From: a virus
Strand: one strand, 5' to 3'
IMG/VR virus record: IMGVR_UViG_3300044712_002165
Coordinates: 1 to 64,000 of that record
Length of the DNA stretch: 64,000 bases
Shown: positions 1 to 64,000 of the stretch, piece by piece
How the letters are laid out: every line of letters starts with the position of its first letter
How positions within the stretch are numbered: position 1 is the first letter of the stretch
Translations under genes and position numbers: made by a program
Notes under the pieces: generated by a model
The model's input: the letters and a program-made list of their open reading frames with translations, nothing else
Databases searched by the model: none
What the model was told of the DNA's origin: nothing

Positions 1-63
1 GTTAGCCAGAGCGCCTGATTCCGAATCAGCAGGTCGCAGGTGCAACTCCTGCCGGGAGCACCA
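1..63 (+). tRNA. tRNA-Arg(CCG), 5' end cut off by window edge
   Basis: Anticodon arm cctga-TTCCGAA-tcagc, T arm gcagg-TGCAACT-cctgc, 3' CCA. Confidence 0.85.
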
Positions 64-83
64 GTTTCGTTCTTGCACGTGCC

Positions 84-323
84 ATGCTTCACGCACGAAA
101 AGACTACCAGCGTATCCAGGACCCCGAAGGCAAGATTCCGGCAGACGAACCAGTGTTCCTTCTTCGGGCGCAAGATGCCACCGCGGTGGCGGTGCTCGAA
201 TACTGGATCAGCCTCAACAGCGACGACACGGCGATTCACCTGGCCAGGGAACATGCCGAGCGCATGAGGGCGTGGCCGGTGAAGAAGCGTGCCGATGTGC
301 CGCCTGAAGTTTTGTCCTCGTAG
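84..323 (+). CDS. Hypothetical phage protein (EPVFLLRAQD motif)
   Basis: 79 aa ORF between tRNAs; its TAG stop is U8-A9-G10 of the next tRNA. Confidence 0.75.
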   Translation: MLHARKDYQRIQDPEGKIPADEPVFLLRAQDATAVAVLEYWISLNSDDTAIHLAREHAERMRAWPVKKRADVPPEVLSS

Positions 324-389
324 CTCAGCGCCAAGAGCAGCCGCGTCCTAAGCGGATGGTCGCAGGTTGAAATCCTGCCGGGGACACCA
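314..389 (+). tRNA. tRNA-Arg(CCU)
   Basis: Acceptor gtcctcg/cggggac, anticodon CCT, CCA end. Confidence 0.9.
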
Positions 390-407
390 GTTTCGGTAAG
401 TAGAATC

Positions 408-620
408 GTGACGCCACGACCCGGTCTCAAGGTGTGCTATCGCTTCCTGGCTCCGAGCTACATGTACGAGGAGCATGAGCTGACGGTCCACTCGGTGGAC
501 GCCACCTCGAAGACCCTGGAGACGACGCACGGCACCATGACCTGGGAATACTGGGACTGGATGGTCGAACACCAAATGGTCGTGCCGCTCTCCGCCGCAC
601 AACAGCTTCTGGAAGCGTAG
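408..620 (+). CDS. Hypothetical protein with C-terminal LLE tag
   Basis: TAAGTA-N5-GTG start; ends SAAQQLLEA; stop lies inside tRNA-Val. Confidence 0.65.
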   Translation: MTPRPGLKVCYRFLAPSYMYEEHELTVHSVDATSKTLETTHGTMTWEYWDWMVEHQMVVPLSAAQQLLEA

Positions 621-685
621 CTCAGCAGTAGAGCACCTGGCCTACACCCAGGCTGTCGCGGGTGCAATCCCTGCCGCTTCCACCA
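611..685 (+). tRNA. tRNA-Val(UAC)
   Basis: Acceptor ggaagcg/cgcttcc, anticodon TAC, CCA. Confidence 0.9.
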
Positions 686-714
686 TTTTGCCAGCCTTTT
701 TCGTTCTTGGAACC

Positions 715-1179
715 GTGATTACGAAACGAAAGCAGTGCTATAAATGCAGAAAGTACAAGAGTCTGTCCTCTTTCGGAAAGCGTAAACGGTCAACTGACGG
801 CCTGTGCCCATGGTGCTTCGATTGCATGCGCGTAGCCCACAAGACAACGTATAAAACGAGCCTGTCCAGACGGATTCAGATACGCGCTTCAAATCAGGTG
901 AGGGCCGTTAAATACCGAGAGTGGATTCTAGCTTACTTGGCTGATCATCCGTGCGTGGACTGCGGCGAACATGATCCAGACGTTCTCGAATTCGATCATG
1001 TTCGCGGTATCAAGAGAGGTAGTATAAGCGCGATGCTTGCTCGCAGCTATTCGCTGAAAACAGTGTCGAAGGAACTCTTAAAGTGCGAGGTTAGATGCGC
1101 TAACTGCCATCGGCGAAGAACACGAAAAACAATTTGGAGAGCCCGCGTGGCTTCAGTGGCAACAGCGCCGGTTTCGTAA
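715..1179 (+). CDS. HNH endonuclease
   Basis: CVDCG..LEFDH..CANCH motifs and N-terminal CxxC pairs; GTG start chosen from GTTCT-N7 motif. Confidence 0.85.
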   Translation: MITKRKQCYKCRKYKSLSSFGKRKRSTDGLCPWCFDCMRVAHKTTYKTSLSRRIQIRASNQVRAVKYREWILAYLADHPCVDCGEHDPDVLEFDHVRGIKRGSISAMLARSYSLKTVSKELLKCEVRCANCHRRRTRKTIWRARVASVATAPVS

Positions 1180-1217
1180 ACCGGATACCGTGGGTTCGAG
1201 TCCCACCGTGGGCTCCA
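1141..1217 (+). tRNA. tRNA-Thr(CGU)
   Basis: Acceptor gcccgcg/cgtgggc, anticodon CGT, TTCGA T loop, CCA. Confidence 0.9.
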
Positions 1218-1227
1218 GTTTTTGAAT

Positions 1228-1304
1228 GGTGCGCGGAGTGTGATGGTTTAGCACCCAAGCCTGTGAAGCTTGAAGAGCGGGATCGAAACCCGTCGCGCAC
1301 CCCA
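1228..1304 (+). tRNA. tRNA-His(GUG)
   Basis: G-1:C73 pair, anticodon GTG, CCA. Confidence 0.9.
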
Positions 1305-1308
1305 ATTT

Positions 1309-1383
1309 GTCCTGCGACGGAGCCAGTGAACCGACCGGTCTGCAAAACCGAGGCGTGGAGTGCGACTCTCCAGCAGGACTCCA
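1309..1383 (+). tRNA. tRNA-Cys(GCA)
   Basis: Acceptor gtcctgc/gcaggac, U73, anticodon GCA, CCA. Confidence 0.88.
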
Positions 1384-1387
1384 TTTC

Positions 1388-1463
1388 GCGCACGTAGCTC
1401 AGTCAGCAGAGCGCTGGTCTTCCAAACCAGCCGTCGCGGGTGCAAATCCCGCCGTGCGCTCCA
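1388..1463 (+). tRNA. tRNA-Gly(UCC)
   Basis: Acceptor gcgcacg/cgtgcgc, U73, anticodon TCC, CCA. Confidence 0.92.
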
Positions 1464-1467
1464 CGCT

Positions 1468-1716
1468 ATGAAACTGAACCTCAGGGCCAGCGACAAGACT
1501 GCGCAGCTGCGTGCCTACGCGTACCTCGATGCGCGGGACAAGGCGCTTGAGCCCTACCTCGCCAAGTATCCTGGCAGGTTGCCGCGAAAGATCGCCAGGG
1601 CGGTTCATCAACAGGCTTTGAAAGCCTCCGAAGCAGAGAAAGCGCTGCGCGGCCTTGGTAAGGCTGGGAGCAGGGTGCATGTCCCTGCGGAGGCTCCATA
1701 CTTAGAGCGTGAATAG
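1468..1716 (+). CDS. Hypothetical basic protein
   Basis: ATG just after tRNA-Gly; MKLNLRASDK... Confidence 0.6.
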   Translation: MKLNLRASDKTAQLRAYAYLDARDKALEPYLAKYPGRLPRKIARAVHQQALKASEAEKALRGLGKAGSRVHVPAEAPYLERE

Positions 1717-1960
1717 GGATGCGCTGAGCGTTGCGGCAAGGCTTCTTGAAAACGAGATCGTCACTGTCTGTGCCGCATGTGAAAAGGAACACGGTCCAGT
1801 GCCTGTTTCACCTGGCGTGCTCAAGTCGCATTCGATGTGCAAGCGCCACGCACAAGCGCAATGGTCTGACGTGCTGACCCCAGAAGAGTTCGACTCTCTG
1901 GAATTTGCGCCTGATCTTTCTGAAGTGCCAGCCGGTCCGGCGACCACGCGGGCGTCATAA
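1709..1960 (+). CDS. Small Zn-binding protein with N-terminal LLE tag
   Basis: TACTTA-N4-GTG; ALSVAARLLENE, CxxC...SHxxCxxH. Confidence 0.7.
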   Translation: MNRDALSVAARLLENEIVTVCAACEKEHGPVPVSPGVLKSHSMCKRHAQAQWSDVLTPEEFDSLEFAPDLSEVPAGPATTRAS

Positions 1961-1997
1961 GCCTGCAAGTCCAGATCGACACTGGGGGCTGGTACCA
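1927..1997 (+). tRNA. Atypical tRNA with CAU anticodon (degenerate D arm)
   Basis: Acceptor gccagcc/ggctggt, anticodon arm cgggc-GTCATAA-gcctg, T arm, ACCA; 71 nt. Confidence 0.65.
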
Positions 1998-2006
1998 CTT
2001 TTCTAT

Positions 2007-2081
2007 GGCTCCGTAGCTCAATGGCAGAGCAAGCGGCTCTTACCCGCGAGGTTGCAGGTGCAAGTCCTGTCGGAGCCACCA
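2007..2081 (+). tRNA. tRNA-Lys(CUU)
   Basis: Acceptor ggctccg/cggagcc, anticodon CTT, CCA. Confidence 0.9.
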
Positions 2082-2098
2082 ATCTCGTTCTACCTGGC

Positions 2099-2181
2099 GT
2101 GCAGGCAGCTGCCGGTTTTTGCTGCTTCCCGGCCAGCGCAGGGACTCCGAAGCACAGCAGCGTCAGGAGTCCCGCCTGCAC
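2099..2181 (+). ncRNA. Putative structured ncRNA (two hairpins with complementary loops)
   Basis: Closing stem gtgcaggc/gcctgcac; inner stem gggactcc/ggagtccc; loops tgctgcttc and gaagcacagca are complementary; starts 7 nt after GTTCT. Confidence 0.6.
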
Positions 2182-2185
2182 ACTT

Positions 2186-2260
2186 GCCGGCGTAGCTCAG
2201 CGGCAGAGCAACTGTTTTGTAAACAGTGGGTCGCAGGTTCAATCCCTGTCGCCGGCTCCA
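2186..2260 (+). tRNA. tRNA-Thr(UGU)
   Basis: Canonical cloverleaf, anticodon TGT, CCA. Confidence 0.95.
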
Positions 2261-2273
2261 ACCACAAACGAAC

Positions 2274-2654
2274 ATGCGCTTACTGCCTTTGCTCCTGGTG
2301 CTCGGATTGACCGGCTGCTCGATCTACGTTGAGCAGTTTTCGTTTACGAACCGTCCAGGCGATACCAACGTCGTGTTTCGAGGGACGGTGCGAAGCGCGG
2401 CGTACATCACCAACTTCCTGAGCACTCCGGCACCGACCAACGAGCCGCCGAAGCTCTACACGGTGAAGGTGAAGCACCTGACATTCTTTCAGTGGGGGCG
2501 CGCTGCCAAGCTGGAGACGGCCACGGTCACCAAGGACTTTCTTCGGACGGTCAACGGGGAGGGCCTGGCAACGGGCGTCGATGCGGAAGCCATCAAGGCG
2601 GTGTCCGAGGGCGTGACAGAAGGGGCACTGAAATTCTTCGTGCCGAAACCGTAG
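2274..2654 (+). CDS. Lipoprotein
   Basis: MRLLPLLLVLGLTGC signal peptide with lipobox LTGC. Confidence 0.8.
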   Translation: MRLLPLLLVLGLTGCSIYVEQFSFTNRPGDTNVVFRGTVRSAAYITNFLSTPAPTNEPPKLYTVKVKHLTFFQWGRAAKLETATVTKDFLRTVNGEGLATGVDAEAIKAVSEGVTEGALKFFVPKP

Positions 2655-2661
2655 ACAATTT

Positions 2662-2738
2662 GCGCGGGTAGCTCAGTCCAGTAGAGCAACGCCATGACAT
2701 GGCGAAGGCCGCAGGAGCGAAGCCTGCCCCGCGCACCA
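2662..2738 (+). tRNA. tRNA-Val(GAC)
   Basis: Acceptor gcgcggg/cccgcgc, anticodon GAC, CCA. Confidence 0.9.
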
Positions 2739-2741
2739 TCC

Positions 2742-2963
2742 TCAGCTGTTCGGGCTCGTCCGAAGACGCTTGTAGACCTCCCAGATCGGAGGCGCACCCG
2801 TGTCCTTGGCATCGAACTTGGTCTGGGCAGCCTGCCACGCAGCCATCGCAGGTCCGCGCACCTCGGCTTCGGAAGCGCCCGTGAAGAAGGCGATCACGCC
2901 TCCACGCGGACCGTAGACCAGGGCGACGTACTCGTCGGAATCGAACGTGAATTCGGTCGGCAT
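2742..2963 (-). CDS. Hypothetical protein
   Basis: MPTEFTFDSDEY... fills the gap between two tRNAs. Confidence 0.6.
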   Translation of the reverse strand: MPTEFTFDSDEYVALVYGPRGGVIAFFTGASEAEVRGPAMAAWQAAQTKFDAKDTGAPPIWEVYKRLRTSPNS

Positions 2964-2969
2964 AGTTTT

Positions 2970-3046
2970 GCTCCTGTAGCTCAATCGTCCAGAGCGGGCG
3001 GCTTCGGACCGTCAGGTTGCGGGTTAAAATCCTGCCAGGAGCGCCA
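2970..3046 (+). tRNA. tRNA-Arg(UCG)
   Basis: Acceptor gctcctg/caggagc, anticodon TCG, CCA. Confidence 0.88.
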
Positions 3047-3047
3047 A

Positions 3048-4016
3048 TCACGCACCGAACAGACTCGCAGCTCCGGGCGACGGTGTTGCGGCAGGTCCAG
3101 GCGACGCGGACGGTGCGGTGTCCGCGGTCTCTTCCTTTTCAACGTTCGGGTCCGGAACGCTGACGGCAGGTGCAGTGCCGCCCATGGCATTCTCGTTGGT
3201 CGGCGGCTTCCACTTCATGCGGTCCTTGCCGAGCTTCGGTGCCTGAGGTGCCTGAGGTGCCTTGGCTTCTGGCTCCGGCTCGCTGGGCTTCCAGTTCATG
3301 CGGCCGGCGTGCTTACCTGGTGCCGGCTTCGCTGATGGCTTCGCTGTCGGCGACGCGCCGAGCGACGGGCGACTGCCGGTGAACTTCTTGCCCTTGAAGC
3401 TGAACTTGCCGAGCGATCCCTGCCGCCAGGGGTCCTTCGCTCCGCCCGCTCGCTTCTCGAATTCTTCGCGTCCGTCACCGCCGTAGGCGAAGTCTTCGTC
3501 GAGCATCGCACTGACGACCTGCTCGGCGCTTTCGTGTGCAACGGACTGGCGCATGGCGGAAGCCTTGCGGCGCTTGTTCAGGTAGTCCTGGCGCTTCTTG
3601 GGGTCGGGATTCTGGGACATAGGTTCGCGAGTGTAGGGGTAGCGGTCGCCGATAGGTTCGAGATTGATGAGGTGGCCGGGTGGCTGTGCCTTACGCCGTT
3701 CGTTGACGGCTTCACCCATGCGCCTGGCCATGCCGGCGAGAGTCTGAGCTTTGACGTTTTGCACCTGAATGTTCGGGATTTTCCAGCCGCGACGCGCCAT
3801 GTGCGCCGAAAGGCCGTCCTGATAGCCGCCGGCATCGTTCAGCTTCAACTCGAAACCGTTCTCGGCTCCGTGGTACGGACCTACAACGGCAGGAAGGCGT
3901 TCACCTTCCGGACTGACGACCATAACACGCTTGCCGACGAGTTGCCGGTGCTGAAGCGGTGCGGCCGGGCGCTGCCCCTGCTGCGGCTGCGTCTCGTTTA
4001 CCTGTTTGCGCGTCAC
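3048..4016 (-). CDS. Hypothetical late protein, possible head-internal protein
   Basis: TAGATA-N4-GTG; internal HESAEQVVSAMLDE tag; K/P/A-rich tail. Confidence 0.75.
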   Translation of the reverse strand: MTRKQVNETQPQQGQRPAAPLQHRQLVGKRVMVVSPEGERLPAVVGPYHGAENGFELKLNDAGGYQDGLSAHMARRGWKIPNIQVQNVKAQTLAGMARRMGEAVNERRKAQPPGHLINLEPIGDRYPYTREPMSQNPDPKKRQDYLNKRRKASAMRQSVAHESAEQVVSAMLDEDFAYGGDGREEFEKRAGGAKDPWRQGSLGKFSFKGKKFTGSRPSLGASPTAKPSAKPAPGKHAGRMNWKPSEPEPEAKAPQAPQAPKLGKDRMKWKPPTNENAMGGTAPAVSVPDPNVEKEETADTAPSASPGPAATPSPGAASLFGA

Positions 4017-4034
4017 ACCCTATCTACCGTTTTC

Positions 4035-4118
4035 GCCAGCGTGGTTTGCCCGGAATAGCAGACGGGCCTGCTTCAGAGGCAGTGAGCCTTGGGAGTGCAA
4101 TTCTCCCCGCTGGCACCA
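4035..4118 (+). tRNA. tRNA-Leu(CAG), non-canonical fold
   Basis: Acceptor gccagcg/cgctggc, A73, CCA; GGTT insert before the D arm pairs with AGCC in the variable region. Confidence 0.85.
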
Positions 4119-4130
4119 GTTCTTATGAAC

Positions 4131-4415
4131 ATGAAGCGTCGTACGTTCCTCTCACGACTTGTCGGCAGTGCGATCCTTGGCCGGTTTCTGCCCAAGGTCC
4201 TGGCCAAAGCGCCGGCCGCAGTCGTGGCACAGACGACGACGGCCAACGCACAGGCGTTCAGCGCGTGGGTTTTCCCGGTGATCCGGAACATGTCGCCAAG
4301 TGACGTGCTCACGGACCTGGTCAGCGTTCAACCGATGACGGCTCCGAGCGGCAACGTCATGTACCTCGATTTCAAGACGGACTCGAAGCCGGACCCGAAC
4401 GGTTGCCTTTTGTAA
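4131..4415 (+). CDS. Twin-arginine-leader mini-protein carrying a major capsid protein segment (QPM region)
   Basis: MKRRTFL leader; 18/35 identity to residues ~97-131 of the capsid protein at 35982. Confidence 0.8.
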   Translation: MKRRTFLSRLVGSAILGRFLPKVLAKAPAAVVAQTTTANAQAFSAWVFPVIRNMSPSDVLTDLVSVQPMTAPSGNVMYLDFKTDSKPDPNGCLL

Positions 4416-4419
4416 ACAA

Positions 4420-4680
4420 ATGAAACGTCGAAAATTCATCGCAGCTCTGGTTGGTGCTCCGGCTTTCCTCAAGGCGGCAGGAAGGCTGCGCGCAGCGCCG
4501 CCGCGTGTAATCGAGATGAAGCTCGTCAGTGCGCCTGTGGTTGCACAAGCGCGCAAGCTGAAGGCGATGTGGACGTGCGAGCTTGAACAGGACCTCAACG
4601 CCATGTACAACATTGAGGTCGAAGACATCCTCAAGAAAGCGCTTGATGGACATTTTGCCAGCGTGGTTAAGCCCGAATAG
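4420..4680 (+). CDS. Twin-arginine-leader mini-protein carrying a second capsid protein segment
   Basis: MKRRKFI leader; 24/44 identity to capsid residues ~257-300. Confidence 0.8.
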   Translation: MKRRKFIAALVGAPAFLKAAGRLRAAPPRVIEMKLVSAPVVAQARKLKAMWTCELEQDLNAMYNIEVEDILKKALDGHFASVVKPE

Positions 4681-4740
4681 CAGAGGGTTCAGTTCGAGAG
4701 ACTGAGAGCCTTAGGGGTGCAAGTCCCTTCGCTGGCACCA
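4657..4740 (+). tRNA. tRNA-Leu(GAG), non-canonical fold
   Basis: Same architecture as Leu(CAG); loop TC-GAG-AG; CCA. Confidence 0.82.
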
Positions 4741-4752
4741 ATTCTTAAAGAC

Positions 4753-5232
4753 GTGAGAGTGCTTGGTCCTTACCTCTGGCGCACAGGTGTAAACGCTGGT
4801 CGGCGCTACGTTCAGATTGTATACGCCGATGGGCGAAAAACAACGATGACGTGGGCGCGCTTTCAGCTTCGGAATCGCGTTAAAAAGGATGACTGCGTTC
4901 ATCACGTTGACGGCGATAAATCGAACGATAGCGCCTCAAATTACGCGATTGAATCGCGAAAGGAGCACGGGCGTATACACGCTAAGATTGAGTGCGGCGT
5001 TGAGATCGCTTGCGTTTGGTGTGGAAAAGTGTGCGTTAAAAGAGCACAAAAGTTAGACCATAACTCAAAGCAAGGAAAAGCAGGTCCGTTTTGCGGTAAA
5101 CGTTGCGTTGGCCTGTATAGTGAGTACGTCAGGCGCGGAGGAAACAGGTTGGCTGTTCAGCCTAGACGCCCTGTCGAAAGCAGAATCTACGGGCGAGTGG
5201 TTCACGGGGAACAGCAGACCCGACCGGCCTAG
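4753..5232 (+). CDS. HNH homing endonuclease
   Basis: VHHVDGDKSND..N motif, C-terminal CxxC...FCGxxC; stop is the TAG anticodon of the next tRNA. Confidence 0.85.
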   Translation: MRVLGPYLWRTGVNAGRRYVQIVYADGRKTTMTWARFQLRNRVKKDDCVHHVDGDKSNDSASNYAIESRKEHGRIHAKIECGVEIACVWCGKVCVKRAQKLDHNSKQGKAGPFCGKRCVGLYSEYVRRGGNRLAVQPRRPVESRIYGRVVHGEQQTRPA

Positions 5233-5274
5233 ACCCGGATAGCCTTGGAGGTGCAATTCCTCTCTCGCCCACCA
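5191..5274 (+). tRNA. tRNA-Leu(UAG), non-canonical fold
   Basis: Acceptor gggcgag/ctcgccc, GGTT/AGCC extra helix, CCA. Confidence 0.82.
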
Positions 5275-5292
5275 TTTTCGGGTATCTAATCC

Positions 5293-5940
5293 GTGCGTGT
5301 CATCACCTGCGTCAGCGTTGCGCTCACAACGCACTGCAACCTGGCCTGTCCAGACTGTTGCTGCGATATTCCGCGGCGCGGCGGAGGCACTCCGGTCGCC
5401 TGGGAGTATCTGGAGCTGGCAGCACAGCACTTGCGCGGCACGCCGAGGATCAATCTGACCGGTGGCGAGCCGACAACGCATCCACACTTCGATGAGTGGA
5501 GCCCGCGTTTTCGCGATCTGTTTCAGTGCTCGAAGCTGACCGTGGAGACGAATGGAATTTTGTCTACGAAACACGTGGACGCTCTGAGGTGCTACGATAC
5601 TGTATACGTTACGCACTACACGCCCGACACGTTCAAGGACGCGCCTTCGTACTACAGGGTGGACAACTCCAGGCAAATTGAAATTCTGCGCGAGGCGCTC
5701 GGCGACCGGCTCTACGTCAAGCCGTACATGTACCACCAGCCCAGACGCGAGCAGCGTGGTACCAAGCCTTGCGCCGCGGCCTTTTCGGAGACGGTGGCCT
5801 TCTGGAACGGCAAGCTGTTTCCGTGCTGCCTGGCTGACGGTGTTCCGAATGCGGTCGGCATTCCCTTGACGGACGATTGGCGAACGCGCATACACGAAGT
5901 GCAGCCTCCATGCGCGACCTGTTTTTTCGCAGTTCCATAG
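5293..5940 (+). CDS. Radical SAM protein with C-terminal Cys-rich (SPASM-like) region
   Basis: CNLACPDC, TGGEP, ETNG, PCC...CATC. Confidence 0.9.
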   Translation: MRVITCVSVALTTHCNLACPDCCCDIPRRGGGTPVAWEYLELAAQHLRGTPRINLTGGEPTTHPHFDEWSPRFRDLFQCSKLTVETNGILSTKHVDALRCYDTVYVTHYTPDTFKDAPSYYRVDNSRQIEILREALGDRLYVKPYMYHQPRREQRGTKPCAAAFSETVAFWNGKLFPCCLADGVPNAVGIPLTDDWRTRIHEVQPPCATCFFAVP

Positions 5941-6023
5941 CCCGTGTGGGTTGACAGCGAATACAAGAGCACTGGCACTTAAAAGCCGGACCTTTGCAGG
6001 TGGAAGTCCTGCCACGGGCACCA
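5940..6023 (+). tRNA. tRNA-Leu(UAA), non-canonical fold
   Basis: Acceptor gcccgtg/cacgggc, GGGT/ACCT extra helix, anticodon loop has 8 nt or a bulged A, CCA. Confidence 0.75.
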
Positions 6024-6027
6024 ATTT

Positions 6028-6111
6028 CGCGGCGTGGTTTACCCGGAATAGCAGACGGGGCGGTTTCAAAAACCGACAGCCTTGGAGGTGCAATTCCTCT
6101 CGCCGCGACCA
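6028..6111 (+). tRNA. tRNA-Leu(CAA), non-canonical fold
   Basis: Acceptor cgcggcg/cgccgcg, GGTT/AGCC extra helix, CCA. Confidence 0.85.
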
Positions 6112-6114
6112 TTT

Positions 6115-6241
6115 CGGCCGGAGCACATCGGACGAGGCTTAGGCTCGTGTGCGGGTGGAGATACCGAGGCGGTCCCCAGAGACCGATAGTGATCCCGAAG
6201 CGAATCGAGGTGGGAAGCGTGCGGATGACCAGCTCCGGTCG
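6115..6241 (+). ncRNA. Putative multi-stem ncRNA
   Basis: Closing stem cggccgggagc/gctccggtcg with internal hairpins gcaca/tgtgc, cggtc/gaccg, tccc/ggga. Confidence 0.5.
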
Positions 6242-6254
6242 TCTAGTTACAGGC

Positions 6255-6821
6255 ATGGACGCTGTTCGCATCGTAAACGTTTTGCTGGAGATGCCGCAGA
6301 TCACGCGTAAAGGAAAGACTGTATACGCGGATGATCAGCCGTTGCGCGACGTTCCAGACGTTGCGGTCAAGGGCAACATCGTCATCATCCGTCAGCCAAC
6401 AGCGAACGCCCTGGTTCCCGAGGGTTTCACGCTCGTCTACTTCATGGACAGCGACGAGTCGGCTGCGGCCATGAAAGCCGGCAAGCTGCCGTACAAGTTC
6501 GTGCACAACCGTCCGCGCTTCTCGTTCGACGCGTCGCCGATCACCGATGTCTGGAAGGGCCAGTTTGACAAAGGCCAGAAGGCCATCCTGGGCGTGCTCC
6601 AGGGCACGAGCGACGAGAACGAGATTTACGTAGACAAAATGACCGTTCGGCCGGCGTACAAGCGCAACACGATCATGCGCCGCTTGGTGGGAGCGCTCCA
6701 GGCGTCGTTCCCAAACGCAAAGGTCAACTTCTCCGGCCCGACCAAGGAAGGCGCGGCGTTCATCCGCGGCACCACCGGCAGCGATTGGGTGCCGGCGCAC
6801 GGCGAAACGCCGGAGTTCTGA
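6255..6821 (+). CDS. GNAT-like acetyltransferase with N-terminal LLE tag
   Basis: TAGTTA-N5-ATG; MDAVRIVNVLLE; IYVDKMTVRPAYKRNTI and TKEGAAF resemble GNAT motifs A and B. Confidence 0.65.
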   Translation: MDAVRIVNVLLEMPQITRKGKTVYADDQPLRDVPDVAVKGNIVIIRQPTANALVPEGFTLVYFMDSDESAAAMKAGKLPYKFVHNRPRFSFDASPITDVWKGQFDKGQKAILGVLQGTSDENEIYVDKMTVRPAYKRNTIMRRLVGALQASFPNAKVNFSGPTKEGAAFIRGTTGSDWVPAHGETPEF

Positions 6822-6885
6822 ATGTTTACAGAAGGCTGTTGACAATCGGCCTTCGAGTCGGCACAGTGCGCACGTTCTTTTTGGA

Positions 6886-6960
6886 CGCAGGGTGGAGCAG
6901 CGGTAGCTCGTCAGGCTCATAACCTGGAGGTCGGCGGTTCGATCCCGTCCCCTGCACCCA
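6886..6960 (+). tRNA. Initiator tRNA-fMet(CAU)
   Basis: C1:A72 mismatch, GAGC/GCTC D stem, anticodon CAT, CCA. Confidence 0.88.
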
Positions 6961-6963
6961 TTT

Positions 6964-7152
6964 CCGGCGAAAGCCGGGTGGAGGTTCGGCTGAAACCGAA
7001 CTTCCAGGCGGGCGGCTTCGTTGCAGCCCGCCACCTTTTCTCCGCGCCAGCGCGGGGTAGCGCCGAAAGGCACTGGAAGCGCAAGCAGCTGGATGGTGGA
7101 CGGCGTAGTCGCAAGACTGGCCCCTTCGCCCCTTGGGGAAACCTGAGGGGCG
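6964..7152 (+). ncRNA. Putative structured RNA rich in GNRA-capped hairpins
   Basis: ccggc-GAAA-gccgg, gcc-GAAA-ggc, agtc-GCAA-gact, cgccccttggg-GAAA-cctgaggggcg; no credible ORF. Confidence 0.5.
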
Positions 7153-7174
7153 CTGTTTTCTGATCTTTGATATT

Positions 7175-7595
7175 GGGGGTGTACTGGTATCGATCTGTGT
7201 AAACAGATCGGTTGCTGCGTGCCGAGGATGATCGTTGGCCTCGTAAAATCTGCGATCAAAACATCAACTGCCAACAGGCTGAGTGATGAGTCGGTCCTCG
7301 CGGAAGCGGAAGCCATCCTGGCCAACCCGGATGCTTTCCTCCCCGCGGAGGTCGAAGCCGTGGCCTAACAAGGTCACCCGGTTGCCTGTAGACGCCTGCT
7401 AAGCAGGGTCAACCGTCATCAGCAGGATCGTGGCGCTTCGAGCAGTGTCGAAGCTCCGGCAGCTGGGTCAAGCTGCACCACAGGCTCTGCGCGATTTTGC
7501 TGATTCAGCGCAGCCTGGACTCAAATCAGCTATGCACGTAGACGCGGCCGGTTGTAGACGCAGAGACGCGGGTTCAACTCCCGCCACCTCCACCA
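7175..7595 (+). ncRNA. ssrA: tmRNA
   Basis: 5' GGGGGTG with G3:U70, 3' T arm plus CACCTCCACCA; tag frame 7270-7368 ANRLSDESVLAEAEAILANPDAFLPAEVEAVA*. Confidence 0.92.
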
Positions 7596-7599
7596 TTTT

Positions 7600-8069
7600 C
7601 GCGCCGCCAAGCTCCGGCTAACCGTGAGGGCTCCGTTGATCCGGTGTACGACAGTTGAAAGATGCACCGGGGAGTAGAGCCACTGTCGGCGGCGCGATTC
7701 AATTTGGTGAGCGCAGCGTCATGACCTGCGCGTTCTCGGCAAAATCCCGTCTGCATAGTGCGTACGAACGAAAGCGGCCAAGCCTGTAGAAGGCGTCAGG
7801 GTGGATATTCGTCGGTGAAAATCCGAAGGCCGAGACACCTTTTTCGTAAACAATACCGCAAAGGTTAGTGGGTTCAGCAGCATCCCGCGACGGTGGAACC
7901 CTTAGGCTGCCAGGCAGAGGTGCGGTGACTCTGCCAACGATTTTGGGGACTACGGACGCGCACCATGGTCAAAAAGCGCGTCCCCGCTGAAAGCTTCGCC
8001 TGACCAGCGTTGTGATGTAGGCTAAACCCCACGCCTGGACGATGAGTGCACGTAGTCGTCCAGTGCCCC
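7600..8069 (+). ncRNA. Four tandem unannotated structured RNA modules (7600-7696, 7706-7839, 7845-7939, 7944-8069)
   Basis: Strong stems (cgcgccgcc/ggcggcgcg; tctcggc/gccgaga; ggcagag/ctctgcc; ggacgcgc/gcgcgtcc), separated by T runs; no credible ORF. Confidence 0.55.
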
Positions 8070-8073
8070 TTTC

Positions 8074-8254
8074 ACGAGCCGAAGGCTAGGGTTATCATAA
8101 CGGTCCTAAGGTAGCGACGCTCCGGTGACGGACTTAGCGAGGACGACGAGTCTGCTGTAGCCGTAGATAAATTGTCCGTTTCGATGACGGTCATCGCATG
8201 AATCCGCGACCCGTACAGAAGACCGAAAAACATCCTATCCGCACACTTGCTCGT
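8074..8254 (+). ncRNA. Y RNA with a 23S rRNA-like insert
   Basis: Ro60-binding bulged helix ACGAG-CCGA...CACTTG-CTCGT, second stem ggctaggg/tcctatcc, TTATCAT motif shared with the neighbouring Y RNA. Confidence 0.75.
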
Positions 8255-8264
8255 TTACAGTTTT

Positions 8265-8408
8265 GTTGGTGGTCCGAACGTGTTGCTTATCATCGGTACC
8301 GCGGGTCGCAGGTTCAAATCCTGCCGTCTCGGCTTTCGATCCGAGGCGTAGCTCAGCCTGGTTAGAGCAGCGGTCAGCATTTGCGACGCGATCCACTTGA
8401 TCACCGAC
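8265..8408 (+). ncRNA. yrlA: YrlA-type Y RNA with permuted tRNA-like domain
   Basis: GGTCCGA...CTTGATC helix; T arm, then closed acceptor hairpin, then D arm; directly upstream of Ro60. Confidence 0.88.
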
Positions 8409-8531
8409 TTCCTTTTCGTCCCCCTGGGTCGAAAGCGTTCGAGCCGCTCCCTTGCCTGAACGCGATACCCAAGAACGGCCGATGAGCACGGCCGGCGAAA
8501 GCGTTTGGGGAGTGCGCGTGCTCGTCCACAG

Positions 8532-10214
8532 ATGGCAAAGATCAGCACTGCCTCGTTTCACCGTCGGCGTTCCATTCCCGTCACTGAGCCCATCCCAGGG
8601 CGCAAGGAAATGGTGCCGAACTCCACTGGTGGCTACGCCTGGAAGGTCACCGAGTGGGATCAGCTCGACCGCTTCCTGATCCTGGGCGTCACTGGCGGCA
8701 CCTACTACATCGGCGAGCGCAAGCTCACCGATGACAACGCGGCTGCCGTCAAGGCGTGCATCCAGCTGGATGCCGGCCGTGTTGTTGACCGCGTCGTCGA
8801 GGTCTCCGTCGGAGGTCTCGCGCTCCGCAACGATCCGGCCATCTTCGCGCTCGCGCTCGTCGCTGCCAGCAACGACGCCGAGGCCAAGGCCAAGGTCGCT
8901 GCTGCGCTCCCGCAGGTCTGCCGCACCGGTACGCACCTGCTGCACTACGGCGATTACGTCAACGCTTTGCGCGGCTGGGGTCCCTCGGTCCGCAAGAGCG
9001 TCGCGTCCTGGTACACCGGCCGTGAGGCCGACAACCTGGCGTTCCAGGTCGGCAAGTATCAGAGCCGCGACAACTGGTCGCATCGCGACTTGCTGCGTCT
9101 CACGCACCCGAAGGCTCCGAACGAGGCCACCGACGCGGTTTTCCGGTGGATCGTTGGCGGCATGGAGGCTGTCAACGGCCGGACCGTGAAGCGCAAGGAC
9201 GGCAGCTCGGTCAAGTACCCGTCGCTGCGCGAGCACCTGCCTCGGTTCCTGGCTGCCATGGAAGAGGTCAAGGCAGCCAAGAAGGCCAAGGATGTGGTTC
9301 GGCTCATCACCGAGCACAACCTGCCTCGCGAGGTCATTCCGACCGAGTGGCTCAATGAGGTCGAGGTCTGGGAGGCGCTTCTCCAGAAGATGCCGCTCAC
9401 GGCCATGATCCGCAACCTGGGCAAGATGACCTCCATCGGCCTGGTTCGCCCGCTCTCCGCGGGCGCACGGCTCGTCAAGGAGCGCCTTGGCAACAAGGAC
9501 TACCTCCGGAAGAGCCGCATTCACCCAATCAGCGTCCTCGTGGCTGCGCGGACCTACGCGCAGGGCAAGGGCGTCAAGGGCAGCCTGTCCTGGAGCCCTG
9601 TGCCCGCCGTCCAGACGGCGCTGGATGAGGCGTTCTACGCCACGTTCGGCAACGTCCGGAAGATCGGCAAGCCGGTTCTGATCGCGCTCGACGTGTCCGG
9701 TTCCATGGGTTCGTCCGCGGCCGGTACGGTCCTGCGCGCCTGCGAGGCGACGGCAGCAATGTCGCTCGTCTGGCTGAACACGGAGCCCGAGGTTCACGTG
9801 TTCGGTTTCGGAAGTACGTTCCGCGAACTCGGCATCCGCAAGGGCATGACCCTGGAGGCTGCGTGCCAGAAGGCCGTGCAGGCGAACTTCGGTTCGACCA
9901 ACATCGGTCTGGCGGTTGAGTACGCGGAGCAGCACAAGATCGATGTCGGCGGCTTCATCGTCATGACCGACAACGAGGGCAACACGGGTGAGCAGCCCGC
10001 AAAGGTGATGGAGCGCTACCGCAAGGCCCGCGTTCCTGACGCTCGCCTCGTGATGGCTGCCACGTCAGCCAATCAGTATCGGGCAAGCGACCCGAACGAC
10101 AAGTGGAGCCTGGATGTGGCGGGTTTCGATCCGTCAGTCCCCACGGTCGTCAACAACTTCATCCGCGGCAGCGCGGGCGAGGAAACTGTTGACGAGCCCG
10201 AGTCGGAGGAGTAA
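8532..10214 (+). CDS. rsr: Ro60/TROVE-domain RNA-binding protein with vWA domain
   Basis: NSTGGY, LDRFLILG..GGTYY, KYQSR..WSHRDLLRL.H, MPLTAMIRNLG, DVSGSM, TDNE, GFD. Confidence 0.95.
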   Translation: MAKISTASFHRRRSIPVTEPIPGRKEMVPNSTGGYAWKVTEWDQLDRFLILGVTGGTYYIGERKLTDDNAAAVKACIQLDAGRVVDRVVEVSVGGLALRNDPAIFALALVAASNDAEAKAKVAAALPQVCRTGTHLLHYGDYVNALRGWGPSVRKSVASWYTGREADNLAFQVGKYQSRDNWSHRDLLRLTHPKAPNEATDAVFRWIVGGMEAVNGRTVKRKDGSSVKYPSLREHLPRFLAAMEEVKAAKKAKDVVRLITEHNLPREVIPTEWLNEVEVWEALLQKMPLTAMIRNLGKMTSIGLVRPLSAGARLVKERLGNKDYLRKSRIHPISVLVAARTYAQGKGVKGSLSWSPVPAVQTALDEAFYATFGNVRKIGKPVLIALDVSGSMGSSAAGTVLRACEATAAMSLVWLNTEPEVHVFGFGSTFRELGIRKGMTLEAACQKAVQANFGSTNIGLAVEYAEQHKIDVGGFIVMTDNEGNTGEQPAKVMERYRKARVPDARLVMAATSANQYRASDPNDKWSLDVAGFDPSVPTVVNNFIRGSAGEETVDEPESEE

Positions 10215-10219
10215 TTCAC

Positions 10220-10249
10220 GGGCGGCTCTTCGGAGCCGCTCTTTTGTTT
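10220..10249 (+). terminator. Intrinsic terminator
   Basis: gggcggctc-TTCG-gagccgctc followed by TTTTGTTT. Confidence 0.8.
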
Positions 10250-10251
10250 AC

Positions 10252-10341
10252 GGAAGTGTGACCGAGCCCAGTAAGGTACCGACTTGCTAAGTCGAGGTCA
10301 GGGTAAAACCTGCGCAGGAGCGAAGCCTGCCACTTCCGCCA
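10252..10341 (+). tRNA. tRNA-Ser(GCU)
   Basis: Long variable arm, G73, anticodon GCT, CCA. Confidence 0.9.
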
Positions 10342-10359
10342 CTTTCCAGAAGCGAAGTA

Positions 10360-10902
10360 ATGTCAAAGCGTCTACCAAAACGCGATTCCACGATTATTCT
10401 GCAACTGGCCATGTCTGCTTACGAGGCGCGCCTGTTGCGCGACGAGCTATGTGGTCAGCTTTCTGAAATGGATTTGGACGACGCTACAGCTGACGTTTTT
10501 GAGGACCACGAAACCGTTCTAACCACGTCTTTCGACGATTGGGTCAACATTCGCCAAAACGACGTATACAGAAAAAGGCTGAGGCCCGTGCTAGAGAAAA
10601 CGGTGAAGGCACTGCGCGTGTCTCTCGGCCTTTCACCTGAGATTCCAACGGTCAAACTGCCGATGGCGTTGGCTGATCGTGACGGGCATACCTTGCAGGA
10701 ATTTAGGCTTTACCTCGACTTGCACAAAAAGGGTCTGCTTGATAATTCAACTAGGCTCAAAGGTCTCGCAAAGTTTGAAAAATGCGCTAGAACGCTGAAC
10801 GCGACTTATATCGCAAAGGATACGTCGTGGTATTACGACGGAACTGTATACGCCACGTTTGACGCGCTTTGCGAAAGGCTCATTAGTGATTTTCGGGAAT
10901 AG
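10360..10902 (+). CDS. Hypothetical protein
   Basis: 180 aa ORF filling the gap between two tRNAs; lower GC. Confidence 0.7.
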   Translation: MSKRLPKRDSTIILQLAMSAYEARLLRDELCGQLSEMDLDDATADVFEDHETVLTTSFDDWVNIRQNDVYRKRLRPVLEKTVKALRVSLGLSPEIPTVKLPMALADRDGHTLQEFRLYLDLHKKGLLDNSTRLKGLAKFEKCARTLNATYIAKDTSWYYDGTVYATFDALCERLISDFRE

Positions 10903-10903
10903 C

Positions 10904-10980
10904 GGGCTCGTAGCTTAGCGATTAAAAGCAGTGGACTCATAATCCTCAGACCGTGGGTTTGAATCCCACCGAGCCCACCA
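10904..10980 (+). tRNA. tRNA(CAU), probably Ile2 (lysidine) or elongator Met
   Basis: Acceptor gggctcg/cgagccc, anticodon CAT, ACCA. Confidence 0.85.
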
Positions 10981-10998
10981 CGTTCTCCTGAAGCAGAC

Positions 10999-11454
10999 AT
11001 GACGTACGCACGCAGCATCAATTCCAAGCAGGCGTTCGAGAGCATTACCGCCAGCGGCGTCCTTTCTGCGCGCCGCCTGGAGACGTACCAAGGGCTCTAC
11101 GAGCACGGCCCCATGACGGCCCGCGAACTCGACAAACTTCTTGGTCGAACCGGCCTCTGGAAACGCTGCTCGGAGCTGGAAAGCATGGGCTTGGTGCGCG
11201 CTGTCGAAACCCGCGAGTGCAGCGTGACTGGACAGGCCGCAACCGTCTGGGACGTGACGGACGTGGCCAAAGCCCAGCCGTACAAAAAGCCCGAGGTGCA
11301 GAAGCGCAAGCTGTACGTTGTCCTCAACCAGCACGGGACTGGTGCTGCCTCGTTCAATCGCCAGGACATCCTCGACTACAAGGAGGCGACGACGGAGGAC
11401 GAAGTTCTGACCATGGACACCATTGACGTGCCGCCTGACTTTTGCTCGAAATAG
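10999..11454 (+). CDS. Winged-helix DNA-binding protein
   Basis: GPMTAREL...KRCSELESMGLV. Confidence 0.7.
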   Translation: MTYARSINSKQAFESITASGVLSARRLETYQGLYEHGPMTARELDKLLGRTGLWKRCSELESMGLVRAVETRECSVTGQAATVWDVTDVAKAQPYKKPEVQKRKLYVVLNQHGTGAASFNRQDILDYKEATTEDEVLTMDTIDVPPDFCSK

Positions 11455-11458
11455 CTTG

Positions 11459-11517
11459 TGCCGCGCAGGAGCCCGCAAGGGCAAGGGTTGATTACCCTTT
11501 TCATCACTTGCGCGGCA
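11459..11517 (+). ncRNA. Small three-stem RNA structure
   Basis: tgccgcgcagg/cttgcgcggca enclosing gccc-GCAA-gggc and aagggt/accctt. Confidence 0.4.
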
Positions 11518-11528
11518 TTTTCGTTTTC

Positions 11529-11603
11529 GGCCTCGTAGCTCAACATCAGAGCAGCGCGCTTTTAACGCGTTGGTTGGGGGTGAGAATCCCTCCGAGGTCA
11601 CCA
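11529..11603 (+). tRNA. tRNA-Lys(UUU)
   Basis: Acceptor ggcctcg/cgaggtc, anticodon TTT, CCA. Confidence 0.88.
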
Positions 11604-11607
11604 GTTT

Positions 11608-11680
11608 AGCCCCGTAGCTCAATCAGTGGAGCGTCGGACTTTGATTCCGAATGTTGCTGGTGCAAGTCCAGCCGGGGCCG
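11608..11680 (+). tRNA. tRNA-Gln(UUG), CCA not encoded
   Basis: 1:72 mismatch, anticodon TTG, G73. Confidence 0.82.
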
Positions 11681-11712
11681 CTTTACTTGACAGTTTGTTT
11701 ACAAACAGGACT

Positions 11713-12060
11713 ATGCCAGTCATGCAAAACGACCCGATGCGCTGTGGACGTTTGTTGTCCTACGAGATCAAACGCCTTCGCCGGTCGCTGCACAAGCACT
11801 CCGGTGTTGATGATCTGACATCGTCCTACGCGCTTCTTTGCGGCATGCAGTGTGGTTACATGTTGGTGGCCGGTCGGAAGCATGCTGGTGCGTCCTCCTT
11901 GATGAAGGTCGTCTATGCGCGTATCGCTGCCCTGGATCAAGGCGCAGCGGCCCGCGCTGAGGCGCACAGTGAAAACAATTTCGCAGTCGTTCGGAAAATG
12001 CTGAAGACGACCGGAACCATTCCTACAAAGACCAGGACACCAAGACGATCTTTGAGGTGA
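11713..12060 (+). CDS. Hypothetical protein
   Basis: ATG downstream of TTGACA near 11687. Confidence 0.55.
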   Translation: MPVMQNDPMRCGRLLSYEIKRLRRSLHKHSGVDDLTSSYALLCGMQCGYMLVAGRKHAGASSLMKVVYARIAALDQGAAARAEAHSENNFAVVRKMLKTTGTIPTKTRTPRRSLR

Positions 12061-12063
12061 ACT

Positions 12064-12636
12064 ATGACTGTAGCCGCATTACTCAAGCAGCCCGTGCTGA
12101 TCCTGAACAGGAACTGGCAGGCTATCGAGGAAACCACCGTCGAGACGGCGCTGGGTGACGTGTTCCGTGGCCAGAAGCGTGCCATCGACACCGACACCAT
12201 GCAGGCCATGACCTGGGACGAGTGGGCGCGGCTACCGGTTCGTGCCAACGACGAGTCCATCAGCACGACCAAGGGTCGCGTGCGCGTGCCCCGTGTGATC
12301 GTCGCAGCCTGGGCCGGCATGCCCCGCAAGCGGCCGAAGAAGAACGGCCGAGGCGTAGCTGCCAGGGACAAGTTCATCTGCGCCTACACCGGCAAGTTCG
12401 CACCCGACGGAAACGTAGACCACGTGATCCCGTTGGGTCAGGGCGGCTCCGGCGACTGGGAAAACCTGGTCTGGTCGGACCGGGAGATCAACCACCGAAA
12501 GGGCAACCGTACACCGGAACAGGCAGGCTTACGCCTACTGCGCAAACCGTTTACGCCAACGGAACTGCCTGCTGTCGCTTTGATCGACCCGAAGCACCCG
12601 ACCTGGGAACACTTCTGCGTCGTGAAAAAGCGTTGA
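12064..12636 (+). CDS. HNH endonuclease (McrA-like)
   Basis: LILNRNW, RDKFICAYTG, VDHVIP..GG..WENLV...N..KGNRTP. Confidence 0.9.
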   Translation: MTVAALLKQPVLILNRNWQAIEETTVETALGDVFRGQKRAIDTDTMQAMTWDEWARLPVRANDESISTTKGRVRVPRVIVAAWAGMPRKRPKKNGRGVAARDKFICAYTGKFAPDGNVDHVIPLGQGGSGDWENLVWSDREINHRKGNRTPEQAGLRLLRKPFTPTELPAVALIDPKHPTWEHFCVVKKR

Positions 12637-12689
12637 CATTCTGATCGTCAGGGCCAACTTTGACGGCAGCCGATAGGGCTGTAGACATC

Positions 12690-12890
12690 ATGAGTGCCGC
12701 AAATCACAATCCAGCGAGGTGCACGTGCCAACTGTGCGTGCAGAACTGGCAGCTCGTTGACGGCGCTTTCGAGCCCAGTCCACGAGAGCAGGCCGAAACC
12801 GTAAACCGTCAGCGCGAGGCGGATAAGACGCGTCGGCAGGATTCGATGCCGGCGTACCTGCGACCAGTGACGCAAGGCGTCATGGTCTAA
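12690..12890 (+). CDS. Hypothetical small protein (HxxxCxCxxC)
   Basis: Short ORF after TTGACA at 12633. Confidence 0.5.
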   Translation: MSAANHNPARCTCQLCVQNWQLVDGAFEPSPREQAETVNRQREADKTRRQDSMPAYLRPVTQGVMV

Positions 12891-12914
12891 GCCTCGGGCG
12901 ACAACTTCAGAAGG

Positions 12915-12948
12915 GACGGGCACCCTAGCCGGGTGCCTGTCGTCTTTT
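12915..12948 (+). terminator. Intrinsic terminator between convergent genes
   Basis: gacgggcaccc/gggtgcctgtc hairpin, then TCTTTT. Confidence 0.6.
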
Positions 12949-13765
12949 ACCGCGCCACTCCTGGCGGTTTGCAGAAGTTGCCAAACCCTTGCGGCAAAGC
13001 GTTTACAGCGAGGTCTTTGCCGAGGTTGACGCCGATCCGCTTCAGGCTTTCAGCGTCGGTGTAGTAGAGGCTGAACGTCGCCAGTTCCAGCCCGCGCTCG
13101 AACGTGGTCTCGTTGCACCGGTCTTCCTGGGTGCTGCCCCATCCTGTGCCGAGGGTGAAGTCCGGCGTATCGTTTACGCAAAGCGAAGCGCTGTAATCCG
13201 TAGCAGGCGCGCAGCAGTTGACCATCGCGGGTGTTCCATGTGGAACAACTCCAGACGTGGACGTGGTCGGTTCGTAGCACCACATCGGCACCGGTCCTGG
13301 GTACACCGGGTAGGGTACCGGAACGTAAACTTTCTCCGGCATCAGGGCCTGCGGCCTGATCTGTACCGGCCGCGGTCGTTCAGCCAAGACCTTGCAGGCG
13401 ATGACGCCGCAGTTGGCGGTTCCGCTGGGTGTGGACGCGGTGTAACTGCCGGTCTTGTTCTCGAACACGAACTGCTGCGTCTGATCGAGGGACGTGCGCC
13501 AGCCCCTGATCTCGACGGAGCTGTAGCCGTTGACGACGTATCCCCTGGACTCGCCGGTTGCCGGTTCCCCCTCGATGACGCTCAGGCCGTCGATGCTGAC
13601 GATGGCCAGGACCCTGGCGGGGGAGTTGTTTTTGAAAACGACCGAGAAGGGTTGCCCTTTTCGGCCTTCGACGTACGTGATCCCGTTGTGGCCGTACTCG
13701 CGGATGCGTGGGGATCGACCGTCGCGATGGATTGCGACGGCCAGCTCAAACTGACCATGCTGCAT
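12947..13765 (-). CDS. Conserved hypothetical phage protein
   Basis: TYVEGRKG..F.N...RVLAIVSIDG...GYVV..IRGWR pattern. Confidence 0.8.
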   Translation of the reverse strand: MQHGQFELAVAIHRDGRSPRIREYGHNGITYVEGRKGQPFSVVFKNNSPARVLAIVSIDGLSVIEGEPATGESRGYVVNGYSSVEIRGWRTSLDQTQQFVFENKTGSYTASTPSGTANCGVIACKVLAERPRPVQIRPQALMPEKVYVPVPYPVYPGPVPMWCYEPTTSTSGVVPHGTPAMVNCCAPATDYSASLCVNDTPDFTLGTGWGSTQEDRCNETTFERGLELATFSLYYTDAESLKRIGVNLGKDLAVNALPQGFGNFCKPPGVAR

Positions 13766-13835
13766 GTTCTGCCTTTCTGCGCCTTTTGGCGACTTTGATG
13801 GACCGACTGAATTGACGATCCGCTCTAGTTACGTC

Positions 13836-14315
13836 GTGACAGCAAGCCTGATCGCCAACCTGCTCCTGGAATCGGGGCCTGAACGCTTCGAGACCGTCGT
13901 GCGCTCGCGCAACATCGAGTTTGTCGGCGGTCCCAAGGACATTGATCATTTCGACGGGGAAGCGACCATCGTTTGGACGGGTCAGCTCCAGGGCGGGCGT
14001 CAGGCGATCAGCGGCATCATCGTTGGCATCGAGAGCATCAAGGTTTGGGGCGACCTGGTAACGCTTGGCCCAGAGGTGTACCCGCCCGAGCACCTGATGG
14101 CTGGTGAGCCGTTTGAAAACGTGGAGCAGATCGAGATCGAGTATCCGGAGGGACCTGCGGAGGTTCCGGACGATGCGGACGCTTCGGAGATTGCGGACGC
14201 TCTTTCAGGTCCGAAATGGCGCGTGGAGCTGAGCGGCGAAACAACGTTCCCACGGCGTCCGGATACCTTGATCATCAACTTCGACAAACGCCTTCTGGAA
14301 GTGATGTTTGAATAG
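13836..14315 (+). CDS. Acidic hypothetical protein with N-terminal LLE tag
   Basis: TAGTTA-N4-GTG; ASLIANLLLES. Confidence 0.7.
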   Translation: MTASLIANLLLESGPERFETVVRSRNIEFVGGPKDIDHFDGEATIVWTGQLQGGRQAISGIIVGIESIKVWGDLVTLGPEVYPPEHLMAGEPFENVEQIEIEYPEGPAEVPDDADASEIADALSGPKWRVELSGETTFPRRPDTLIINFDKRLLEVMFE

Positions 14316-14353
14316 GCTCGACAGGTTCGTCAGAGTTGTATACAGTTTGGCGC

Positions 14354-14593
14354 ATGTGGACGCCGTCTGAGTTCGACAAGCGCTGGGCTGAGCAGATGGT
14401 GAGCGTGCTGCGCGATGGCGCGGTCTGGGCTCTGCCCGGCAACTCGACGGTGTACAAGATCAGCAAGGAGCGCAAAACGCTGGCCTTGGTGGAAGGTCCC
14501 AAGGACTACCTGTTCGACAGGACAGTAGCCACATTCGCCGCGGTCGGTTACACAGTCACGGATGAGCGCCAACTGGCAACGCATGGGACGTGA
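14354..14593 (+). CDS. Hypothetical protein
   Basis: MWTPSEFD..., coding-like codon use. Confidence 0.65.
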   Translation: MWTPSEFDKRWAEQMVSVLRDGAVWALPGNSTVYKISKERKTLALVEGPKDYLFDRTVATFAAVGYTVTDERQLATHGT

Positions 14594-14816
14594 ATTTTCG
14601 CGCACTTGGCGGCGCGGAAAGGTTTACCGTGACTCCGAACTTCGTCAGCTGGCGCGCAAGCGCGGACTTGTTCTAAGGCAGGCGGGCAACGGTAGGGTCG
14701 ATGTTGTCCAGGGGAAGGAAGTTGTTGCCCGATTCCGGGCTGTCGGGGATGCCGCCCCCGTAGACGAAACCAAAGCGCCCGAGCGGCTTGAGGCGTACGC
14801 AGCCCTGAAACTATGA
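14583..14816 (+). CDS. Hypothetical protein
   Basis: Overlap-coupled to both neighbours. Confidence 0.55.
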   Translation: MGREFSRTWRRGKVYRDSELRQLARKRGLVLRQAGNGRVDVVQGKEVVARFRAVGDAAPVDETKAPERLEAYAALKL

Positions 14817-15253
14817 AAATCCTGCTACTGATGATCGCCTTGTCGGCTGTCCGCCTGTCCGCTCAGACCTATGAGCAGAAGGTGGTGGCCGCGGTGATCC
14901 TGGGCGAGGCTGCGTGCCAGGGCTCCAAGGGAATGGTGGCCGTGGGTGAGGTCATCGGTGAGCGTGCGCGTCTGAGCGGTACCTCGCCCCTTACTGTCGT
15001 GACCAAGCCCAAAGCCTTTTCCTGCCTGACCGGTCGTAAACTGGACGCGTTCGTGCGCAGGAAGAGTCGCGAGGAAGGCTACGGCGAAGCGCTACGCATC
15101 GCTCGCACGGTCACCGACACGCCGCAACGTCTTCCGGGGATCACGCGGCGTGCAACGCACTTCACGCGGTCCGATGAGCGCCCGTATTGGGCACGCGGGC
15201 ACCGCCCGGTGGCAGTGATCGGAGAGCACGCTTTTTACCGAATCGGCTACTGA
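14813..15253 (+). CDS. Cell wall hydrolase (SleB/Hydrolase_2 family)
   Basis: Signal peptide; ILGEA..GMVAVGEVI, AFSC, ATHF, PYWA, IGEHAFY. Confidence 0.88.
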   Translation: MKILLLMIALSAVRLSAQTYEQKVVAAVILGEAACQGSKGMVAVGEVIGERARLSGTSPLTVVTKPKAFSCLTGRKLDAFVRRKSREEGYGEALRIARTVTDTPQRLPGITRRATHFTRSDERPYWARGHRPVAVIGEHAFYRIGY

Positions 15254-15282
15254 AGCGCCTGCAAATCTCGTTCTACAGGTGT

Positions 15283-16305
15283 ATGAGCAATTCAGCGCCT
15301 GTGGCTACGACGAACGTTGTGGGCTACTTCAATTCCAAGAAGTTCCCGCTGTACCTCTTCATCAGTCGGCTGGGAATCACGATTGAGGTCCGCTCTGGCG
15401 AGTACGTCAAAGATGCTCGCGGGCGGAAGTTCAACGATCCTTTGTTCGAGGGCTACCCTCAGCTCTCCAAGGAAACGAGCCCGACGCCGGTTCCTGTTTA
15501 CGCGGTGCCCGAACCCAAACCGATCCAGGCACCGTCGGACGGACACTCCGTCCATTCTGTCAACGAGTTCAAGTACAACGAGCACGGATTCCGGCAGCCG
15601 GTGATGCCAACACCCAAGCCGCATCCGACGCCGACAGCGATCAACGTTCCGCAGGTCCGTGGCATGTCCATGGACGAAGCGCGCCGCCTACGCCTCGTGC
15701 GCCCTGTGCGCGAAGTGCCAGAAGACTACGGCGTCGCGGATACGGACGCGGCTATGCCGCCGCGAGGCCCGGACATTCCGATGATCCGCGAAGCTCGCGA
15801 CATGCCGGTCAAGCAGAGCGCCACAACTCCAGTTCCTGCCGCTCCGCCGGTTGCTGCGCCGGCTGAAGTGCCGGAGCCGGCCGTGCCAGTGCCGGCCGTC
15901 AACGCCGAGGAGTCGCCGGAGCGCGCTGCGTTGCAGGCCAGCCTGCTCGAACAGCACGAGAATGCTGAAGCCCTGGTGGAAGACCCCAACGTGTTTCTGA
16001 ACCGTGTCGTCCAGCCGGTCGCTCCCGCGGTCGCTCGTCAGACCAGCGCCCAGGTGAATGCCGAGGTGCCTGAGGATGCTGCGCTGCCTCTGCCGACGCT
16101 CGATGAAGTGGAGGAGCAGGCACCTGAACCGGTTGCTGCGCCGGCACCGCCCAAGCCCAAGGCTCAGCCTCTGCCACCCCGGCGGAAGTTCATCTGCGCA
16201 GCTGACGGTCGCAGCTTCGACTTCCGGTCGCAGCTTGAGCAGCACGTGGACCGAAAATTCCCGCACCTCAAGGAGCAGCTGATGGCTCCGTACCCGAAGA
16301 CGTAG
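15283..16305 (+). CDS. Pro/Ala/Glu-rich protein with C-terminal zinc-finger-like domain
   Basis: GTTCT-N8-ATG; FICAADGRSF..QLEQH....H. Confidence 0.75.
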   Translation: MSNSAPVATTNVVGYFNSKKFPLYLFISRLGITIEVRSGEYVKDARGRKFNDPLFEGYPQLSKETSPTPVPVYAVPEPKPIQAPSDGHSVHSVNEFKYNEHGFRQPVMPTPKPHPTPTAINVPQVRGMSMDEARRLRLVRPVREVPEDYGVADTDAAMPPRGPDIPMIREARDMPVKQSATTPVPAAPPVAAPAEVPEPAVPVPAVNAEESPERAALQASLLEQHENAEALVEDPNVFLNRVVQPVAPAVARQTSAQVNAEVPEDAALPLPTLDEVEEQAPEPVAAPAPPKPKAQPLPPRRKFICAADGRSFDFRSQLEQHVDRKFPHLKEQLMAPYPKT

Positions 16306-16319
16306 CCCCTAGTTAGGGC

Positions 16320-17093
16320 ATGGGTGTAAGCGGTCCATCGAGCAACGCCAGCCAGCCGGTCAGAACCAGCGCTGATTCACCGGACACGCTGCCCCTGCGC
16401 GGCTACACGGTTGACCAGCTGAAAAACTACATCATGCGCCAGCTCGGGGCTCCGACCTGGCACGTGGAGTTGACCAACCAGCAGGTCCTGGATTGCATCC
16501 AGGACGCTCTCGGACTCTTCTCGCAGTGGGTGCCGCGGACCAAAGTCGGGACACTTCAAATGGTCCGCGGGCAGTATCGCTACCTCGAAGGTGAAGATGT
16601 CGGCCTCGGCATCGCAAAGATCGACTTCGTTGAACCCAATCCGGTGCCGACGGAAATCTTCTACGGCAACCTGATCAATCCTGCTCCCCTTTTCCGCCTG
16701 GGCCTCGACGAGTACGACACGTTCCTTCGTTGGAGGAAAACGTGGCAGCGGGTGACCAGCGTCCGCCCCGACTGGTACTACGATGAGTCGGAAGCCGTGC
16801 TGTACATCCACAATCCAATCGAGCGTTACCAGGCGGGAATTTTCATCTACGCGCTCTGGGAGCAGACGCAGAACCTGTCGGTGACGGGAGCCGACTGGGT
16901 GAAAAAGTACGCGCTGGCCACGTCGCGCCGTCTGCTCGGCGAGACCTGGATGAAGTTCAGCGGAGCCATTCCAGGACCAGGTCAAAACATCCAGTTGGAC
17001 CAGCAGCGCCGCGAATTGGCGCAGCGCGAAATCGACAAGCTTGAGGAGCAGCTGAAGGGCATGCAGCTGCACACGCCGGCCGTGATCGACTGA
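16320..17093 (+). CDS. Neck protein (T4 gp13-like)
   Basis: LKNYIMRQLGAP..VELT..Q..DCIQDAL; WVKKYALA. Confidence 0.85.
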   Translation: MGVSGPSSNASQPVRTSADSPDTLPLRGYTVDQLKNYIMRQLGAPTWHVELTNQQVLDCIQDALGLFSQWVPRTKVGTLQMVRGQYRYLEGEDVGLGIAKIDFVEPNPVPTEIFYGNLINPAPLFRLGLDEYDTFLRWRKTWQRVTSVRPDWYYDESEAVLYIHNPIERYQAGIFIYALWEQTQNLSVTGADWVKKYALATSRRLLGETWMKFSGAIPGPGQNIQLDQQRRELAQREIDKLEEQLKGMQLHTPAVID

Positions 17094-17096
17094 AGG

Positions 17097-17702
17097 TTAC
17101 TCGCCGTAGCTGCCCGTGGGTCGAGCTTGCAGCCACAGCTCGACCAGTTCGTAGTTCTCGCGCTGCTGTGTATTCAAGCGCTTCTTCGGTGGAAGCCCGT
17201 GCCTGCGGGCCATGGCAATGGCGTCCATGAGGTCTTTTTCACGCGTGCTGTTCAGCTTCATCAGGATCACGTCGTTTGCGGTGGCAACCGGGAATCCAGA
17301 CGGGCTGGACGCGTCCAGCTGTACTGTTGACGGAACGACAACGCCGTTCGGCAACGCTTCACCTGCGACCAGGAAATCGACGTAACCGCCGCCGGGAGAA
17401 ATCCAGCTCTCGACGCCAGGAGCCGAGGGATCGCGCCGCCAGCCTTCGAGCGGCCTGGGGAGCTGCTGAAGCACGTGGATGTCGATGTCCACCGTTGGAC
17501 GAAAAGCGCTTGCGTCGCCGCCGAAGTGGTAGAAGGCAGCCGCGCTCCCGACGATCACAGGGCGAAGACCGAAGCTGCGCAGGTACGTGATCAATTCCTC
17601 GACTTCCTCGGCCGTCGGCGGAACGTGGCTGTCGCTGCCGATCACCTCTTCGGCGAGAGATCGGACACGGCACTGGGCAAGATATGACGCGATTTGTCCC
17701 AT
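17097..17702 (-). CDS. Nucleotidyltransferase (AbiEii/Pol-beta-like)
   Basis: IVGSAA, RPTVDID, MKL..R.KD..D; TAGGTA-N5-ATG. Confidence 0.75.
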   Translation of the reverse strand: MGQIASYLAQCRVRSLAEEVIGSDSHVPPTAEEVEELITYLRSFGLRPVIVGSAAAFYHFGGDASAFRPTVDIDIHVLQQLPRPLEGWRRDPSAPGVESWISPGGGYVDFLVAGEALPNGVVVPSTVQLDASSPSGFPVATANDVILMKLNSTREKDLMDAIAMARRHGLPPKKRLNTQQRENYELVELWLQARPTGSYGE

Positions 17703-17764
17703 ACTGCTACCTATCGTAGAGACCCGCATGTTTTATGTAAACAATTTTCCAAGCACATTTGAGG

Positions 17765-17792
17765 TTGACGGCGCGCTCAAATTGTATACACT
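17765..17792 (+). promoter_or_regulatory. Sigma70-type (early) promoter
   Basis: TTGACG-N16-TACACT, 6 nt before the ATG at 17799. Confidence 0.65.
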
Positions 17793-17798
17793 GTCGCC

Positions 17799-19178
17799 AT
17801 GATTTACGAGATTCCCGAAGCCAACCTCGCCACCCTCGTCAAGCGCGTGCAGCGCCTCAACGCTCGGGCAGCCAAGATCGGCAGCGCCCCGGTGGTGCTC
17901 CGTCAGACCGGTAACTTCAGGGACGTTCCCCACGCCACGAAGCCCAACGTCATCGTGCGCTTCGTGGAGATGGAGGCCAACGTCGAGGCTCCGGCGTACA
18001 ACGGCTGGCACTTCATGGCGGTCATTTGTCGTACGACCGAGGGCAACATCATCCGCTCGGTTCCCGGGTACGAAGTGCCGGTGGAACATCGCGACGGCGA
18101 GCATCGCTGCGATCACTGCCACACCATCCGCAATCGTCGTGACACGTACGTGGTTCGCCACGACGACGGCCGGACCCTGCGCGTGGGCAGCACCTGCATC
18201 CAGGATTTCCTCCAGCACGCGAACCCGAACCAGATGACCCAGTCGGCCCGCACCTGCTTCGAGGCGGCGCAGATGCTCGAATCCGCTCAGGACGAGTCCT
18301 GGCTCGGCGGCAGTGGAATGAACGCGGTTTGCCGGGTCGATCTCGAAGTTTTCCTGGGGTACGTTGCGGAATTGGTGCTGAAGACCGGTCGCTACATCAC
18401 CAGCAAGTCGGCGTACGAGACTGGCGGGACCTCCACGGCGCAGACTGCGCTTCAGTATTTCCAAGGCTCAGCGCAGGAGTTCGTGGTCAGCGAGCAGGCC
18501 AAGCGCCTCGCGACGGAAGCTCGCGAGTGGGTGCTCGGCACGTACGGTCCGCGTTTTGACGATGACCTCGACATTTCTGAGGTCGTGGAAGCGATGACTT
18601 CGGTGCGCAAGGACTGCTCCGACTTCGAGCACAATCTGCTCACCGCGGCACGCCTGGAGAGCATCGAGCCTCGCTTCGCCGGCATTGCTGCATACATCAT
18701 CGAGGCGCACCGCCGTAGCAAGGCCGCGCCCAAGTTGCAGCTCGGCGCGAACGGCGCAGCTCGCATTTTCGGTCTGTTCAGCACGGCCAAGGCGGCAAAG
18801 CTCAAGCACCCGGCGATCCGGCTCAGCAACGGCTCCGAGGTGTTGACGCTCAGCATGGCATCCGACAAGAGCAGCAACCCTGGCCACCTGTACGTCAAGG
18901 GCAACGCCTACTACGGCAAGATCACGCCCGCCGGCCGGTTCCTCGGTACGCGTGAGTGCCCGCCGACGGTCGAGCAGAATCTGGTTGAGTTTGCCGCGAA
19001 TCCGGAAGAGGTGGCCGCTCGCTTCGGCAAGCTGACTGGCCAGTGCTGCTTCTGCGGGCGTCCGCTCACCGACGAGCGGTCCACCGATGTCGGCTACGGC
19101 CATGTCTGCGCCAAGAAGTTTGGGTTGCGCTGGGGCAAAGTTGTAAACGAAACTGCCGTCGAGGCGATTGCTGCCTGA
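17799..19178 (+). CDS. Phage protein with C-terminal DUF6011-like Zn domain
   Basis: CDHC..R.R.DTY...VGSTC; CCFCGRPLTD.RS..GYG.VCA. Confidence 0.8.
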   Translation: MIYEIPEANLATLVKRVQRLNARAAKIGSAPVVLRQTGNFRDVPHATKPNVIVRFVEMEANVEAPAYNGWHFMAVICRTTEGNIIRSVPGYEVPVEHRDGEHRCDHCHTIRNRRDTYVVRHDDGRTLRVGSTCIQDFLQHANPNQMTQSARTCFEAAQMLESAQDESWLGGSGMNAVCRVDLEVFLGYVAELVLKTGRYITSKSAYETGGTSTAQTALQYFQGSAQEFVVSEQAKRLATEAREWVLGTYGPRFDDDLDISEVVEAMTSVRKDCSDFEHNLLTAARLESIEPRFAGIAAYIIEAHRRSKAAPKLQLGANGAARIFGLFSTAKAAKLKHPAIRLSNGSEVLTLSMASDKSSNPGHLYVKGNAYYGKITPAGRFLGTRECPPTVEQNLVEFAANPEEVAARFGKLTGQCCFCGRPLTDERSTDVGYGHVCAKKFGLRWGKVVNETAVEAIAA

Positions 19179-19186
19179 TCACGCTT

Positions 19187-19519
19187 ATGACTATCGGAGA
19201 TGTTCTGAACGCACTGCCACGCCGCGACCGCCGCGCCATCGAGCGGGTGCTTTCCAAGCCGGGTGATGTGCTGAAGGCGGCACGCGAATTGAAGCTGATC
19301 CTGGCGCAGCACGCGCAGCTTCTGGAGCGCCTGGGTCTTCTTCCCGATTACGCGGCCTACGCCCTCCCCTTCTACGCCTGGAACGTCGGCGGCGACATCA
19401 ATGACTTCATCGCCAGCCTCCAGAAGAAAGTCCAGGATCAGCAGGCCGAGCTGGCGCGTCTCGAACGGCAGATCGACGGTCTGCGCACGCTGGTCGAGAC
19501 AGACCCTAAGCAGAATTAG
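19187..19519 (+). CDS. Hypothetical coiled-coil protein
   Basis: ORF follows previous gene; heptad-like C terminus. Confidence 0.65.
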   Translation: MTIGDVLNALPRRDRRAIERVLSKPGDVLKAARELKLILAQHAQLLERLGLLPDYAAYALPFYAWNVGGDINDFIASLQKKVQDQQAELARLERQIDGLRTLVETDPKQN

Positions 19520-19746
19520 CCCACGTCCAAGGCTTCCAGCGTCGGAGGCTCGGAAGCTGTCAAATCGATCCCCAGGAAGCGTGGTCGGTCGCACTTGGCC
19601 CGCGGAAGCTCATGCCTGATCTCCACAGGCACTCCGTCCCAGGTTGGTGCGACAGACTTTCTAGCCGCCAGCACGAGCAGCGCCATCGGAGTCACCAGGA
19701 TTCGCTCCGGCGTTCGGCGGTGCTTCTCCTTGAACTGATCCAGCAT
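19516..19746 (-). CDS. Hypothetical protein
   Basis: MLDQFKEKH...; overlaps upstream gene, start uncertain. Confidence 0.45.
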   Translation of the reverse strand: MLDQFKEKHRRTPERILVTPMALLVLAARKSVAPTWDGVPVEIRHELPRAKCDRPRFLGIDLTASEPPTLEALDVG

Positions 19747-19936
19747 TTTCGTCAGCAATTTGGCGGCGAAGGCGCTCGATCTCGCTGTTGGACTGTTCGG
19801 CATACGCGATGGCCTGGGCAAGGGCTGCTCGATACTGCTGGACCAGATCGGCGAGTGCCAGCACAACGTTGGCTCGTTCGCCCAAGGCGTTGTGCGCCAT
19901 CTTCAGTCTCTGTAGCGCAGGATTCGGTGCGTCCAT
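19661..19936 (-). CDS. Hypothetical coiled-coil protein
   Basis: GTTCT-N8-ATG on minus strand; MDAPNPALQRLK... Confidence 0.6.
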   Translation of the reverse strand: MDAPNPALQRLKMAHNALGERANVVLALADLVQQYRAALAQAIAYAEQSNSEIERLRRQIADENAGSVQGEAPPNAGANPGDSDGAARAGG

Positions 19937-19952
19937 GTTCTTAGAGAACATG
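19934..19952. promoter_or_regulatory. Bidirectional GTTCT element
   Basis: CATGTTCT-TAG-AGAACATG palindrome containing both divergent start codons. Confidence 0.7.
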
Positions 19953-21467
19953 AGCGTTCCAACCTTCTCGCTGGCGTACACATCCGTGCGGGCAGCCACG
20001 ATTCCCCACGTCATCCGCATGTGGGAAGACGCCGCGGTCATGGGGGACTTCGAGTGGGTACTGTGTGTTGACGACGGCGACAGCGTCTGTCTTGCTGCGG
20101 CCGAGGCAGCCAAAGCTACCAGTCGCGTTCCGTTTACAATCGTCATCAACAAGGGTTCCAAGGACTGCGTTTCAGGCTGGAATACTGCTGCGGCTGCAAC
20201 CGCCGGGAAAGTTATCATCGCAGTGGCTGACGACTTTGTTCCGCTGCCGCAGTGGGACATTCAGCTGCTTGGTCTGGAACCTGCCGGTTGGGTTGACGGC
20301 GAGCACGCGGTGCATGTCGAGGATGGTTACGTGCATTCACTCATGGTGCTGCCGATCATCACCAGGGCGCGCTACGCTCGGTTCGGCTACCTCTTCTACC
20401 CGAAGTACAAGAGCATGTTTTGCGATACGGAGCTGACCGAGGTGGCGTATCGCGACGGCGTTGTCATCGACGCGCACCACCTGCTCTTCGAGCACATGCA
20501 CCCGGACTGCGGCAAGCGCAACCGCGACCAAAACGACCTTTTGCACGCGTCTTCAGAGCGCTGGAATGTCGGCGAGATGCTGTTCAATTTCCGGAAGGCG
20601 GCTGGATTTCCAGTCGATGATGGTCCAAAGGCGGTCAGCACGGTTGAAAAATCGTCTACAGAATTTGCGGTCTACATGCAGGTGACGCAGGACGATATTT
20701 GTTTACAAGAAGTGTGCCTGCGCATGATGGAGGAAGGCTGCCGTGTGTTTTTCTTCGCAGTGCCGGACACCTACTGGTCTGGCGAAAAAGTGCCCGAGGA
20801 CAAGTTGAAAAGCCTGGACCCTGTTTTCGCCTTCCTGACGGCCAAAGGCGCAGACGTACGGGTGAAACAGTTCCAGGTGGCGCGCTACCGAATGAGCGAG
20901 AAGGATGATCGGATCACGGTTGAAACTCGTTTACGAAATGACAGCCTAGCCTGGATCAGAAAAAGCGGTTTTGACCGCATTCTGATCGTTGACGGCGACG
21001 AATTGTGGATGCCAGGCACACTGGAAATGCTCAAGCCCTACATTGAGCGCGGCGACCTTGCCATCAGCGTGCGCATGATCCCAGTAATCGGCGTACCGGG
21101 CTATCCAGTCGAAGGTGCAACCGATGTGGCGGTTGTTTACATTGGACCCAAATGCAATTTTCGAGTGTGCCGCACTCCGACCGTATCGCAGACGATCATC
21201 GAGCAGCCTCGGATCATTCACTTCACGAGCACCCGGCGCACCTTGGAGGACAACAAGGCCAAGCACCTTCGCAGCGGGCATTACGGCGATCCTGATTACG
21301 ATTTTGACGGCTGGATGCAGAGCGTTTTGCCAAACGTGAAGCCGGGCATGCGCGACGTGCACATGTACAAGCCGTACTCGATTTGGAAGTCGGTTCGCGC
21401 TTGGCGACCAGAGGAATTGGCGATTATTCCGTCTACAATTCACCCGTATCTTGGGCTCGAAAAATAA
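19950..21467 (+). CDS. Two-domain GT-A (family 2-like) glycosyltransferase
   Basis: VDDGD, VADD, FCDTE, HMHP; second domain IVDGDE. Confidence 0.85.
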   Translation: MSVPTFSLAYTSVRAATIPHVIRMWEDAAVMGDFEWVLCVDDGDSVCLAAAEAAKATSRVPFTIVINKGSKDCVSGWNTAAAATAGKVIIAVADDFVPLPQWDIQLLGLEPAGWVDGEHAVHVEDGYVHSLMVLPIITRARYARFGYLFYPKYKSMFCDTELTEVAYRDGVVIDAHHLLFEHMHPDCGKRNRDQNDLLHASSERWNVGEMLFNFRKAAGFPVDDGPKAVSTVEKSSTEFAVYMQVTQDDICLQEVCLRMMEEGCRVFFFAVPDTYWSGEKVPEDKLKSLDPVFAFLTAKGADVRVKQFQVARYRMSEKDDRITVETRLRNDSLAWIRKSGFDRILIVDGDELWMPGTLEMLKPYIERGDLAISVRMIPVIGVPGYPVEGATDVAVVYIGPKCNFRVCRTPTVSQTIIEQPRIIHFTSTRRTLEDNKAKHLRSGHYGDPDYDFDGWMQSVLPNVKPGMRDVHMYKPYSIWKSVRAWRPEELAIIPSTIHPYLGLEK

Positions 21468-21482
21468 CACGTTCTATGAGGC

Positions 21483-22685
21483 ATGCTGCCAAAGCTCTTC
21501 AGCACTGCCTGGAAGATCGTCACTGTTACCGAGCCCGTCATGTTTCACCGGACCTACGATGAGGTCTGGTTGCTGAATCCAGGACGGCGCTACATCCTCA
21601 ACGCAGATCAGGTCGAAAAGGTTTCGCAGTGGGTCGATACCTGCTCTGATTTTGCCGGCGCGTCGCTTCACAATCCGCTACGCGCCGGGCAGAACCTCGC
21701 CAACGCCAGTCTGCTCATCGAGCGCGTGCGTGATCGCGGCATCGGTGATCTGCTTTTCCTCACCGCACCTATTGCGTTCATGCAGCACGCGTGCGGGCGT
21801 CTGCTTACCGTTGATCTCTACGCGCTGAGCGACCGAGGTCAGGTGCTGACCCACAACCAGGACCTGCGTAACGGTTGCGTGCTCGCAGGACCCATCGAGT
21901 ACGACCACCTGCGGAATTACGCCTACCACTGGTTCGTGGAAAGCGTGACCGAGTGGGACGAGGAACCGGACCAGCATAACGTATACGACGCGCTCTACGC
22001 GCAGCTGGGATTCTCTCCGGATCAGATTGACTCAGAATGGAAGCGCCCACGCGCCACGTGCGTGCCGCAGGACTACAAGCACCTGGACCAATTTTTCTAC
22101 AGCGTCTGGAACGCCAAGCACATCGATCTCCGCCGCACTGGCTACTACGTCGTGGCACCGTTTGCGTCAGCGTCCATTCGCGCCTTCGACTACCAGCGCT
22201 GGCTGACGATCATCAAGGAATTGTCGCAGCGCCGTCCTGTCGTGGTGATCGGAACGACGCGCATGAAGCTACCGGACACCAGCATCTCCGTTGGTGAATT
22301 TCACCAGCAGCTCGGCGGTATGGGCAACTCGGTGATCAACGCGATTGACGGTACGCCGCTGCGCATCCTGATGGCGCTCATCAGTCGGGCAAAGGGCTTC
22401 GTCGGCCTTGATTCTGGCCCGCTTTACATCGCGCAAGGCTTGCGCACGCCGGCCGTCAGCATCTGGGGCAGCCATCACCCTGGGGTGCGCATCGGCTACG
22501 ACAAGACCTACATGGACCTGGCGGTCTGGAAGGGCGAAGCGTGCCCGCACGCGCCCTGTTTCGCGTACCTGAATTTTCCCGCCAGCAAGTGTCCTGAAGG
22601 AAAGTTTCAGGCCGAGTGTTCTGTATACAAAAGCGTCACTCCGTCTGACGTTCTCTCGAAGGTGGACATCATCGAACAAGCCTGA
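21483..22685 (+). CDS. GT9 (heptosyltransferase-like) glycosyltransferase
   Basis: RGIGDLLF, VGLDSGPLYIA, P.VSIWG, C..APC. Confidence 0.85.
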   Translation: MLPKLFSTAWKIVTVTEPVMFHRTYDEVWLLNPGRRYILNADQVEKVSQWVDTCSDFAGASLHNPLRAGQNLANASLLIERVRDRGIGDLLFLTAPIAFMQHACGRLLTVDLYALSDRGQVLTHNQDLRNGCVLAGPIEYDHLRNYAYHWFVESVTEWDEEPDQHNVYDALYAQLGFSPDQIDSEWKRPRATCVPQDYKHLDQFFYSVWNAKHIDLRRTGYYVVAPFASASIRAFDYQRWLTIIKELSQRRPVVVIGTTRMKLPDTSISVGEFHQQLGGMGNSVINAIDGTPLRILMALISRAKGFVGLDSGPLYIAQGLRTPAVSIWGSHHPGVRIGYDKTYMDLAVWKGEACPHAPCFAYLNFPASKCPEGKFQAECSVYKSVTPSDVLSKVDIIEQA

Positions 22686-22688
22686 CCT

Positions 22689-23150
22689 ATGAGCAAAGCT
22701 CCTCAAAACCTGCCGAAACTTGGAACGCTCCAGTTCAACGACTACACGTTGGACCTGGATTACTGGATGGGCATGGAATTCGGCGATTTTTCGCAAGCCG
22801 CCCATGAACTGCCGATCATTTCCGAGTGGCTGAACGACCTGCTGCAATACTACGTCGCCACCGAGATCGTCGAGTATCGCAAGGTCAAGCAGCTCGAAGC
22901 TGAAACCTACTTCCGATTGCGCAGCGGCGATTTTACGCGGCTGTACGGCGACAAGATGACGGAGAAGGCCCTGGAGTATGCCGTCGAACTCGACAAGGAC
23001 CTGATTGCCGCCGTGGAATCGTACGCCACCGCGAAGGCGTGGACGGTTCGTCTACGAAATACCATTTCCGTTCTCAACGCCAAGCTCGACATGTTGCGCA
23101 CGAGCGAAGCGACGCGACGCCACATCGACAATGCACGTTCTCCCTCCTGA
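22689..23150 (+). CDS. UvsY-like recombination mediator (tentative)
   Basis: Helical 153 aa protein with KMTEKA..V..D, next to SSB and RecA. Confidence 0.55.
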   Translation: MSKAPQNLPKLGTLQFNDYTLDLDYWMGMEFGDFSQAAHELPIISEWLNDLLQYYVATEIVEYRKVKQLEAETYFRLRSGDFTRLYGDKMTEKALEYAVELDKDLIAAVESYATAKAWTVRLRNTISVLNAKLDMLRTSEATRRHIDNARSPS

Positions 23151-23190
23151 CGACCGAAACTGAAGCTGACACTCAAACCGTATACAGTTT

Positions 23191-24582
23191 ATGCGACAAG
23201 TGAACAACAACCTCGATCCATCGCTGATGGACCTGGATTCCGAGAACAAGTACATCGCCACGACCAGCCGTGCGCCGAAGCGCGTGAAGCTTCAGCGCGG
23301 TGAAGCGTGGCTCGTTCGTTTTCTCCCTGCGGCACTGGGTCCGAAGCGTCTCTGGTACGTGCGCTCCGGCCGGCACTGGCACAACCAGGCTCCCATCACC
23401 TGCCCCGTTCACACCGCTCCGGATTTCGGCGGCGATCCCGACGCGTACTGCCCCGTGTGCGAGACCGCGGCGCAGTTGAACGACGACGAGAACAAGGAAA
23501 TCTCGACGTTGGGGTACAAGGCCACGGGCCAGGCCAACTGGCTCACGTACTGCATCGTGCTCCAGAAATCGACTGGCTCGACTACGATCAACGTGACCGA
23601 AGCCGAATCGCTGGTCGTGCACGAGTTCAATCACTACAAGGCCACGTTCGAGGAGCTGTCGCAGTTTTTCCGCAACAGCGTTCGGCCGAACAACCCGAAG
23701 GGTGTGCTCGATTACGTCAACGGCTGCGACTTCTGGGTGAGCAAGACCGGTAAGGGTCTGCGCCTGGACAAGCAGGACCCGCAGCCGATTTTCGACGATC
23801 TCCAGGACCCGGCCACTGATCCGCGCATCAAGAAGCTCGAAGAGCAGATGCGCACGCCGAAGATCGTGATCCCGTCCGAGGCGGAAATGAAGCGCTTCGC
23901 CGAGAAGCTGTACGACGACGCTTATCAGACCGGTCGCGGTCGCGGCGTTCGCGGCGGTGGCGGCGATGATCGGTCGCGGCGTGCCACGGATTACGAGGAG
24001 GCCGAAGGTGACCACGAGGAGCGCCGTCCTGTTCGCGGTGGCCGTCGGCCTGCCCCCACCGAAGACTCGGGCGATGACCAGATTCCTGGTGCTGAAGTGC
24101 CCCCGCGCCGGCCCGCGCCTGCTGCGTCTCGGACTGCTCCTGCTCGGACTGCTCCAGCTCCTGCTCCGGAGCCCGAACCGGAGCCCGAACCGGAGGCCGA
24201 AGGCCAGGAAGCTCCTGCCGAGGTTGATGCTGAAGGTGGTGTCCAGGATGCTCCTCCGCCCCCGCCTCCGCGCCCTGCGCCCCGCACAGCGGCTCCTGCG
24301 CAGCGCCCTGCCCCCGCAGTGGCGTCCCGGCCGACGCCCCCGGCTCGGCCCGCCCCCGCGCCTGCCCGCGCTGTCCCGCCGCCTCCGTCCAAGGGGCGTA
24401 CGGAGCGCATCGACGAAGGCGAGGAGTTGCCGGAAGAGCAAAGGGACCCTGCCCCTCCCGCCGAAGACCCGTTGCCCGAGGCTGAGACCCAGGCTCCGCC
24501 CCCGGTTGCGCGCCCCGCAGCAGCGGCAGCTCCCAGCGGGCTGCGTAACCGCATCCAGACCGTCACCCAGCGCAAGCCGTGA
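23191..24582 (+). CDS. Single-stranded DNA-binding protein (gp32-like) with long Pro/Ala/Glu tail
   Basis: VRFLP, HW..CP....CPVCE, D...G.DF. Confidence 0.75.
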   Translation: MRQVNNNLDPSLMDLDSENKYIATTSRAPKRVKLQRGEAWLVRFLPAALGPKRLWYVRSGRHWHNQAPITCPVHTAPDFGGDPDAYCPVCETAAQLNDDENKEISTLGYKATGQANWLTYCIVLQKSTGSTTINVTEAESLVVHEFNHYKATFEELSQFFRNSVRPNNPKGVLDYVNGCDFWVSKTGKGLRLDKQDPQPIFDDLQDPATDPRIKKLEEQMRTPKIVIPSEAEMKRFAEKLYDDAYQTGRGRGVRGGGGDDRSRRATDYEEAEGDHEERRPVRGGRRPAPTEDSGDDQIPGAEVPPRRPAPAASRTAPARTAPAPAPEPEPEPEPEAEGQEAPAEVDAEGGVQDAPPPPPPRPAPRTAAPAQRPAPAVASRPTPPARPAPAPARAVPPPPSKGRTERIDEGEELPEEQRDPAPPAEDPLPEAETQAPPPVARPAAAAAPSGLRNRIQTVTQRKP

Positions 24583-25925
24583 AAAAGAAGCTCAAGTCGT
24601 TTGCTGAGCACCTCAAGGCGAAGCTCGTGGCAGGCCAGCCGAAGTCGGATGGACCCACCTATGAGGTGGCGGACACGTCAGAAGAAATTCTGTCGGAGAT
24701 CAAGTACGTGGTCACCACCGGCCTGCCCCCGTTCGACGAATTGACCGGGGGCTGGCCCTTTGGCCGCGTATGCGAACTGTACGGTCTGGAGGAGTGCGGC
24801 AAGACCGCGATGTGCCTGCGGTCGGCCATTCGGGCGCAGATGCTCCAGATTTGCGAGATCACACGCGAAAATGGTCAGCGTGTATACAAACCTGTCGATC
24901 CTGCAACCTGCGAGATCAACGTTGTTTACATCGACAACGAGCAGTCGATTGACAACGACGCCAAGCTGATTGTAGACGGACAGCGTGCAAACTTCATCGT
25001 CTGTCGTACCGATACCGTGGACCTGATGTTCAAAGTTGTTGACCAGGTTACGGCTACGGCGAAGGAACGCATGGAGGAGCTGGCGGAAGCCGGCATCGAC
25101 AAAAAAGTGTTTACAGTGATCATCGTTGACACCATCACCTCGACCAGCTCCCGCCAGGAGCTGGAGCAGGAATGGGGCAAGGAGGACTACGCTCGGCAGC
25201 CACAGCAGTTGAGTGCCGGCTTCCGTCAGATGGTGCGCGACATCAACCGCTACAACGTGTGCATGATCTGCACCAACCAGACGCGGGACAACTTCAAGGC
25301 ACAGGCGCAGCGCGGACCGCGCTCTTCGACGCCCGTCGAGACCGAGTACACGACCTTTGGTGGCAAGGCCCTTCGGTTTTACAGCTCGCACCGCGTGTTC
25401 ATGTGGAAGAGCGAGATGAAGTACCGGCTGGTGCCTGGTGCCAAGTTCACGGCGGGTTACCTGGTCGGTTTCCGCACAATCAAAAACCGCATGATGAAAC
25501 CCAAGCGTGAAGGGCGCTTGGTCATCATTTTCGATGAGGAACGTGGCGGGTTGCACCCGGAATTCAGCATTCTCGAAACACTGATCTTTTTGGGTTTCGC
25601 TGAAATTGTAAACAAAGAGAAGCAGACCAACTTCGTCTTCAAGTTCAAGTCGAACAAGATCGAGACGACGACGTTTGGTCGTAAGGCTGCATCTCTGGAA
25701 GAGCAGGACGAGGAGCCCCGTGGCAAAGCCGTGCGTGGTCCGAAGGACCCGTCGATCATGACGAGAGCCGAGTGGCCTCGATTCTACGCCGAACACCGCG
25801 AGGATTTCGACAAGCTGTGGGCTGCCGCAATGACGTACGCCCACGCGACCGAAGGGTACGACGGAGAGCCTGCCGTCGTGCTCGATGACGCTGAGTTGGA
25901 AGACGAAACGACGAAAGAGGACTGA
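24579..25925 (+). CDS. uvsX: RecA/UvsX recombinase
   Basis: GGWPFGR.ELYG.EECGKT, YID.E, IVDT, NQ.R, GGKALRFYSS.R, KNR. Confidence 0.92.
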   Translation: MKKKLKSFAEHLKAKLVAGQPKSDGPTYEVADTSEEILSEIKYVVTTGLPPFDELTGGWPFGRVCELYGLEECGKTAMCLRSAIRAQMLQICEITRENGQRVYKPVDPATCEINVVYIDNEQSIDNDAKLIVDGQRANFIVCRTDTVDLMFKVVDQVTATAKERMEELAEAGIDKKVFTVIIVDTITSTSSRQELEQEWGKEDYARQPQQLSAGFRQMVRDINRYNVCMICTNQTRDNFKAQAQRGPRSSTPVETEYTTFGGKALRFYSSHRVFMWKSEMKYRLVPGAKFTAGYLVGFRTIKNRMMKPKREGRLVIIFDEERGGLHPEFSILETLIFLGFAEIVNKEKQTNFVFKFKSNKIETTTFGRKAASLEEQDEEPRGKAVRGPKDPSIMTRAEWPRFYAEHREDFDKLWAAAMTYAHATEGYDGEPAVVLDDAELEDETTKED

Positions 25926-25928
25926 CCT

Positions 25929-26765
25929 ATGGCCGCAGTACAGTACGAAGACGACGCAGAACTGTCCAAGCTGGTTACCCAGCTGATGAAACAGCACCAC
26001 CAACCCCTGATCACCAACAAGGTCAGGATCAAGGCGGTGCTCAAGGTGAAGATGAACGACCAGGACGAGCTGGTCCCTTCGCAATCGGATCGCGTGAAGC
26101 TGTCGCGTGTCAACGCGCTCTACGCTTCGCACGTGAATGCCGATTTCGTGATTACCGTGGATGCGAAGTGGTGGAAGGAAGGTGATGCCCGAACGCGTCA
26201 GCCTGTCCTCAATTTCGCGCTCTGCGGCATCGAGGTCGTCGGCGAGGAAGGCAAGAAGAAGAAGCTGAAAACGCGCCGGCCCGACATCATCGACTACAGC
26301 ATGAACGTGCGCCTGTACGGCGTGTACGAGCAGCCCCTCCAGAACGTGCTGGAGTTCGCCAACGGCGTGTCCGGCGTCGCGGCCGATCACATCGAGGCCA
26401 TCGTCAAGCGCCTGAAGGGTGACGCGACACCCGCCAAGCGCAGCGCGCCTGCACGCGCACAGAGCGCGCCGCCTCCTCCGCCTGTCGCCGAAGCGGACGA
26501 GGAAACGCTGCCAGAAGAGGCCCAGCCGCAGGCTGCGGCAAAGGGAGGCGACGAGGATTACGGCTTCACGCCTGATCCTGTCGAAAGACCGGCCGCTGGC
26601 CAGGAAGATACCGGAGAGGAAGCGCCGCCGGAGCCGGCCGCTGAGGGCGAAGAAGCGCCGCCGGAGCCGGCTGAAGAGCCGGAACCGCCGCGCACACCAC
26701 CACCCAGCCGGCGTCCACCCATCGCGATGCCGTCGCGGCCTAAGCCGCCGACACTTCAGCGCTGA
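25929..26765 (+). CDS. Phage metallopeptidase-like protein, catalytic motif degenerate
   Basis: DFVITVD..WW...R..VLNFALC where HELxH would be expected; acidic Pro-rich tail. Confidence 0.55.
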   Translation: MAAVQYEDDAELSKLVTQLMKQHHQPLITNKVRIKAVLKVKMNDQDELVPSQSDRVKLSRVNALYASHVNADFVITVDAKWWKEGDARTRQPVLNFALCGIEVVGEEGKKKKLKTRRPDIIDYSMNVRLYGVYEQPLQNVLEFANGVSGVAADHIEAIVKRLKGDATPAKRSAPARAQSAPPPPPVAEADEETLPEEAQPQAAAKGGDEDYGFTPDPVERPAAGQEDTGEEAPPEPAAEGEEAPPEPAEEPEPPRTPPPSRRPPIAMPSRPKPPTLQR

Positions 26766-26815
26766 TTCTGTTTGCGAAAGCTCACCAGTAACGTATACAC
26801 AACTACCCCAACGCA

Positions 26816-27583
26816 ATGAGTCTTACATCCCGAGATTTTGGAAAGGTGCAGAAGGCTGCGGAGAAGGACAACTTTCTGTCCAACCGCCTCAGTGAACGGA
26901 TGATCAAGGTCTACAAACCCACAGGCGAGGTCGTGGAGTTTTCCGAGACCGTGGTCGCCATCGCGAATTACCTGGTCAGCCAGGGATTCGATCCCAAGAC
27001 CGCTCCGGCTGGCGTCATCCAGTCGAGTGGCTTCAGTTTGGTCAACAACCAGGTCACCAACGGCAAGCGATTCTACCCGGAGGAAGACGAGATTCGTCCG
27101 GCCAAGAGTGCTGGCAGCCCCGACTCCAACGGTGCGAGCGCTGCGGATTCCGAGCCCAAGGGACGTGGACGACGCAAGGGAGCCGGTCGGCGCGGGCGTA
27201 AACCGGCGGCTGAGTCCAACGGGGAACCCGAACCGTCCGAGCCGCGGCGCGGCCGAGGCCGTCCACGCCGCGTTGAAGTCGCTGCCCCTGCACTCACTGC
27301 CCCGCGGCGCGGACGGCGCGCAGCCACTGCGGAAGCGAAACCGGCACGTCGCGGTCGCGGACGCAGTTCTTCTGTGGTGGAGTACAGCGTGCCCATGTGG
27401 ATGGGTGTCGTCTCGAACTGCGTCGTGATCCGTGAGCTGTTGCAGCGCCACGACAAGACGCCACGACAGGCCGAGCGCCTCGCTCACCTGGATGCACTGC
27501 TGACTTCCATCACGAATGAAAAGGAAAGCGGCAGCCTCCAGTTCCCCGTCCAAAGCCCCGAAGAAGCGGGCACGCCGGGCTAA
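26816..27583 (+). CDS. Basic DNA-binding protein with AT-hook-like motif
   Basis: RRGRGRPRR and RGR repeats. Confidence 0.65.
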   Translation: MSLTSRDFGKVQKAAEKDNFLSNRLSERMIKVYKPTGEVVEFSETVVAIANYLVSQGFDPKTAPAGVIQSSGFSLVNNQVTNGKRFYPEEDEIRPAKSAGSPDSNGASAADSEPKGRGRRKGAGRRGRKPAAESNGEPEPSEPRRGRGRPRRVEVAAPALTAPRRGRRAATAEAKPARRGRGRSSSVVEYSVPMWMGVVSNCVVIRELLQRHDKTPRQAERLAHLDALLTSITNEKESGSLQFPVQSPEEAGTPG

Positions 27584-28574
27584 GGGCGAGTCTCCAGGCA
27601 ACGAACACATCTTTCCCGCATCGCTTCTCACGCCTCTGGCGATCAAATGGAAAGAGCTGAATGCTGCCGGTCGGCACAAAGAGGCGATGGAGGTGCTCGA
27701 ACGTATCGTCGAGGGATCGACGCCCATGTTCGAGCGCCTCGCTCAGTACGAAGACTTCCACTACACGGTTGATCTTCCTATTCTGGTCTCCGCAGCTCAG
27801 GAGAAAATGGTCAAATGGCTCTTGCGTTGGCAACCGCGCAAGGGCCGTTTGTTTTCCTGGCTGTCTACGTGCGCCAAGAACGCGTTCCGCAGCGAGCTGG
27901 TCAAGGTCAACCAGTACCGTAAACGCTTCCACGTCACGGGCGACAACCTGGAGAAGTTCCACGGGATTGAGGATCACGAGGTCGATAAGCGCGATCTGGC
28001 GGCAGATGTGCGCGGCAGCATCCACGAGATGGTCTGCCGATGGGGTGATCCTCAAGAGATCGGGGCGATTCGGTACCTCATCGAGTGCATCATCGACGAC
28101 GAGCACGACAAGCAGGCCAGTATACGCGGAGCTGCGTACGCTTACGGCATCAGTCCTGAATTTGCTCGCTTCTTCTACGACTGGGCAGTCTCTGAGCTGC
28201 GACACCGCCTGTACGAAAAGGTCTACATTCCGTTCACCGAGGAGGACCTTTTCCGAGCTGTACACAGTCACGACCCCATTTTGGCGCTGGCGGACATGAT
28301 TCCGTGGCCAATGATGAAGAAAGCGATTGTCGTCTTGCAGGGGAAGCGTATAAAGATTCCACTCGTCTCATCGCTCACAAAAGCCCGTGCCGACTACGCT
28401 CTTCACCGTGAAATCAGCAACAGCGACCTCGACCCAGACACGGTTGCTGAAATAGCTCGAAAGCACAAGAAGACGGCGCGTTCAGCTTCCGAGATTTTCG
28501 AGGAGATGTCCGAAACACTGCACCCGAAGCGGTATGGAGAACATGACATCTACGGTTCCGACGATACCATCTAG
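27516..28574 (+). CDS. Phage RNA polymerase sigma-like factor 1
   Basis: Region 2-like W.P.KGRLFSWLSTCAKNAFRS. Confidence 0.7.
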   Translation: MKRKAAASSSPSKAPKKRARRAKGESPGNEHIFPASLLTPLAIKWKELNAAGRHKEAMEVLERIVEGSTPMFERLAQYEDFHYTVDLPILVSAAQEKMVKWLLRWQPRKGRLFSWLSTCAKNAFRSELVKVNQYRKRFHVTGDNLEKFHGIEDHEVDKRDLAADVRGSIHEMVCRWGDPQEIGAIRYLIECIIDDEHDKQASIRGAAYAYGISPEFARFFYDWAVSELRHRLYEKVYIPFTEEDLFRAVHSHDPILALADMIPWPMMKKAIVVLQGKRIKIPLVSSLTKARADYALHREISNSDLDPDTVAEIARKHKKTARSASEIFEEMSETLHPKRYGEHDIYGSDDTI

Positions 28575-30018
28575 CGACATCGGTTTTGCTCGTGCTGTCA
28601 TTCGCGAGTTTCTGCTCAGTCTTCCGGACGTATACAGCCACCCGTCGGTTCGGCCACCGGTCCTGGAGGAGATGCAGGCCGACATCGACAGGTTGATCCT
28701 CAGCCTGTCGCACCAGTACAGCGATCAGACGTGCATGGCGCTGCACGTCGATGAACTGGTCTCCGAGGGTAACCTGAAGCTGGCCCAGCTCATCCACAAG
28801 GGAGAGCTGAATCGCCAGGTGAATCGGACCAACTTCTTCCGATTCTTCAAAACCGCGGTCGCCAACCATTTTCGCAGTCTGGTTCAGCGCCATCGGTTCA
28901 CCTACAAGCGTACCGGGCAGAAGCCGCCTCCCCGTCAGCGTCAGAATGAGCTGGTGCGCGCCGATCACGCTGAGGTTGACATGGGCTACCGAAAGCAGGT
29001 CGAGGTGTCACTGGACGACGAGGAGTCCGGCATCCAGGCCGCGGATCAGCACGAAGCTCAAAGCGAAGAAGCGGAAATGCGTGAGGATTTTGAGTCCGTC
29101 CTCACGCCCGTCGAGCGTTTGGTATTCCGTCAACTGGTTGAGCCTGACGAAATAGCTCGCTGCTTGGCAGTCCTCGACGCACAGATCAAACGTAAACCCG
29201 GTTCCATTCGGATCGACATCAAGCACGAGCACATGGCTGAAGCGCTCGGCGTAACCGAGCAGTTTTTCGACGAAACTGTTCTACGGATCAGAGAGAAGAT
29301 TTCCAAGCGCATGGCCATGACACAAAAAGATCACGCGGATGCGGCACGTCGGAACATGCTGATACAACAGCTGTCCTGCGTTTTCGGAGTGCAGGTCCCG
29401 CCCAACCTCGACGAGATCGTCGTCAAGCGCTTGTTTACGATTGCCGCACGCGATCAGTACGCGAAGGTGAACACCCAGGTGCGCGATCTGCTCACCGAGT
29501 TGGGTGCCAGCGTACCGCAGCCGCACGGAGACGGACTGGCCTGCTACGGCATCCTCTACAAGCGCAACGACCGTCGGTGCATGGTCTGTGATTTGCGACA
29601 GGCGTGCGCCGTGGAAGCTGCCAATGTCGGTCTGGGGAGCAAGATCACCATCAGTCCAAAGCTGCTGGGCAGTCGAAACACGCGGTATCCCACCGTGCTG
29701 CCTTCCGAGGGCGGCAAGGCCCAGTCGCTTGATGCGGAATCGTTCGACGTGGTTGCCTACCTCGACGAGATGTTCACCCGCTACAACAAGGATGGGTTCA
29801 TCTACTACCTGGAGAAGGCGACCAACAGTCGGCGACCGCTCTTCTGCCTGGAGCGAACCAACCCGGTTCGTCTACGATTTTGCAACCCGTCGGTCAGTCT
29901 GACGCAGAAGCTGATCGGTAAACCCAAGGCGTGGTACCCTCCGGATGATCTCGATTCGCGCACGCTATTTCGCCTGATCGAGGAACACGCCGAAGAAATG
30001 TTCGCCCGCAATGCCTGA
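28534..30018 (+). CDS. Phage RNA polymerase sigma-like factor 2
   Basis: DELVSEG.LKL...FF.FFKTAV.NHF (region 2), VSLD, LTP.ER.VF...MAEALGV (region 4), extra Cys-containing domain. Confidence 0.75.
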   Translation: MENMTSTVPTIPSSDIGFARAVIREFLLSLPDVYSHPSVRPPVLEEMQADIDRLILSLSHQYSDQTCMALHVDELVSEGNLKLAQLIHKGELNRQVNRTNFFRFFKTAVANHFRSLVQRHRFTYKRTGQKPPPRQRQNELVRADHAEVDMGYRKQVEVSLDDEESGIQAADQHEAQSEEAEMREDFESVLTPVERLVFRQLVEPDEIARCLAVLDAQIKRKPGSIRIDIKHEHMAEALGVTEQFFDETVLRIREKISKRMAMTQKDHADAARRNMLIQQLSCVFGVQVPPNLDEIVVKRLFTIAARDQYAKVNTQVRDLLTELGASVPQPHGDGLACYGILYKRNDRRCMVCDLRQACAVEAANVGLGSKITISPKLLGSRNTRYPTVLPSEGGKAQSLDAESFDVVAYLDEMFTRYNKDGFIYYLEKATNSRRPLFCLERTNPVRLRFCNPSVSLTQKLIGKPKAWYPPDDLDSRTLFRLIEEHAEEMFARNA

Positions 30019-30373
30019 CGACAACCAAAAGCCGGCACAGCCAAAAGTGCCGCAGCCAGCGATGACGCGGTTCGAGGCTCAGCGAAAGCTCGGGCTGTTT
30101 GGTCCGCACGATTACGTGACGCTCTTTTTGATCGTCAGCAGTCTCGTGACGCTCTTTTTCTGGTGGCTGTTCGGAGAGCCCTCGGCCGTCAGGGTCCTTG
30201 CGGTGCTTGCCGGCATCGTGATCCTGATGCTGTTTTGGATCGTTGTGCTCTGCTACCGCATCTTGGTCTTCCTCCTGGACATCCAGGCGGACATCAATCT
30301 GATGCCAGAGACGGCAGCACGCATCGTCCGTGGCTACCAAATGGCCGCAGCCTCAGCGCCTCGCCAAGGCTGA
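30011..30373 (+). CDS. Membrane protein (two TM segments)
   Basis: Two long hydrophobic stretches. Confidence 0.75.
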   Translation: MPDDNQKPAQPKVPQPAMTRFEAQRKLGLFGPHDYVTLFLIVSSLVTLFFWWLFGEPSAVRVLAVLAGIVILMLFWIVVLCYRILVFLLDIQADINLMPETAARIVRGYQMAAASAPRQG

Positions 30374-30672
30374 TGTCGAACGCGTACACCAGGGCTGATC
30401 TGATCGCTGCGGTCAGCGAGACCACCAAGCTTCCTCCGGAGCAAGTCCGTGAAGTCGTTGAGGAGGCTCTTGTGCAGGTCAGTCTCCAGTTGATTGCCGG
30501 TCGGCGCGTCGAATTCCGAGGCTTCGGTGTCTTCGAGCCTGTGACGCGGAAAGCGAAAGTAGGGCGTAATCCGAGACGACCGCAGGCTGGTGACTACATT
30601 ATTCCTGCCAAGAGGACCGTCAAATTCCGTCCGGGCAAGGACCTTGGCCTGGAAATGAATCCGTCAGAGTGA
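30373..30672 (+). CDS. HU/IHF family DNA-binding protein
   Basis: VEFRGFGVF..RKAKVGRNP...IPAK..VKFRPGK. Confidence 0.95.
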   Translation: MSNAYTRADLIAAVSETTKLPPEQVREVVEEALVQVSLQLIAGRRVEFRGFGVFEPVTRKAKVGRNPRRPQAGDYIIPAKRTVKFRPGKDLGLEMNPSE

Positions 30673-31725
30673 TTTTGTATACGGTTCAACGTGGATCACG
30701 TTGTCCGGGCGCTTGCCGTGCGCGAAAAGGTACAGGACGTAGCCGCCCCAGCCTGATCCGAGGTACTTCTTCGCGATGGCGTGCGGCATGTCTGGAATAG
30801 TATCCATGCCTTCCGCCAGCTGGCAGCGGTAAGACATGTCAATGGCATCTACGATGTGACCGATGCTGTTGTTGCGCACGCCTGTAAACGCTACTTCAGC
30901 GGCCTTCTCGATCAGCTTGAAGTTTCTGGGCTTGTTTACGAGTTGAGGCGTGGAGTGCGGCCTTCCTGTCCAGGCGATGCCCATGAGTCCGTTCAGAAAA
31001 CGTCCGCTTGTCTTCATCTCCAGGATCGGCTTTGACCCAGAATTCCAGACGCACAGGCCAGTCTCGTTGATGACGGCCGGGTCCTGCCAGCCGACACCCG
31101 CGTCGAGTTCGGACTGGAGCGCGTTTTGACCCAGGAGCAGGCGGTATGCGGCCGATCCGCCGAGCCCACCTCCCACTTCGTATGGCCAGTCGCTCAGGCT
31201 CACGAGAGGGCTGACAGCGCAGTTGACCACGTGCGCACCGTGAACAGCGAACTTCGGGACATCCAGCCAGCCGCCGGCAAAATCAACGCGCAACGGCACG
31301 CGTTCAGGAGCACGCATGTACCTGGCGATTTCGGTGCTGCTGATCTGAGCGAATCCGAGCGTCTTGGGCAGTTTGACGTACTGCGCCCCGATCTCGTCGC
31401 ACAAGGCGCGCTTTTCTTTCTCGTAAAGATCGTCTTCGGTCACGGCGAGAATGTCCGGGCGAAGAGCGAGGAACTGTGATTTGAAGTTGAGACCTTCCTC
31501 TTCGTCCCTTCCGACGACAACTTTGTCTACGACGCCGAGCGCTTGCAGGATGTGAACCCTGTGATCGACGTTTAGAGCTGGTCTACGGTGTTTGTGCGCA
31601 GCCAGGACGGTATCGGTTGGAACGCAGACGATCAGGAAATTGCCAAGGGCTTTGGCTGCGGTCAGGAACTCAACGTGACCGCCGTGTAGAATGTCGTAGC
31701 AGCCGGACACGAAGACTGTTTTCAT
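30664..31725 (-). CDS. Cytidylyltransferase-family domain fused to GHMP sugar-kinase-like domain
   Basis: SGCYDILHGGH...ISST; PLRVDFAGGWLD, GGLGGS, GWQD, GSGWGGY. Confidence 0.88.
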   Translation of the reverse strand: MKTVFVSGCYDILHGGHVEFLTAAKALGNFLIVCVPTDTVLAAHKHRRPALNVDHRVHILQALGVVDKVVVGRDEEEGLNFKSQFLALRPDILAVTEDDLYEKEKRALCDEIGAQYVKLPKTLGFAQISSTEIARYMRAPERVPLRVDFAGGWLDVPKFAVHGAHVVNCAVSPLVSLSDWPYEVGGGLGGSAAYRLLLGQNALQSELDAGVGWQDPAVINETGLCVWNSGSKPILEMKTSGRFLNGLMGIAWTGRPHSTPQLVNKPRNFKLIEKAAEVAFTGVRNNSIGHIVDAIDMSYRCQLAEGMDTIPDMPHAIAKKYLGSGWGGYVLYLFAHGKRPDNVIHVEPYTKSL

Positions 31726-31740
31726 GTTCTGTAGAACCGT

Positions 31741-32640
31741 ATGAAGATCGCTATCGCCGTGCTGACCTACCGTCGGTCCGAGACCGTCCAGACCATGCTG
31801 CGCGGCCTTGGAGAGCACTGTTCTCAGTACCCAATCGCTGTTTTTGAGGACTGCGGACAGCGCGATGATACCTCACGTGTGCTCGAAAAAGGGCGTGAAA
31901 GCCATTTTCGGCCGGAGTACCTGGCCTACGAGTACAAGGCGGCAGAGGGCGCTAACTTTCCGTTTACAAAAGTGTTCATGGGCGAGCGCAACCTCGGCGT
32001 CGCTGGCAACTCCAACCGTGCAATCCACTGGTTCATGACGGAGACCGATGCCGATTACCTGTGCCTCTGCAACGACGATCTCCACGTCCTGGGCGATTTC
32101 GCCAAATTCTACGCCGAGGCGTCGAAGGCTCTCGGCGTCGAGCACTTCTGCTTCTGCGATTTCACCCACCATCCGTCGTACAAGTGGACGACGTACAACG
32201 TGCGCGGGTATCCGGTGAAGTTCATGCCCAGGTTCACCGGCATCATGCTCATGTTTACAAGACCGCTGCTGGAACGCGTCGGCTATTTCGACGCTCAGTT
32301 CACGCAGTTTGGTGAGGAGCACTGCGACATGACCATTCGGTGCCGGTTTGCCGGCGGGATCAAACTCGAAGGCCGCGACATGAACTGTCTCGACATCGAG
32401 CACCAGCTTTTGAAGCACCAGGAGTGCGGGACAAGCGTGACCGGTCACGACCGTCAACGTGCCGACCAGGAGGCCAGTGCGATCATGCGCCAGTGTTCCC
32501 AGGACTACGGTTGGCGGCACTACCACCGCCCGTACCGGCTGATTCTGCCCAAGATGGCGGGCGGCTACAGCGGTGGCGGCATCTCGGTGGCCAACCTCCT
32601 GGACTGCGGCTACAAACTGGTCGCCGACCTCGCCGGGTAA
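31741..32640 (+). CDS. Glycosyltransferase family 2
   Basis: IAVLTY.R, EDCG, NLGVAGN.N, NDD, VGYFD..F..GEEH.D. Confidence 0.88.
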   Translation: MKIAIAVLTYRRSETVQTMLRGLGEHCSQYPIAVFEDCGQRDDTSRVLEKGRESHFRPEYLAYEYKAAEGANFPFTKVFMGERNLGVAGNSNRAIHWFMTETDADYLCLCNDDLHVLGDFAKFYAEASKALGVEHFCFCDFTHHPSYKWTTYNVRGYPVKFMPRFTGIMLMFTRPLLERVGYFDAQFTQFGEEHCDMTIRCRFAGGIKLEGRDMNCLDIEHQLLKHQECGTSVTGHDRQRADQEASAIMRQCSQDYGWRHYHRPYRLILPKMAGGYSGGGISVANLLDCGYKLVADLAG

Positions 32641-32650
32641 GTAGGTTGCC

Positions 32651-33166
32651 ATGCGTACAACCACGGTCAGGCGCGTCTTGGGGGAATCCGGGAAAGAGCC
32701 AGCACAGCGCGTTCAGCGAACGTCGCTGCTTCGTGTGCTGGGGGAGGACGCGCATGGCGAAGTCGCGGATTTCGATCCCAGACACGATGACTCAGAGCCA
32801 CCGGCTCCGCCTGTACCGAATAAGCCTGGCGATGGGGACTTCAGTTCCTACGCGGATGTCGAGCAGGCCGAAGCTGACGCTGAACTTGGCCAGGAGGGCG
32901 TTTCCTCGGCGCTCAGCACGGCAGTGTCGATGTGGAAAAGCGGCAGCAAGTACGACGTGGCCGACTACCTGCTCAAGAGCGATTTTCTGTACACGGATTT
33001 CGTCCGCATGATCCGCATGCTTCCTGCCGATGAGGCTATCGAGCTGGGAAGCTTGCTCGACGAGCTGGCTCCGCCGGCTCCTACCGGCGCTACGCCGGAA
33101 GATTTGGTTTCTGCGGTGACAGGCACGTCGCCCAGCACCGGCAAACCTGAAGCTCCTGCGCCATGA
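32651..33166 (+). CDS. Acidic head-module protein
   Basis: Upstream of protease; repeated RVLGE motifs. Confidence 0.7.
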   Translation: MRTTTVRRVLGESGKEPAQRVQRTSLLRVLGEDAHGEVADFDPRHDDSEPPAPPVPNKPGDGDFSSYADVEQAEADAELGQEGVSSALSTAVSMWKSGSKYDVADYLLKSDFLYTDFVRMIRMLPADEAIELGSLLDELAPPAPTGATPEDLVSAVTGTSPSTGKPEAPAP

Positions 33167-33882
33167 ATCCTCTCGTCTCTCGTGTCCTTGGTTCGTCCGA
33201 CGCGCCGGCACCGGTCAGCGAAAGCCGGTCAGCGCCAGTTCGTGAAGATGTCCCGGTGCCGTGCGCAGTCCTCCCAAGGACGACCTTTCGGGATCGGCTC
33301 AAGAAACGGCGCACGGAGGTGGCCAGGGTGGTTGGAGAGTCGAAAGCCCCTGAAGACGCGCTTATCCCGGACAACGCAGAGGACTATGAAGGGGGCGGAC
33401 AGCCCTACGAGAAGCAGCAGAAACCGGTGAAGGACGTGGTCATGGAACCACGCGATCCGTACGCCGACAAGGAAAAACTAATGACGCCGAGCGCGGCCTT
33501 GGTTGCGCCCGACGTGACGCCAGAGGCCGAGCAGCCGATTGACCCTGCCAAGGTCCCCAATACCGGCGGTGGCGTGCGCTTTCGTGCTTCCGACGCTGAG
33601 CGCGAGCCGGCTGCGCCGAATCAGCCCCTGGCCAAGCGCGCCATGGACACGCTCTTGGGCCGTCCTTCTGGGCCGTCGCAGCAGGCTGAGCCGGATGCCG
33701 TGGTCACGGCCGAGTCCGCGTACGGCCTGCTGGGGATCAAGAGCCCGGATCAGCTGCACCTGGAGGAGCGGTCAGGAGCGGTCAGCGGCGAAGCTGCGCT
33801 ACGACAGGGTACGCCCATGCCCGAGCACAAAAACGGGGACGGTCAGGCCGTCCTATCCGCGTTCCGACGCTTTGTGGGATGA
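33163..33882 (+). CDS. Head-module protein (possible prohead core)
   Basis: RVLGS/RVVGES motifs; ATGA-coupled to previous gene. Confidence 0.7.
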   Translation: MNPLVSRVLGSSDAPAPVSESRSAPVREDVPVPCAVLPRTTFRDRLKKRRTEVARVVGESKAPEDALIPDNAEDYEGGGQPYEKQQKPVKDVVMEPRDPYADKEKLMTPSAALVAPDVTPEAEQPIDPAKVPNTGGGVRFRASDAEREPAAPNQPLAKRAMDTLLGRPSGPSQQAEPDAVVTAESAYGLLGIKSPDQLHLEERSGAVSGEAALRQGTPMPEHKNGDGQAVLSAFRRFVG

Positions 33883-34160
33883 GGAACCAGGCCGCATCGG
33901 TCTCAACGGGCGCGTCCATGACCGTGCTGGTGACGCGAGAACCGTTTTCAGACTACTTCGTCATCCAGCTGGAAAGTGGGCAGTCTGAAGAGCTGGAACC
34001 AGAGGAAGCCAGGACCTGGTTTGCAGAGCACGGGGCCAATATGGACGCCGTGGAGAAGTGTCTGGACCATGTCTGGAACTTCCGGCAGGCGTCAATAACG
34101 ATTACAGATTTTCGGTTGCCGAAGTACAAGCTTCACGCGCACGCACCCCAGCTGGACTGA
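33879..34160 (+). CDS. Hypothetical protein
   Basis: ATGA-coupled ORF. Confidence 0.6.
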   Translation: MRNQAASVSTGASMTVLVTREPFSDYFVIQLESGQSEELEPEEARTWFAEHGANMDAVEKCLDHVWNFRQASITITDFRLPKYKLHAHAPQLD

Positions 34161-34277
34161 GCTTTCTGCGCGCAAACTTGATTTGAAAATCAAGTCTCTT
34201 AGGTGCGTTTTCGTATTCACTTCACTCGCCAGGTAGTCATTTAGCGTGCTTAGGCAGCGGGAGTTTCCCCGTTCCAC

Positions 34278-35945
34278 ATGCGACAATACCTTGCTGAAGG
34301 CGTAACGGGAGCAACTCCCTTTGTTGTTGATCGCAGCAAGCCCTTCGTCACGGAGAGCCGCCCCTCTGGCTCCGCATTCACCAAGATACCGGGTCGCTTC
34401 AGCGTCTGCGACTGCATCAACGGGAACAACCGCCGCTACAGTAAGCGCGTCTGGGAGAAGAACTTGAGCGACGGGTCTCCCCTGATGGATTCCATCGCCA
34501 AGAGCGCAGCCTTCGGTCTTCTTGAGCATCCCAAAGACGGTACGATCAGTCTTCTTTCCCCGATTTCCCACCAGGTCACCTCGGCAAAGCTCATCGAGAG
34601 CAAGGGTGACGATGGCAAGCCTGTCTACGAGGTGGTCGGTGAGATTTCCATCTACGACACCGAGGAAGGCCGCAAGCTGAAGGCCCTCATCGAAGGGGGC
34701 TACAACCCTTTGGTTTCCAGCCGAGGATACGGGTCCTTGGTGAAAGCGCCGGATGGCGTAGACGAGGTGCAGGAGGACTACGTCTGCGAAAGCTGGGACG
34801 TGGTCATCAAGCCGTCCTTCTCGACGGCTGAACTCAAACCAATGCGGGAGCCCGTGGCATCGACCACCGATTCCCGATTGGCTGCACCTCCGGCCCACGA
34901 ATCGAACCCTCAGAAGGAGCAGAAGGCACTTGCTGAGGGTCAGTCAGGTTTGAAGGAGTCGCCTTCAAAGCCGGGCGCAGCCGTCGCTGCCGCCACAACC
35001 CAAAAGAGCACCATGGAACTATCCGAAATCAAGAGCCGGCTCACGACGCTGCGCGGTATCGATGCCACCAAGCTCGATCCCACACGCGTCTCTGAGAGCT
35101 TGCAGGAAGTTGAAACCCTGCACCAGGAGGTTGCTACGTTCGGTGCTGCTGATCCCAAGCGGGCGTATGAAGCGCACCGCCTGCACCAGCAGCTCGACGC
35201 GGTCGCCAATCGCATCAACGAAGCCGTCGCCGCCCCGCGCAAGCAGGCCGCAAAGCTTCACGAGCACAACACCAAGCTCATGAAGGTCATCAACGCCGTG
35301 GCTGCCACCGCGTTGACCTACAGGAAGAAGCTCGGTGAGTCCCTCGGCAAGGAGGGCAAGACCTCGAAGATCGTCGAGGAACTCACCCGGCGCGGCCAGG
35401 GCTGGCACCAGCTCGCCACGGAGCGCAAGGAAGCCCTCGGGACCACGACCAAGAAGTTCGAGACCGCCTGCGAGGCCCTCGACATCATGGCGAAGCGCTA
35501 CCACGAGGACACCACCGCCCTCAGCCGCCGCCTCCTCCAGCTGGAGTTCAAGCAGCAGCTCGAAGCCAAGCCCGCGCTGGCCGAGAAGCTCTCCAAGGCG
35601 ACCCGCATGCGCCACGTCGCCGCCGTCCGCGAGGAACTCGAAGGCAAGAAGCCGGCCAAGGTTTCCGAGGAAGCCGGAGTCGGCAAGCCGTCCGACGGTG
35701 CAGCTCCTGGTAAGGAGGGCATCAAGGACGAGAAGCAGAAGGGTGCCCCCAGCCCCGACGAAGGCAAGGTCGCCGACGCTCCTGGCAAGGTCACCAACGA
35801 GTCGAAGACGCCTGCTGCTGACGGCAAGAAGCCCGTCCAGGAGGACAAGCAGAAGCTTTCGTTCACGACGCCGGGCGATCCCCGCGGCTTGAACGAATCC
35901 GTGGAAATGGTGCGCCGGTTGAGCGGTGCCACCGCCAACAAGTAG
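34278..35945 (+). CDS. Prohead protease (gp21-like) fused to coiled-coil scaffold
   Basis: NGNNRRY, GLLEHP, SH, T.EG..LKAL, VSSRGYGS, WDVV..PS; long helical C-terminal part. Confidence 0.92.
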   Translation: MRQYLAEGVTGATPFVVDRSKPFVTESRPSGSAFTKIPGRFSVCDCINGNNRRYSKRVWEKNLSDGSPLMDSIAKSAAFGLLEHPKDGTISLLSPISHQVTSAKLIESKGDDGKPVYEVVGEISIYDTEEGRKLKALIEGGYNPLVSSRGYGSLVKAPDGVDEVQEDYVCESWDVVIKPSFSTAELKPMREPVASTTDSRLAAPPAHESNPQKEQKALAEGQSGLKESPSKPGAAVAAATTQKSTMELSEIKSRLTTLRGIDATKLDPTRVSESLQEVETLHQEVATFGAADPKRAYEAHRLHQQLDAVANRINEAVAAPRKQAAKLHEHNTKLMKVINAVAATALTYRKKLGESLGKEGKTSKIVEELTRRGQGWHQLATERKEALGTTTKKFETACEALDIMAKRYHEDTTALSRRLLQLEFKQQLEAKPALAEKLSKATRMRHVAAVREELEGKKPAKVSEEAGVGKPSDGAAPGKEGIKDEKQKGAPSPDEGKVADAPGKVTNESKTPAADGKKPVQEDKQKLSFTTPGDPRGLNESVEMVRRLSGATANK

Positions 35946-35981
35946 CCAACACTCAACGCCCACATCTGAACCCACAAAGCT

Positions 35982-37445
35982 ATGGTTATTCTGCACGAAA
36001 CAGGACGGCCGATGCTGGCGAGTGAAGGCGGTCACATCAACCGCTTCACCGACATCCTCGAATGGGGTTACCGCCTGGCTGAGACGCCGGTCGGCACCCC
36101 CGAAAAGAACCCCCGCGGTCTCTGGGAAGCCAGGGGCTGGAAGGAGTTCGTCCAACACATGCCCGAGCACAAGCGCCCCATCGCGGCGATCATGCTCGAA
36201 AACTGCCGTTCCCGCTGGGGCCGGCTGGACGAAGTTACCCGGACCACAAGTCTCGGTACCTTTGATAAGTGGATCTTCCCGGTGATTGCGAACATGTCCG
36301 AGAACGACGTGATCGACCAGCTCGTCGCCATCCAGCCGATGGCCGGTCCGGTCAGTCAGATCGTTTACATGGACATCGTCACCGGACGCCGGAAGGGCCG
36401 CACGCCCGCTGGCGCGCCGATGTGGCGTGCGCTCCAGGGCGCGGTTGACCGCGACGACGACGCCGACGAGCTGATCCAGGACGAGACCGGCACCTCGAAC
36501 GGTTCCGGCGTGATCGTGCTGGAATGGACTCCGATTCGCGCCGGCACGCTGTCCGGCACCGTCGGCTCCATCTCGGTGGCCGACGACGGCAACGGCAACA
36601 TCATCAACGTGGCGTCCAACGCTACCGTCGGTACCGTCGTGTACCAGGGCACGGGCGCGGGCACGATCACCATCGCGTCGCAGGCGAACGCGAGCTACAC
36701 GCTCACCTACGCCTACAACTCGGAAGGCAACCTGGCGATCCAGGACTACGAGATGAAGCTCTCATCGACGCCGGTTACGGCGAAGGTGATGAAGCTGAAG
36801 ACCCTCTGGTCCGAGGAAGCCGACCAGAACCTCCAGGCGATGTACAACATCAAGGCCGAGAGCGTCCTGCTCAACGCCCTGACCAACGCGCTCCAGTACC
36901 AGAAGCACCGCCAGGTGATCTTCGATCTGCGCGCCAAGGCTGACGCCGGCTTCGTCGTCTGGGACGCCATCGCTCCGGCGAACGTCAACTACCAGACGCA
37001 CAAGTTCTCGATCATCGACGCGTTCGAGACCGCCTCGAACTTCATCTTCGGTGCCACGAACATGGTCGCCGGCAACTGGGTGCTCCTGGGTCTCCAGGCT
37101 GCCACCGTGGTGGCCACGCTGCCTCAGTTCGTGCCGAAGAACTCCCGGGTCCAGATGCAGGGCATCACCTACATCGGTGATCTTGGAAATAAGAAAATCT
37201 TCTCGGACCCGCACTATCCGAACAACGAGTTCCTCGTCGGCCACAAGGGCGACCAGTTCCTCACGACCGGGTACGTTCTGGCGGAATATCAAAAATTGTA
37301 TACAACGCCCGACGTTGTTCTCCCGGACTTCATCCACCAGCGCGGCTTCGCCACGAGCTTCGCTCGGAAGATGATCAACTCGAAGATGTTCTGCCGCGGA
37401 TTGGTTCAGAACTCTCCGACGGCGTTCGGCCAGACCATCGGCTAA
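35982..37445 (+). CDS. Major capsid protein (T4 gp23-like)
   Basis: QPMAGP, KLK..WS.EA.Q.L.A, GN, LVGHKG...GYVLA.Y; directly after protease. Confidence 0.95.
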   Translation: MVILHETGRPMLASEGGHINRFTDILEWGYRLAETPVGTPEKNPRGLWEARGWKEFVQHMPEHKRPIAAIMLENCRSRWGRLDEVTRTTSLGTFDKWIFPVIANMSENDVIDQLVAIQPMAGPVSQIVYMDIVTGRRKGRTPAGAPMWRALQGAVDRDDDADELIQDETGTSNGSGVIVLEWTPIRAGTLSGTVGSISVADDGNGNIINVASNATVGTVVYQGTGAGTITIASQANASYTLTYAYNSEGNLAIQDYEMKLSSTPVTAKVMKLKTLWSEEADQNLQAMYNIKAESVLLNALTNALQYQKHRQVIFDLRAKADAGFVVWDAIAPANVNYQTHKFSIIDAFETASNFIFGATNMVAGNWVLLGLQAATVVATLPQFVPKNSRVQMQGITYIGDLGNKKIFSDPHYPNNEFLVGHKGDQFLTTGYVLAEYQKLYTTPDVVLPDFIHQRGFATSFARKMINSKMFCRGLVQNSPTAFGQTIG

Positions 37446-37463
37446 GCGCTGACTGACTTCACG

Positions 37464-37500
37464 AAAAACCCGCAGCCTCACGGCTGCGGGTTTTTTGTTT
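37464..37500. terminator. Bidirectional intrinsic terminator
   Basis: AAAAA-cccgcagcc/ggctgcggg-TTTTTT between the capsid gene and the convergent repeat array. Confidence 0.85.
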
Positions 37501-37502
37501 AC

Positions 37503-38228
37503 GTTCCGGCCCTTCCTATCCTGTTCGGTCGTCTACCTTCCAATCCATGACTTTCCTTTCCTGCCTTTCCGTTCCTTTCCGCAACTTTCCTCTGCGCACC
37601 GCTCCACTTCGTTCCATTCCGGCCCTTCCCCTCCTGTCCATTCAGCTCCCTAGCACTTCTAACCGTTCCTCTCCTGCCCTTCCGTAGCCTTCCCTGCCGG
37701 TCCGATCCTTTCCTTTCCCATCAGCTCCTTTCCGAGCCGTTCCTGCCTTTCCATTAGCGTCCACACCATTCCTGCCGGTCCGGTCCCATCCCTTCCTATC
37801 CATTCCGCTTCTCGCCATTCCAATCCTCTCCTGCCGCTCCACTCCTCTGACCTCCGGTCCGTTTCTATCCCCGCCGCTCCTTTCCTGCCGGTTCATTCCC
37901 CTCCATGCCACTTTGCGACGCTCCACTCCTATCGTCTCCTGCCGGTCCGTTCCCCTCCATGCCGTTCCTCACCGTTTCACTCCTTGCCTCTCCTGCCGGT
38001 CCGATCCTTGCCATTCCAGTCCGCTCCTTTTCGTGCCTTGCCATTCCTGCCACTCCGATCCGATTCCTTCCACTGCGTTCCGATTCACTCCCTGCCGTTC
38101 CTCTCCTGCCCTTCCTCAACGGTCCCATCCACTCCACTTCTCTCCACACCATTCCTCACGGCTCCATTCCTGCCTTTCCATTAGCGTCCGATCCTATGCA
38201 ATCCACAACTGTCCAATCCTGCCGTTCC
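37503..38228 (-). repeat. Phased pentamer array: 13 units of GGC(A/C)-(GGA-NN)5-13, putative guide-RNA array
   Basis: On + strand, 132 in-phase NN-TCC-type pentamers broken only by 4-nt TGCC/GGCC spacers; modal unit 54 nt. Confidence 0.9.
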
Positions 38229-38232
38229 TTGT

Positions 38233-38694
38233 TTACGTTTTGGTACACCGTTTTCTCACTCTATCCACGGTGTCCCAAATTTCATGAAGGTGCGTGAAGA
38301 ACGCGTATTTTGCCTTCAGCCTGTCAAGCTCGCGGTAGAGCTGCTCAAGCAGCACTGTACTGTGCTGCGCGCTACTCATGACCTCGCCCACGGGTCTGTA
38401 CCCTCCGCCTTGTTCGCGGTCCGTGGTGAGGCTGATCCAGGCAGGAGCCGGGCTGCCGTTTGACAACGTTATTTCGATCTTACCGACGAGGTCTCTCGCC
38501 TCGACGATCCAGTATTTTTGAGCAGCTTCTTGAACATCCCAGGTAAAGTGCCTGTGGCATTCACTCTGTGGATGCGTGCGGGCAAACTCAACGATGTCGG
38601 CTAGGTGAAGTTTGCCGTCTTTGGAAGCAGCGCGGATTTTTTCGATTTCCCGCGCTGCCTTTTTGAGCCGACGTGGTTCAAAAGCGTTGTCCAT
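38233..38694 (-). CDS. Accessory protein of the RAMP-like operon
   Basis: IVEFAR.HP.S.CH.HFTWD..AA..YW..AR.LV motif; overlaps the upstream stop; its stop lies 4 nt before the array. Confidence 0.8.
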   Translation of the reverse strand: MDNAFEPRRLKKAAREIEKIRAASKDGKLHLADIVEFARTHPQSECHRHFTWDVQEAAQKYWIVEARDLVGKIEITLSNGSPAPAWISLTTDREQGGGYRPVGEVMSSAQHSTVLLEQLYRELDRLKAKYAFFTHLHEIWDTVDRVRKRCTKT

Positions 38695-39406
38695 TGGGAA
38701 GCAGAACTTCAAAGGAGCCCCATCCGCAGCCGTTGGATTGGCGTGAGTTCATGCGCCCTTCACCGAGGCCGTTTTGAAGACCCATGCGCCACAGCAAATT
38801 CGTCACGTCGTTGTGCGTAAACTGGTCCTGGTCCCATCCGAGAGTGACGACGGCTTCCCATCCGGGTTTCCACAGAGGGCGCGACTTGATGTCGAAAACT
38901 CCCGTAGCCAACCGGCCAGGGCCAAGGTGCTGTTCGGGCTCACCTTTGGTAATCCGAACGAGCGGGGTATTGTCGAACATGTCGTAGCCATCGGCAATGC
39001 ACCAGATCGACATTTTGGCCAGCGTCATTTTGTAATCAACCAGACGGCAAACAGAGATGATGCCGCAACGGATTGCAGTGGCGTTAAAGCCGTTCCAACC
39101 TTCGTTGGACACGTAGAGGGCGTCCTTCCAGAGCTGGTCAAAGTCCTTGGGAGCGCGTGAACCTTTCTTGGTCTTGGAAGTCGTTCCTTCGCGCTGTCTG
39201 CCCATGATTGCCTCCTGGGACTTGGTGCTGAACCGCTGAATGACCAAAGGCGTGGTGCCTCGAATCGTGAACTGTGCGCGCACCATGTTCGGCGCATTGA
39301 CCTGCACCTCTTTGGTGACGACTCGACTGGTTTCGTCCGGTGCGGGCGATCCGTTCGTCGCGGCTGATGTTCCGTTGTTGCGTGTCGGTTTGAGCGTTGC
39401 TTTCAT
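38678..39406 (-). CDS. Cas7/RAMP-like RNA-binding protein
   Basis: Strand-G-TTPL start, ATAIRCGI helix, SRP..W, Gly-rich end G..NGLGEGR...GWGSFEV; alternative start 39433. Confidence 0.7.
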   Translation of the reverse strand: MKATLKPTRNNGTSAATNGSPAPDETSRVVTKEVQVNAPNMVRAQFTIRGTTPLVIQRFSTKSQEAIMGRQREGTTSKTKKGSRAPKDFDQLWKDALYVSNEGWNGFNATAIRCGIISVCRLVDYKMTLAKMSIWCIADGYDMFDNTPLVRITKGEPEQHLGPGRLATGVFDIKSRPLWKPGWEAVVTLGWDQDQFTHNDVTNLLWRMGLQNGLGEGRMNSRQSNGCGWGSFEVLLPNGQRF

Positions 39407-39514
39407 TGTGTTGTACTCTGGGGTACGGCGCATACATTTTGTAAACGTTTACATTTTGTCAAACAGTTTTCTGCAATTGACGCATGCGCTGCTGAACCGT
39501 AACCTTCCGACAGG

Positions 39515-40159
39515 GTGGAAACCAAAGCTCAGCAGATCGCGGAGATGCTTTTGGAGCACAGGCGCTACGAAGCGTTACGTCCGGCTACGCCGCTTACCGC
39601 AGCGCAGCTCCTGGAGATGCCGCAGCACTACCCGGGCAACGTCATCTATCAGTCCAAGCTCAAATTCGTGCCGATCTCGCGCCGGAATTTCGGCAGCCAC
39701 ATCGTGATCGGCCAGGACGGTTTCTACACCTACGTCGTCGATCTTTCCCAGACGACGGGTTTCGTTTTCGTCAGCGCGGACATCGAGTCGGAGGCGCTCG
39801 AATTCGTCCCTGTCATGCAACTTCAGCTGCGCAAGTCGTCGCTTGACGGACTGCGCCAAGCCTTTCGCCTGCGTATACAGGAAGAGCATGCGCGCAAGGG
39901 CATCGCGACGACGTGGTACGTGTTGTTTGCTCAGACGTTCGGCGGTATCGTTTCCGACTTTGAGCACCTGGAAGGTGGCAAGAATTTGTGGCGTGCTTTT
40001 GTAGACAAAGCTGCGTACCGCGGACTGACGATTCACGCTGTTGACACTTTGACAGGTGAATCAGTTCCAGTAGGCCCGGAAACGTCGGATGATGCGATCT
40101 GGTCAACGGATCAGAGTAAGAGGAGTACCGTTTTGGTACTTCGCAGGTCAGCGCGTTAG
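39515..40159 (+). CDS. GNAT-like protein with N-terminal LLE tag
   Basis: AQQIAEMLLE; IQEEHARKGIAT..Y, IVSD....GG..LW. Confidence 0.65.
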   Translation: METKAQQIAEMLLEHRRYEALRPATPLTAAQLLEMPQHYPGNVIYQSKLKFVPISRRNFGSHIVIGQDGFYTYVVDLSQTTGFVFVSADIESEALEFVPVMQLQLRKSSLDGLRQAFRLRIQEEHARKGIATTWYVLFAQTFGGIVSDFEHLEGGKNLWRAFVDKAAYRGLTIHAVDTLTGESVPVGPETSDDAIWSTDQSKRSTVLVLRRSAR

Positions 40160-40166
40160 GTAGTGC

Positions 40167-41525
40167 ATGCGCACTACGATTGACTCTCCCGCCATTGAGT
40201 CCGCTGAGTTGCCGTCTGGCCGTCGAGTATACGTAGCCGACGTTCCTGTACAGGAAAACCCTACAGACATCGAAGTCTGGGAACCCCAGCACGAGGTCTG
40301 GCTGGCTCCGAAGGGTGCCAGTACCGTACCGGGCAAAGGCACTCAGTTCAACCCTCTGCGCGTCGGTACACCCCAAGAGTACGACGCTGTTTTCACGCGT
40401 CCGCTTGAAGCGATTCGCACGTCACCCAAGGTGTTTCGACTGTACCCTGGCGACTACTACACCCGCGGCGTCTGGGCGTTCGAGGCGCAGAACTACCACG
40501 CCATCGGTTCAGGCGAATCCTTGATCGGTTCAGGCAGCAGGCGAACAACGGTTCACCTGGACGCTGACAGCGCTCCCTTTACCACCAACGGTCAGCCTCG
40601 GCCGGACATCGGCGTCCTGTGGGTGGGAACGTACATGGGTCGGGCCGAGTACATGCGGGTTGAAGGTCTGTGCCTGCACGGTCACCAGGACAAGTTCCCG
40701 GCGGAGAAGCTGGTCACCTCAGGCGTGCGCGTCACGGGCAGCCATTTCGTCATCCGAGACGTGGGCGTACAAGGTCTGCGCGGCAGCGTGCCGGCGCAGT
40801 ACGAAGCCTTCCCGATCTCGTCGATCAATTTCGAGGGCCTACCGCTGACCAATCCTGCGGACGGCGGCGGTCTGATCGAGGACTGCTGGACGCGCAGCAT
40901 GGCGGACAACTCGTACGTCAGCGCCATCAGCCTCGGGTTCCGTCCATGCGGTCGTCCAATCGTTCCCAGCGTCATCCAGCGCTGTCACGTGGACAGCGGA
41001 CGCGGCAACTACTTCGGCTTCTCGGCGTGCCATTCGACCACGATCCGCGACTCTTCCTGCCGCGGCGTGAAGCAGGCCGTGTACAACGACACAGACAGCG
41101 TCCAGGACCTGCTGGTCTACGACAATCAGTTCGAGACCGAGTACGCCGGCATGTCGTTGATCGCTGTCGAAGCTTCGGCCGGCAAGAGCGTCGTGAAGGT
41201 TCAGCGCAACAGGTTCACGTTCGTGCCGACTGGCGCGTATGATCTTCCAGCCATCGCCTTGGTTGATCAGGCAGGTGCGCGCATCAGCAACATCCTGGTC
41301 AGTGAAAACGTGTTCGTGGCACCGCCGTCGAATCGGTTTGCTTTGGCCAGCATCAAGGCAGCACAGCTGTTCAACGTGAAGATCGTAAACAATGTGATCT
41401 CTTCTGGAACCGTTTACAGGAACCTCGTTGATCCGACGCCGAAGACCAACGTTACTCTGGCGTCCAACCACGAGTACAACGGCGGCCTGGTAGGGATTTA
41501 CCAGCCCTTGGCAATCGGTAGTTAG
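40167..41525 (+). CDS. Pectin-lyase-like beta-helix tailspike/depolymerase
   Basis: LYPGDY, LIGSG..TT, repeated I.DC/I..N parallel-beta motifs; TAGGTA-N4-ATG. Confidence 0.75.
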   Translation: MRTTIDSPAIESAELPSGRRVYVADVPVQENPTDIEVWEPQHEVWLAPKGASTVPGKGTQFNPLRVGTPQEYDAVFTRPLEAIRTSPKVFRLYPGDYYTRGVWAFEAQNYHAIGSGESLIGSGSRRTTVHLDADSAPFTTNGQPRPDIGVLWVGTYMGRAEYMRVEGLCLHGHQDKFPAEKLVTSGVRVTGSHFVIRDVGVQGLRGSVPAQYEAFPISSINFEGLPLTNPADGGGLIEDCWTRSMADNSYVSAISLGFRPCGRPIVPSVIQRCHVDSGRGNYFGFSACHSTTIRDSSCRGVKQAVYNDTDSVQDLLVYDNQFETEYAGMSLIAVEASAGKSVVKVQRNRFTFVPTGAYDLPAIALVDQAGARISNILVSENVFVAPPSNRFALASIKAAQLFNVKIVNNVISSGTVYRNLVDPTPKTNVTLASNHEYNGGLVGIYQPLAIGS

Positions 41526-41528
41526 GTC

Positions 41529-41828
41529 GTGGGCGAGATGACTCCATGGGCTCTTGCCGGCCCCCGACAGCCTCAGCGTGTTCGACGCCGCGTGCAGTAC
41601 AAGCGCGATCCCTACTGGTTCGCGTGGGCGTCGGTCACGCAAGGCACGAACCAGCTGCCAGTAATGATTCCGTCTACGGGACCTGGCGCAGCTGGATCGA
41701 CGTTTCCAAACAACCAGCCGCAGGTTGAGCAGGTTGAAATCACCGTTGAAGGCTTGCCTCCGACGACGTATGGCTCGAATATGGGTCGGCCGGCTGGACC
41801 AGGCGCGAATCTGCCGGGTGGTATATGA
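41529..41828 (+). CDS. Hypothetical late protein
   Basis: TAGTTA-N4-GTG. Confidence 0.6.
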   Translation: MGEMTPWALAGPRQPQRVRRRVQYKRDPYWFAWASVTQGTNQLPVMIPSTGPGAAGSTFPNNQPQVEQVEITVEGLPPTTYGSNMGRPAGPGANLPGGI

Positions 41829-42244
41829 TGCCTCCATCTGAACTGCTCGTTGCCTGTCTTCTTGAGAGCGAAGGACAGCTTGTCAGCGTCGTCTTGAGCC
41901 CGGAAAGCCAGCGGCGTCTCCTCGACCGATTCCCACCTGTCCATTCGGACGTGAAGGCGCACCACATGACGGTCGCCTACAAACCGGCGCAGCTTGATCG
42001 GTACGTGAACATGGTCGGCAAGCAGGTCGAGCTGAGCGTCATCGGCTACAGCGCGGATGAACGCGGTCAGGCTGTCCTGGTCATGGGGCCGAGCGAGAAC
42101 ATGCACCCGCACGTGACGATCTCGGTCGCTCCAGGCACGGAAGCCGTGTACAGCAACGAGCTGCTCAAGCAAGGCTGGGAGCCTGTACGGCCGAAATTGG
42201 CGCTCGACGGAGTGCTGACCATCGAAAACCTGGATCGTACGTAG
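41825..42244 (+). CDS. 2H phosphoesterase with N-terminal LLE tag
   Basis: HMT and HVT motifs; ELLVACLLES. Confidence 0.82.
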   Translation: MMPPSELLVACLLESEGQLVSVVLSPESQRRLLDRFPPVHSDVKAHHMTVAYKPAQLDRYVNMVGKQVELSVIGYSADERGQAVLVMGPSENMHPHVTISVAPGTEAVYSNELLKQGWEPVRPKLALDGVLTIENLDRT

Positions 42245-42262
42245 TTACGGAAAGGAACTGCC

Positions 42263-42505
42263 ATGCCCGACGCCATCAAACTCGACTTCGATCCCAACGC
42301 CCGTTACGACACAGGCCCCAACGCGGCCGGCTGTGGACGCGCCTCCGGCCAGGCAACGCTCAACGGCGGTGCCAGCAAGGGCCTCGACACCGACGGTGTC
42401 CTGTACTCGTCCCATCTTCGCACCGGACTGAACGCTGCCGGAGTGGCCCGCAACAATCCCGGACCCAACGTTGCCGGCGCTCCGCGCTCGTACAACCAGA
42501 CCTGA
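42263..42505 (+). CDS. Small Gly/Ala-rich late protein
   Basis: TAGTTA upstream and AAAGGA RBS; followed by terminator. Confidence 0.7.
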   Translation: MPDAIKLDFDPNARYDTGPNAAGCGRASGQATLNGGASKGLDTDGVLYSSHLRTGLNAAGVARNNPGPNVAGAPRSYNQT

Positions 42506-42545
42506 TCTCCTCTCGCTCAGTGCTGCTCCCAGTCGGGTCGTCATG

Positions 42546-42580
42546 ACGCGGTCTACTTCACGGTAGACCGCGTTTTGTTT
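42546..42580 (+). terminator. Intrinsic terminator
   Basis: acgcggtctac/gtagaccgcgt followed by TTTGTTT. Confidence 0.75.
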
Positions 42581-44531
42581 ACAGCCAGGCGATAGTGGAC
42601 TTGCAGTCCTCTCCTTCTCCGCTCTTCTCGACCTGTAGAAAATACTCGGCGTAGTTGTTTACGGCCGGGTTGTGATCGACGATGAAGATCAGGATTTTTC
42701 GCTCCTGGGCCACGTTGCGAAGGTACGAGTAGAGGCTCTGGCAGACAACCGCGTCCTGATGAGGCACGATCTCGTCGTAGTAGCGAAACCCGACCCGGTT
42801 GGCCACCTGACCGACTTCTCCGAGCGTCTCGGCAATGATGAAGTTGGTCAGCCCGCCCTCACCCTTTGAGTTGAGGCGCGCATCCGCGCTGCCGAGCGCG
42901 TTGTCCACGACCACGTTGAGCTTTGGGCGAGCCTCACCTTCCACCAGAATGCGCTGCGTGCTGAACTGCACGCGCAAAGTGCCGCCGGTCATCAGCGCGG
43001 AAATGCGCCGAGCCTCCTGGTTCAGTGGCCCGAGTGAATCTTCGAGGACTTTGTTGGGAATGCCCGTAGGGCTGAACGCAGTGCACCAGTAGCCAACCAA
43101 GTCCTGGGCCTGCTTTGCTTCTATGACCGCGTGCGCCGCCTCGGCCAGCTTCGTCTCTGCTTCCTCCTGGGCGCGCCTCCGCTCTTCCAAGACAGCTTCC
43201 GCCTTGCGAAGCGCTTCGTCGTTTGCACCTGGGCCTGCCTGGGCTATTTCCAGCTGAGTGCGGTGAATCGCGTCGGCCGCGGCGCGGATAGTGCGCTCAA
43301 GTCCTCTGTACTCTTCGTTCAGTTTGTTTACGGCATGAGCGCTTCCATTGTCGCGCAGCGCTTTGACTTTTTTCTGCTCGTCCTCGCGAAGCGCGACGAG
43401 GTTGTCCTCATGCTCCCTGTACGCCTGCTGGGCGCTGGTATGCTTGCGAAACGCCGTGTCACGCGCTGCCTTGGCTTTGGCCAGGTCTTCCGGGTTGGCT
43501 GCGTCGTCCATCGGGCGTTGGCACGTCGGGCATTGTGCCGGCCGGTTGGCCATCGTCCTGTATGCCTGATCCGCCAGGGCGTAGGCGCTGCTCGCCTTTT
43601 CCTTCGCGTCAACGAGAGCCTGCCTGGCGCTCTCAGCTTCGCGTATGGTGTCGCGAACGCTGTTCAGCTCGATTTCGAGAGCATGCTGGCGTTCGGCCGC
43701 GCTCTCTTCGAGCTTCTTCATTTCGCGCTCGATGGCCGTCTTGCGTGCAGTCGCCGTGTCGATGGCCGTCTGGTGCGCCTTGAGCGTTTCCTGCTTTTGG
43801 CTGATGCGCGCCTTGTGCTCTCGAATCTGTTTTTCGTAAACAGCTTTCGCAGCGGAGACGGCTTCATTCGCCGAGTACACACTTTCCTGCGCCTGGACTA
43901 CAGCGTTCTGCGCGCTGTCGTGCTTGCCCTGCTCAGTCGCGACATCTCGCCGGCACTGCTGGTAGGTTTTCTTGGCGTTTTCGTGATACATGTTCCAGGG
44001 CGGCTGCTTCAGAGCGGACATCACAAGGTTCACTGAATCATTCTGGGCCAAGGCGTGAAAATTCATGTGCTGGCCGTCTACAAAAACGGTCCATGCCGCC
44101 AAATCGGCCGTCATGCCTAGTAGGGCGTCCAGGTCATCACGCGTTTGCGTGATCTTGCCGCGCTCAACCTGTTTGCCGTCGTAGCTGAAGCGAAGGCCCT
44201 CGCCGGTCGTGCTGATTTCCTTGCACCGATACCCAGCTTCGATGATCAACGGCTTACCGTGATAGGTCGCGCTGACCTTGACGTAAGTGTTGCCCTTCTG
44301 ATCGCGACTGGCGTCCTTGAGGTTGCCGAAACGGGTGCGCACTCCGAACATGCAGCGTCCCAGGGCTTCGCCAAAAGCGGTCTTGCCGGAACCGACGCTC
44401 ATGAGCTTGCCGTTTGAGGCTCGGTTGACGCCGCTGACGACAACCAACCCGTACTCCGGAAACTGAACGTGGGCGCTCTCGAATTTTGCCCAGTTCCGCA
44501 TCACAATTCCGTTCAGCTGTAGTTCGCTCAT
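42579..44531 (-). CDS. SbcC/Rad50 (gp46-like) ATPase
   Basis: GSGKT, Q loop, coiled coil with CPTC hook, SKGE signature, YYDE, IVDH. Confidence 0.92.
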   Translation of the reverse strand: MSELQLNGIVMRNWAKFESAHVQFPEYGLVVVSGVNRASNGKLMSVGSGKTAFGEALGRCMFGVRTRFGNLKDASRDQKGNTYVKVSATYHGKPLIIEAGYRCKEISTTGEGLRFSYDGKQVERGKITQTRDDLDALLGMTADLAAWTVFVDGQHMNFHALAQNDSVNLVMSALKQPPWNMYHENAKKTYQQCRRDVATEQGKHDSAQNAVVQAQESVYSANEAVSAAKAVYEKQIREHKARISQKQETLKAHQTAIDTATARKTAIEREMKKLEESAAERQHALEIELNSVRDTIREAESARQALVDAKEKASSAYALADQAYRTMANRPAQCPTCQRPMDDAANPEDLAKAKAARDTAFRKHTSAQQAYREHEDNLVALREDEQKKVKALRDNGSAHAVNKLNEEYRGLERTIRAAADAIHRTQLEIAQAGPGANDEALRKAEAVLEERRRAQEEAETKLAEAAHAVIEAKQAQDLVGYWCTAFSPTGIPNKVLEDSLGPLNQEARRISALMTGGTLRVQFSTQRILVEGEARPKLNVVVDNALGSADARLNSKGEGGLTNFIIAETLGEVGQVANRVGFRYYDEIVPHQDAVVCQSLYSYLRNVAQERKILIFIVDHNPAVNNYAEYFLQVEKSGEGEDCKSTIAWL

Positions 44532-44557
44532 ACCCAAACAGAACGCGTAGTTACTGC

Positions 44558-45181
44558 GTGTGGACGGCAGAACGCATCGCGCACGCTCTTCTTGAATCAA
44601 ACCCCGTGAAGGGGCGCGCTGTCGCGTTCGGTCCTGGCCTACCAGAACACGGTTTTCTGGCGACCACGCACACGATCTCCGATTTTCTCGTCGAGCGCGG
44701 CGTTGCCAGGGATCGAGCCGACGTGCTCAAGCGCTTCACGATTTTCTTCGTGAACAACAACGTCGAGCTGGCGCTGGCTGGAAATCCGAAAAACAGGTTC
44801 AGCCAGGATCAGCTGAAGACACTGGAATTTGCGCTTGGCTTTGAAGGCGTGGAAAATGTTTACGGACCAAACAACACGATCATCCCTGTGGCTTCGCTGT
44901 TCGTAGACAAAAAGACGGCGAAGCCTACGAAGGTGAAGGGTCCGTACACTGGAATTCAATTTGATCTGACGGCGCTTCCTCCCAAGATTGTTTCGGTCGC
45001 TGGGCCGGCATATCGTGCAAACCTGCGACCCGGTGACCAGATCACGCACGTTGCTGGAGAAAACGTCGCTGAAGAAGGCGCTCTGGTTGATGCGCTGAAC
45101 AAGCTCAAGTCCAGCAGACCCGCCGAACTTGTCGTGCGCAGGCGCGGAACACCTTATCGTACCCGGTTGATCCCGGCCTGA
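44558..45181 (+). CDS. PDZ-domain protein with N-terminal LLE tag
   Basis: AERIAHALLES; TGIQF..IVSV.GPAYRANLRPGDQITHV.G. Confidence 0.75.
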   Translation: MWTAERIAHALLESNPVKGRAVAFGPGLPEHGFLATTHTISDFLVERGVARDRADVLKRFTIFFVNNNVELALAGNPKNRFSQDQLKTLEFALGFEGVENVYGPNNTIIPVASLFVDKKTAKPTKVKGPYTGIQFDLTALPPKIVSVAGPAYRANLRPGDQITHVAGENVAEEGALVDALNKLKSSRPAELVVRRRGTPYRTRLIPA

Positions 45182-45184
45182 CGT

Positions 45185-46594
45185 ATGCCCAGGCTTACTT
45201 TCGACAGACTGTTTCAGGTGAGCGACCCGAAGCGCGTCACGCGCTCGTTCGACGTGAAGGGTCCGCCGCTGGACATCGACGCTTACCGGGACTCAGTCTA
45301 CTACGCGTTCAACTTCAAGTCGCACATCACCAACACGACGGGTTTGCGCCATCGTGGCTACGTGAAGTTCTTTCGGCCGCGTAGCAACGTTCCGACCCCT
45401 CTTCAGCACCTTCCGTGCATCGTTGACTGCACGTGCCCCGATTACCGCTACCGGTGGGCCTGGGCCAACAAGCAGCGCGGTTCCGGCGTTGTTGGCCCGC
45501 GCAGCATGAATCAGTCGCTGAATCGTGCTCCGCGCATCACCAATCCACAGGCGCGTCCTGGACTTTGTAAACACATTCTCGCTGTCCGGGACTACATCTA
45601 CGGCCTACTCAGCAGGTTTGAGGGTGACGAGCCCGATACTTCTTACAAGCTCGACAAACTGCTGAAGTACGCCAGCAAGCGCTGGGCTGATTTTCCTGGC
45701 CAGATGGCCGCAGCACGCGAGCGTGAAGCTTTGTTCCGCAGGAATGCGCAGCGACGCAACGTGGCCGGTCCTCCGCCAGTTCCTGCTCCCGAGCCCGCCG
45801 CACCCGCAGAGGTGCCGGGTGAGGCTCCTGAATTGCCGCCTGAAGTAGAGCTGCCTGTTCCGCCCGTACCGCAGCAGCCACAGGCACAGCCTCCGTTGGC
45901 CGTTCCTCCGGAGGAGCGTCGTAGACAACGTGAGTGGCCTGGTCAACCGCCAGTTCCCTCGCTTCCTGCTGGTCCACAAAAAGCGAAAAGCAGAGTGGCC
46001 ACAGGCGGATACGACACTGAGGCGGAGAGACGGTTTAACCGGTACGGCGAAAGTGCGAACGTAGTTATCGCGAACAGTGGACCTGACATGAACGACCTCC
46101 AAAACGCCATCAAGCTGGTTGAGGAGCTGGCGGATGAAACCGAGCAGATGATCACGCTCGACGCACCTGATGCCGTCGGAGACGATGCGATCTCTGGTGC
46201 GGTTGCGTCTCCAGACCTTCCGCCAAGCGAACCCCCGATCAGTGACACCGCGCTCGGTGCTGACACCGAAGGTGAAACGGCTCTGAGCCTGTTGAGCCAG
46301 ATGCGCGACAGTCTCCAGCAGTTGGCGCAAGCTCTCGCGCCGGCTCCTGAGCTGGAACCTGGCGCAGAAGGTGGCGCAGGTCCTGGCGCAGGTGGCGCAC
46401 TGCCCGCGGAAATTTCCGGAGGCGAGGACGACCTCGGAGTTCCGGACCTCGCCGACGATGCTTTTGGTGCCGAGGAGGGCGCTGGTGGTGAAGGCGAGAG
46501 CGAAGCCGAGGGCGGTGAAGAGGGCGGTGAGGAAGCCGAGGACGACGACGAAGAGGACGAAGGTTCCAATCGGCGTCCTGTGGGCGAGGAGTAA
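45185..46594 (+). CDS. SWIM-like Zn-finger protein with Pro-rich linker and acidic tail
   Basis: CTCPD...LCKH. Confidence 0.75.
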   Translation: MPRLTFDRLFQVSDPKRVTRSFDVKGPPLDIDAYRDSVYYAFNFKSHITNTTGLRHRGYVKFFRPRSNVPTPLQHLPCIVDCTCPDYRYRWAWANKQRGSGVVGPRSMNQSLNRAPRITNPQARPGLCKHILAVRDYIYGLLSRFEGDEPDTSYKLDKLLKYASKRWADFPGQMAAAREREALFRRNAQRRNVAGPPPVPAPEPAAPAEVPGEAPELPPEVELPVPPVPQQPQAQPPLAVPPEERRRQREWPGQPPVPSLPAGPQKAKSRVATGGYDTEAERRFNRYGESANVVIANSGPDMNDLQNAIKLVEELADETEQMITLDAPDAVGDDAISGAVASPDLPPSEPPISDTALGADTEGETALSLLSQMRDSLQQLAQALAPAPELEPGAEGGAGPGAGGALPAEISGGEDDLGVPDLADDAFGAEEGAGGEGESEAEGGEEGGEEAEDDDEEDEGSNRRPVGEE

Positions 46595-46623
46595 ACGGCA
46601 ACGCGTAGCCAACGACTAGACCC

Positions 46624-47073
46624 ATGAACGCAGGCGAATATCCACAGCCTCTGGTCCGCAAGACCGTTGTTCAGTGCCCGGTCGTGTCTGGTTACGTGGC
46701 GGCTCGGCTTTACTCCCAGAGCTTCGTTGCTCCAACGATTTCGGGCGCAAATACGACGGCACTGGCGGTGTTCGAGAACGTTGGCAACACGCAATTCAGC
46801 GTGCTGCTGCGTGAGACGGACGACCGGTCCTCGTCGGGTGTTCGGTACAACCTGACATCGGCAGTGTCCCTGGCCCCTGGCGGTCAGGACACGAAGACGT
46901 TTGTCGGGCGGCGACCGTACCTCGAAGTCTACTGCACTGGAACGACGACAGGTCAGCTGCGGCTTCAGATCGACTCGCAGCGCACCTGGAATCAGCTCGG
47001 GTTCGACCGAACCGATCCGTACTACCCGGCACGGCTGTATCAGGGCAAGACAAGCCCAGGTGCCATCACCTGA
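46624..47073 (+). CDS. Probable virion structural protein
   Basis: Beta-rich 149 aa ORF in structural region. Confidence 0.65.
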   Translation: MNAGEYPQPLVRKTVVQCPVVSGYVAARLYSQSFVAPTISGANTTALAVFENVGNTQFSVLLRETDDRSSSGVRYNLTSAVSLAPGGQDTKTFVGRRPYLEVYCTGTTTGQLRLQIDSQRTWNQLGFDRTDPYYPARLYQGKTSPGAIT

Positions 47074-47077
47074 GCCC

Positions 47078-48382
47078 TTACGCAGGTCCTCTGTTTGCGT
47101 CCGACAGGATCGTGAAGGTCCTGTCGGACGTTTGCTTTCCGGCACCGCTGCGCGTCTGGCTGCTCGTCACGGCAGGAATGTTTACGTCCTGTCCAGGTGC
47201 TTCCAGGACAGGGATGAGCTTGTTCTCGTCTCCAACCGTCGTTTGGACGACAGGAAGTCGCCCGGTTTCTCCGCGCTGAAGAGCCAAAGCCGTCGTAGCA
47301 CGTCCGTTTACAATGCTGACGGATGTTCTGCTCACCAGATAAAATCCAGAAGCCGCTTCGCTGCGACTCGATGGTGTGATGTCGATGTTGAGCAGGCAGC
47401 CAGCCCGAATGTTTGTCATCCGGGGCAGCGTAAAATCAGCCCTGAAAGCGCTGATGCGCGCTAAATCGTAAACAGATTGCGCGATAGCGACGCACTCCTT
47501 GTCGCCGTTTGCTCCAGAGTGATACGGCACATTGTACTGGCTCTGCGCGACGTTGAGGTTGTGCGCGACGGTGGCGTACCTTAGTGCTTTCGACGGATCG
47601 CTGCTGATCTCGTTGGAATTTCCAGTGTACGGATCGTACCGGACAATGCGCGTTCCGCCAATGCCGCCTTCGTAGAGCTTCTGCGTGTGGTCTACGAGCG
47701 CCAGATTCAGCCCTCCGGCGTTGTAGTAGTTGGCGTAAAGCGGGCGTGTGCTGTAGTCGGGCGTGTGGAAGTGCAGCGCATCGTCCTGGTAGAAAAACAG
47801 GTAGTTGCCGAAGCCCTTTTTGTTTACGGACCTTCGCAACAGGCGCTGCATGACGAATTCCGTGTCGCCCTCGAACGCCTGATAGTAGACGCCTTCGGTG
47901 TCTGTCTCCTCGATAACCGTGTTCTCGATGCCGTTTTCGCTGGCGATCTGAGCAACGATGCTGCTGATCTTTCCCTTTCGGCAGACGACCTTGGATTGCC
48001 TGTTCCAGGCGTAGAGCGGGTCGTTGGAAACGATGTGCAGAATGTGGCCCGCGGCTTCTCCAACGCCAACGGGTAGCGCAGAAAACGACGTGAGAAGGTG
48101 CTGAGACCACGGCATCCAGTTCGTCGTTTTTTCAGCATTGATGCCGTACCGAAAGCGCACGATAGGCGTCGGCTGTGCCAGCGTCAGCCTCAGGATGCTG
48201 TCCACGATGTCGAGCCGCTGCGTGATGAACTGATGCTCGAAAAGCGCAGGCTCGAAAACGGATTCGGTCAGCGTGCTCGATTTGTGCGCAGCCACGGAGG
48301 CGTCGAGGACGATAGGCTTGTCGTCCGTGCTGAATTGGAATTGGACGACAACAACGCCGTCGTAAAAGCTGGCTGCATCCAT
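47078..48382 (-). CDS. Baseplate hub / tail protein (gp27/GpD-like)
   Basis: GKISSIV.QIA, Q..E.D.EFV..L, SGFYLV. Confidence 0.7.
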   Translation of the reverse strand: MDAASFYDGVVVVQFQFSTDDKPIVLDASVAAHKSSTLTESVFEPALFEHQFITQRLDIVDSILRLTLAQPTPIVRFRYGINAEKTTNWMPWSQHLLTSFSALPVGVGEAAGHILHIVSNDPLYAWNRQSKVVCRKGKISSIVAQIASENGIENTVIEETDTEGVYYQAFEGDTEFVMQRLLRRSVNKKGFGNYLFFYQDDALHFHTPDYSTRPLYANYYNAGGLNLALVDHTQKLYEGGIGGTRIVRYDPYTGNSNEISSDPSKALRYATVAHNLNVAQSQYNVPYHSGANGDKECVAIAQSVYDLARISAFRADFTLPRMTNIRAGCLLNIDITPSSRSEAASGFYLVSRTSVSIVNGRATTALALQRGETGRLPVVQTTVGDENKLIPVLEAPGQDVNIPAVTSSQTRSGAGKQTSDRTFTILSDANRGPA

Positions 48383-48385
48383 AGG

Positions 48386-48682
48386 TCAGGTTTCGTCTAC
48401 GGCGCTGAACGCCCGTTCCACTGCTTCCAGAGCTTCAGCAGCGAGCACCAGCTCGTGCAGCTCAACCGACGCTTCTTCGGGGTACCCGAGTGCTTCGTGA
48501 AACTGCTCAACCGTCAAGCGCGAGTGAAAAACAACGGCGCATTCCTCAGGTGTCAGTGTAAACGAAAACTGAGGTTTGCTCGACTCCACTGTTGCATAGG
48601 ACTCCTGCGTCGAACCCACGGAAGATTCTGAGATTTCCGCGATGAGATCGTCGATGAGCGCCTGAACTGCTGCGGGTTTCAT
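48386..48682 (-). CDS. Acidic hypothetical protein
   Basis: Coupled to hub gene. Confidence 0.6.
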   Translation of the reverse strand: MKPAAVQALIDDLIAEISESSVGSTQESYATVESSKPQFSFTLTPEECAVVFHSRLTVEQFHEALGYPEEASVELHELVLAAEALEAVERAFSAVDET

Positions 48683-48698
48683 CTGGAATAGTTACGGC

Positions 48699-49253
48699 GT
48701 GAAGTTTTCCGAACGACGCGAGTACCTGTACGATCAGGAGCTGTTTGGGCGTCCTGACGTACGGACGGCTTTGACCATCGCAGCCGAGTATACCCGCATG
48801 CACACGCCAAAGAACCCGATGCCTACCGTTCTGGAGGTGGATCGGCGTTCGGAAAAGATCGACCCTCTCTGGCACGTGTCGTTGGATGAGCGAACGGTGT
48901 TTTCGCGTCAGTTTGAGATTCCGTCGCTGGTGAAGTCGCGCCAGCTCAACGTCAACTACACGCGGGTCGGTCTGGTGCCGCAGCAGATGTGCCGTTTCTG
49001 GTTTTCAAACCTCGATCTCCAGGACAAGGACTGGTTCCCCATGCGCGGAGACATGGTGATTTTCAACGGCTACCGCAATCTGATCGTAAACGTTGTGCTC
49101 GAACCTGACCAATTTTGGCAGCAGACCAACGTGTGGCTCAGCCTGGCATGCGACACCATCATTCCGGCGGAGGGCGATGCGCGGCCCGTGGTCAACGCCA
49201 GCACGACAGTTCCACGTGAGCGCTACCAGACCCGACCGATGCCTGAGGTATGA
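48699..49253 (+). CDS. Head closure / neck protein (tentative)
   Basis: TAGTTA-N4-GTG; P.RGD.VIFNG pattern; position before tail completion gene. Confidence 0.55.
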   Translation: MKFSERREYLYDQELFGRPDVRTALTIAAEYTRMHTPKNPMPTVLEVDRRSEKIDPLWHVSLDERTVFSRQFEIPSLVKSRQLNVNYTRVGLVPQQMCRFWFSNLDLQDKDWFPMRGDMVIFNGYRNLIVNVVLEPDQFWQQTNVWLSLACDTIIPAEGDARPVVNASTTVPRERYQTRPMPEV

Positions 49254-49588
49254 ACCTGGTGGCTGAATTCGAGGCCGCGGTTTCGAGCGATCTACACGGC
49301 ATCCTTGAGGCCGGTCGAGCGCGGTTGCCAGCGGCGCTTGAGGTGCACCTTCGCGCTGTTCGTAAACGGGCGGACGCCAACCATGAGGCCGAAATCGTAG
49401 CTTATCGTCCGAAGTTGAAGCAGTTGGCGGAGAAACTATCTGTTGGATTCGCTGGCGGTGCCATCGTATTTAGGGCACAGGGGTCCGCAGAGCAGGTGCT
49501 CAAAGAACTGCGATACGGTTCACCTTGGTTTGAAGGCAGCGACAACATCACCGAAATCATTCTAGCCGGGCTCGACTCCGGTAGGTAG
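49250..49588 (+). CDS. Hypothetical protein
   Basis: ATGA-coupled ORF. Confidence 0.6.
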   Translation: MNLVAEFEAAVSSDLHGILEAGRARLPAALEVHLRAVRKRADANHEAEIVAYRPKLKQLAEKLSVGFAGGAIVFRAQGSAEQVLKELRYGSPWFEGSDNITEIILAGLDSGR

Positions 49589-49592
49589 CAAC

Positions 49593-49853
49593 ATGAAAGA
49601 CCTAAAGCTCGTCATCAACGAAACCGTCGAGCGTGGCGGTAAGAACTTCGTGCGCGAGGCCGTAAACCGAATCCTCAGTGAGGACATCTCCACCGGCCAG
49701 ACCGTCGCCGTTGTTGATGATCCGATCTCCGGGTACAGCGGGGCAAAGGGCAAAGTTCGGGCCATCTCGGACAGCAATCCCGGCTTCGCCGAAGTGGAGC
49801 TGGAGAACGGCACGAAGGTTCAGATGCAGACCTCGCTCCTGGTTCCCGTCTGA
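49593..49853 (+). CDS. KOW/SH3-like small protein with leader tag
   Basis: VREAVNRILSED, then GQTVAVV...YSGAKGKV. Confidence 0.7.
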   Translation: MKDLKLVINETVERGGKNFVREAVNRILSEDISTGQTVAVVDDPISGYSGAKGKVRAISDSNPGFAEVELENGTKVQMQTSLLVPV

Positions 49854-49889
49854 TCACCCCATCTTCAGCTTGTCGGCCATAGTTAGGTC

Positions 49890-52007
49890 ATGGCTGACGG
49901 CACGCTCACTGCAAGGGCCGGTTCGCTGGGAGGCGCGTCGATGCGCTACCACGAACTGGCCCTTCAGCGTTGGTTGAACTCGTGGGCAATCGTTCGGGAG
50001 GGGTACCCCGTTCCGGTTGTTTACACGAGTCCGATGGATGCGTTCGCGCACTTCCGCGAGCTGTGGGCGCAGGCCAACAATCCGTTCGAGTACCTTCTCA
50101 GCCTCAAGGACAGCACCGGCCGTCCGCTCTACGAGCCTCACCCTTCACCGATGCGCTATCCGGTGATCTCGGTGCACCGCCGCGGCTGGAATTACCGGAC
50201 CTCTCAGAACTTCTCGATTCACCGTTGGCGGCACCTCAACTGGCCTACCGTAAGCGATGACGGCCCGCCTATTCCTGGCAAGGAGCAGCTCGGTACAGGG
50301 CTGACGCGGCGCGATCTTGGTGAGGTGATGACGGCCCGCCGTCCGATGGCTTGGGACTACCGGTTTCAGATCGACCACTTCTGCAACAGGCCGGACACGC
50401 AGGCGTTTTTCATCGAGCAGTTCATGCAGCAGATGTGGCGCACGGGCGGTGTGCCGCAGACCTGGATCACCGTTCCGTACCCTGGATACGGCGACATGCT
50501 GGTGCGGCTTTACCTCGAAGGGAACATCGAAAACATGACCCCCGAGGAGGTACCGGAGGGTCGCTACGTGGAATTTCGCACGACGCTTTCGGTCGTCCTT
50601 GAAGGTTTTGACGTAGACCTGCGCTACAAGATTTTTCCGGCACTGTGGAATGTTGTCATTGGGTCAGGATCGGTTGATCCGGAAACACTGCAAATCGCGT
50701 TTACAGAAGACTTGCGCGAGAATGCCGCCAATCCGACACTGGACAGCCGAACGCCTCCACCAAGTGCCGAGTCTGAGGCCACCTGGCGGCGCGAGCGCGA
50801 AGTTGAGCCGGTTACTCTCGACGTTTCGGACTCGTGGTCAACTGCCGGCGTGCTTCTGCCAGTGAGCTTCAACGCTTCTGCCAGCTGGGACGTTGATCTC
50901 AACACCCCTGTCGATTTTGACGCCGTTGCCGCGTGGGACGTGGCGCTGAATACGGAAATCGTTTCCGAGGATGCTGAAGCGGTTTGGGATGTCGAAAGTG
51001 ACATCGGACCTTGGACGCCGACGCTGTTTGATGTCGATACGCGCAACGCCAACGGAATGGGCAGCTGGGGTCCTGGAATGGATAGCGGCAACGGCCAGCT
51101 TTGGGTTTCGCACAACTCGTCGCAGTCCACTGGTTACTATGGCGGTAAACAGGTCGGCTATGCTGTACTGCCGAACAACGATCTTCAGGAAGTCGATGGT
51201 TCATCGACAACACCTTTGGACGACTATCTGACGTGCCTTTGGTTCGATCCTACGCAAGAAATGTATACGCGTAGGCGCAACTTTCTCACCATCTTCAATC
51301 CCGACGGAACTCAGTCGTTTCCTGAAATCGCACTTGGCATCAACCCGTCCCCAGGTTGCTGGGGCCTGACGTGCAATTCGACGCACATTTTTGGTGCCCG
51401 CGGTCAAGGCGGCACTGGTGCCGTTTACAAAGTTGACGCCAATACACGCACCATCATCGCTGAGACATCCAGCGTTGCTGGACTCGCCCTCATCGCAGGT
51501 GGCATCACCTACGTGGCGGATACGGACCGGGTCTACGCGTGCGGATCGCAGGCGGGAGGTAAAATCGCCTGCATCAACCCGGCTACGTGCGCCATCACAG
51601 GGTACATCGACGACAGCGCCATTTCTGGTCAGCAGTACCTGCGCCTTGCCTATTGCGCAGCCACGCAGCGCCTGTTCGCCACCACGTCGAATCAGTCCAA
51701 AATCTACGTGTTCGCGTTGACTGGTGGTTCTGGCGGCGTTGGCGTGTGGGAAGCCACCATCGATACCGGTACGTCTCTGATGTACCCGATCATCTACGAC
51801 GCCGAGTTCGAGAGGATCATCACTGCCGAGTACAACGGTGTCGGCAACGGTCGGCTCCTGGTGATCGATCCGCAAACGCTCACATTCGAGCGCGACATAA
51901 CGCATCCTGAAATCCAGGCGTCGTGGGATTTGCACATTCTGCCGAACGGGGTCTGCTACCTCTTCCAGAACTACCCTGGGAAAATCGTTCGTTTTGCCCG
52001 TACTTAG
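49890..52007 (+). CDS. Tail completion (gp15-like) domain fused to beta-propeller
   Basis: YPVISV, PMAWDYRFQID N-terminal domain; YncE-like repeats (VYKVDA, IACINP, LLVIDP). Confidence 0.6.
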   Translation: MADGTLTARAGSLGGASMRYHELALQRWLNSWAIVREGYPVPVVYTSPMDAFAHFRELWAQANNPFEYLLSLKDSTGRPLYEPHPSPMRYPVISVHRRGWNYRTSQNFSIHRWRHLNWPTVSDDGPPIPGKEQLGTGLTRRDLGEVMTARRPMAWDYRFQIDHFCNRPDTQAFFIEQFMQQMWRTGGVPQTWITVPYPGYGDMLVRLYLEGNIENMTPEEVPEGRYVEFRTTLSVVLEGFDVDLRYKIFPALWNVVIGSGSVDPETLQIAFTEDLRENAANPTLDSRTPPPSAESEATWRREREVEPVTLDVSDSWSTAGVLLPVSFNASASWDVDLNTPVDFDAVAAWDVALNTEIVSEDAEAVWDVESDIGPWTPTLFDVDTRNANGMGSWGPGMDSGNGQLWVSHNSSQSTGYYGGKQVGYAVLPNNDLQEVDGSSTTPLDDYLTCLWFDPTQEMYTRRRNFLTIFNPDGTQSFPEIALGINPSPGCWGLTCNSTHIFGARGQGGTGAVYKVDANTRTIIAETSSVAGLALIAGGITYVADTDRVYACGSQAGGKIACINPATCAITGYIDDSAISGQQYLRLAYCAATQRLFATTSNQSKIYVFALTGGSGGVGVWEATIDTGTSLMYPIIYDAEFERIITAEYNGVGNGRLLVIDPQTLTFERDITHPEIQASWDLHILPNGVCYLFQNYPGKIVRFART

Positions 52008-52010
52008 GCT

Positions 52011-52547
52011 ATGGGAGTCGAACTCGTTCAGTGGCGGTATTCGACGACAGCTGGAAGCGCCGGAAATTCCGAGGCGCAGGCTGATCCGAATGCTGCTCTC
52101 GGCAAATACATGTCCACGACGGCGTGGAGCGGAAGTTCCGTAAACAATCTGTTCGACAACCAGATGACCGGCGATCAGCTCGCCGGTACGCAGGACTACC
52201 GCTGCGTCTTCGCTGCCAACTTCAACGGAACGCTGTCGCTGTACAACGCCATCGCGTATCTGCCGGGGCCGTACCCAAGCCAATCCACCATCGCCGTAGG
52301 AGCCGACCCTGCCGGCGTCGTGGCTGTGAATTCTGGCACGGCCCAGGCTGTGCAGATCGGCACCGAAGTGTCGGCTCCTGCCGGCGTTACCTTTTCGTCT
52401 CCGACCACGCCTGCCAGTGCGATTGTGGTCGGAAACCTCACGCCAAACACATGTCGGGCCATCTGGTTGCGTCGAACGCCAACCGGTGCGGTGGCCGCGT
52501 CTGGAGAGACCGTAACGGTTCGGCTCTACGGCACGTTGGCTCCGTAG
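52011..52547 (+). CDS. Virion structural protein
   Basis: LG.Y.S...NNLFD...DYRC.F..N, AIWLRR; TACTTA-N4-ATG. Confidence 0.7.
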   Translation: MGVELVQWRYSTTAGSAGNSEAQADPNAALGKYMSTTAWSGSSVNNLFDNQMTGDQLAGTQDYRCVFAANFNGTLSLYNAIAYLPGPYPSQSTIAVGADPAGVVAVNSGTAQAVQIGTEVSAPAGVTFSSPTTPASAIVVGNLTPNTCRAIWLRRTPTGAVAASGETVTVRLYGTLAP

Positions 52548-52599
52548 TTAGGGCAACCGATGAGACTGGTGCGACTGAAACCGTAAGCGAGAACGACCT

Positions 52600-54807
52600 A
52601 TGGCAGACCCAACCTTTCCTGGCGTTTATACCCAGATCATCGATCAGAGCTTCCTGCCTGCGCAGCAGAGCCGGTTTCGGCCAGCACTGGTCGGCGTGAC
52701 CTCCAAAGGGCCGATGAACGAGCCGACCGTGGTTCGTTCGCTGAAGGATTTTCTGAATACCTTCGGCACGCCTGTCGCCGCGGCCGACATCAACGGTGAC
52801 ACCGTCAACTACTACCTGGCCGACGCCGTTTCCCTGATTGCCGACTACACCAGCACGATGACCGTCGTGCGCGTCGGCAATCAGTACACGGAACTCGACA
52901 GCCCCGTTTCGGCTGCTGGAACGTCGGGTGGAACGTCGCTGACCGTCAGCACCACGACGGCCACGATCCTGACCGACCTGCGCAACGCTGATCCTTCCGG
53001 TCAGCTCTACCTCAAGGTTGGCCAAGACGCCAAGGTCAGTTCTCCAGGTCTGCTCGTCACCAACATCAGCGGTACGACGGTTACCGTGGATACGGCGCTC
53101 TCCGACACGTACAGCGGCGCGACTGTCTACTACAGCAAGACGGCGAGTGCTGCAACGGAGGCGGAGGGCGTGCTGAAGTCCTACGTCTACACGAACAAGC
53201 TCACGAGCTTCGGGGCTGTTTACGGCGACAAGAACGGGTACACGTTCCGCGTCAGCAGCAACGGCAGCAACGTCAGCACTTCGGCTGTTTACAAGCTGGC
53301 AGCCGACAGCGCCCTGGTGGCTGAGACGCCTGAGCTGAAGGTCAAGATGGTGGTCAACGGCACGGCTTACCTGGAGACCACCAGCGACAGCCAGACCGGC
53401 TACCAGGCTCTGCCGCTTCAAGCCACCTACGACGCGTCAAACCCGGCTTACCTCTACCAGGGTACGGCGACGCAGAACGCGTACTTCATGGCGGCAGCGA
53501 CGCCTGGTGAGTGGTCCAACGGCAATTCCGCGAACATGGGTCTGTACGTTCGCGTTCGCCCAGGCAGCAAAGCCGGCACCAAGAAGCTCGAAATCTTCGA
53601 GAATGGTGCGCTGGTCGAGACCTTCGACAACATCGAGAAGGGCACGAACCCGGCCACCAGCCGGCCTTACTACGCCGAGGCACTCGACGCTTCGCAGTAC
53701 GTGCACATCAACGACTCCGTGGTGGGCATCGAGCATGCGGCAAACACGCGCTCGCCTTGGGATTCGGCCAGCTACGGCGCTGCGGTGAACGCAGGCGTGC
53801 TCGCGACCACCGGCACCACGTTCCAGACGGGCGGCAATTTCACGGGCGGCGCGAACGGCAACAACGCCACCGAGCAGGACTTCATGGGATCGTACGATCC
53901 CGTAAACGACCGCTACACCGGAATTCGATCCCTGGAGGACACCAACAACGTTGATGTCAACCTCATCGTGGCTCCGATGGACTTCGACAAGCTGAGCGGC
54001 ACTGCCACGACTCGCGGTATCGCGATCATGCAGCAGCTGGCCAGCACCGGTCGCGTGGCCAACGCGCTGGCGATTGCCGACGTGCCTCCTGGTCTCAACT
54101 CGGCGGCGGCGGTGGATTGGCACAACGGTGCCGGTCGGTACACAGGTCGCGCTCGCATCGATGACCCGAACCTGGCGATCTACTGGAACTGGTGGACGAT
54201 GACGGACAAGTTCAACGGGCTTCCGAAGGAAGTGCCGCCGTCCCTGGCCGCTCTTCGCTGCTTCGGGTTTACGTTCCAGCGCGATCAGCCCTGGTACGCC
54301 GCTGCCGGCGAAACCCGCGGCTGGGTCGCCGAGGCCAGCGCTGTGGAGTACGAGCGACTGAGTGCTGATGCGCGCAACGCGATGTACGGCAACGGCAACT
54401 CGGTCAATCCGATCATCAAGATCAACGGGCGCTACTACGTCTACGGCGAGCGCACCATGCAGCGCGTCGAGTCGAAGCTCACCGCGGCGCACTCGGTGAT
54501 TCTGGTCAACACGGTGGTCAAGGGTTTGGCCGCAATTGGTCGCCAGTTCGTCTTCGACCCGAACGACCTGGAGCTGTTGGTGCACATCCGTTTGGCCTTC
54601 TCGGAGTACCTCGACAAAATCCGCAATCAGCGCGGCATCGAGGAGTACGAGCTGGTCGTGGACGAGCGCAACAACACGGCAGACACGCGCAACCGGCGCG
54701 AAGTCATCGTGGACCTGTCGGTCATCCCGACCGATGTGGCCGAGCGGATTTTCATCAATGCCACCGTGCGCGAGTCGGGTGCTCAGCTGAACTCAGTGAG
54801 CGCGTAA
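52600..54807 (+). CDS. Tail sheath protein (gp18-like)
   Basis: PGVY..ID.S, KGP..EP, VPPS, WYA.AG..RG, VNPI, YGERT, FDPND. Confidence 0.95.
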   Translation: MADPTFPGVYTQIIDQSFLPAQQSRFRPALVGVTSKGPMNEPTVVRSLKDFLNTFGTPVAAADINGDTVNYYLADAVSLIADYTSTMTVVRVGNQYTELDSPVSAAGTSGGTSLTVSTTTATILTDLRNADPSGQLYLKVGQDAKVSSPGLLVTNISGTTVTVDTALSDTYSGATVYYSKTASAATEAEGVLKSYVYTNKLTSFGAVYGDKNGYTFRVSSNGSNVSTSAVYKLAADSALVAETPELKVKMVVNGTAYLETTSDSQTGYQALPLQATYDASNPAYLYQGTATQNAYFMAAATPGEWSNGNSANMGLYVRVRPGSKAGTKKLEIFENGALVETFDNIEKGTNPATSRPYYAEALDASQYVHINDSVVGIEHAANTRSPWDSASYGAAVNAGVLATTGTTFQTGGNFTGGANGNNATEQDFMGSYDPVNDRYTGIRSLEDTNNVDVNLIVAPMDFDKLSGTATTRGIAIMQQLASTGRVANALAIADVPPGLNSAAAVDWHNGAGRYTGRARIDDPNLAIYWNWWTMTDKFNGLPKEVPPSLAALRCFGFTFQRDQPWYAAAGETRGWVAEASAVEYERLSADARNAMYGNGNSVNPIIKINGRYYVYGERTMQRVESKLTAAHSVILVNTVVKGLAAIGRQFVFDPNDLELLVHIRLAFSEYLDKIRNQRGIEEYELVVDERNNTADTRNRREVIVDLSVIPTDVAERIFINATVRESGAQLNSVSA

Positions 54808-54839
54808 CCACGAACTGATCGTTTACAGGAGAAAAGTCT

Positions 54840-55442
54840 ATGCGGATGAACTTCAAAAACACGTTCGGGTCGCAGGATTCGCGCCTCGACCTTCAGCGTG
54901 TTGACCTTTGGAAAGTCACGTTGCAGCTGCCGCAGGCGCTCGGACTGAGCTGGGCGGAAAACGTCGAGTTCGCACTCCAGAACTTTCCGTTCCCGGATCG
55001 TGCTCGCGAAATGACGGCGGTGAAGTACATGCAGCAGACCAACCACCTGTTGGGTGCTGACGTAGCCACCACGCCTGTTGAAATCCAGGTGCGGTATGCG
55101 TTCGCTCAGCGGACCGCAGAGGCCCTGGAGAAGTGGTTCCAGTTGTGCGCCAACCAGAGGACTGGTGGTGTCGGCTTGACCTCCCAGGTGAAGGCCAAGG
55201 GCTACATGCGCTGGCTCGTCCCGAACATGCAGAAGCAGATTCAGGACATCCGCGGCGTGGCCGTGCCGGGCGAGAACACCCTGAACGAGGGCCTGACGTA
55301 CGAGCTGGAAGGCTGCGTCATCCGCGGGCTGAAGTTCACGGATGCGGACATGACCCAGAGCGGTCCAGTCAACATGGTCTTCTCGCTCCAGATCGACCGG
55401 TACTACCCGGTGAATCTGGACCAGATGGTCATCAACACATGA
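54840..55442 (+). CDS. Tail tube protein
   Basis: Directly after sheath; 200 aa; YELEGC, LQIDR. Confidence 0.8.
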   Translation: MRMNFKNTFGSQDSRLDLQRVDLWKVTLQLPQALGLSWAENVEFALQNFPFPDRAREMTAVKYMQQTNHLLGADVATTPVEIQVRYAFAQRTAEALEKWFQLCANQRTGGVGLTSQVKAKGYMRWLVPNMQKQIQDIRGVAVPGENTLNEGLTYELEGCVIRGLKFTDADMTQSGPVNMVFSLQIDRYYPVNLDQMVINT

Positions 55443-55750
55443 GCGACGAGCTGCTCGCGGACGTTGAGGCTTTGGATCAGGAGCAGGTGGACGTTGTCCT
55501 TCCGGCTCCTGAACCGTTGAGCACGTCTACCGCGGGCCTGGCTTGCCCTCATTGCGACAGCCTGGAAACAGCGGTTCAGGAGGTTGAGGACGCGGAGGTT
55601 GGTCTCTCAGGTGGTGGCGAGAAGTTGAAGGTTGTGATCTGCCAGCAATGCCAGGCAGAGTTCTGTCCGCCACCGCCGCTTGAGTCGGCAGCCGTCATCG
55701 AGGCAGTCTTGGCGCGCCGCGCTGTGGTTGCCAGGAAGCTTTTGTCGTGA
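55439..55750 (+). CDS. Zn-ribbon protein
   Basis: CPHC...CQQC; C-terminal ESAAVIEAVL. Confidence 0.65.
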   Translation: MSDELLADVEALDQEQVDVVLPAPEPLSTSTAGLACPHCDSLETAVQEVEDAEVGLSGGGEKLKVVICQQCQAEFCPPPPLESAAVIEAVLARRAVVARKLLS

Positions 55751-56274
55751 AGGGATTCGTCACCATCATCGGCGTCACGTTGGCAGACGGCACGCCTGTT
55801 TCGACGCAGAAGGCCATCGAGTATGGCTGGATCACTGCGCCTGTCGGTCGCCAACCCGGCGGCTGGGGGCTTGAGCGTCACGAGGTGCCCATCGGCACGA
55901 ACCTCATCGTGGACCAGGGGCGGCAGTGCAACGCGTACGCCATGGGTTACCGGTCGCCGATCACCGATTACGTCATTGCGCGTTTCGGAGTGGGCACGGG
56001 GCTCACCGCAGCGAAGGCAACAGATGTGGCGCTCGAAGCACCTATCACGCTAAGCACCGGTCTGACGAAGCCTGTCGATCTGGTCGATTTCCCCGGGCCG
56101 TTCATGGTGCGCATCATCGGCACGCTGAGCACGAGCGAAGCCAACGGCTACGTCATCTCGGAGATGGGTGCGTTTACGGCAGCCGGCACGCTCATTGCCC
56201 GCAAGGTTCGCTCAACGACGATCAACAAAACCTCTGATTTTGCGCCAACAATCGCTTGGCGTATACGCTTCTGA
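55747..56274 (+). CDS. Tail-collar/baseplate fibre-attachment protein
   Basis: NLIVD.GR, FGVGTG...TD.AL, ISEMG.F, INKT. Confidence 0.7.
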   Translation: MKGFVTIIGVTLADGTPVSTQKAIEYGWITAPVGRQPGGWGLERHEVPIGTNLIVDQGRQCNAYAMGYRSPITDYVIARFGVGTGLTAAKATDVALEAPITLSTGLTKPVDLVDFPGPFMVRIIGTLSTSEANGYVISEMGAFTAAGTLIARKVRSTTINKTSDFAPTIAWRIRF

Positions 56275-56277
56275 GCC

Positions 56278-56631
56278 ATGATCACGCACGTCACCGACAG
56301 CCAGGTAGTTGGGGAGACCGAAGCCACGCTGTGGAGCACGATCCAGCAGGGACCGGTCTCCATGATGGTCATCATCAAAAACTCCGGCGTCAACACCATG
56401 AACTATCGCTTCCAGGAGTACAACGGGAGCGCGTGGGTTGACCTCGGAGCCTCGGGCTCGGACTACTACAACACGCTTTCACCGAACGAGGTCCGCGGGT
56501 TCAAGGTTTCCTCGACCTATCCGCAGGTCCAGATGGTCGGAAACGCTTCCGGCGGCGCGTTCCTGGAGTTCTCGGTTGACCGCTACGTCAATCGGGCTTC
56601 CGGCGGCTCAATCCCTCTCCTGAGCCTGTAG
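56278..56631 (+). CDS. Probable virion structural protein
   Basis: Beta-rich ORF in tail operon. Confidence 0.65.
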   Translation: MITHVTDSQVVGETEATLWSTIQQGPVSMMVIIKNSGVNTMNYRFQEYNGSAWVDLGASGSDYYNTLSPNEVRGFKVSSTYPQVQMVGNASGGAFLEFSVDRYVNRASGGSIPLLSL

Positions 56632-56632
56632 T

Positions 56633-57022
56633 ATGGCTCGCCCACTCAAGCCCGGCACGCTTCGGACCAAGACCTGGCCCGGCGTCAAACCCGACGACAA
56701 GCACGCGCCTGAGACGACGCGCTACCAGAACCGGACTGATTTCGTGCCGCCGCCGGAGGCTCAGGCCGTCATCGACAAGATGTGGCCGCACATCGAGAGG
56801 GCCTTCAAGCAGTACGGGGCCTCCGAAGGCATGCTGGCTGTTTACGTCGCGACGCGTGACGCGACCAAAGCGGCCGGGTGGGGAGACGACAAGGCGCACC
56901 TGATGCGCGACTACATCCTGGGCATGGTCAACAAGGCCAAATTCAAGCCGAACTTCGGGTCTGACCCTGAGTTTCAGGTTGAGTCTGCCGAGCGGATCGT
57001 AAACAGGCTGCTCGAAGCCTGA
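56633..57022 (+). CDS. Hypothetical protein with C-terminal LLE tag
   Basis: Ends VESAERIVNRLLEA. Confidence 0.7.
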   Translation: MARPLKPGTLRTKTWPGVKPDDKHAPETTRYQNRTDFVPPPEAQAVIDKMWPHIERAFKQYGASEGMLAVYVATRDATKAAGWGDDKAHLMRDYILGMVNKAKFKPNFGSDPEFQVESAERIVNRLLEA

Positions 57023-57024
57023 TT

Positions 57025-57870
57025 CTACTCGGCGTAGTCGTCGGTGTTTCTGGCGTGTCCGTAGACGTGCCAGATTTCGTCGTAGAGGCTGGCAATCCCA
57101 GGAATCCCGAGGTCTGCCACGTCCCGTGGTTTGGCCAGCACTATGGGAGCCGGCTCAGGAACATCCGGAACATCCGTGTGCAGAAGCGTTCGGTCCAGTG
57201 ACGACCAGAACGCTTCCTTCAGCTCCTCCGGAACCTGCGCGTCGATGGCTTCTACGACCTTGTCGAACGGCATGTCGTTTGGAATCTGCTCGAAGAGCTT
57301 CTGGCACTTCTTTGGTCCCCAACGGGGAATGCCTGCGATGTTGTCTACAGGATCACCGATGATCGCCAGAGCTATGGCGATTTGGTTGGGGTGCTTGACG
57401 CCCCACTTTCGGTTGATGAGGTGCGGAGAAAGCGTCGCTTTTTCGTTGAGGCAGTAATAGCGCACAGGACCGCCCTGGAGCTGCATCAGGTCCTTGTCGC
57501 CTGACACGACGTACACCGCATCAGCCGGGCTTTTGTAAACGGCAGTTGCGACAACGTCGTCACCCTCGAAGTCCTGGTGTTCGGCGTTGGGCGCGCCGAA
57601 CACGAAGTGCAGCACGTCGCGCACCGCCTGCTTGGTCTCGTGGTACTCTGGCGGCTTCTCGGCTCTGTTCTTCTCGGCTTTCCGGGCTCCGTCCCAGGCG
57701 AACAGCAGGCGGTCGATCTTCTCGCCGATCTTGTCGTTTCGTGGATTCAGGATGACGCACAGCGTCTGCAAGACCAGGCGCACGGCCTCTGCCGGGTCAG
57801 GGTTGATGCGCTGTGCAGCATACCAGGAACGGGCGTAGAGCGAGTTGGCGTCCACGATCATGTCCGTCAT
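57025..57870 (-). CDS. 5'-3' exonuclease (Pol I 5' nuclease / T4 RNase H-like)
   Basis: IVDANSL, AWDG, EGDDVVAT, SGDKDLMQL, GDPVDNI.GI..WGPK. Confidence 0.92.
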   Translation of the reverse strand: MTDMIVDANSLYARSWYAAQRINPDPAEAVRLVLQTLCVILNPRNDKIGEKIDRLLFAWDGARKAEKNRAEKPPEYHETKQAVRDVLHFVFGAPNAEHQDFEGDDVVATAVYKSPADAVYVVSGDKDLMQLQGGPVRYYCLNEKATLSPHLINRKWGVKHPNQIAIALAIIGDPVDNIAGIPRWGPKKCQKLFEQIPNDMPFDKVVEAIDAQVPEELKEAFWSSLDRTLLHTDVPDVPEPAPIVLAKPRDVADLGIPGIASLYDEIWHVYGHARNTDDYAE

Positions 57871-58049
57871 GCGGTGCCTCCCTTCATCGCGGCATTCTCG
57901 CGTTCCACGCACTCGTTGCGCCACTCGACGAGCTGGTCCATCAAGTCGTCAGGAATTTGGGTCGCGTCGAGGACAATCCCCTTACCGTCCCACGCCAGGC
58001 TGAACAGGAGTTTCCAGCGTGCCTCCCGGCGCAGGCGCGCTTCCTCCAC
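57867..58049 (-). CDS. Short baseplate assembly protein (gp51-like) or frameshift extension
   Basis: GTG directly after a T6 run; LLF.L...IP...W...ERENA. Confidence 0.5.
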   Translation of the reverse strand: MEEARLRREARWKLLFSLAWDGKGIVLDATQIPDDLMDQLVEWRNECVERENAAMKGGTA

Positions 58050-58812
58050 GAAAAAACTCGGTCTCGAAGCCCAACCGGTAGGTGAATCGGGTGCCGCACT
58101 CGTCGCAGATGTGCTGAATGTCCGTGTTGAGGTGCGGAGAAAGCCGATCCTGCTCGGTCTCCAGGAACTTGAGGTCGGCCGGGGTGAGCGCGTTGTACCA
58201 GCGCAGCATTTCGTCCAAGGTGTCCGCGGTGCTGCCGTTGATCGACACGATGCCGAGGAGCGTCCGCATGAGCCTGTCGGAAACAACCTGGCGATCTTGC
58301 GACGAGCGTTCGGTCACGATCTTCTCGTCGCGCACCGTCAGCGGGCGGATGCGCACCGTATCCTTCGCGTCTGCCAGCAGGATGTCGTCCCAGCCTGGGT
58401 AGTCGGCTGCCTTTTCGCCGATCTTCTCCAGCTCGTCAGGAACCACGATGGCTTCCTGGTTGGCGTGGTGGCAGGACGGGCACTCGGCGTTGTATACGAC
58501 GCGCCCTTCGCCAGCGGCCATGGCGCGTGCCGTCAACAAAATCGTCATCAGCTCGGAGGTGAGCAGATCGTCGATTTTGCCGCCGTTCAGGTTGCATAGG
58601 CGTTCGACCAGGCTGAACACCACCTCGGTGCGCTTCGACCGACGCACCTGTTCGAGCATGAACTCGTCGATGGACGAATCCCACGGGTAGACCGTGATTC
58701 GGCCTTCCGGCCATGCAGTCGGATTGGTGTACCCACGCGACAGAAGGATGATTTCGCGACTGAAAGCCTGTCGCCGAGGCTTCAGGCTCTGCATGTTCGT
58801 CTTGAGCGGCAT
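57982..58812 (-). CDS. Baseplate hub assembly protein (gp26-like)
   Basis: LLSRG, ILL.AR, CPSC, IRPLTV.DE, CDECG...EFF. Confidence 0.75.
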   Translation of the reverse strand: MPLKTNMQSLKPRRQAFSREIILLSRGYTNPTAWPEGRITVYPWDSSIDEFMLEQVRRSKRTEVVFSLVERLCNLNGGKIDDLLTSELMTILLTARAMAAGEGRVVYNAECPSCHHANQEAIVVPDELEKIGEKAADYPGWDDILLADAKDTVRIRPLTVRDEKIVTERSSQDRQVVSDRLMRTLLGIVSINGSTADTLDEMLRWYNALTPADLKFLETEQDRLSPHLNTDIQHICDECGTRFTYRLGFETEFFRGGSAPAPGGTLETPVQPGVGR

Positions 58813-58828
58813 ACGGTAGAGAACGGGT

Positions 58829-59779
58829 TTACGAAGTGAAAACGGTTCGAGAAATGAGGAGACTCGGTTCAGGTTGAACTATGCCGATGGGCGGAATCAC
58901 CGGAGGGAACGTGTTGCTCCCGTTGTTCCCGTTGCCGTGCGTGTGCGTGCTGAGGTAAAGCAGCAAGCTTTCAAGGAACAGAGTCAGCTGCGTGCCCAGG
59001 ACGTTGGGTTCAACCGCCTGGGCGCTTCCAAGGCGCACGATAGGGGCAGTCAGAGAAGCCTCGGCAAGGGCGTCCAGGGTGATATTTGAAGCTGCTCCGA
59101 CACTGAAGTCGTAGGTGGTCTGGAAATCGACGCTTCCGCCGCACTGAACCGAAAAATCACCCGTCATCGTGGTCCAGTCGAAGTTGTTCGAGAAGCCCGT
59201 GACGGCCTCGCCAACGTTGATGGCGAGGTCCTCGTTTGCGAAGACAGAAATGCCGTTGTCGAGGTCGTCGAGCCGGACCAGGTTACCCAGCGATGTGCTG
59301 AGGTCAATTCGGCCGTCGGCTTCGCCGTCGATAATCTGTAAACGGTATCCCTGGGACGTGATCGCGTTGATGCCTGTCTCTGCCAGCTCCAGCGCGTGGT
59401 TGAAGCGAGTCCAGAAGCTGGATTGAGGTTTGCCGACTTCGCCGGTTGCCGTCATCGCGTAAGGATGCAGCTTCAGCTTGTCGCGATCCGAGAAGGTTTG
59501 CATGCCCCATTCCCAGATGGGCTTTTCAGGTTCACCGTCGAGAAAGCGCACCCACACATGGTCTCCAGGTGCGGGCAGGTGCGAGAACCCTCCGCTCTGC
59601 GCGCTGCCACCTGCGGGCATACCTGCGGGCATCGCCCAAGGCAAATCGTTTACGCCGATGTACCCCGCGGCTGAGCTGCTGACGCCGTGAATATGTGCGA
59701 CGCGCACCTTTGCGCGGCCCAGTTTTTCTGGATCACGCACGTTCTCGACGACCCCGCCGTATGTGCCAAAAAATCGCAT
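58829..59779 (-). CDS. Baseplate spike (gp5/VgrG OB-fold)
   Basis: GVVENVRDPEKLGR.KVRV, LPWA, P.PGD.VWV.F..G.P, HTH. Confidence 0.9.
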   Translation of the reverse strand: MRFFGTYGGVVENVRDPEKLGRAKVRVAHIHGVSSSAAGYIGVNDLPWAMPAGMPAGGSAQSGGFSHLPAPGDHVWVRFLDGEPEKPIWEWGMQTFSDRDKLKLHPYAMTATGEVGKPQSSFWTRFNHALELAETGINAITSQGYRLQIIDGEADGRIDLSTSLGNLVRLDDLDNGISVFANEDLAINVGEAVTGFSNNFDWTTMTGDFSVQCGGSVDFQTTYDFSVGAASNITLDALAEASLTAPIVRLGSAQAVEPNVLGTQLTLFLESLLLYLSTHTHGNGNNGSNTFPPVIPPIGIVQPEPSLLISRTVFTS

Positions 59780-59797
59780 TCTACAGGTAGTTACGGT

Positions 59798-60637
59798 GTG
59801 CGCATCACGCCCGCCAAGCAGAAGAACGTGTGGGGAAGCCAGGCTACGGGCCTCACTTTGGAGCCGCAGCGCTCTGATCTTTGGATGGTAGACATGGATG
59901 CCGCAGTGAACGCGCTGAACGCCTCCTGGTCTGCCATCTACCCAAGTAACGCCAATCTGCTTGAGCCTCTTTTGCCACAGTTCGTCACTTCGGTGACGTT
60001 TCCGAACTTCGCCGTGAAGCCGGAGGTTTATCGCCGGTCGTCGATTCCGTACAACATGCCTGGATTCGATGAACCGATTGAACCGGTGAAGATCACATTC
60101 CTGTTGAACCAGGACAACAGGGGCGTGTCTCCTGTATACGAATTCGTCACGCGCTGGCAGGCGCTGACCAGGCTTGGCCGTGGGAGTCGAATACTCGAAG
60201 GACCGCTCGACAACGACGTGTACCCTGACGCCGAAACTGAAGCGTTGCCGATTTTTCGGTTCAGCTTTGAAATCGTGCACCTGCGTGGTGCACAGCTACA
60301 AACGCAGAATGTGGGTGCTGAGCTTGCGCGCCTCAACGAATCGGTCAAGCAGGCGGTCATAACCAGACGGCGCATTCAGGATGCGCTCAAGCTGGGCAAC
60401 GTGCGCTCCGATTTCTTTACGGCTTCTTCTGCTATTTCGTCGTCCAGCACGCGTCTCGTTGAGTCCACGGGATTCCTGGAGCGCGCTTGCACCTTTGTGG
60501 TTCAGAACGCCTGGATTGGAAGCTTCAAGTTGTCCGACCTGGCCTACAAGCAGACTGAACTGGTAACCCTGGAAGCTACGTTCTACCCAGAAACGGTGCA
60601 CGTAACGCGTGGGGGCGACACCGACCCAATTCCCTGA
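59798..60637 (+). CDS. Tail tube-like baseplate protein
   Basis: KNVWGSQ..QRSDLW.V parallels the tube protein KNTFGSQ..QRVDLW.V. Confidence 0.7.
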   Translation: MRITPAKQKNVWGSQATGLTLEPQRSDLWMVDMDAAVNALNASWSAIYPSNANLLEPLLPQFVTSVTFPNFAVKPEVYRRSSIPYNMPGFDEPIEPVKITFLLNQDNRGVSPVYEFVTRWQALTRLGRGSRILEGPLDNDVYPDAETEALPIFRFSFEIVHLRGAQLQTQNVGAELARLNESVKQAVITRRRIQDALKLGNVRSDFFTASSAISSSSTRLVESTGFLERACTFVVQNAWIGSFKLSDLAYKQTELVTLEATFYPETVHVTRGGDTDPIP

Positions 60638-61767
60638 TGATCCCGACATCTCCAGGCACCAGAAACGTCCTGAAAGCGCTGCGCATTCCATGTGCCAGGA
60701 CGTGCACGCTTGTATACGGATTCTCACGCGAGGCACAGACCAACATCGGCTACACGTTGGAGATGCCAGACGGAGAGCCGGCGGTCGCGTGCGGAACAGG
60801 GACTGTCATTGCGATCCGTGAGCGTTTCGCCGACTGGGCCTACTCATCAGCACTGAGCAACGTGCTGATCAAGGAGGTGCTGATTGAGCACGGTGACGGT
60901 GTCCGAACTTTGATCTCCGGCTTGGCTTCGGTGTCGGTTGTTGACGGAGACTCGGTTGAGCGAGGCGCTGAAATTGGGTACGGAGCCACTTCGCAGGTTC
61001 ATTTCCGAATTCTGCTGTTCGAGCAGGCCATCGATCCGGCAGTCCTCGGCGCGCCGTTTGCGATGTACGACGGGCGCTACGTTCCAGGACAGGATCGGAA
61101 GATTCGGTTTGCTCCGGACAAGGTACAGCGCGATCCGAGCGAAGGCTACCTTGTCCGCCTGTACAACGGCATTCGGTATTTCAAGGCCCTGATTTCGTCG
61201 AATTTCCTGGTCAGCGTCGATTGCAACGGATCAGGCACCAAGGTTGGTCCTGGCCAGGTTACGGTCAACAGCTCGGACTACTGGAACGTCTACAGTCCGG
61301 CCCAGTTTTACGCCGTCGGCACCTACGCTTGCGGGTACGGAACGCTTTTCTCGTCCGACCCTGTGCTTTGGCTGTACGGCTACGACGGGGAGCGCACCAG
61401 CGCCTGGATCGAGAAGATCGTGGAGCCGCTGGCCCCTTTCTATGGCAGCACGTCGGCTTGGGATACGATGCTCGGCACTTGGCTTGGCGGATACTCCGGC
61501 ATCAACCCGGTTGAAACGTTTTTCAACGTGCGTGGGCTGCCGATGGGTACGCTGGACGTGTACCTCTATGGATTTGTCGCCTCAACGACGTTTATGGTTT
61601 CCGTAAACAGCGGATCAATCGCGACACAGGTTTTGAATCCAAACGGAACGGCTGGATACGCGGAAGGGCGCAACTACGTGAAGTTCACGGTCAGCATGCC
61701 GTTCAGAGGCATCCTGAACGTGAAAGCGTTCGGCTACTTCTCGGGCATGCAGATCATCAAGGTTTGA
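60637..61767 (+). CDS. Virion protein with degenerate M23 peptidase-like domain
   Basis: G.P.VA...GTV, V.IEHG, V..GD.V.RG..IG, HF.I...IDP. Confidence 0.65.
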   Translation: MIPTSPGTRNVLKALRIPCARTCTLVYGFSREAQTNIGYTLEMPDGEPAVACGTGTVIAIRERFADWAYSSALSNVLIKEVLIEHGDGVRTLISGLASVSVVDGDSVERGAEIGYGATSQVHFRILLFEQAIDPAVLGAPFAMYDGRYVPGQDRKIRFAPDKVQRDPSEGYLVRLYNGIRYFKALISSNFLVSVDCNGSGTKVGPGQVTVNSSDYWNVYSPAQFYAVGTYACGYGTLFSSDPVLWLYGYDGERTSAWIEKIVEPLAPFYGSTSAWDTMLGTWLGGYSGINPVETFFNVRGLPMGTLDVYLYGFVASTTFMVSVNSGSIATQVLNPNGTAGYAEGRNYVKFTVSMPFRGILNVKAFGYFSGMQIIKV

Positions 61768-61779
61768 GTTCTTGATGAT

Positions 61780-62343
61780 ATGCGGTCGGTGCCGTGGCAT
61801 ACCCATCCGTTCGTTTCTGGAGTTCTCGTGGTTTCAGACGCCACGCGCCTACCGCTTGCACGAGAGGCTGCTGACTCGTTTACAAAGCAAGATTGGCCCG
61901 TCAAGGAGCTGGTCATCGTCAACACGACAGGTGTGCCTGTAGGGCAAGGCCGTGAGCTTTTGTTTACGGTAGCTCCAACGTCGGACAGGAATGAACTGGT
62001 GCGCATCGGGTACTGTGCGTCCGGTGGGGAATGGTGCGCGGTGCTGGATGACAATGCCTGGTACGCGCCGGAGTACATCAAAACGCAGATGGCGCAGGCC
62101 GTTGACGGCGTTCGGGTGATGCTGACCTCAGGAGTGTTCTACTTCGACACTCGCCATCACACTACGGTCAGGCGTTGGGACATGGCCTCCTACGTGTTCA
62201 AGCGTACTGCCGAAACGCAGTTGCCTTCTGAGGTTACAGCTGAAGCCTTGCGTGCGGCTTTCAAGTCTGTTTACATTGTTGACCCGCACGCTGAAGCACC
62301 ACTGGTCACACGGTTTCTCTATGCTCACACGCCTTCCGATTGA
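61780..62343 (+). CDS. Glycosyltransferase family 2-like
   Basis: F..QDWP.KELVIV, RN...ASGGEW.A.LDD. Confidence 0.75.
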   Translation: MRSVPWHTHPFVSGVLVVSDATRLPLAREAADSFTKQDWPVKELVIVNTTGVPVGQGRELLFTVAPTSDRNELVRIGYCASGGEWCAVLDDNAWYAPEYIKTQMAQAVDGVRVMLTSGVFYFDTRHHTTVRRWDMASYVFKRTAETQLPSEVTAEALRAAFKSVYIVDPHAEAPLVTRFLYAHTPSD

Positions 62344-64000
62344 GCGCTACGAGCAGCTGGCTCGAACGACGAGGCCCAATTTGCCGGTGCTGAAGTCCGT
62401 CGGACTGAGCGTTGGCATTCGAGGACCCACAGAGCCTTGCACCGGGTACGGCCAGCACGTTCAGTACACCGCGGATGCGCTTACCAGTGCAGGATACACG
62501 GTCCACGTTGAAAACACGCGCTCGCAGGCTGGTTCCGAGTTGAAGCTGGGGGCGCACCATCTTCTCATCGAGACCCCTGACTTCACGCAGCCATCAGACT
62601 GGTGGTTTACGATGCACGAGACGACGCGTCTTCCATGGGACGCGTTTCAGCGGCTGAACGCTGCGAAGCACGTCATCGTTCCGAGTACCTGGAATGCCTC
62701 CTGTTTCAACGCGCAGGGCCTCTCGGGTGAAATTCACGTCTGTCCGCTCGGAGTCAACCTTGCGCTGTACCGGCCGAAACCGCGACCGCCAGGTAATCCG
62801 TTTACATTTGGCGTGTTCGGTACTCCATCGCTCAGCAACGCCGTCCGAAAGAATTTCGGATTGGCCGTTCAGGCGTTTCGGATGGCGTTTGGCGGGCGCG
62901 CAGGTGTCCGCTTGCAGATCAAGCAGCTGCCGACCTGCTCGACTCTCGGATTGGCTGGAGCCGGAGTCGAAGTGATCAGCGCCATCTACACCGAGCAGCA
63001 AATAGCAACGTGGTTGCAGACCATTGACGTGCTGGTCATGCCATCCAGGTGCGAGGCGTTTGGCTTCACTTCCCTTCAGGCCATGGCCTGCGGTATCCCG
63101 GTCATTGCCGCGCCTTACGGAGGGCCGGCAGACTACCTGGGCGAGCACAATGGCTACTTGGTCGATTTTGACATCGTTCCTGTTCGTGGCGCGTACGCTG
63201 AAACAGGCATGTGGGCAGAGCTGAAGGTCGAGAGCATGGCGCAGGCTATGCTCCATTCCTACGGAGATCACAAGCGCTCGGCAAAGGGCAGCGCGGCGCT
63301 GAGCACGGCACGCAAGTACGGTTGGGACGCATACGCGACGCGGCTGTCCGACATCCTCAACTCAACTGGCTTTTTCAGCCGCAAGCAAACTGTTTACAAA
63401 CCGAGCGTCGTCATCAAGCCTGGACGCGTTGGCGTGGATGACGTGGTGCGCTTCTACGCGGACCACCCTGGATCGAGCAAACCAAAGCTCGGTAGAACGT
63501 TTGATCCTGAAACGCACACGTTGACGAACACCCCAACAGGCATGGGGGACTCGATCATGATGACGGATTTGCCGCGGGCAGCAGCACTGTCTCGTCGGCA
63601 AGGCAGCAGCTACCTGTCGTCGCCGCATTTTCGGGACCTGATCCAGTTCAACCCGTATTACCGAGATCGCCACTGCCCCGTGTGGGTGAGCCTGTCGCAG
63701 GTTCAGATGGAGTACGACCTTGGGCCTGGGCACAACTTCCAGAAGGTGCGCCGACTGTTCAATCTGCCGGTCGATCCACGTCCTTCGGGTTGCGTCATCG
63801 TGCCTGGCGGAACGGTGAAGCGCAACAGGGTGAGCCTGCATTTTGAACCTGGCGTGCACGCGATCTCGCAGAGAGCACACATTCACCCCAGAGCCCGAGA
63901 GGTCTACCCCGAAAATCTGGACATCGTGCGTGCGTTCATCAAGCGTCATCCTGAGCTTGAATTTTTCGAGGTAGGCGGCTGTGTGCTCCAAAACGACGTG
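62321..64000 (+). CDS. GT4 glycosyltransferase with second GT9-like domain, runs off window end
   Basis: Translated by hand: FTMHETTRLP, IVPSTWN, PSRCEAFG..LQAMACG, later GMGDSIM. Confidence 0.82.
   Translation, partial: MLTRLPIERYEQLARTTRPNLPVLKSVGLSVGIRGPTEPCTGYGQHVQYTADALTSAGYTVHVENTRSQAGSELKLGAHHLLIETPDFTQPSDWWFTMHETTRLPWDAFQRLNAAKHVIVPSTWNASCFNAQGLSGEIHVCPLGVNLALYRPKPRPPGNPFTFGVFGTPSLSNAVRKNFGLAVQAFRMAFGGRAGVRLQIKQLPTCSTLGLAGAGVEVISAIYTEQQIATWLQTIDVLVMPSRCEAFGFTSLQAMACGIPVIAAPYGGPADYLGEHNGYLVDFDIVPVRGAYAETGMWAELKVESMAQAMLHSYGDHKRSAKGSAALSTARKYGWDAYATRLSDILNSTGFFSRKQTVYKPSVVIKPGRVGVDDVVRFYADHPGSSKPKLGRTFDPETHTLTNTPTGMGDSIMMTDLPRAAALSRRQGSSYLSSPHFRDLIQFNPYYRDRHCPVWVSLSQVQMEYDLGPGHNFQKVRRLFNLPVDPRPSGCVIVPGGTVKRNRVSLHFEPGVHAISQRAHIHPRAREVYPENLDIVRAFIKRHPELEFFEVGGCVLQNDV

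Follow-up and report, generated by a model that had tools for sequence, protein, structure and literature searches.

Results

The window, a 64,000-nucleotide stretch of DNA (positions 1 to 64,000 of IMG/VR virus record IMGVR_UViG_3300044712_002165), encodes a T4-type prohead protease, a capsid protein and a tail sheath, and its source is an uncultured T4-like jumbo phage from soil. Read from the sequence, the + strand holds five 84-nt tRNA-Leu genes with the anticodons CAG, GAG, UAG, UAA and CAA, and these are packed, together with 13 tRNAs called by ARAGORN and a tmRNA, within 12 kb. A homologue of Ro60 is also encoded in the window. Copy 1, tRNA-Leu(CAG), occupies positions 4035-4118 and scores 97.2 bits with model R1; in this gene a GGUU strand at gene positions 9-12 (4043-4046) is complementary to an AGCC strand at 4085-4088, which is followed by UU and the T arm. 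The same two strands stand at 4665-4668 and 4707-4710 in copy 2, tRNA-Leu(GAG) (4657-4740; 95.8 bits), at 5199-5202 and 5241-5244 in copy 3, tRNA-Leu(UAG) (5191-5274; 96.7 bits), and at 6036-6039 and 6078-6081 in copy 5, tRNA-Leu(CAA) (6028-6111; 98.6 bits). Copy 4, tRNA-Leu(UAA) (5940-6023; 55.1 bits), belongs to a more variable subgroup and has GGGU (5948-5951) and ACCU (5990-5993) at the same offsets, that is, at positions 9-12 and in the 4 nt before UU and the T arm. A look-up of RNA runs containing this DNA gave none. Three wastewater sequencing runs, guessed to be RNA (they may be DNA), have short contigs that cover positions 4709-4743, 4803-5262 and 5292-5475, and so include part of copy 3.

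All five genes run from a 7-bp acceptor stem through U8, a 4-nt strand and 2 nt to the D arm and the anticodon arm, and then, after a single nucleotide, through the complementary 4-nt strand and UU to the T arm; in the CAG, GAG, UAG and CAA copies this reads, as DNA, acceptor(7)-T-GGTT-NN-D arm ... N-AGCC-TT-T arm. The acceptor-D connector is 7 nt long (U, four paired and two free nucleotides) rather than the 2-nt U8-N9 of class II tRNA-Leu, and a variable-arm hairpin of at least 10 nt, sought between the anticodon and T arms, is absent from all five genes, which have just 7 nt there (N-AGCC-UU). The class I layout, with an unpaired variable loop of 4-5 nt and a 2-nt connector, does not describe them either. 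Because columns 15 and 32 covary, the D stem has 4 bp and zero nucleotides separate it from the anticodon stem, so that nucleotide 26 is absent. A73 and an encoded CCA are present in 5/5 copies, and position 33 is C in two of them, GAG with the loop UCGAGAG and UAG with the loop CCUAGAC. In copy 4 the anticodon loop is 8 nt long (ACUUAAAA) and the T loop is UGGAAGU; its relatives L053, L064 and L067 have one extra base and a 7-nt anticodon loop.

A first-pass annotation of this DNA had described five tRNA-Leu genes sharing one non-standard fold, with A73 and CCA kept throughout, no long variable arm, C33 in the GAG and UAG copies, and GGGU and ACCU in Leu(UAA) at the places of GGUU and AGCC. 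The genes lie where it put them, each of these features is seen in the sequence, and its parse, with GGTT and 2 nt after T8 and 1 nt before AGCC, is right. Its statement that acceptor stems differ between copies holds for three of the genes, but copies 1 and 2 have the same stem, GCCAGCG.

Standard tools overlook these genes. The 13 tRNAs that ARAGORN calls in the window include none of the five, and Rfam model RF00005 gives no match to any of them even at E<=1, the model's 29-bit level not being reached. Among relatives, ARAGORN at times calls a shortened piece of 76-77 nt.

To assess the extra helix, we gathered relatives by searches without fixed helix letters, so that selection made no use of pairing, and counted pairs at fixed offsets from both sequence ends. 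The 180 distinct relatives recovered have the same layout, with compensatory changes, and all true members carry Leu anticodons. Helix positions are paired in 97.6% of cases across the 180 sequences, 21 of the 34 helix variants are fully paired, and none of 2000 shuffles reached the observed pairing; the paired fraction is 0.90 in register and does not exceed 0.81 when the register is slid. Helix length is 4 bp throughout, U8, the first G and UU are invariant, and acceptor pairs are 97-100% paired. The commonest variant, GGUU/AGCC, is itself nearly invariant, and covariation therefore comes mostly from the UAA-type and other subgroups. In alignment A5, a MAFFT alignment of one subgroup of relatives with copy 4 as its first row, the helix is 93.9% paired and at three of its four pairs both partners vary (for instance, GC13/AU11/UA3/CG1 and CG12/GC12/AU2/UA2). 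There the covariation of the extra helix is on a par with that of the canonical stems, and RNAalifold predicts the helix unaided.

The first-pass annotation had suggested that GGUU can pair with AGCC, and had made this depend on covariation in homologues. That covariation is present, the strands are paired far above shuffles, and the five-gene layout is far beyond chance. Judged from the sequences of its relatives, the 4-bp extra helix is almost certainly real and evolutionarily maintained. Single-sequence minimum-free-energy structures are not cloverleaves and prefer other pairings (z-scores -0.5 to -2.1), and the helix brings a nearest-neighbor energy gain of just -0.1 to -0.7 kcal/mol in copies 1-3, which were the ones evaluated; so small a modeled difference would speak neither for nor against the helix.

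A complete related phage, G189, whose capsid protein is 70% identical, carries the same five Leu anticodons as ordinary class II tRNA-Leu, and the five extra-helix genes occupy the same positions as this class II set. The arm stems of the G189 tRNA-Leu are GGUU/AGCC, GGUU/AACC and GGAU/AUCC. Because letters of these arm stems (GGUU/AGCC, GGAU/AUCC) are also those of the extra helix, the latter appears to be the former arm stem, its 5' strand having changed place, and it is rather likely that extra-helix tRNA-Leu derived from the class II arm stem.

The fold occurs on mobile tRNA arrays, both in T4-like jumbo phages and on an integrase-flanked island in a Verrucomicrobiota chromosome. Its carriers include a 202.7-kb phage record with three extra-helix tRNA-Leu genes (G004) and a 96%-complete phage in which tRNA-Tyr and tRNA-Ser are long-armed and tRNA-Leu is solely of the extra-helix type. 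No match was found by blastn against GenBank phages and PLSDB plasmids, and hence no cultured carrier. We found no class Ia synthetase in four carrier phages that are 94-100% complete, and no phage-encoded LeuRS in G000, G003, G004, G014 or G016; from this we infer that charging would fall to the host enzyme.

Discussion

Our analysis identifies five leucine tRNA genes in which the connector between acceptor stem and D arm pairs with the variable region. We propose that these genes are quite probably working leucine tRNAs of a jumbo phage array, derived from class II tRNA-Leu and folded around two junctions; that they are functional tRNA-Leu, taken by itself, is very probable on their sequence features. 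In our model, an ordinary long-armed class II tRNA-Leu would be the ancestor, and its arm hairpin would have been lost. The 3' strand of the arm would have stayed just before U47-U48 and its partner would have been relocated directly after U8, and the D and anticodon arms would be enclosed by the 4-bp helix of the two strands. One junction would then join acceptor stem, helix and T arm (linkers of 1, 2 and 0 nt), and a second would join helix, D arm and anticodon arm (linkers of 2, 0 and 1 nt). The helix would lie alongside the D stem, from the level of U8/U48 to the D/anticodon junction, with the overall L shape kept. Host LeuRS would charge these tRNAs by way of the retained A73, U8-A14, A15-U48, U54-A58 and G19-C56, and the tRNA-Leu of the phage array would supply all leucine codons in infection.

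LeuRS reads the tRNA elbow, and in the extra-helix tRNA-Leu G55 replaces U55 and A replaces G18 there, changes that could impair LeuRS. The leucine identity set in E. coli comprises A14 (with U8), A15-U48, G18G19/U55C56 and U54-A58 (PMC6614811); among the relatives, the invariant or almost invariant bases include U8, A14, A15, U54, C56, A58, a D-loop G and the U that precedes the T stem. E. coli LeuRS has been reported to charge type II tRNA-Leu only (PMC6614811), so that charging by the host is not guaranteed.

Why the arm should have been rewired is a separate question. Bacterial LeuRS may simply ignore the variable-arm stem, in which case the rearrangement would be permitted drift and the helix would just stabilize the molecule after core contacts were lost. 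SerRS and TyrRS use the long variable arm, and the rearrangement is confined to Leu, leaving the tRNAs for Ser and Tyr unchanged; short class-I-like tRNAs that have A73 and a Leu anticodon occur in related arrays as well. Leucylation reportedly does not depend on the stem of the long arm, and Streptomyces coelicolor charges a type I tRNA-Leu (PMC6614811). However, helix length, register, U8, the first G and UU are tightly constrained over the 180 sequences, and constraint this extreme favors a precise role in the structure; the fold has, moreover, spread over many phage contigs and islands. We therefore take drift seriously as a possibility but do not favor it.

The rewiring could instead have been selected since it removes a variable-arm hairpin, and in the GAG copy U33, that host tRNA nucleases cut, allowing phage tRNA-Leu to survive. 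Septu and Retron-Eco7 attack class II tRNA-Tyr by cleaving its variable arm, which phage T5 tRNA-Tyr escapes by a different variable loop (PMC13096335), and a HEPN nuclease from a retron cleaves tRNA-Leu after U33 (bioRxiv 10.64898/2026.07.14.738597), a position that is C33 in 25/28 GAG relatives. In addition, the chromosomal island lies among restriction-modification and AbiEi genes and has an RtcB RNA ligase inside its tRNA array, and the window combines a tmRNA with the Ro60 homologue. Yet the same phages keep long arms on tRNA-Tyr and tRNA-Ser, and the related phage G189 manages with ordinary class II tRNA-Leu. We know of no nuclease that cuts the variable arm of tRNA-Leu, and none was found in the papers searched. 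By analogy with these systems, evasion of toxins or nucleases is a plausible reason for the fold, and one compatible with the working leucine tRNAs that we propose, but as an account of how the rewiring was selected it is doubtful. The boldest version is that a third structural class of elongator tRNA, its four-way junction resolved into two three-way ones by a helix of the two core connectors, arose in Verrucomicrobiota phage arrays specifically so that host nucleases would meet a tRNA-Leu lacking the variable-arm loop and, in the GAG copies, U33, while host LeuRS, EF-Tu and ribosome accept it; this seems to us unlikely.

Two further readings deny the genes either a decoding role or a phage origin. 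As nuclease decoys, primers or decaying pseudogenes they would be non-decoding look-alikes, in keeping with their rejection by standard finders, the 8-nt anticodon loop of copy 4, and a relative (G003:200593-200676) that is without CCA and has mismatches in three stems. This reading is highly improbable in the face of a complete set of five Leu anticodons placed as the class II set of G189 is, compensatory change in all five helices, the anticodon stem included, and an invariant A73 and CCA among relatives. We reject a native Verrucomicrobiota tRNA-Leu copied by phage, which has next to no chance of being right: of about 100 pattern matches among species-representative genomes, about 60 do carry the extra-helix tRNA, and carriers are nearly all labeled Verrucomicrobiota, some on contigs of 0.5-0.9 Mb, but in two Verrucomicrobiota carrier genomes ordinary class II tRNA-Leu genes are dispersed along the chromosome and the extra-helix copies stand next to an integrase in a densely packed tRNA array, and 0/150 other Verrucomicrobiota genomes, evenly drawn from the phylum, gave a strong match.

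To our knowledge, few RNA architectures are as conserved as the cloverleaf with its single four-way junction, and the accepted exceptions to it differ in the length of stems or have lost arms. In the present case selection clearly maintains another topology in an entire isoacceptor family that is distributed over many uncultured phages and genomic islands. The first-pass annotation had called this a new tRNA architecture, and that view stands: the fold is absent from tRNA finders, Rfam and searchable papers, and its helix is supported by relatives. Full-text literature searches found no description of a tRNA in which the acceptor-D connector forms a helix with the variable region, and since we could not find it described, the extra-helix tRNA-Leu fold is apparently undescribed. 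Should these tRNAs prove to be charged and to decode, then LeuRS, EF-Tu, RNase P, CCA-adding and modification enzymes and the ribosome would all tolerate a rebuilt tRNA core, tRNA engineering would gain a natural scaffold, and phage tRNA censuses would be short of genes, every leucine tRNA of the carrier phages escaping both ARAGORN and Rfam. A testable idea that follows is that the arms of class II tRNAs are remodeled by phages as an answer to defense systems that cut tRNA.

Several known systems share parts of this picture. Long tRNA arrays, or tRNA array units, on phages, plasmids and islands resemble the array described here in that tRNA genes are packed closely on mobile DNA, and have been proposed as a translation back-up under stress or in defense (PMC5966550, PMC8421152); as far as text searches show, those papers do not report the extra-helix fold. 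Phage T5 tRNA-Tyr is another phage class II tRNA whose variable arm is unlike that of its host, its altered variable loop conferring a nuclease resistance that has been shown (PMC13096335); it keeps a hairpin arm, whereas in the tRNAs described here the arm has been rewired and any resistance is no more than a guess. The statement in the first-pass annotation that bacterial tRNA-Leu is type II holds as a rule but not universally, an exception being the type I tRNA-Leu(CAA) of S. coelicolor, which is charged by the cell's one LeuRS (PMC6614811). Like the tRNAs described here, it is without a long arm and coexists with class II tRNA-Leu, but its cloverleaf is of the plain class I kind, in which the variable loop has 5 nt, the connector has 2 nt and there is no extra helix. 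Animal mitochondrial tRNA-Leu also does without the long arm, but has a class I layout, its own synthetase and no extra helix. tRNA-Sec (8/5 or 9/4), tRNA-Pyl, allo-tRNAs and armless mitochondrial tRNAs are natural, functional departures from the cloverleaf with altered stem lengths or lost arms, none of which pairs the acceptor-D connector with the variable region (PMC7609411).

The closest comparison is with class II tRNA-Leu itself, as found in E. coli, the related phage G189 and the Verrucomicrobiota genome G026. Shared with it are a length of about 84 nt, the 7-bp acceptor stem, A73-CCA and Leu anticodons, as well as U8, A14, A15 and the UU before the T stem; the D loop is GAAY-AGC-AGA here and GAAU-GGC-AGA in the host. 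Unlike class II tRNA-Leu, the extra-helix type has no hairpin, a connector of 7 nt rather than 2, no nucleotide 26, G55 in the T loop and the 5' strand of the arm placed after U8, and the single four-way junction of the cloverleaf is split into two three-way junctions.

Results

Five tRNA-Leu genes of 84 nt each lie on the plus strand by direct reading of positions 3800-6400, with the anticodons CAG (copy 1, 4035-4118), GAG (copy 2, 4657-4740), UAG (copy 3, 5191-5274), UAA (copy 4, 5940-6023) and CAA (copy 5, 6028-6111). All five have a 7-bp acceptor stem, A73, an encoded CCA and a 5-bp T stem. Their D loop is GAAYAGCAGA, and their T loop is UGCAAKU except in the UAA copy, where it is UGGAAGU. 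In no copy do the anticodon and T arms have a hairpin between them. The acceptor stem is followed by U, GGUU, 2 nt and the D stem, and the anticodon stem by 1 nt, AGCC and UU; the UAA copy has GGGU for GGUU and ACCU for AGCC. This re-reading agrees with the first-pass annotation on the GGUU/AGCC layout, its GGGU/ACCU counterpart and the missing long variable arm; the acceptor stems had been said to differ between copies, and here copies 1 and 2 prove to share one stem, while the rest of that description stands. All five escaped ARAGORN, which called 13 tRNAs elsewhere in the window. The Rfam search, which gave 14 tRNAs and a tmRNA over the first 14 kb, had no tRNA-model match to any of them even at E<=1. 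The anticodon loop of the UAA copy is 8 nt long (ACUUAAAA), and this copy is without one base of the 3' anticodon-stem strand that three related stretches (L053, L064 and L067) have.

We gathered relatives from public collections with three patterns, the first fixing only the D loop, T loop and CCA, the second the UAA anticodon loop, T loop and ACCA, and the third a looser D-loop/T-arm pattern, and with a covariance model, itself derived from the initial 12 sequences, run across whole phage records. Members were 82-88 nt long, with paired acceptor and T stems, U8, UU before the T stem and an anticodon stem-loop ending no more than 2 nt from the 3' strand; helix pairing was used in no criterion. 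The 183 distinct sequences retained, minus 4 obvious outsiders and plus the window UAA copy, gave 180, and every true member has a Leu anticodon (CAA, CAG, UAA, GAG, UAG or AAG). C33, present in copy 2, is kept (loop UCGAGAR) in 25 of 28 GAG isoacceptors of the family and in just 2 of 27 UAG members, and also occurs in a 77-nt class-I-like GAG tRNA of a chromosomal array.

When the two strands are read at fixed end offsets (positions 9-12, and the 4 nt that precede UU and the T arm), standard pairs fill 97.6% of the 720 helix cells in the 180 sequences. The helix takes 34 distinct forms, 21 of them fully paired, for example GGUU/AGCC, GGCU/AGCC, GGAU/AUCC, GGAC/GUCC, GAAC/GUUC, GGGU/ACCU, GGUC/GACU, GACC/GGUU, GCCC/GGGU, GAUU/AAUU, GAGU/ACUU, GUCC/GGAU, GGCC/GGCC and GGGG/CCCC. 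Pairing among the distinct variants is 90%, against 66% when 3' strands are dealt at random, and was reached in none of 2000 shuffles; all slid registers pair worse in this fixed-offset comparison. The 5' side of pair 1 is always G, with C or U as partner, and at pair 3 U·G becomes C·A, an isosteric wobble, four times.

An ordinary MAFFT alignment (A5) of 29 members of the more variable subgroup gives the same picture, with 93.9% of helix cells paired by pair counting and both sides changed in three of the four helix pairs (GC13/AU11/UA3/CG1; CG12/GC12/AU2/UA2; CG14/UA6/GC1/UG1). Absence of covariation in homologues had been named earlier as grounds for giving up the fold; beyond the 34 variants, the whole-structure covariation score on A5 is 0.857, compared with 0.10-0.15 for slid partners, with none of 500 shuffles as high, and the helix equals the acceptor, anticodon and T stems of A5 in covariation support. 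RNAalifold, given the alignment as its sole input, predicts it. An energy model values the helix at only 0.1-0.7 kcal/mol in copies 1-3, and single-sequence folds favour other pairings; by these predictions, energy models contribute nothing on whether the helix is real.

Among 115 gap-free 84-nt members, mutual information of 0.99 bit links the third position 3' of GGUU to the base preceding the anticodon stem; the two form CG, GC, AU, UA, GU and some C·A pairs, which implies a 4-bp D stem, a 2-nt free linker after the 5' strand and no nucleotide between the D and anticodon stems. This gives the molecule two three-way junctions in place of one four-way junction: acceptor, helix and T arm with linkers of 1, 2 and 0 nt, and helix, D arm and anticodon arm with linkers of 2, 0 and 1 nt. 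Every member has a 4-bp helix, and length variation (83-87 nt) is confined to the D loop. In the proposed structure, the strands that usually line the D-stem groove (8-9 and 44-48) would be zipped together into a helix that lies beside the 4-bp D stem between the level of U8-A14/A15-U48 and the D/anticodon junction, and the acceptor-T stack, the D-anticodon stack and the D-loop/T-loop elbow would be retained.

The window covers 64 kb of a 75-kb IMG/VR record with an estimated completeness of 33%, and encodes a T4-type prohead protease, a full-length Gp23-type capsid protein and a tail sheath; the DNA runs containing the phage are rhizosphere metagenomes. The extra-helix type is present in its nearest capsid relatives (G177, G178 and G179, 89-90% identity) and in G001 and G003 (81-82%). 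The same capsid clade includes G189 (70% identity), a complete phage of 225 kb. Its tRNA array comprises 36 genes, and the five for tRNA-Leu, identical to the window set in their anticodons, encode ordinary class II tRNAs recognised by ARAGORN; other clade members have no tRNA array whatsoever. GenBank-derived collections held no cultured phage or plasmid with an extra-helix tRNA-Leu.

Pattern matches in species-representative bacterial genomes fell in about 100 stretches, nearly all labelled Verrucomicrobiota and about 60 with true members. We rejected the possibility that this is the native tRNA-Leu of the phylum, since two matching genomes have class II tRNA-Leu genes scattered along the chromosome (D loop GAAUGGCAGA, T loop UUCAAGU, arm UCC-GAAA-GGA and then UU) and confine their extra-helix copies to a dense tRNA array that encloses an RtcB ligase and is bordered by a phage-type integrase, restriction-modification genes, an AbiEi-like gene and an IS110 transposase. 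None of 150 other Verrucomicrobiota genomes, drawn evenly across the phylum, gave a strong match. The class II host genes, the array location and this last result together indicate that the fold belongs to Verrucomicrobiota-associated mobile tRNA arrays of phages and islands, and Verrucomicrobiota is the likely host phylum of the window's phage. The chromosomal array at G026:C5:785000-824999 (stretches L360/L361 of a Verrucomicrobiota genome) holds at least 17 tRNA genes, comprising 15 ARAGORN calls (one a truncated extra-helix gene) and two more extra-helix tRNA-Leu genes. An RtcB ligase lies within it, and its flanks include an integrase, a PstI-type restriction endonuclease with an Eco57I-type methylase, an AbiEi-like gene and an IS110 transposase.

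The window's array region has further features, all on the plus strand. Two small ORFs between Leu tRNAs (4125-4415 and 4420-4680) each start with an MKRRxF leader of twin-arginine-like type and then repeat, in diverged form, 45-50 residues of the capsid protein that the phage itself encodes (42% and 55% identity, to residues 86-137 and 257-300 of the capsid ORF at 35982-37445); both exceed the Pfam Gp23 cut-off, and they might be decoy or trigger-like peptides. Also interleaved with the tRNA genes are a weak HNH-like ORF (4717-5232), a radical-SAM ORF (5293-5940) and an HNH endonuclease ORF (12064-12636). A full-length phage-encoded tmRNA (7175-7595; RF00023, 127 bits) is present, as is a Ro60 homologue with TROVE and vWA domains (8505-10214), preceded by a weak match to YrlA, a Y RNA-like family (8300-8372; 32.6 bits, family threshold 69 bits). 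ARAGORN missed a Cys(GCA)-like element with U73 and an odd D arm (1308-1380; tRNA-Sec model, 28.6 bits), a Thr(GGU)-like tRNA-shaped element (1624-1698) and an acceptor-like stem around a long hairpin (2103-2181; CyVA-1 model, 34 bits, below threshold). In three related arrays, tRNA-Ile(UAU) calls are unusually long at 92-93 nt (L336:1177-1268, L363:5981-6072 and L364:15550-15642).

Discussion

The class II arm stems of G189 read GGUU-GAC-AGCC (GAG), GGUU-GAAA-AACC (UAG), GGAU/AUCC (CAG) and GGUC/GGCC (CAA), the same letters as the extra helix. Because of this match, the helix is most simply read as the former arm stem, its 3' strand unmoved and its 5' strand now supplied after U8. In G003 (96% complete), tRNA-Tyr and two tRNA-Ser have long arms and all Leu genes are of the extra-helix type. 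SerRS and bacterial TyrRS use the variable arm. A rearrangement confined to leucine fits that use, together with the reported dispensability of the arm stem for bacterial leucylation (PMC6614811).

Class Ia synthetase genes are absent from four carriers of 94-100% completeness, so these tRNAs, if used, depend on a host LeuRS for charging. Most of the E. coli-type identity set is invariant (A73, U8-A14, A15-U48, U54-A58, and C56 with a D-loop G), and the G18/U55 contact is altered to A/G55. Given the invariant identity bases and the compensatory change in all five helices, the genes are best read as a functional set of leucine tRNAs. Many tRNAs of these arrays have an altered elbow, with U54-G55-C56-A-A in the T loop (not U-U-C) and AGC in the D loop (not GG): in the window those at 611, 1388 and 2007 and the five Leu genes, and elsewhere tRNAs of related arrays and the class II tRNA-Leu and tRNA-Tyr of G189. 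Host tRNA-Leu, in contrast, has the normal T loop UUCAAGU, and the altered elbow is common to a whole mobile tRNA lineage.

The fold may have arisen to avoid host tRNA nucleases, a proposal with indirect support by analogy. Nucleases cut class II variable arms, and a phage tRNA-Tyr with a different loop escapes them (PMC13096335); a retron HEPN nuclease cleaves tRNA-Leu after U33 (bioRxiv 10.64898/2026.07.14.738597), and 25 of 28 GAG members have C33. The chromosomal island also has defence-gene neighbours and an RNA ligase within its array, yet Tyr and Ser tRNAs retain long arms and a related phage retains class II tRNA-Leu. An equally possible reading is drift under relaxed constraint, although helix length, register and flanking bases are extremely constant, which speaks for a precise structural role.

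The first-pass annotation had allowed that the fold might already be catalogued. A 2020 review of non-canonical tRNAs (PMC7609411) does not describe a helix joining the acceptor-D connector to the variable region, and full-text literature searches, tRNA-array papers included (PMC5966550, PMC8421152), returned no account of one. The nearest published case is a plain type I tRNA-Leu(CAA) in Streptomyces coelicolor (PMC6614811).

What the first reader, a model, noticed from the sequence alone, without database searches (positions are those of the whole stretch)
4131..4680. Two twin-arginine-leader mini-proteins that copy separate segments of the major capsid protein
Seen: both begin with a Tat-like leader (MKRRTFL, MKRRKFI, then a hydrophobic stretch). 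ORF 4131 carries WVFPVIRNMSPSDVLTDLVSVQPMTAPSGNVMYLD (18/35 identical to capsid residues ~97-131). ORF 4420 carries EMKLVSAPVVAQARKLKAMWTCELEQDLNAMYNIEVEDILKKAL (24/44 identical to ~257-300). They sit in the tRNA island under a GTTCT motif, 31 kb from the capsid gene. Established: the first segment is equivalent to the T4 gp23 Gol peptide region that triggers Lit protease, and capsid proteins are known defence triggers (Lit, CapRel). Inference: capsid-epitope decoys that sequester or relocate sensors, or dominant-negative inhibitors of competitor capsid assembly. A separate leader on each piece argues against simple pseudogene decay.
Basis: partly seen in the sequence, partly recalled or inferred. 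Interest (0 to 1): 0.86.

Follow-up and report, generated by a model that had tools for sequence, protein, structure and literature searches.

The report
Leader-tagged mini-proteins made of capsid pieces
An uncultured large T4-like phage from rhizosphere soil carries two small, intact, conserved genes that each join a twin-arginine (Tat-type) leader to a different signature piece of the head-shell protein. They belong to two widespread families of such phage mini-proteins that I found in no paper and no cultured phage, and their function is untested.

Summary
ORF1 (4131-4415, 94 aa) and ORF2 (4420-4680, 86 aa) each carry an N-terminal RRxF(L/I) leader followed by a piece of a gp23-type major capsid protein (MCP). 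ORF1 matches own MCP residues 86-137, equivalent to T4 gp23 93-128, which includes the Gol region. ORF2 matches own MCP 257-300, equivalent to T4 gp23 about 251-295 (return linker strand plus spine helix).

They are genes, not debris. The codon-position GC pattern fits coding. dN/dS is about 0.22 against a syntenic metagenome locus. Five of six environmental SNPs are synonymous, and there is one in-frame indel. Homologues of 66-92% identity exist.

An exhaustive profile search and a word-indexed search found at least 28 and 20 clusters of short proteins with the same design. None was found in 50,697 phage records. The capsid pieces interleave with real MCPs on a tree, which suggests repeated capture or conversion.

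Tat-likeness holds only at motif level here. ORF1's hydrophobic core is interrupted by arginines, and the Tat HMM hits neither protein.

The pair sits between two unusual tRNA-Leu-like genes, behind a phage start motif (GTTCT).

The function is unknown. My best guess (about 0.3) is a membrane- or Tat-directed mimic of linear MCP motifs that competes for a factor binding unassembled MCP. This scan found the same design before, in at least 8 findings from at least 7 other genomes.

The parts
4035..4118 (+). tRNA-Leu-like gene, anticodon CAG, with an extra helix (GGUU/AGCC). It ends in CCA directly upstream of the mini-gene pair.
   Evidence: ARAGORN and Rfam both miss it. In an alignment of 7 copies from the window and L084, 16 of 25 predicted pairs keep pairing through changes on both sides.
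4119..4123 (+). GTTCT start-proximal motif, 7 nt before the ATG of ORF1.
   Evidence: 17 of 100 GTTCT sites in the window lie 3-10 nt (mostly 7-8) before the start of an ORF of 70 aa or more. Letter permutations of the motif give 5-12%. The same motif precedes long genes at 15283, 19950, 21483, 31741, 44531(-) and others. It is conserved before the mini-gene in L084.
4131..4415 (+). ORF1 (P0001, 94 aa). Leader: residues 1-34 (MKRRTFLSRLVGSAILGRFLPKVLAKAPAAVVAQ). MCP-like piece: residues 35-86 (4233-4388). Short tail ending CLL.
   Evidence: GC by codon position is 0.58/0.47/0.77, like the MCP gene. Homologues are 71-82% identical.
4420..4680 (+). ORF2 (P0002, 86 aa). Leader: residues 1-31. MCP-like piece: residues 32-75 (4513-4644). 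The start lies 4 nt after ORF1's stop. The last 7 codons and the stop lie inside the next tRNA-like gene.
   Evidence: GC by codon position is 0.66/0.39/0.63. NG86 dN/dS against L084 is 0.44/1.97. There are 4 synonymous and 0 non-synonymous environmental SNPs, plus an in-frame GTT insertion behind 4503.
4657..4740 (+). tRNA-Leu-like gene, anticodon GAG. Its first 24 nt encode ORF2's C-terminal ASVVKPE and the stop codon.
   Evidence: The same tRNA-encoded tails (VVK[PR]E, or FRQR[GD] in another frame) end 11 of the 20 ORF2-type clusters.
4754..5232 (+). HNH endonuclease gene inserted between tRNA-Leu-like (GAG) and (UAG). It is a neighbour, probably a mobile insertion, and not part of the mini-gene pair. 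The likely start is GTG 4754, 7 nt after ATTCT.
   Evidence: PHROG 14913 HNH endonuclease, E 2e-10. Pfam HNH_3 gives a weak match. The gene is absent from the syntenic locus L084, where the two tRNAs lie 10 nt apart.
35982..37445 (+). The phage's own gp23-type major capsid protein (P0003, 487 aa), whose segments the mini-proteins resemble.
   Evidence: Pfam Gp23, E 2.6e-29. It follows a prohead protease/scaffold gene at 34278-35945 (Peptidase_S77).

Best explanation
Shown: ORF1 and ORF2 are two real, translationally coupled small genes. They are members of two widespread, undescribed families of phage mini-proteins. In these families a shared N-terminal leader (M-N/K-R-R-x-F-L/I, a moderately hydrophobic stretch, often ending Pro-Lys/Arg) is fused to one of two conserved linear pieces of the gp23-type MCP. 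One piece is the end of the N-arm plus the first strand (the Gol region). The other is the return linker strand plus the spine helix.

Inferred mechanism:
- The fragments cannot build the HK97 fold, yet they keep nearly all pan-gp23 invariant residues. I therefore think they act as mimics of unassembled MCP.
- As mimics they would compete for a factor that recognises these linear motifs. Candidates are a host sensor of the Lit/CapRel kind, or EF-Tu, the only partner known to bind the Gol stretch as a free peptide.
- The leader would take the mimic, and whatever it holds, to the inner membrane or the Tat translocon. That would also keep the mimic out of the phage's own proheads.

Every step from 'binds a factor' onward is inference.
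For: Real genes:
- The coding GC3 pattern holds in the + frames but not in the overlapping reverse ORF.
- dN/dS is about 0.22 against L084, next to 0.19 and 0.09 for the two neighbouring genes.
- 5 of 6 environmental SNPs are synonymous, and there is one in-frame indel.
- Homologues of 66-92% identity keep the leader, the capsid piece and the tail.
- The start motif GTTCT-N7-ATG is shared with about 10 long genes and is conserved in L084.

Family:
- An exhaustive HMM search gave 376 hits. Among the top hits, at least 28 clusters are 85-150-aa proteins that match from the leader onward.
- 20 ORF2-type clusters were found.
- The leaders of the two families align at 95% probability, E 2e-8.
- 45 of 48 members carry RRxF[LIFV].

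Mimicry appears to be the selected property:
- Mini and MCP labels interleave on the tree. It needs 8 changes, and 0 of 200 bootstrap trees show one origin.
- One mini (P0071) is 38/40 identical to an MCP of the window's type.
- ORF1 folded alone gives no confident fold, pLDDT 60.

Precedents for the inferred partner:
- The Gol 29-mer binds EF-Tu domains II/III as a free peptide (PMC3014915).
- Lit and CapRel sense MCP by short motifs. Avs7 recruits EF-Tu. The authors note that T4 MCP binds EF-Tu and suggest Avs7 may exploit such an interaction.
Against: - No result here shows binding, export or any effect on defence.
- ORF1's leader has Arg9 and Arg18 inside the would-be hydrophobic core (uncharged run of 8). 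TIGR01409 and Pfam's Tat model hit neither window protein. Only 6 of 28 family members reach TIGR01409 at E up to 10, with a best E-value of 0.0017.
- A free Gol-like peptide would be expected to activate a Lit-type protease rather than block it.
- Avs-type sensors envelop the whole MCP fold, which a 50-residue piece cannot imitate.
- The window's own pieces are only 42% and 55% identical to its own MCP.
- The first gene of the block that runs on to the prohead protease and MCP genes (31741) carries the same GTTCT motif. Co-expression with capsid genes, and so an assembly role, is therefore not excluded.
- The family is absent from cultured phages, so there is no experimental anchor.
Confidence: 0.3

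Rival explanations
1. Head-assembly factor. The leader ties the MCP-like pieces to the inner membrane. There they pair with full-length MCP, portal or scaffold to nucleate or chaperone prohead assembly, in a role like the T4 membrane chaperone gp40.
For: - T4 proheads start on the inner membrane with portal gp20 and gp40 (PMC9546572).
- In T4 the two segments contain Met98 and His282/Met284, which anchor the portal whiskers. The N-terminal stretch faces the scaffold in the unexpanded head.
- The pieces track MCP subtypes on the tree.
- The GTTCT motif also precedes 31741, the first gene of the block that runs on to the prohead protease and MCP genes.
- Earlier scan notes report Tat-tagged portal fragments in other phages (unchecked).
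Against: - With an N-in twin-arginine leader, the passenger would end up in the periplasm, away from proheads.
- The window's pieces are only 42-55% identical to its own MCP.
- The genes are missing from cultured T4-like phages and from two (near-)complete IMG/VR T4-like genomes, so they are not a general requirement.
- L084 has only one of the two genes.
Confidence: 0.2
2. Weapon against co-infecting relatives. The fragments are dominant-negative pieces that poison a competitor's capsid assembly, or exported proteins that exclude superinfecting phage at the envelope.
For: - T4-type phages do export small proteins for superinfection exclusion (Imm, Sp; mentioned in PMC13128918).
- ORF1 is closer to the pan-gp23 consensus (VSVQPM, PSG) than to the window's own MCP.
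- The location is an accessory-gene island with a homing endonuclease.
Against: - Capsid proteins of an incoming phage never enter the periplasm.
- A cytoplasmic poison aimed at conserved motifs would also hit the phage's own MCP.
- No result supports either variant.
Confidence: 0.15
3. Exapted envelope proteins. The leader exports a small protein whose capsid-derived strand or helix is only a convenient structural scaffold, with a job unrelated to capsids. A variant: they are RiPP-like precursors modified by the neighbouring radical SAM enzyme and then exported by Tat.
For: - A radical SAM gene with a C-terminal Cys cluster lies three genes downstream, and two tRNAs downstream in L084.
- Its weak best hits include SPASM/twitch peptide maturases and MoaA.
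- ORF2-type proteins carry a family-specific Cys (WTCE) that MCPs lack.
- Tat typically exports proteins matured in the cytoplasm (my own knowledge).
Against: - Repeated capture or conversion from MCPs argues that likeness to MCP itself is selected.
- All radical SAM hits are far below their family cut-offs.
- The radical SAM gene has a different start motif.
- ORF1-type proteins have no conserved Cys.
- No co-occurrence beyond these two loci could be tested.
Confidence: 0.12
4. Non-functional leftovers of a second capsid gene broken up in the tRNA island.
For: - Partial gene duplicates occur in T4, for example alt.-1/alt.-2 (record note).
- ORF2 runs into a tRNA gene before it stops.
- ORF1 is absent from L084.
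Against: - The frames are intact in all homologues.
- dN/dS is below 1, the SNPs are mostly synonymous, and the indel is in frame.
- The leader is conserved across two broad families.
- The start motif is conserved.
Confidence: 0.04

Closest known systems
Gol region of T4 gp23 in the Gol / EF-Tu / Lit (prophage e14) exclusion system
   Same: ORF1's capsid piece aligns with T4 gp23 93-128, the most conserved stretch of gp23. In T4 this stretch works as a free peptide of about 29 residues: it binds EF-Tu domains II/III and so lets the Lit protease cut EF-Tu (PMC3014915).
   Different: - Gol is part of the capsid protein and is a liability to the phage. Here the stretch is a separate gene with its own leader, kept by selection.
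- ORF2's piece (spine helix) has no counterpart in the Gol system.
- EF-Tu binding and Lit activation were not tested.
Twin-arginine (Tat) signal peptides (TIGR01409, PF10518)
   Same: - The RRxF(L/I) motif lies at residues 3-7.
- A moderately hydrophobic stretch follows.
- In most family members there is a Pro plus a basic residue at the end of the stretch.
- Possible small-x-small cleavage sites are VVA/Q in ORF1 and LRA/A in ORF2.
   Different: - No HMM hit for either window protein.
- ORF1's core is interrupted by Arg9 and Arg18.
- Many AT-rich members lack an AxA site.
- The passenger is a 50-residue fragment that does not fold alone.
gp23/gp24 major capsid and vertex proteins (Pfam PF07068, HK97 fold; PDB 7VS5, 5VF3)
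   Same: Both pieces score above the Pfam gathering threshold and are colinear with the MCP.
   Different: They cover 43 and 46 of the 376 profile positions. They lack the insertion domain, the rest of the P domain and the whole A domain, so they cannot form a capsomer subunit.
Phage proteins that block sensing of a structural protein, such as DSAD1 against DSR2
   Same: This would be the functional analogue if the decoy reading is right: a phage protein that competes with a virion protein for an immune sensor (abstract of PMC11087589, listed).
   Different: Nothing in that abstract says DSAD1 is a copy of the trigger or has an export-type leader. No binding is shown here.

Membership tests
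Tat signal peptide | Consensus twin-arginine motif (S/T-R-R-x-F-L-K) near the N-terminus | tested here: met
   ORF1 has K-R-R-T-F-L-S and ORF2 has K-R-R-K-F-I-A at residues 2-8. 45 of 48 family members have RRxF[LIFV].
Tat signal peptide | Uncharged, moderately hydrophobic h-region of about 12-20 residues after the motif | tested here: inconclusive
   ORF2 has a 12-residue run (FIAALVGAPAFL). ORF1 has only 8 (LVGSAILG) between Arg9 and Arg18. Typical family members have 12-20.
Tat signal peptide | Recognised by the curated profiles (TIGR01409, PF10518) | tested here: not met
   There is no hit for P0001 or P0002 at E up to 1-10. 6 of 28 family members hit TIGR01409 at E up to 10, best E 0.0017.
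Tat signal peptide | Export depends on TatABC and on the RR pair | not testable with these tools
   This needs reporter fusions in wild type against a tatC mutant, and RR-to-KK variants.
gp23-type major capsid protein (PF07068) | Sequence match to the family profile above its gathering score | tested here: met
   29.7 and 36.7 bits against a cut-off of 24.4. PHROG 138 major head protein, E 7e-8 and 9e-9.
gp23-type major capsid protein (PF07068) | Complete HK97 fold (P domain, A domain, E-loop or insertion-domain linkers) | tested here: not met
   Only profile positions 4-46 and 133-178 of 376 are present. The AlphaFold2 model of ORF1 has pLDDT 60 and no fold.
Gol peptide (activator of Lit) | Corresponds to the Gol stretch of T4 gp23 (about residues 93-122) | tested here: met
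   Alignment with T4 gp23 from NC_000866: ORF1 residues about 44-73 lie opposite T4 93-122.
Gol peptide (activator of Lit) | Binds EF-Tu domains II/III and promotes cleavage by Lit | not testable with these tools
A biochemical test is needed.
RiPP precursor of the neighbouring radical SAM enzyme | Conserved co-occurrence of precursor and maturase, and a maturase of a peptide-modifying family | tested here: inconclusive
   The genes are adjacent in the window and in L084 only. The radical SAM hits are all far below their cut-offs. It has no relatives in IMG/VR.
Pseudogene fragments | Neutral evolution, broken frames, no conservation | tested here: not met

The most novel reading that the evidence does not exclude
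The mini-proteins are 'eviction tags'. Each capsid-motif piece grips a cytoplasmic factor that normally recognises unassembled capsid protein, such as a motif-reading immune sensor or EF-Tu. The twin-arginine leader then drags the complex to the Tat translocon, either hitchhiker export or jamming at the membrane, and so disarms capsid sensing. This would be a new class of phage counter-defence built from the phage's own PAMPs.
Probability: 0.08. Interest if true: 0.95.

Novelty: categorically new. Interest (0 to 1): 0.72.

Why it matters
The most conserved linear motifs of the T4-type head protein are the ones bacteria are known to read as an infection signal (Lit, CapRel). Many uncultured phages keep stand-alone copies of exactly these motifs, each fitted with an export-type leader and held under selection. 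That points to an unrecognised layer of phage biology: counter-defence by self-mimicry, membrane-linked head assembly, or rivalry between phages.

The genes are small and modular, so they are easy to test. The families give dozens of natural variants. The recurrent placement beside tRNA genes, together with the known Gol/EF-Tu contact, suggests a possible link to translation.

Tried and rejected
I could not fetch the contigs of the homologues, including one of 146 kb and one of 234 kb. Context and codon-level dN/dS for most of the family are therefore missing.
- **IMG/VR scans.**
  - With P0002, with the pattern KLKAVWTCE and with a gapped leader...VQPM pattern, nothing was found.
  - With P0001, only full capsid genes were found.
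  - With the radical SAM protein, nothing was found.
- **Metagenome scan** gave one syntenic locus, L084.
- **Complex prediction of ORF1 (35-94) with ORF2 (28-86):** no answer, score 0.00. This is evidence neither for nor against binding.
- **AlphaFold2 of ORF1** with 28 sequences: pLDDT 60, no fold. I made no fold search on it.
- **ESM Atlas:** no usable hit.
- **phmmer of the own MCP against PDB:** no hit. I mapped through T4 gp23 instead.
- **Sequencing runs:** no RNA holder is listed, so there is no evidence on expression. The contigs laid were short and shallow.
- **Sigma-70 promoter scan** of 1-8000: no more sites than in shuffles.
- **Considered and rejected:**
  - One split gene joined by frameshift or intron. 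Each piece has its own start and leader.
  - The reverse-strand ORF 4152-4634 as the true gene. Its codon-position GC is flat.

Full report
**What is there.** The window is the first 64 kb of a 75-kb IMG/VR virus record, rated about one third complete by CheckV. It has 60% G+C and comes from a rhizosphere sample.

It is a distant T4-type phage:
- A prohead protease/scaffold gene lies at 34278-35945 and a gp23-type MCP gene at 35982-37445.
- The MCP is at most 30% identical to that of any phage in a 50,697-record collection.

The first 12 kb form an RNA island. It holds 13 tRNAs called by ARAGORN, a tmRNA at 7175-7595, a Ro60 homologue with Y-RNA-like matches, and four tRNA-Leu-like genes that both tRNA finders miss.

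**The two genes.** ORF1 (4131-4415) and ORF2 (4420-4680) lie between the tRNA-Leu-like genes with anticodons CAG (4035-4118) and GAG (4657-4740).

| | ORF1 | ORF2 |
|---|---|---|
| Own residues in the match | 35-86 | 32-75 |
| Own MCP residues matched | 86-137 | 257-300 |
| Identity | 42% | 55% |
| E-value | 2e-14 | 3e-14 |

Both pass Pfam Gp23 above its cut-off. The record holds no other MCP-like piece.

Against T4 gp23, taken from NC_000866, the pieces correspond to residues 93-128 and about 251-295. The first covers the Gol stretch. According to the T4 head structures it spans the end of the N-terminal arm, which is disordered and faces inward in the unexpanded head, and the first built strand. 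The second is the return strand of the insertion-domain linker plus the P-domain helix that carries His282 and Met284 (PMC9546572).

ORF1's homology starts just after the MCP sequence RLDE, which looks like a prohead-protease site (L-x-E). That is where the mature MCP would begin. The site assignment is my inference from T4 knowledge.

The two pieces are colinear with the MCP. Together they would flank the insertion domain.

**Are they genes?**
- *Composition.* Codon-position G+C is 0.58/0.47/0.77 for ORF1 and 0.66/0.39/0.63 for ORF2. The MCP gene shows 0.57/0.42/0.86. The 160-codon reverse ORF across them is flat.
- *Close homologues.* ORF1 has homologues of 82, 78 and 71% identity, and ORF2 of 92 and 66%. 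All conserve the leader, the capsid piece and the tail.
- *A syntenic locus.* One metagenome locus (L084) keeps the order tRNA-Arg, reverse gene, tRNA-Leu(CAG), mini-gene, tRNA-Leu(GAG), tRNA-Leu(UAG), radical SAM gene. It has only an ORF2-type gene, whose leader looks more like ORF1's (GRFIKP). It has no HNH gene.
- *dN/dS.* NG86 dN/dS for ORF2 against L084 is 0.44/1.97. The two neighbouring genes give 0.29/1.52 and 0.15/1.68. dS is saturated, so these are rough.
- *Environmental variants.* In contigs from four other samples, 5 of 6 differences inside the two ORFs are synonymous. The only indel is an in-frame GTT, which matches the extra residue in homologue P0009. Depth is low.
- *Start signals.* ORF1's ATG lies 7 nt after GTTCT. 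This pentamer precedes ORF starts twice as often as its letter permutations do, mostly at 7-8 nt. It precedes about 10 long genes and the mini-gene in L084. No gene I looked at has a Shine-Dalgarno sequence. ORF2 starts 4 nt after ORF1's stop, which suggests coupling.

**The families.** An exhaustive profile search with the ORF1 alignment gave 376 hits. The 28 sequences I aligned, four of them ORF1 and its close homologues, are 85-150-residue proteins that match from the leader onward. Their consensus is M(N/K)RRxFLK, a hydrophobic stretch, often ...PK..., then F(D)KWIFPVIxN...L(V)SVQPMxxPSGxxFYMDF.

A word-indexed search with the ORF2 alignment gave 20 clusters with ...RKLKAVWTCE(L)EQDL....

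The leaders of the two families align profile-to-profile at 95% probability, E 2e-8.

The families were not found in several places:
- 50,697 phage records, using one ORF1-type (P0038) and one ORF2-type (P0169) family member as queries. Each matching record has a single place, and in the rows I inspected it lay under the capsid gene.
- 30 IMG/VR T4-like contigs, including two (near-)complete genomes.

Three full-text searches aimed at this design found no description. The scan's own notes list the same design at least 8 times in at least 7 other genomes, always with unknown function.

**Origin of the capsid pieces.** On a tree of the 41-residue first piece from 28 minis and 23 MCPs, the two labels interleave. 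The tree needs 8 changes, and none of 200 bootstrap trees shows one origin. With so few columns, one origin is not strictly excluded.

Minis carrying the ...NM(S/P)xxDV... signature group with the window's MCP type. Minis carrying ...RRVYPxL... group with ordinary T4-type MCPs. One mini (P0071) is 38/40 identical to an MCP of the window's type.

The window's own ORF1 sits in a separate, older group and is nearer the pan-gp23 consensus than its own MCP. This pattern fits repeated capture or gene conversion. It suggests that likeness to an MCP is what selection keeps.

**The leader.** 45 of 48 proteins have RRxF[LIFV] at the N-terminus. Typical members have 12-20 uncharged residues ending in Pro followed by Lys or Arg. 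From my own knowledge, these are textbook Tat features, with the basic c-region acting as 'Sec avoidance'.

The window's clade departs from this:
- ORF1 has Arg9 and Arg18 inside the stretch, leaving an uncharged run of 8. ORF2 has 12.
- TIGR01409 hits 6 of 28 members weakly and neither window protein.
- Pfam's Tat model hits neither.

I therefore call the leader Tat-like, not Tat.

**Link to tRNA genes.** ORF2's last seven codons and its stop are the first 24 nt of the tRNA-Leu-like (GAG) gene. Eleven of the 20 ORF2-type clusters, and at least two ORF1-type ones (P0012, P0014), end in tails that are translations of such a tRNA, in two different frames.

This may only mean that tRNA islands collect accessory genes. 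It may also point to translation, since the Gol stretch binds EF-Tu.

If RNase P cuts the tRNA out of a common transcript, ORF2's message would lose its stop codon. The phage encodes a tmRNA. This is speculation.

**Function.** No tool result bears on it. Co-folding ORF1 with ORF2 gave no answer, and ORF1 alone has no confident fold.

Literature frames the options:
- The Gol 29-mer binds EF-Tu as a free peptide (PMC3014915).
- Lit and CapRel sense MCP through short motifs.
- Avs7/8/10 envelop the whole fold, and Avs7 recruits EF-Tu.
- T4 heads start on the inner membrane.

I rank a membrane- or Tat-directed MCP mimic that competes for an MCP-motif reader first, at about 0.3. An assembly factor comes second (0.2). 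Then come a weapon against rival phages (0.15), an exapted or radical-SAM-modified envelope protein (0.12), and debris (0.04). The remaining 0.19 is left for something I have not thought of.

**Verdict.** The pseudogene reading is rejected, and the decoy reading is possible but untested. The design belongs to no described family.

Noticed in passing
window 4035-4118, 4657-4740, 5191-5274, 6028-6111; L084 1497-1582, 1838-1923, 1933-2016: Four tRNA-Leu-like genes (anticodons CAG, GAG, UAG, CAA) are missed by ARAGORN and by Rfam at E up to 1. They share an invariant extra helix (GGUU/AGCC) that encloses the D and anticodon hairpins, in place of a long variable arm. 16 of 25 predicted pairs show compensatory changes across the window and L084.
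   Followed up: partly
window 1-11700: Many of the phage's tRNAs have a T-loop that reads TGCAA, with G where the near-universal pseudouridine-55 position lies (repeat families D1, D2).
   Followed up: no
window 7175-7595; 8505-10214; 8300-8372 and 11543-11666: The phage encodes a tmRNA (Rfam 127 bits), a Ro60 homologue (TROVE plus Ro60 vWA domains, E 8e-44 and 5e-40), and weak YrlA-type Y-RNA matches. Together with the tRNA genes they form an RNA-surveillance island.
   Followed up: no
window, for example 15283, 19950, 21483, 31741, 44531(-), 61780; and 6255, 13836, 16320, 49890, 52011: Two start-proximal motifs take the place of a Shine-Dalgarno sequence. GTTCT lies 7-8 nt before the start codon: 17% of its sites precede ORFs, against 5-12% for its letter permutations. 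CTAGTTA lies about 5 nt before the start of other genes. Both look like -10-type elements of leaderless transcripts.
   Followed up: partly
window 4754-5232: An HNH endonuclease gene is inserted between two tRNA-Leu-like genes that lie 10 nt apart in L084. Its reading frame ends at the TAG that is the anticodon of the following tRNA-Leu-like (UAG) gene.
   Followed up: partly
window 5293-5940; L084 2034-2615: A 215-residue radical SAM protein has CNLACPDC at the N-terminus and a C-terminal Cys cluster. It is 81% identical in L084 and has only weak MoaA/SPASM-type matches. It has no relatives in IMG/VR.
   Followed up: partly
window 4657-4680: ORF2's stop codon lies inside the downstream tRNA-like gene. 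RNase P processing of a shared transcript would leave a message without a stop codon in a phage that carries its own tmRNA.
   Followed up: no
window 3048-4016 (-): A 322-residue protein with no family match is conserved in L084 (66% identity) and sits between tRNA-Arg and tRNA-Leu-like (CAG).
   Followed up: no

What the first reader, a model, noticed from the sequence alone, without database searches (positions are those of the whole stretch)
8074..8254. Y RNA whose cargo domain is a colinear miniature of 23S rRNA
Seen: this RNA has the same Ro60-binding scaffold and TTATCAT motif as the adjacent YrlA-type RNA, but in place of the tRNA mimic it carries ATAACGGTCCTAAGGTAGCGA (8097-8117). Established: this 21-mer is identical to conserved 23S rRNA positions 1916-1936 in E. 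coli numbering (H69-H70) and is the core of the I-CeuI site. Weaker matches follow in rRNA order: AAATT-hairpin-GCATGAAT (8169-8203, like H71 and the return strand of H70) and ACCCG..AAGACCGAAAAAC (8209-8231, like ACCCGCGGCAAGACGGAAAGAC around A2058). Inference: Ro60 displays a tRNA decoy and an rRNA decoy to absorb rRNA-targeting toxins, modifiers or ribosome factors. I know of no described rRNA-mimicking Y RNA.
Basis: partly seen in the sequence, partly recalled or inferred. Interest (0 to 1): 0.88.

Follow-up and report, generated by a model that had tools for sequence, protein, structure and literature searches.

The report
Phage Y RNA mimicking 23S rRNA core
Next to its Ro60 gene this uncultured phage encodes a small RNA with a Ro60-docking stem whose body is a shrunken, re-wired copy of the 23S rRNA junction that faces the small ribosomal subunit, so Ro60 partner RNAs appear to imitate ribosomal RNA as well as tRNA.

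Summary
The 21-mer at 8097-8117 is identical to real 23S rRNA (E. coli 1916-1936). It is the only rRNA-like stretch in the window. It sits in an RNA with the Y-RNA hallmarks: closing stem, GNCGAA motif, and position 278 nt upstream of a TROVE/Ro60 gene beside a YrlA-type RNA.

GCAUGAAU is a variable hairpin loop, and the "A2058" block scores no better than shuffled sequence.

The RNA belongs to a conserved structured family: about 50 distinct members in phage tRNA arrays and in bacterial tRNA arrays, often beside Ro60 genes. Rfam 15 has no model for it, and I found no paper describing it. A covariance model built here hits the window at 42.9 bits, and 17 of its 24 pairs show compensatory changes.

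Family blocks map to 23S ~1829-1845, 1896-1913 and 1916-1936. The module is therefore a circularly permuted miniature of the H67/H68/H69/H71 junction. In the window the Ro60 stem stands where the H69 loop would be.

Function is inferred. The RNA most likely lets the Ro60 particle engage whatever recognises this interface of the 50S subunit, possibly the 30S subunit. The family is rare: none in 80 other Ro60-bearing phage loci. This scan noted the same mimic before on other DNA.

The parts
8074..8254 (+). Whole RNA ('RNA-1'): Y-type scaffold plus 23S domain-IV junction mimic. Ends are inferred from the closing stem and the following U-rich tract 8254-8266.
8074..8079 (+). Lower closing stem, 5' strand ACGAGC, pairs with GCUCGU at 8249-8254
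   Evidence: MFE folds; coordinates
8078..8085 (+). GCCGAAGG, which matches the bacterial Y-RNA motif GNCGAAN0-1G (proposed Ro60 contact)
   Evidence: Motif defined in PMC4201824. Strict motif found in 11 of 51 family members against 1.0 expected.
8084..8092 (+). Upper scaffold stem, 5' strand GG.UAGGGU, pairs with AUCCUA.CC at 8232-8240
   Evidence: Equivalent stems covary in L023, L021 and L019 (read).
8092..8098 (+). UUAUCAU linker motif, shared with the adjacent YrlA (8286-8292) and with YrlA-type RNAs of relatives
8097..8117 (+). 21-mer identical to 23S rRNA 1916-1936: 3' half of the H69 loop, H69 3' strand, CUAAG triloop, GUAGCGA
   Evidence: 23S structure line from Rfam LSU.
8101..8105 (+). 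P1 5' strand CGGUC (H69 3' strand), pairs with GACCG at 8221-8225 (equivalent of the H69 5' strand GGCCG)
   Evidence: MFE; RNAalifold; 89% paired over 55 sequences. The relative X3 has 8222 A>G, which gives GGCCG.
8118..8134 (+). GNRA hairpin (UCCG-GUGA-CGGA) at the position of H70/H71
   Evidence: All five pairs of this helix show compensatory changes in the family (helix 3)
8135..8140 (+). Second UAGCGA strand, positional equivalent of the 1962-1970 return strand
   Evidence: Conserved in nearly all members. The mapping to 23S is inferred.
8141..8177 (+). H67-like stem GGAC:GUCC (8141-8144 with 8174-8177) closed by a cap hairpin UCUGC-UGUAGCC-GUAGA (8151-8167)
   Evidence: Canonical pairs. 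L023 has GCGGU:ACUGC plus a GCGA-capped hairpin at the same place. X6 8143 A>G keeps the pair.
8178..8187 (+). Degenerate 'block E' GUUUCGAUGA, homologous to family GUGCCCACUGC and so to 23S ~1833-1843
   Evidence: The family block-E weight matrix tops at 23S ~1829-1845 in all five 23S genes scanned. The window's assignment is by alignment with L023, L021 and L017 and is inferred.
8188..8213 (+). Mini-H68 hairpin: CGG:CCG (8188-8190 with 8211-8213), CGC:GCG (8195-8197 with 8206-8208), loop AUGAAUCC
   Evidence: L023 has CGA:UCG and CGCA:UGCG. The X3 changes 8198, 8203, 8204 and the insertion after 8192 fall in the loop or internal loop.
8214..8225 (+). 'Block G' UACAGAAGACCG, equivalent to 23S GGUAAACGGCGGCCG (H68 3' base plus H69 5' strand)
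   Evidence: The family matrix ranks 23S 1896-1913 first or second. L021's block aligns to 1895-1914 at 16/20 (shuffle fraction 0.015).
8262..8425 (+). Adjacent YrlA-type Y RNA with a tRNA-like module
   Evidence: Rfam YrlA 32.6 bits, below its gathering score of 69; fold z-score -2.0
8532..10214 (+). Ro60 gene (TROVE and Ro60 vWA domains)
   Evidence: phage relatives are annotated as Ro-like RNA-binding protein
7175..7595 (+). tmRNA gene at the head of the non-coding RNA block (context)

Best explanation
RNA-1 (about 8074-8254) is a Y RNA. Its paired ends carry the Ro60-docking stem, the same design as the YrlA next to it. Its body is a miniature of the four-way junction of 23S rRNA domain IV, formed by H67, the base of H68, the H69 stem and H71.

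The copy is circularly permuted. It starts in the 3' half of the H69 loop and runs through the H69 3' strand and the invariant CUAAGGUAGCGA joiner. Next come a GNRA hairpin in place of H70/H71, a second GCGA strand, a capped H67-like stem and a stump of H68. It ends with the H69 5' strand, which pairs back to the start. Ro60 therefore sits where the tip of H69 would be.

Shown: the sequence identity, membership of a covarying family, the mapping of family blocks to 23S, and the link to Ro60 genes.

Inferred: the RNA is bound by the phage Ro60 and acts as a molecular mimic. It would let the Ro60 particle, perhaps with a host exoribonuclease such as PNPase as in known Ro60/Y RNA complexes, engage a partner that normally recognises this subunit-interface face of the 50S subunit. 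My preferred partner is the 30S platform and h44, which meet these nucleotides in bridges B2b, B2c and B3 (about 25% on its own). An rRNA-specific enzyme or assembly factor is the next choice. The neighbouring tRNA mimic would address the same machine.
For: 21/21 identity to real 23S, unique in the window.

Y-RNA features: GNCGAA motif, closing stem, a scaffold shared with the adjacent YrlA, and a Ro60 gene 278 nt downstream.

Family: exact-word scans found about 50 distinct non-rRNA members in phage tRNA arrays and bacterial tRNA arrays. Model R1 hits the window end to end at 42.9 bits, E=3.8e-8, whereas real 23S reaches only 18-26 bits. Of all cells 90% are paired against 71% in shuffles and at most 43% when partners are slid, and 17 of 24 pairs change on both sides.

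Mapping: the block-E matrix has its top 23S score at ~1829-1845 in all five 23S genes scanned, 9.4-14.7 bits against a runner-up of 0.8 in the enterobacterial gene and at most 4.1 in the others. Block G ranks 1896-1913 first or second. The H68 base pairs UGC...GUA match 23S UGCCGG...CCGGUA.

Window fold: every proposed helix is canonical and has a compensated counterpart in L023. All 10 substitutions and 1 insertion in two near-identical relatives fall in loops or linkers, or keep a pair (8143, 8222).

Ro60 link: a TROVE gene was found in 15 of 19 RNA-bearing bacterial genomes. For 11 of them tblastn found it inside the fetched locus of at most 8 kb, mostly 0.2-3 kb from the RNA. The background is 10 of 151 sampled Planctomycetota. 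TROVE ORFs are also present in the three most complete phage records that carry the RNA.

Precedent: phage Ro60 binds phage Y-like RNAs and host PNPase (PMC12135203). YrlA mimics tRNA (PMC4201824).
Against: No binding or expression data exist. RNA-1 alone folds no better than shuffles (z=-0.37), and the proposed fold (-45.3 kcal/mol when enforced) is not the minimum-free-energy fold (-54.8).

The middle of the window RNA does not fit model R1. Its H67/H68 assignment rests on one close homologue plus micro-variation.

The 17-mer is invariant by ascertainment, so P1 shows only one-sided changes. The R1 alignment is fitted to the structure.

Four of 19 bacterial genomes with the module show no TROVE gene, and some members use a different scaffold without CGAA. 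The module can therefore work without Ro60.

None of 80 Ro60-anchored phage loci has it.

The 30S-docking idea rests on bridge contacts recalled from memory and was not tested.
Confidence: 0.6

Rival explanations
1. One reading: a colinear miniature of 23S (H69-H70, H71 with its return strand, then the A2058 region) displayed by Ro60 as a decoy. It would absorb rRNA-targeting toxins, modifiers or factors such as helix-70-cutting MazF, RluD, RlmH or RRF.
For: The 21-mer identity is real. A 9-mer CGCAUGAAU matches SAR11-type 23S at the right relative place. A hairpin with a 7-nt loop precedes it. Phage tRNA arrays are thought to replace host RNAs damaged by defence nucleases (my knowledge).
Against: The 9-mer has E=24 and is not kept in L023 or in a 98%-identical relative. 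The 'A2058' block is at shuffle level, and the family maps instead to 1829-1845 and 1896-1913. The 1937-1944 AAUUCCUU segment is deleted in all members. No UUCCU occurs in RNA-1. In the window the H69 loop and 5' strand are missing locally, so loop-specific factors have no target.
Confidence: 0.1
2. A pseudo-substrate or recruiter. The module imitates the part of 23S rRNA that Ro60 itself, or rRNA-modifying and rRNA-processing enzymes, handle. It would then gate Ro60's cavity or bring such enzymes or exonucleases to the particle, much as YrlA is treated as a tRNA by tRNA enzymes.
For: YrlA carries tRNA modifications and is a substrate of tRNA enzymes, and bacterial Ro60 works in 23S maturation, where bound Y RNA inhibits it (PMC4201824). 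By my knowledge of E. coli modification sites, the mimicked blocks cluster around G1835, 1911-1917 and C1962. G1835 is kept in the bacterial type (GUGCCC).
Against: In phage-type members the G1835 equivalent is U (GUUCCC) or is lost. U1939 is deleted. The H69 loop is absent in permuted members. No enzyme gene is linked to the RNA.
Confidence: 0.2
3. A free-standing rRNA mimic of tRNA arrays that does not depend on Ro60. It would be cut out of the array transcript by the tRNA-processing enzymes and act alone on ribosomes or their factors. The Y-like stem would be only a closing helix.
For: Members lie between tRNA genes, often abutting them. Four of 19 bacterial genomes with the module show no TROVE gene. 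Cyanobacterial and some other members lack CGAA. Five phage fragments with the RNA show no TROVE gene, although they are only 13-35% complete.
Against: The window RNA has the strict GNCGAA motif, shares its scaffold with YrlA and lies directly upstream of Ro60. TROVE is about 12-fold enriched among carriers.
Confidence: 0.12
4. No RNA function: a chance match, a captured scrap of host rDNA, or a DNA-level homing-endonuclease (I-CeuI-type) site.
For: The 21-mer lies inside the I-CeuI recognition sequence (my knowledge). An HNH endonuclease gene lies at 12064-12636. Some AT-rich phage contigs carry the same 22-mer outside any such RNA (L024, L025, L028, L032).
Against: Compensatory base changes across about 50 members, a conserved multi-helix architecture around the 21-mer, and linkage to Ro60. 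Flanks are unrelated to rDNA. Independent assemblies agree.
Confidence: 0.02

Closest known systems
YrlA-type bacterial and phage Y RNAs bound by Rsr/Ro60 (Rfam RF02553; Chen et al. 2014, PMC4201824)
   Same: Encoded next to a Ro60 gene. Paired 5' and 3' ends carry the GNCGAA motif. The design is modular: a Ro60 stem plus an effector domain that imitates a cellular RNA. In the window it sits in tandem with a YrlA-type RNA that shares the scaffold (UUAUCAU, CACUUG).
   Different: The effector domain has no T arm, D arm or acceptor-like stem, and the Rfam YrlA model gives no hit on RNA-1. Instead it copies a 23S domain IV junction.
Yrl1 and Yrl2 of Thermus phage phiLo with phage Ro60 and host PNPase (PMC12135203)
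   Same: Phage-encoded Y-like RNAs upstream of a phage Ro60 gene, recognised by a CGAA motif. Binding to phage Ro60 and assembly with host PNPase were shown in vitro.
   Different: The text passages I searched in that paper mention no rRNA-like module. No sequence relation was tested here.
23S rRNA domain IV, H67-H71 (Rfam LSU_rRNA_bacteria RF02541)
   Same: 21 nt identical in the window (up to 29 nt in bacterial members). The helices are equivalent and the joiner strands are conserved: ~1829-1845, 1896-1913 and 1916-1936.
   Different: About 130 nt instead of about 150 nt of junction plus long arms. The strand order is circularly permuted. H68 and H71 are cut to stumps, 1937-1944 is deleted, and H67 is capped. 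It is not part of an rRNA gene, and the LSU model gives no hit at E up to 10.
rRNA mimics in ribosomal-protein leader RNAs such as the L1, L10 and L20 leaders (my knowledge)
   Same: Short RNAs that copy a protein-binding piece of rRNA.
   Different: Those are cis-regulatory mRNA leaders that bind one ribosomal protein. This is a stand-alone RNA on a Ro60 scaffold, and it copies a largely protein-free interface junction.

Membership tests
Bacterial/phage Y RNA (Ro60 partner RNA) | Encoded within about 2 kb of a Ro60/Rsr gene | tested here: met
   RNA-1 ends at about 8254. The Ro60 ORF starts at 8532 and has TROVE 7.5e-44 and vWA_Ro60 4.7e-40.
Bacterial/phage Y RNA (Ro60 partner RNA) | GNCGAAN0-1G motif near the 5' end (Chen et al. 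2014) | tested here: met
   GCCGAAGG at 8078-8085
Bacterial/phage Y RNA (Ro60 partner RNA) | The 5' and 3' ends pair into a long stem interrupted by an internal loop or bulge | tested here: met
   ACGAGC:GCUCGU and GG.UAGGGU:AUCCUA.CC in both the MFE and centroid folds. The 3' strand carries CACUUG, as in animal and bacterial Y RNAs.
Bacterial/phage Y RNA (Ro60 partner RNA) | Physically bound and stabilised by Ro60 | not testable with these tools
   No RNA-protein predictor or binding data were available. Only genomic linkage was measured.
YrlA subfamily (RF02553) | tRNA-like module (T arm, D arm, acceptor-like stem) that scores with the Rfam model | tested here: not met
   At E up to 10, the only YrlA hit in 7590-8560 is the neighbouring RNA at 8300-8372
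Genuine 23S rRNA gene or fragment | Colinear match to the LSU model beyond a short word | tested here: not met
   No LSU hit at E up to 10. BLAST finds only the 21-mer. nhmmer with a 23S 1814-2083 profile aligns only 8094-8123.
Domain-IV-junction mimic family defined here (model R1) | Full-length match to the covariance model built from 11 bacterial and metagenomic members | tested here: met
   Window 8098-8225, 42.9 bits, E=3.8e-8, model positions 1-124. The middle part is aligned as an insertion.
Domain-IV-junction mimic family defined here (model R1) | P1 (CGGUC with GRCCG), a GNRA hairpin after GGUAGCGA, and a second UAGCGA | tested here: met
   8101-8105 with 8221-8225; UCCG-GUGA-CGGA at 8121-8132; UAGCGA at 8135-8140
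Domain-IV-junction mimic family defined here (model R1) | Intact H69 hairpin (CCGU-AACUAUA-ACGG), as in the myxobacterial-type members | tested here: not met
   The window has GGGUUAUCAUAACGG with no local 5' strand. The helix is made with the 3' block instead, which is the permuted type.

The most novel reading that the evidence does not exclude
Ro60 particles of phages and bacteria carry interchangeable look-alikes of ribosome ligands and ribosome parts: tRNA in YrlA, and here the 50S interface junction H67-H71. With these they would dock onto ribosomal subunits, the junction mimic occupying the 30S surface that normally meets the 50S subunit. Ro60 and its nuclease would thereby be aimed at, or free subunits shielded, during infection or stress. 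That would make Y RNAs a modular ribosome-targeting system, and it would give bacterial Ro60 a defined cellular target.
Probability: 0.22. Interest if true: 0.92.

Novelty: new variant of a known kind. Interest (0 to 1): 0.8.

Why it matters
The function of the effector domains of bacterial Y RNAs is an open question, and so far the only recognised theme is tRNA mimicry. A second, independent mimic points to the ribosome as the object of Ro60 action. This mimic copies the most conserved subunit-interface junction of 23S rRNA. It is kept with compensatory changes in unrelated phages and bacteria, and it exists in two different strand topologies.

It also supplies concrete reagents. A roughly 130-nt RNA should fold like an isolated domain IV core and can be tested for binding to 30S subunits, ribosome factors or rRNA enzymes.

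The finding further suggests that a ribosomal junction can fold autonomously when circularly permuted. It adds an unannotated RNA family that annotation pipelines currently miss, or could mistake for rRNA fragments.

Tried and rejected
- DNA search of 7596-8540 against GenBank phages found no match.
- The exact word TTATCATAACGGTCCTAAGG in IMG/VR gave nothing, with the window's own record left out.
- Scans with block E/G words in IMG/VR gave nothing new.
- Fifteen Ro60-relative loci (13 of them searched with R1, exact 17-mer) and 80 more hold no family member, either by model R1 or by a fuzzy 18-mer with up to 3 mismatches. The RNA is therefore rare among Ro60 phages. That sample could not serve as an ascertainment-free test of conservation.
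- A phylum-wide R1 search of 151 Planctomycetota found only the centre genome, so no co-occurrence table could be built from it.
- A search with the L037-type TROVE protein alone found only itself.
- Duplex-based end finding for all members was too noisy and was dropped.
- The promoter and terminator scan was at background. Its single promoter-like hit uses TATCAT of the UUAUCAU motif and is not evidence.
- Expression: no listed holder is on record as RNA. Two runs labelled RNA-Seq gave short contigs over 7718-7867, 7968-8123 and 8305-8521. The RNA label is a guess, DNA carry-over was not excluded and no silent control stretch could be laid, so this is not used as evidence.
- Micro-variation gives no measurable depletion of changes in the 21-mer: 1 of 11 changes against 1.3 expected (my arithmetic).
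- Literature searches for an rRNA-mimicking Y RNA found nothing. The 2020 Annual Review on bacterial Ro60 is not held.
- A search for a paper listing the bridge contacts did not give a usable table, so those contacts are quoted from memory.
Full report
**Setting**

The window is the first 64 kb of a 75-kb IMG/VR virus record estimated to be 33% complete. Its left end is a translation island. It holds 13 tRNA genes and a tmRNA gene at 7175-7595. Then come about 930 nt without credible ORFs, a Ro60 gene at 8532-10214 with TROVE and Ro60-vWA domains, and more tRNAs. The nearest Ro60 proteins in GenBank phages are only about 40% identical and are annotated as Ro-like RNA-binding protein. The nearest in IMG/VR are 56-57% identical.

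Just upstream of Ro60 lies a YrlA-type Y RNA at about 8262-8425. Rfam YrlA scores 32.6 bits there, below its gathering score, and the fold z-score is -2.0. The finding, RNA-1, is the unit before it.

**Check of the observation**

The 21-mer ATAACGGTCCTAAGGTAGCGA is at 8097-8117 and occurs once in the record. A search of whole rRNA-operon loci against all 64 kb finds no other rRNA-like word except tRNA T-arm look-alikes. The numbering 1916-1936 fits the U positions 1911, 1915, 1917 and 1939 (my knowledge).

RNA-1 has the Y-RNA hallmarks:
- A closing stem, ACGAGC at 8074-8079 with GCUCGU at 8249-8254.
- An upper stem, 8084-8092 with 8232-8240.
- GCCGAAGG at 8078-8085, which fits the published motif GNCGAAN0-1G (PMC4201824).
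- A 3' CACUUG.

It shares UUAUCAU and the overall scaffold with the adjacent YrlA.

Contigs from other studies span the 21-mer and both flanks, so it is not an assembly chimera. These are X3 from groundwater (7855-8540, 13 differences) and X6 from activated sludge (7667-8191).

**The two weaker matches fail**

CGCAUGAAU is a 9-mer with E=24. In the X3 relative three of the eight bases of GCAUGAAU differ, at 8198, 8203 and 8204. The closest homologue, L023, has neither AAAUU nor GCAUGAAU.

The 3' block 8204-8233 aligns best to an unrelated part of 23S, and no better than shuffles. A 23S profile covering 1814-2083 aligns only 8094-8123 of the window.

**A family, not a singleton**

The exact 17-mer occurs in 20 IMG/VR loci. 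Two are real rRNA and several are unrelated oddities. Eight loci (six distinct sequences; two pairs are near-identical) share a common plan with RNA-1: L017 and L020, L019, L021, L023, L033, L035. The plan is:
- a Y-like 5' strand,
- AACGGUCCUAAGGUAGCGA,
- a GNRA-capped hairpin,
- a second UAGCGA,
- variable helices,
- a GUAC(A/G)GA(A/G)GCC block,
- a Y-like 3' strand.

All of these lie in phage tRNA arrays with YrlA-like RNAs nearby, and no Rfam family matches them.

A pattern that demands the second UAGCGA was run on the metagenome and genome collections. It gave 99 loci. About half are true 23S of SAR11-like lineages and the rest are family members. The bacterial carriers include Myxococcota, unclassified 'Deltaproteobacteria' and 'Proteobacteria' MAGs, Planctomycetota (among them a complete 7.5-Mb chromosome with two copies), Armatimonadota and filamentous cyanobacteria. 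There too the RNA sits in large tRNA arrays. After dereplication there are 51 distinct members.

One source genome, G011 (locus L118), is unpublished. It is one of 11 seed sequences and one of the TROVE-positive genomes. No conclusion depends on it, because L064, L131 and others show the same features.

**Link to Ro60**

tblastn finds a TROVE gene inside the fetched locus for 17 members, often 0.2-3 kb from the RNA. Genome-wide Pfam searches add more. In all, 15 of 19 RNA-bearing bacterial genomes have TROVE, against 10 of 151 in a phylum sample. The three most complete phage records with the RNA also have TROVE ORFs. The strict GNCGAA motif is found upstream in 11 of 51 members (1.0 expected) and CGAA in 27 of 51 (7.9 expected).

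The link is not absolute. Four genomes show no TROVE gene, and cyanobacterial and some other members use a different closing scaffold.

Conversely, the RNA is rare among Ro60 phages. None of 80 Ro60-anchored IMG/VR loci (plus or minus 8 kb, 1.24 Mb in all) contains it, by model or by fuzzy word.

**Structure and its relation to 23S**

I took the Rfam LSU structure line for this region and an alignment of 11-12 members. RNAalifold proposed a long-range helix between CGGUCCU and the 3' block, plus the GNRA hairpin and an H68-like stem. I added an H67-like stem and a cap stem seen by eye and built model R1 with 124 positions and 24 pairs.

R1 finds all family members. It hits the window at 42.9 bits (E=3.8e-8, 8098-8225, full length), while real 23S scores only 18-26 bits.

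On the 55-sequence alignment:
- 90% of cells are paired, against 71% in shuffles and at most 43% with slid partners.
- 17 of 24 pairs change on both sides.
- Every pair of the hairpin, H67-like, cap and H68-like helices shows compensatory changes.

Two caveats apply. The alignment is fitted to the model, and P1's 5' strand is fixed by the way members were found.

**Which parts of 23S are copied**

A weight matrix of family block E (UGCGUGCCCACUGCCG) was scanned over whole 23S genes. Its top score is at ACGCCUGCCCGGUGCCG in every one of the five genes scanned, 9.4-14.7 bits against a runner-up of 0.8 in the enterobacterial gene and at most 4.1 in the others. This is E. coli ~1829-1845 after allowing for a 2-nt insertion in L029, that is, the H67 5' strand and the H68 5' base.

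Block G of members that lack a local H69 5' strand (GGUAAGAGCGGCCGUAA) ranks 1896-1913 (GGUAAACGGCGGCCGUAA) first in three genes and second in two. L021's block aligns there at 16/20. The closing pairs of the H68 stump, UGC...GUA, are those of 23S UGCCGG...CCGGUA.

So the module contains the following, in this order:
- 1916-1936,
- a stump for H70/H71,
- a GCGA(A) strand at the place of 1962-1970,
- H67 closed by a cap,
- ~1829-1845,
- a stump of H68,
- 1896-1913.

This is a circular permutation of the H67/H68/H69/H71 four-way junction.

Myxobacterial-type members additionally keep CCGUAACUAUA before ACGG. That gives 29 nt identical to 23S and an intact H69 hairpin sequence, yet their 3' block (GCGACUG) can still pair with CGGUC. 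Members of the window's type have no local 5' strand and use G(G/A)CCG.

nhmmer gives independent if weak support. Its secondary hits place H68-3'/H69-5' or H67-5' profile segments downstream of the main hit in L087 (E=0.003), L019 (0.33) and others. No member has a credible hit to the 2043-2065 region.

**The window RNA in detail**

- P1: 8101-8105 with 8221-8225.
- GNRA hairpin: 8121-8124, GUGA, 8129-8132.
- UAGCGA: 8135-8140.
- H67-like stem GGAC:GUCC: 8141-8144 with 8174-8177.
- Cap hairpin: 8151-8167.
- Degenerate block E: 8178-8187.
- Mini-H68: 8188-8190 with 8211-8213, and 8195-8197 with 8206-8208, loop AUGAAUCC.
- Block G: 8214-8225.
- AAAAAC, then the scaffold 3' strand.

All helices are canonical. 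L023 has the same architecture with different, compensated helices: GCGGU:ACUGC, CGA:UCG and CGCA:UGCG.

In the two near-identical relatives all ten substitutions and the one insertion lie in loops or linkers, or preserve a pair. 8143 A>G gives G-U. 8222 A>G turns GACCG into the ribosomal GGCCG.

This fold is not the thermodynamic optimum: -45.3 kcal/mol when enforced against -54.8. RNA-1 alone has no significant fold z-score. The middle third therefore remains the least secure part.

**What it probably does**

Shown: a selected, structured mimic of the domain IV junction mounted on a Y-type stem, beside a tRNA mimic and Ro60.

Inferred: Ro60 binds the stem, and the module engages a partner that recognises this piece of the 50S subunit.

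In the window's type the H69 loop is replaced by the scaffold, and in all members 1937-1944 is deleted. This argues against RluD, RlmH, RRF, RumA and helix-70-cutting MazF as partners.

What is kept is the junction core. By my recollection of the bridge tables (Yusupov 2001; Schuwirth 2005; not verified here), the junction core makes bridges B2b and B2c (1832-1837, 1922) and H71 makes bridge B3, all with the 30S platform and h44. I therefore favour docking of the Ro60 particle on 30S subunits, or competition with 50S for them (about 25%). A pseudo-substrate or enzyme-recruiting role comes next (about 20%), then a decoy for an unknown factor.

The phiLo study gives precedent: it shows that phage Ro60 binds phage Y-like RNAs and host PNPase.

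**Novelty**

Rfam 15 has no model for this RNA, and full-text searches found no description.

Earlier AI notes of this same scan reported helix-69 look-alikes on phage Y RNAs in other genomes. They are not independent evidence, but they agree.

New here:
- the permuted-junction map, with statistical support for blocks E and G;
- the covariance model and pair counts;
- the window-specific fold checked against micro-variation;
- the refutation of the colinear and A2058 reading;
- the measures of rarity and of Ro60 linkage.

Noticed in passing
window 7596-8072: About 470 nt between the tmRNA and RNA-1 hold no credible ORF and fold into closed modules, each followed by a U run. One is closed by a 10-bp stem at 7599-7697. 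One lies at 7706-7840 and ends in ...CACCUUUUU. One lies at 7868-8030. A hairpin at 8032-8064 is followed by CCCCUUU. Fold z-scores are -2.3 and -2.1. No Rfam hit appears at E up to 10, and nothing resembles rRNA. The stretch is conserved at 95% or more in contigs of other studies.
   Followed up: partly
L024, L025, L028, L032 (IMG/VR loci): AT-rich phage contigs carry TATAACGGTCCTAAGGTAGCGA, 22 nt of the I-CeuI-type 23S site, in a context with no Y-like stem and no following hairpin/UAGCGA. This may be a DNA-level homing-endonuclease site or something else.
   Followed up: no
L022:3438-3480: A viral contig holds a 40-nt 23S-like fragment, ACGGTCCTAAGGTAGCGAAATTTCTTGTCGGGTAAGTTC (1919 to about 1957), embedded in unrelated AT-rich sequence.
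   Followed up: no
L026/L034 and L018/L036, L027/L030: Short variants. One is GGGTTATCTATAACGGTCCTAAGGTAGCGATA followed directly by a terminator-like hairpin. The others are hairpins in which UCCUAAG pairs with CUUAGGA around a GUAGCGx loop. They may be minimal or unrelated uses of the same word. L026 scores 26.8 bits with R1.
   Followed up: no
L120, L119, L135 (cyanobacterial MAG loci): Cyanobacterial members carry the junction mimic on a different closing scaffold (CUCGCACCCUAACAG ... CAACUUGUGCGAG, without CGAA). Two of the three genomes show no TROVE gene, so the module may be portable between scaffolds.
   Followed up: partly
L139 (G013 chromosome 4769257-4769375): The second copy in a complete planctomycete chromosome was found by the model and not by the exact word. 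It keeps ACGGUCCUAAGGUAG but has UCAA instead of CGA, and GAAGGCG instead of UAGCGAA. This gives a first look at variation outside the ascertained word.
   Followed up: partly
window 5293-5940 and 12064-12636: A radical-SAM protein gene lies inside the tRNA island, and an HNH endonuclease gene lies just beyond the Ro60 block. No link to the RNA was established.
   Followed up: no
L002:2080-2150: A relative with 56% identical Ro60 has a very short Y-like hairpin (GUCGGGUCGAACGUAAAGGGUUAUCUCUAAAAAUCGCCCUUUGCCACCACUUACCUGACAA) and several YrlA-like cores in tandem. It has no rRNA-like module.
   Followed up: no
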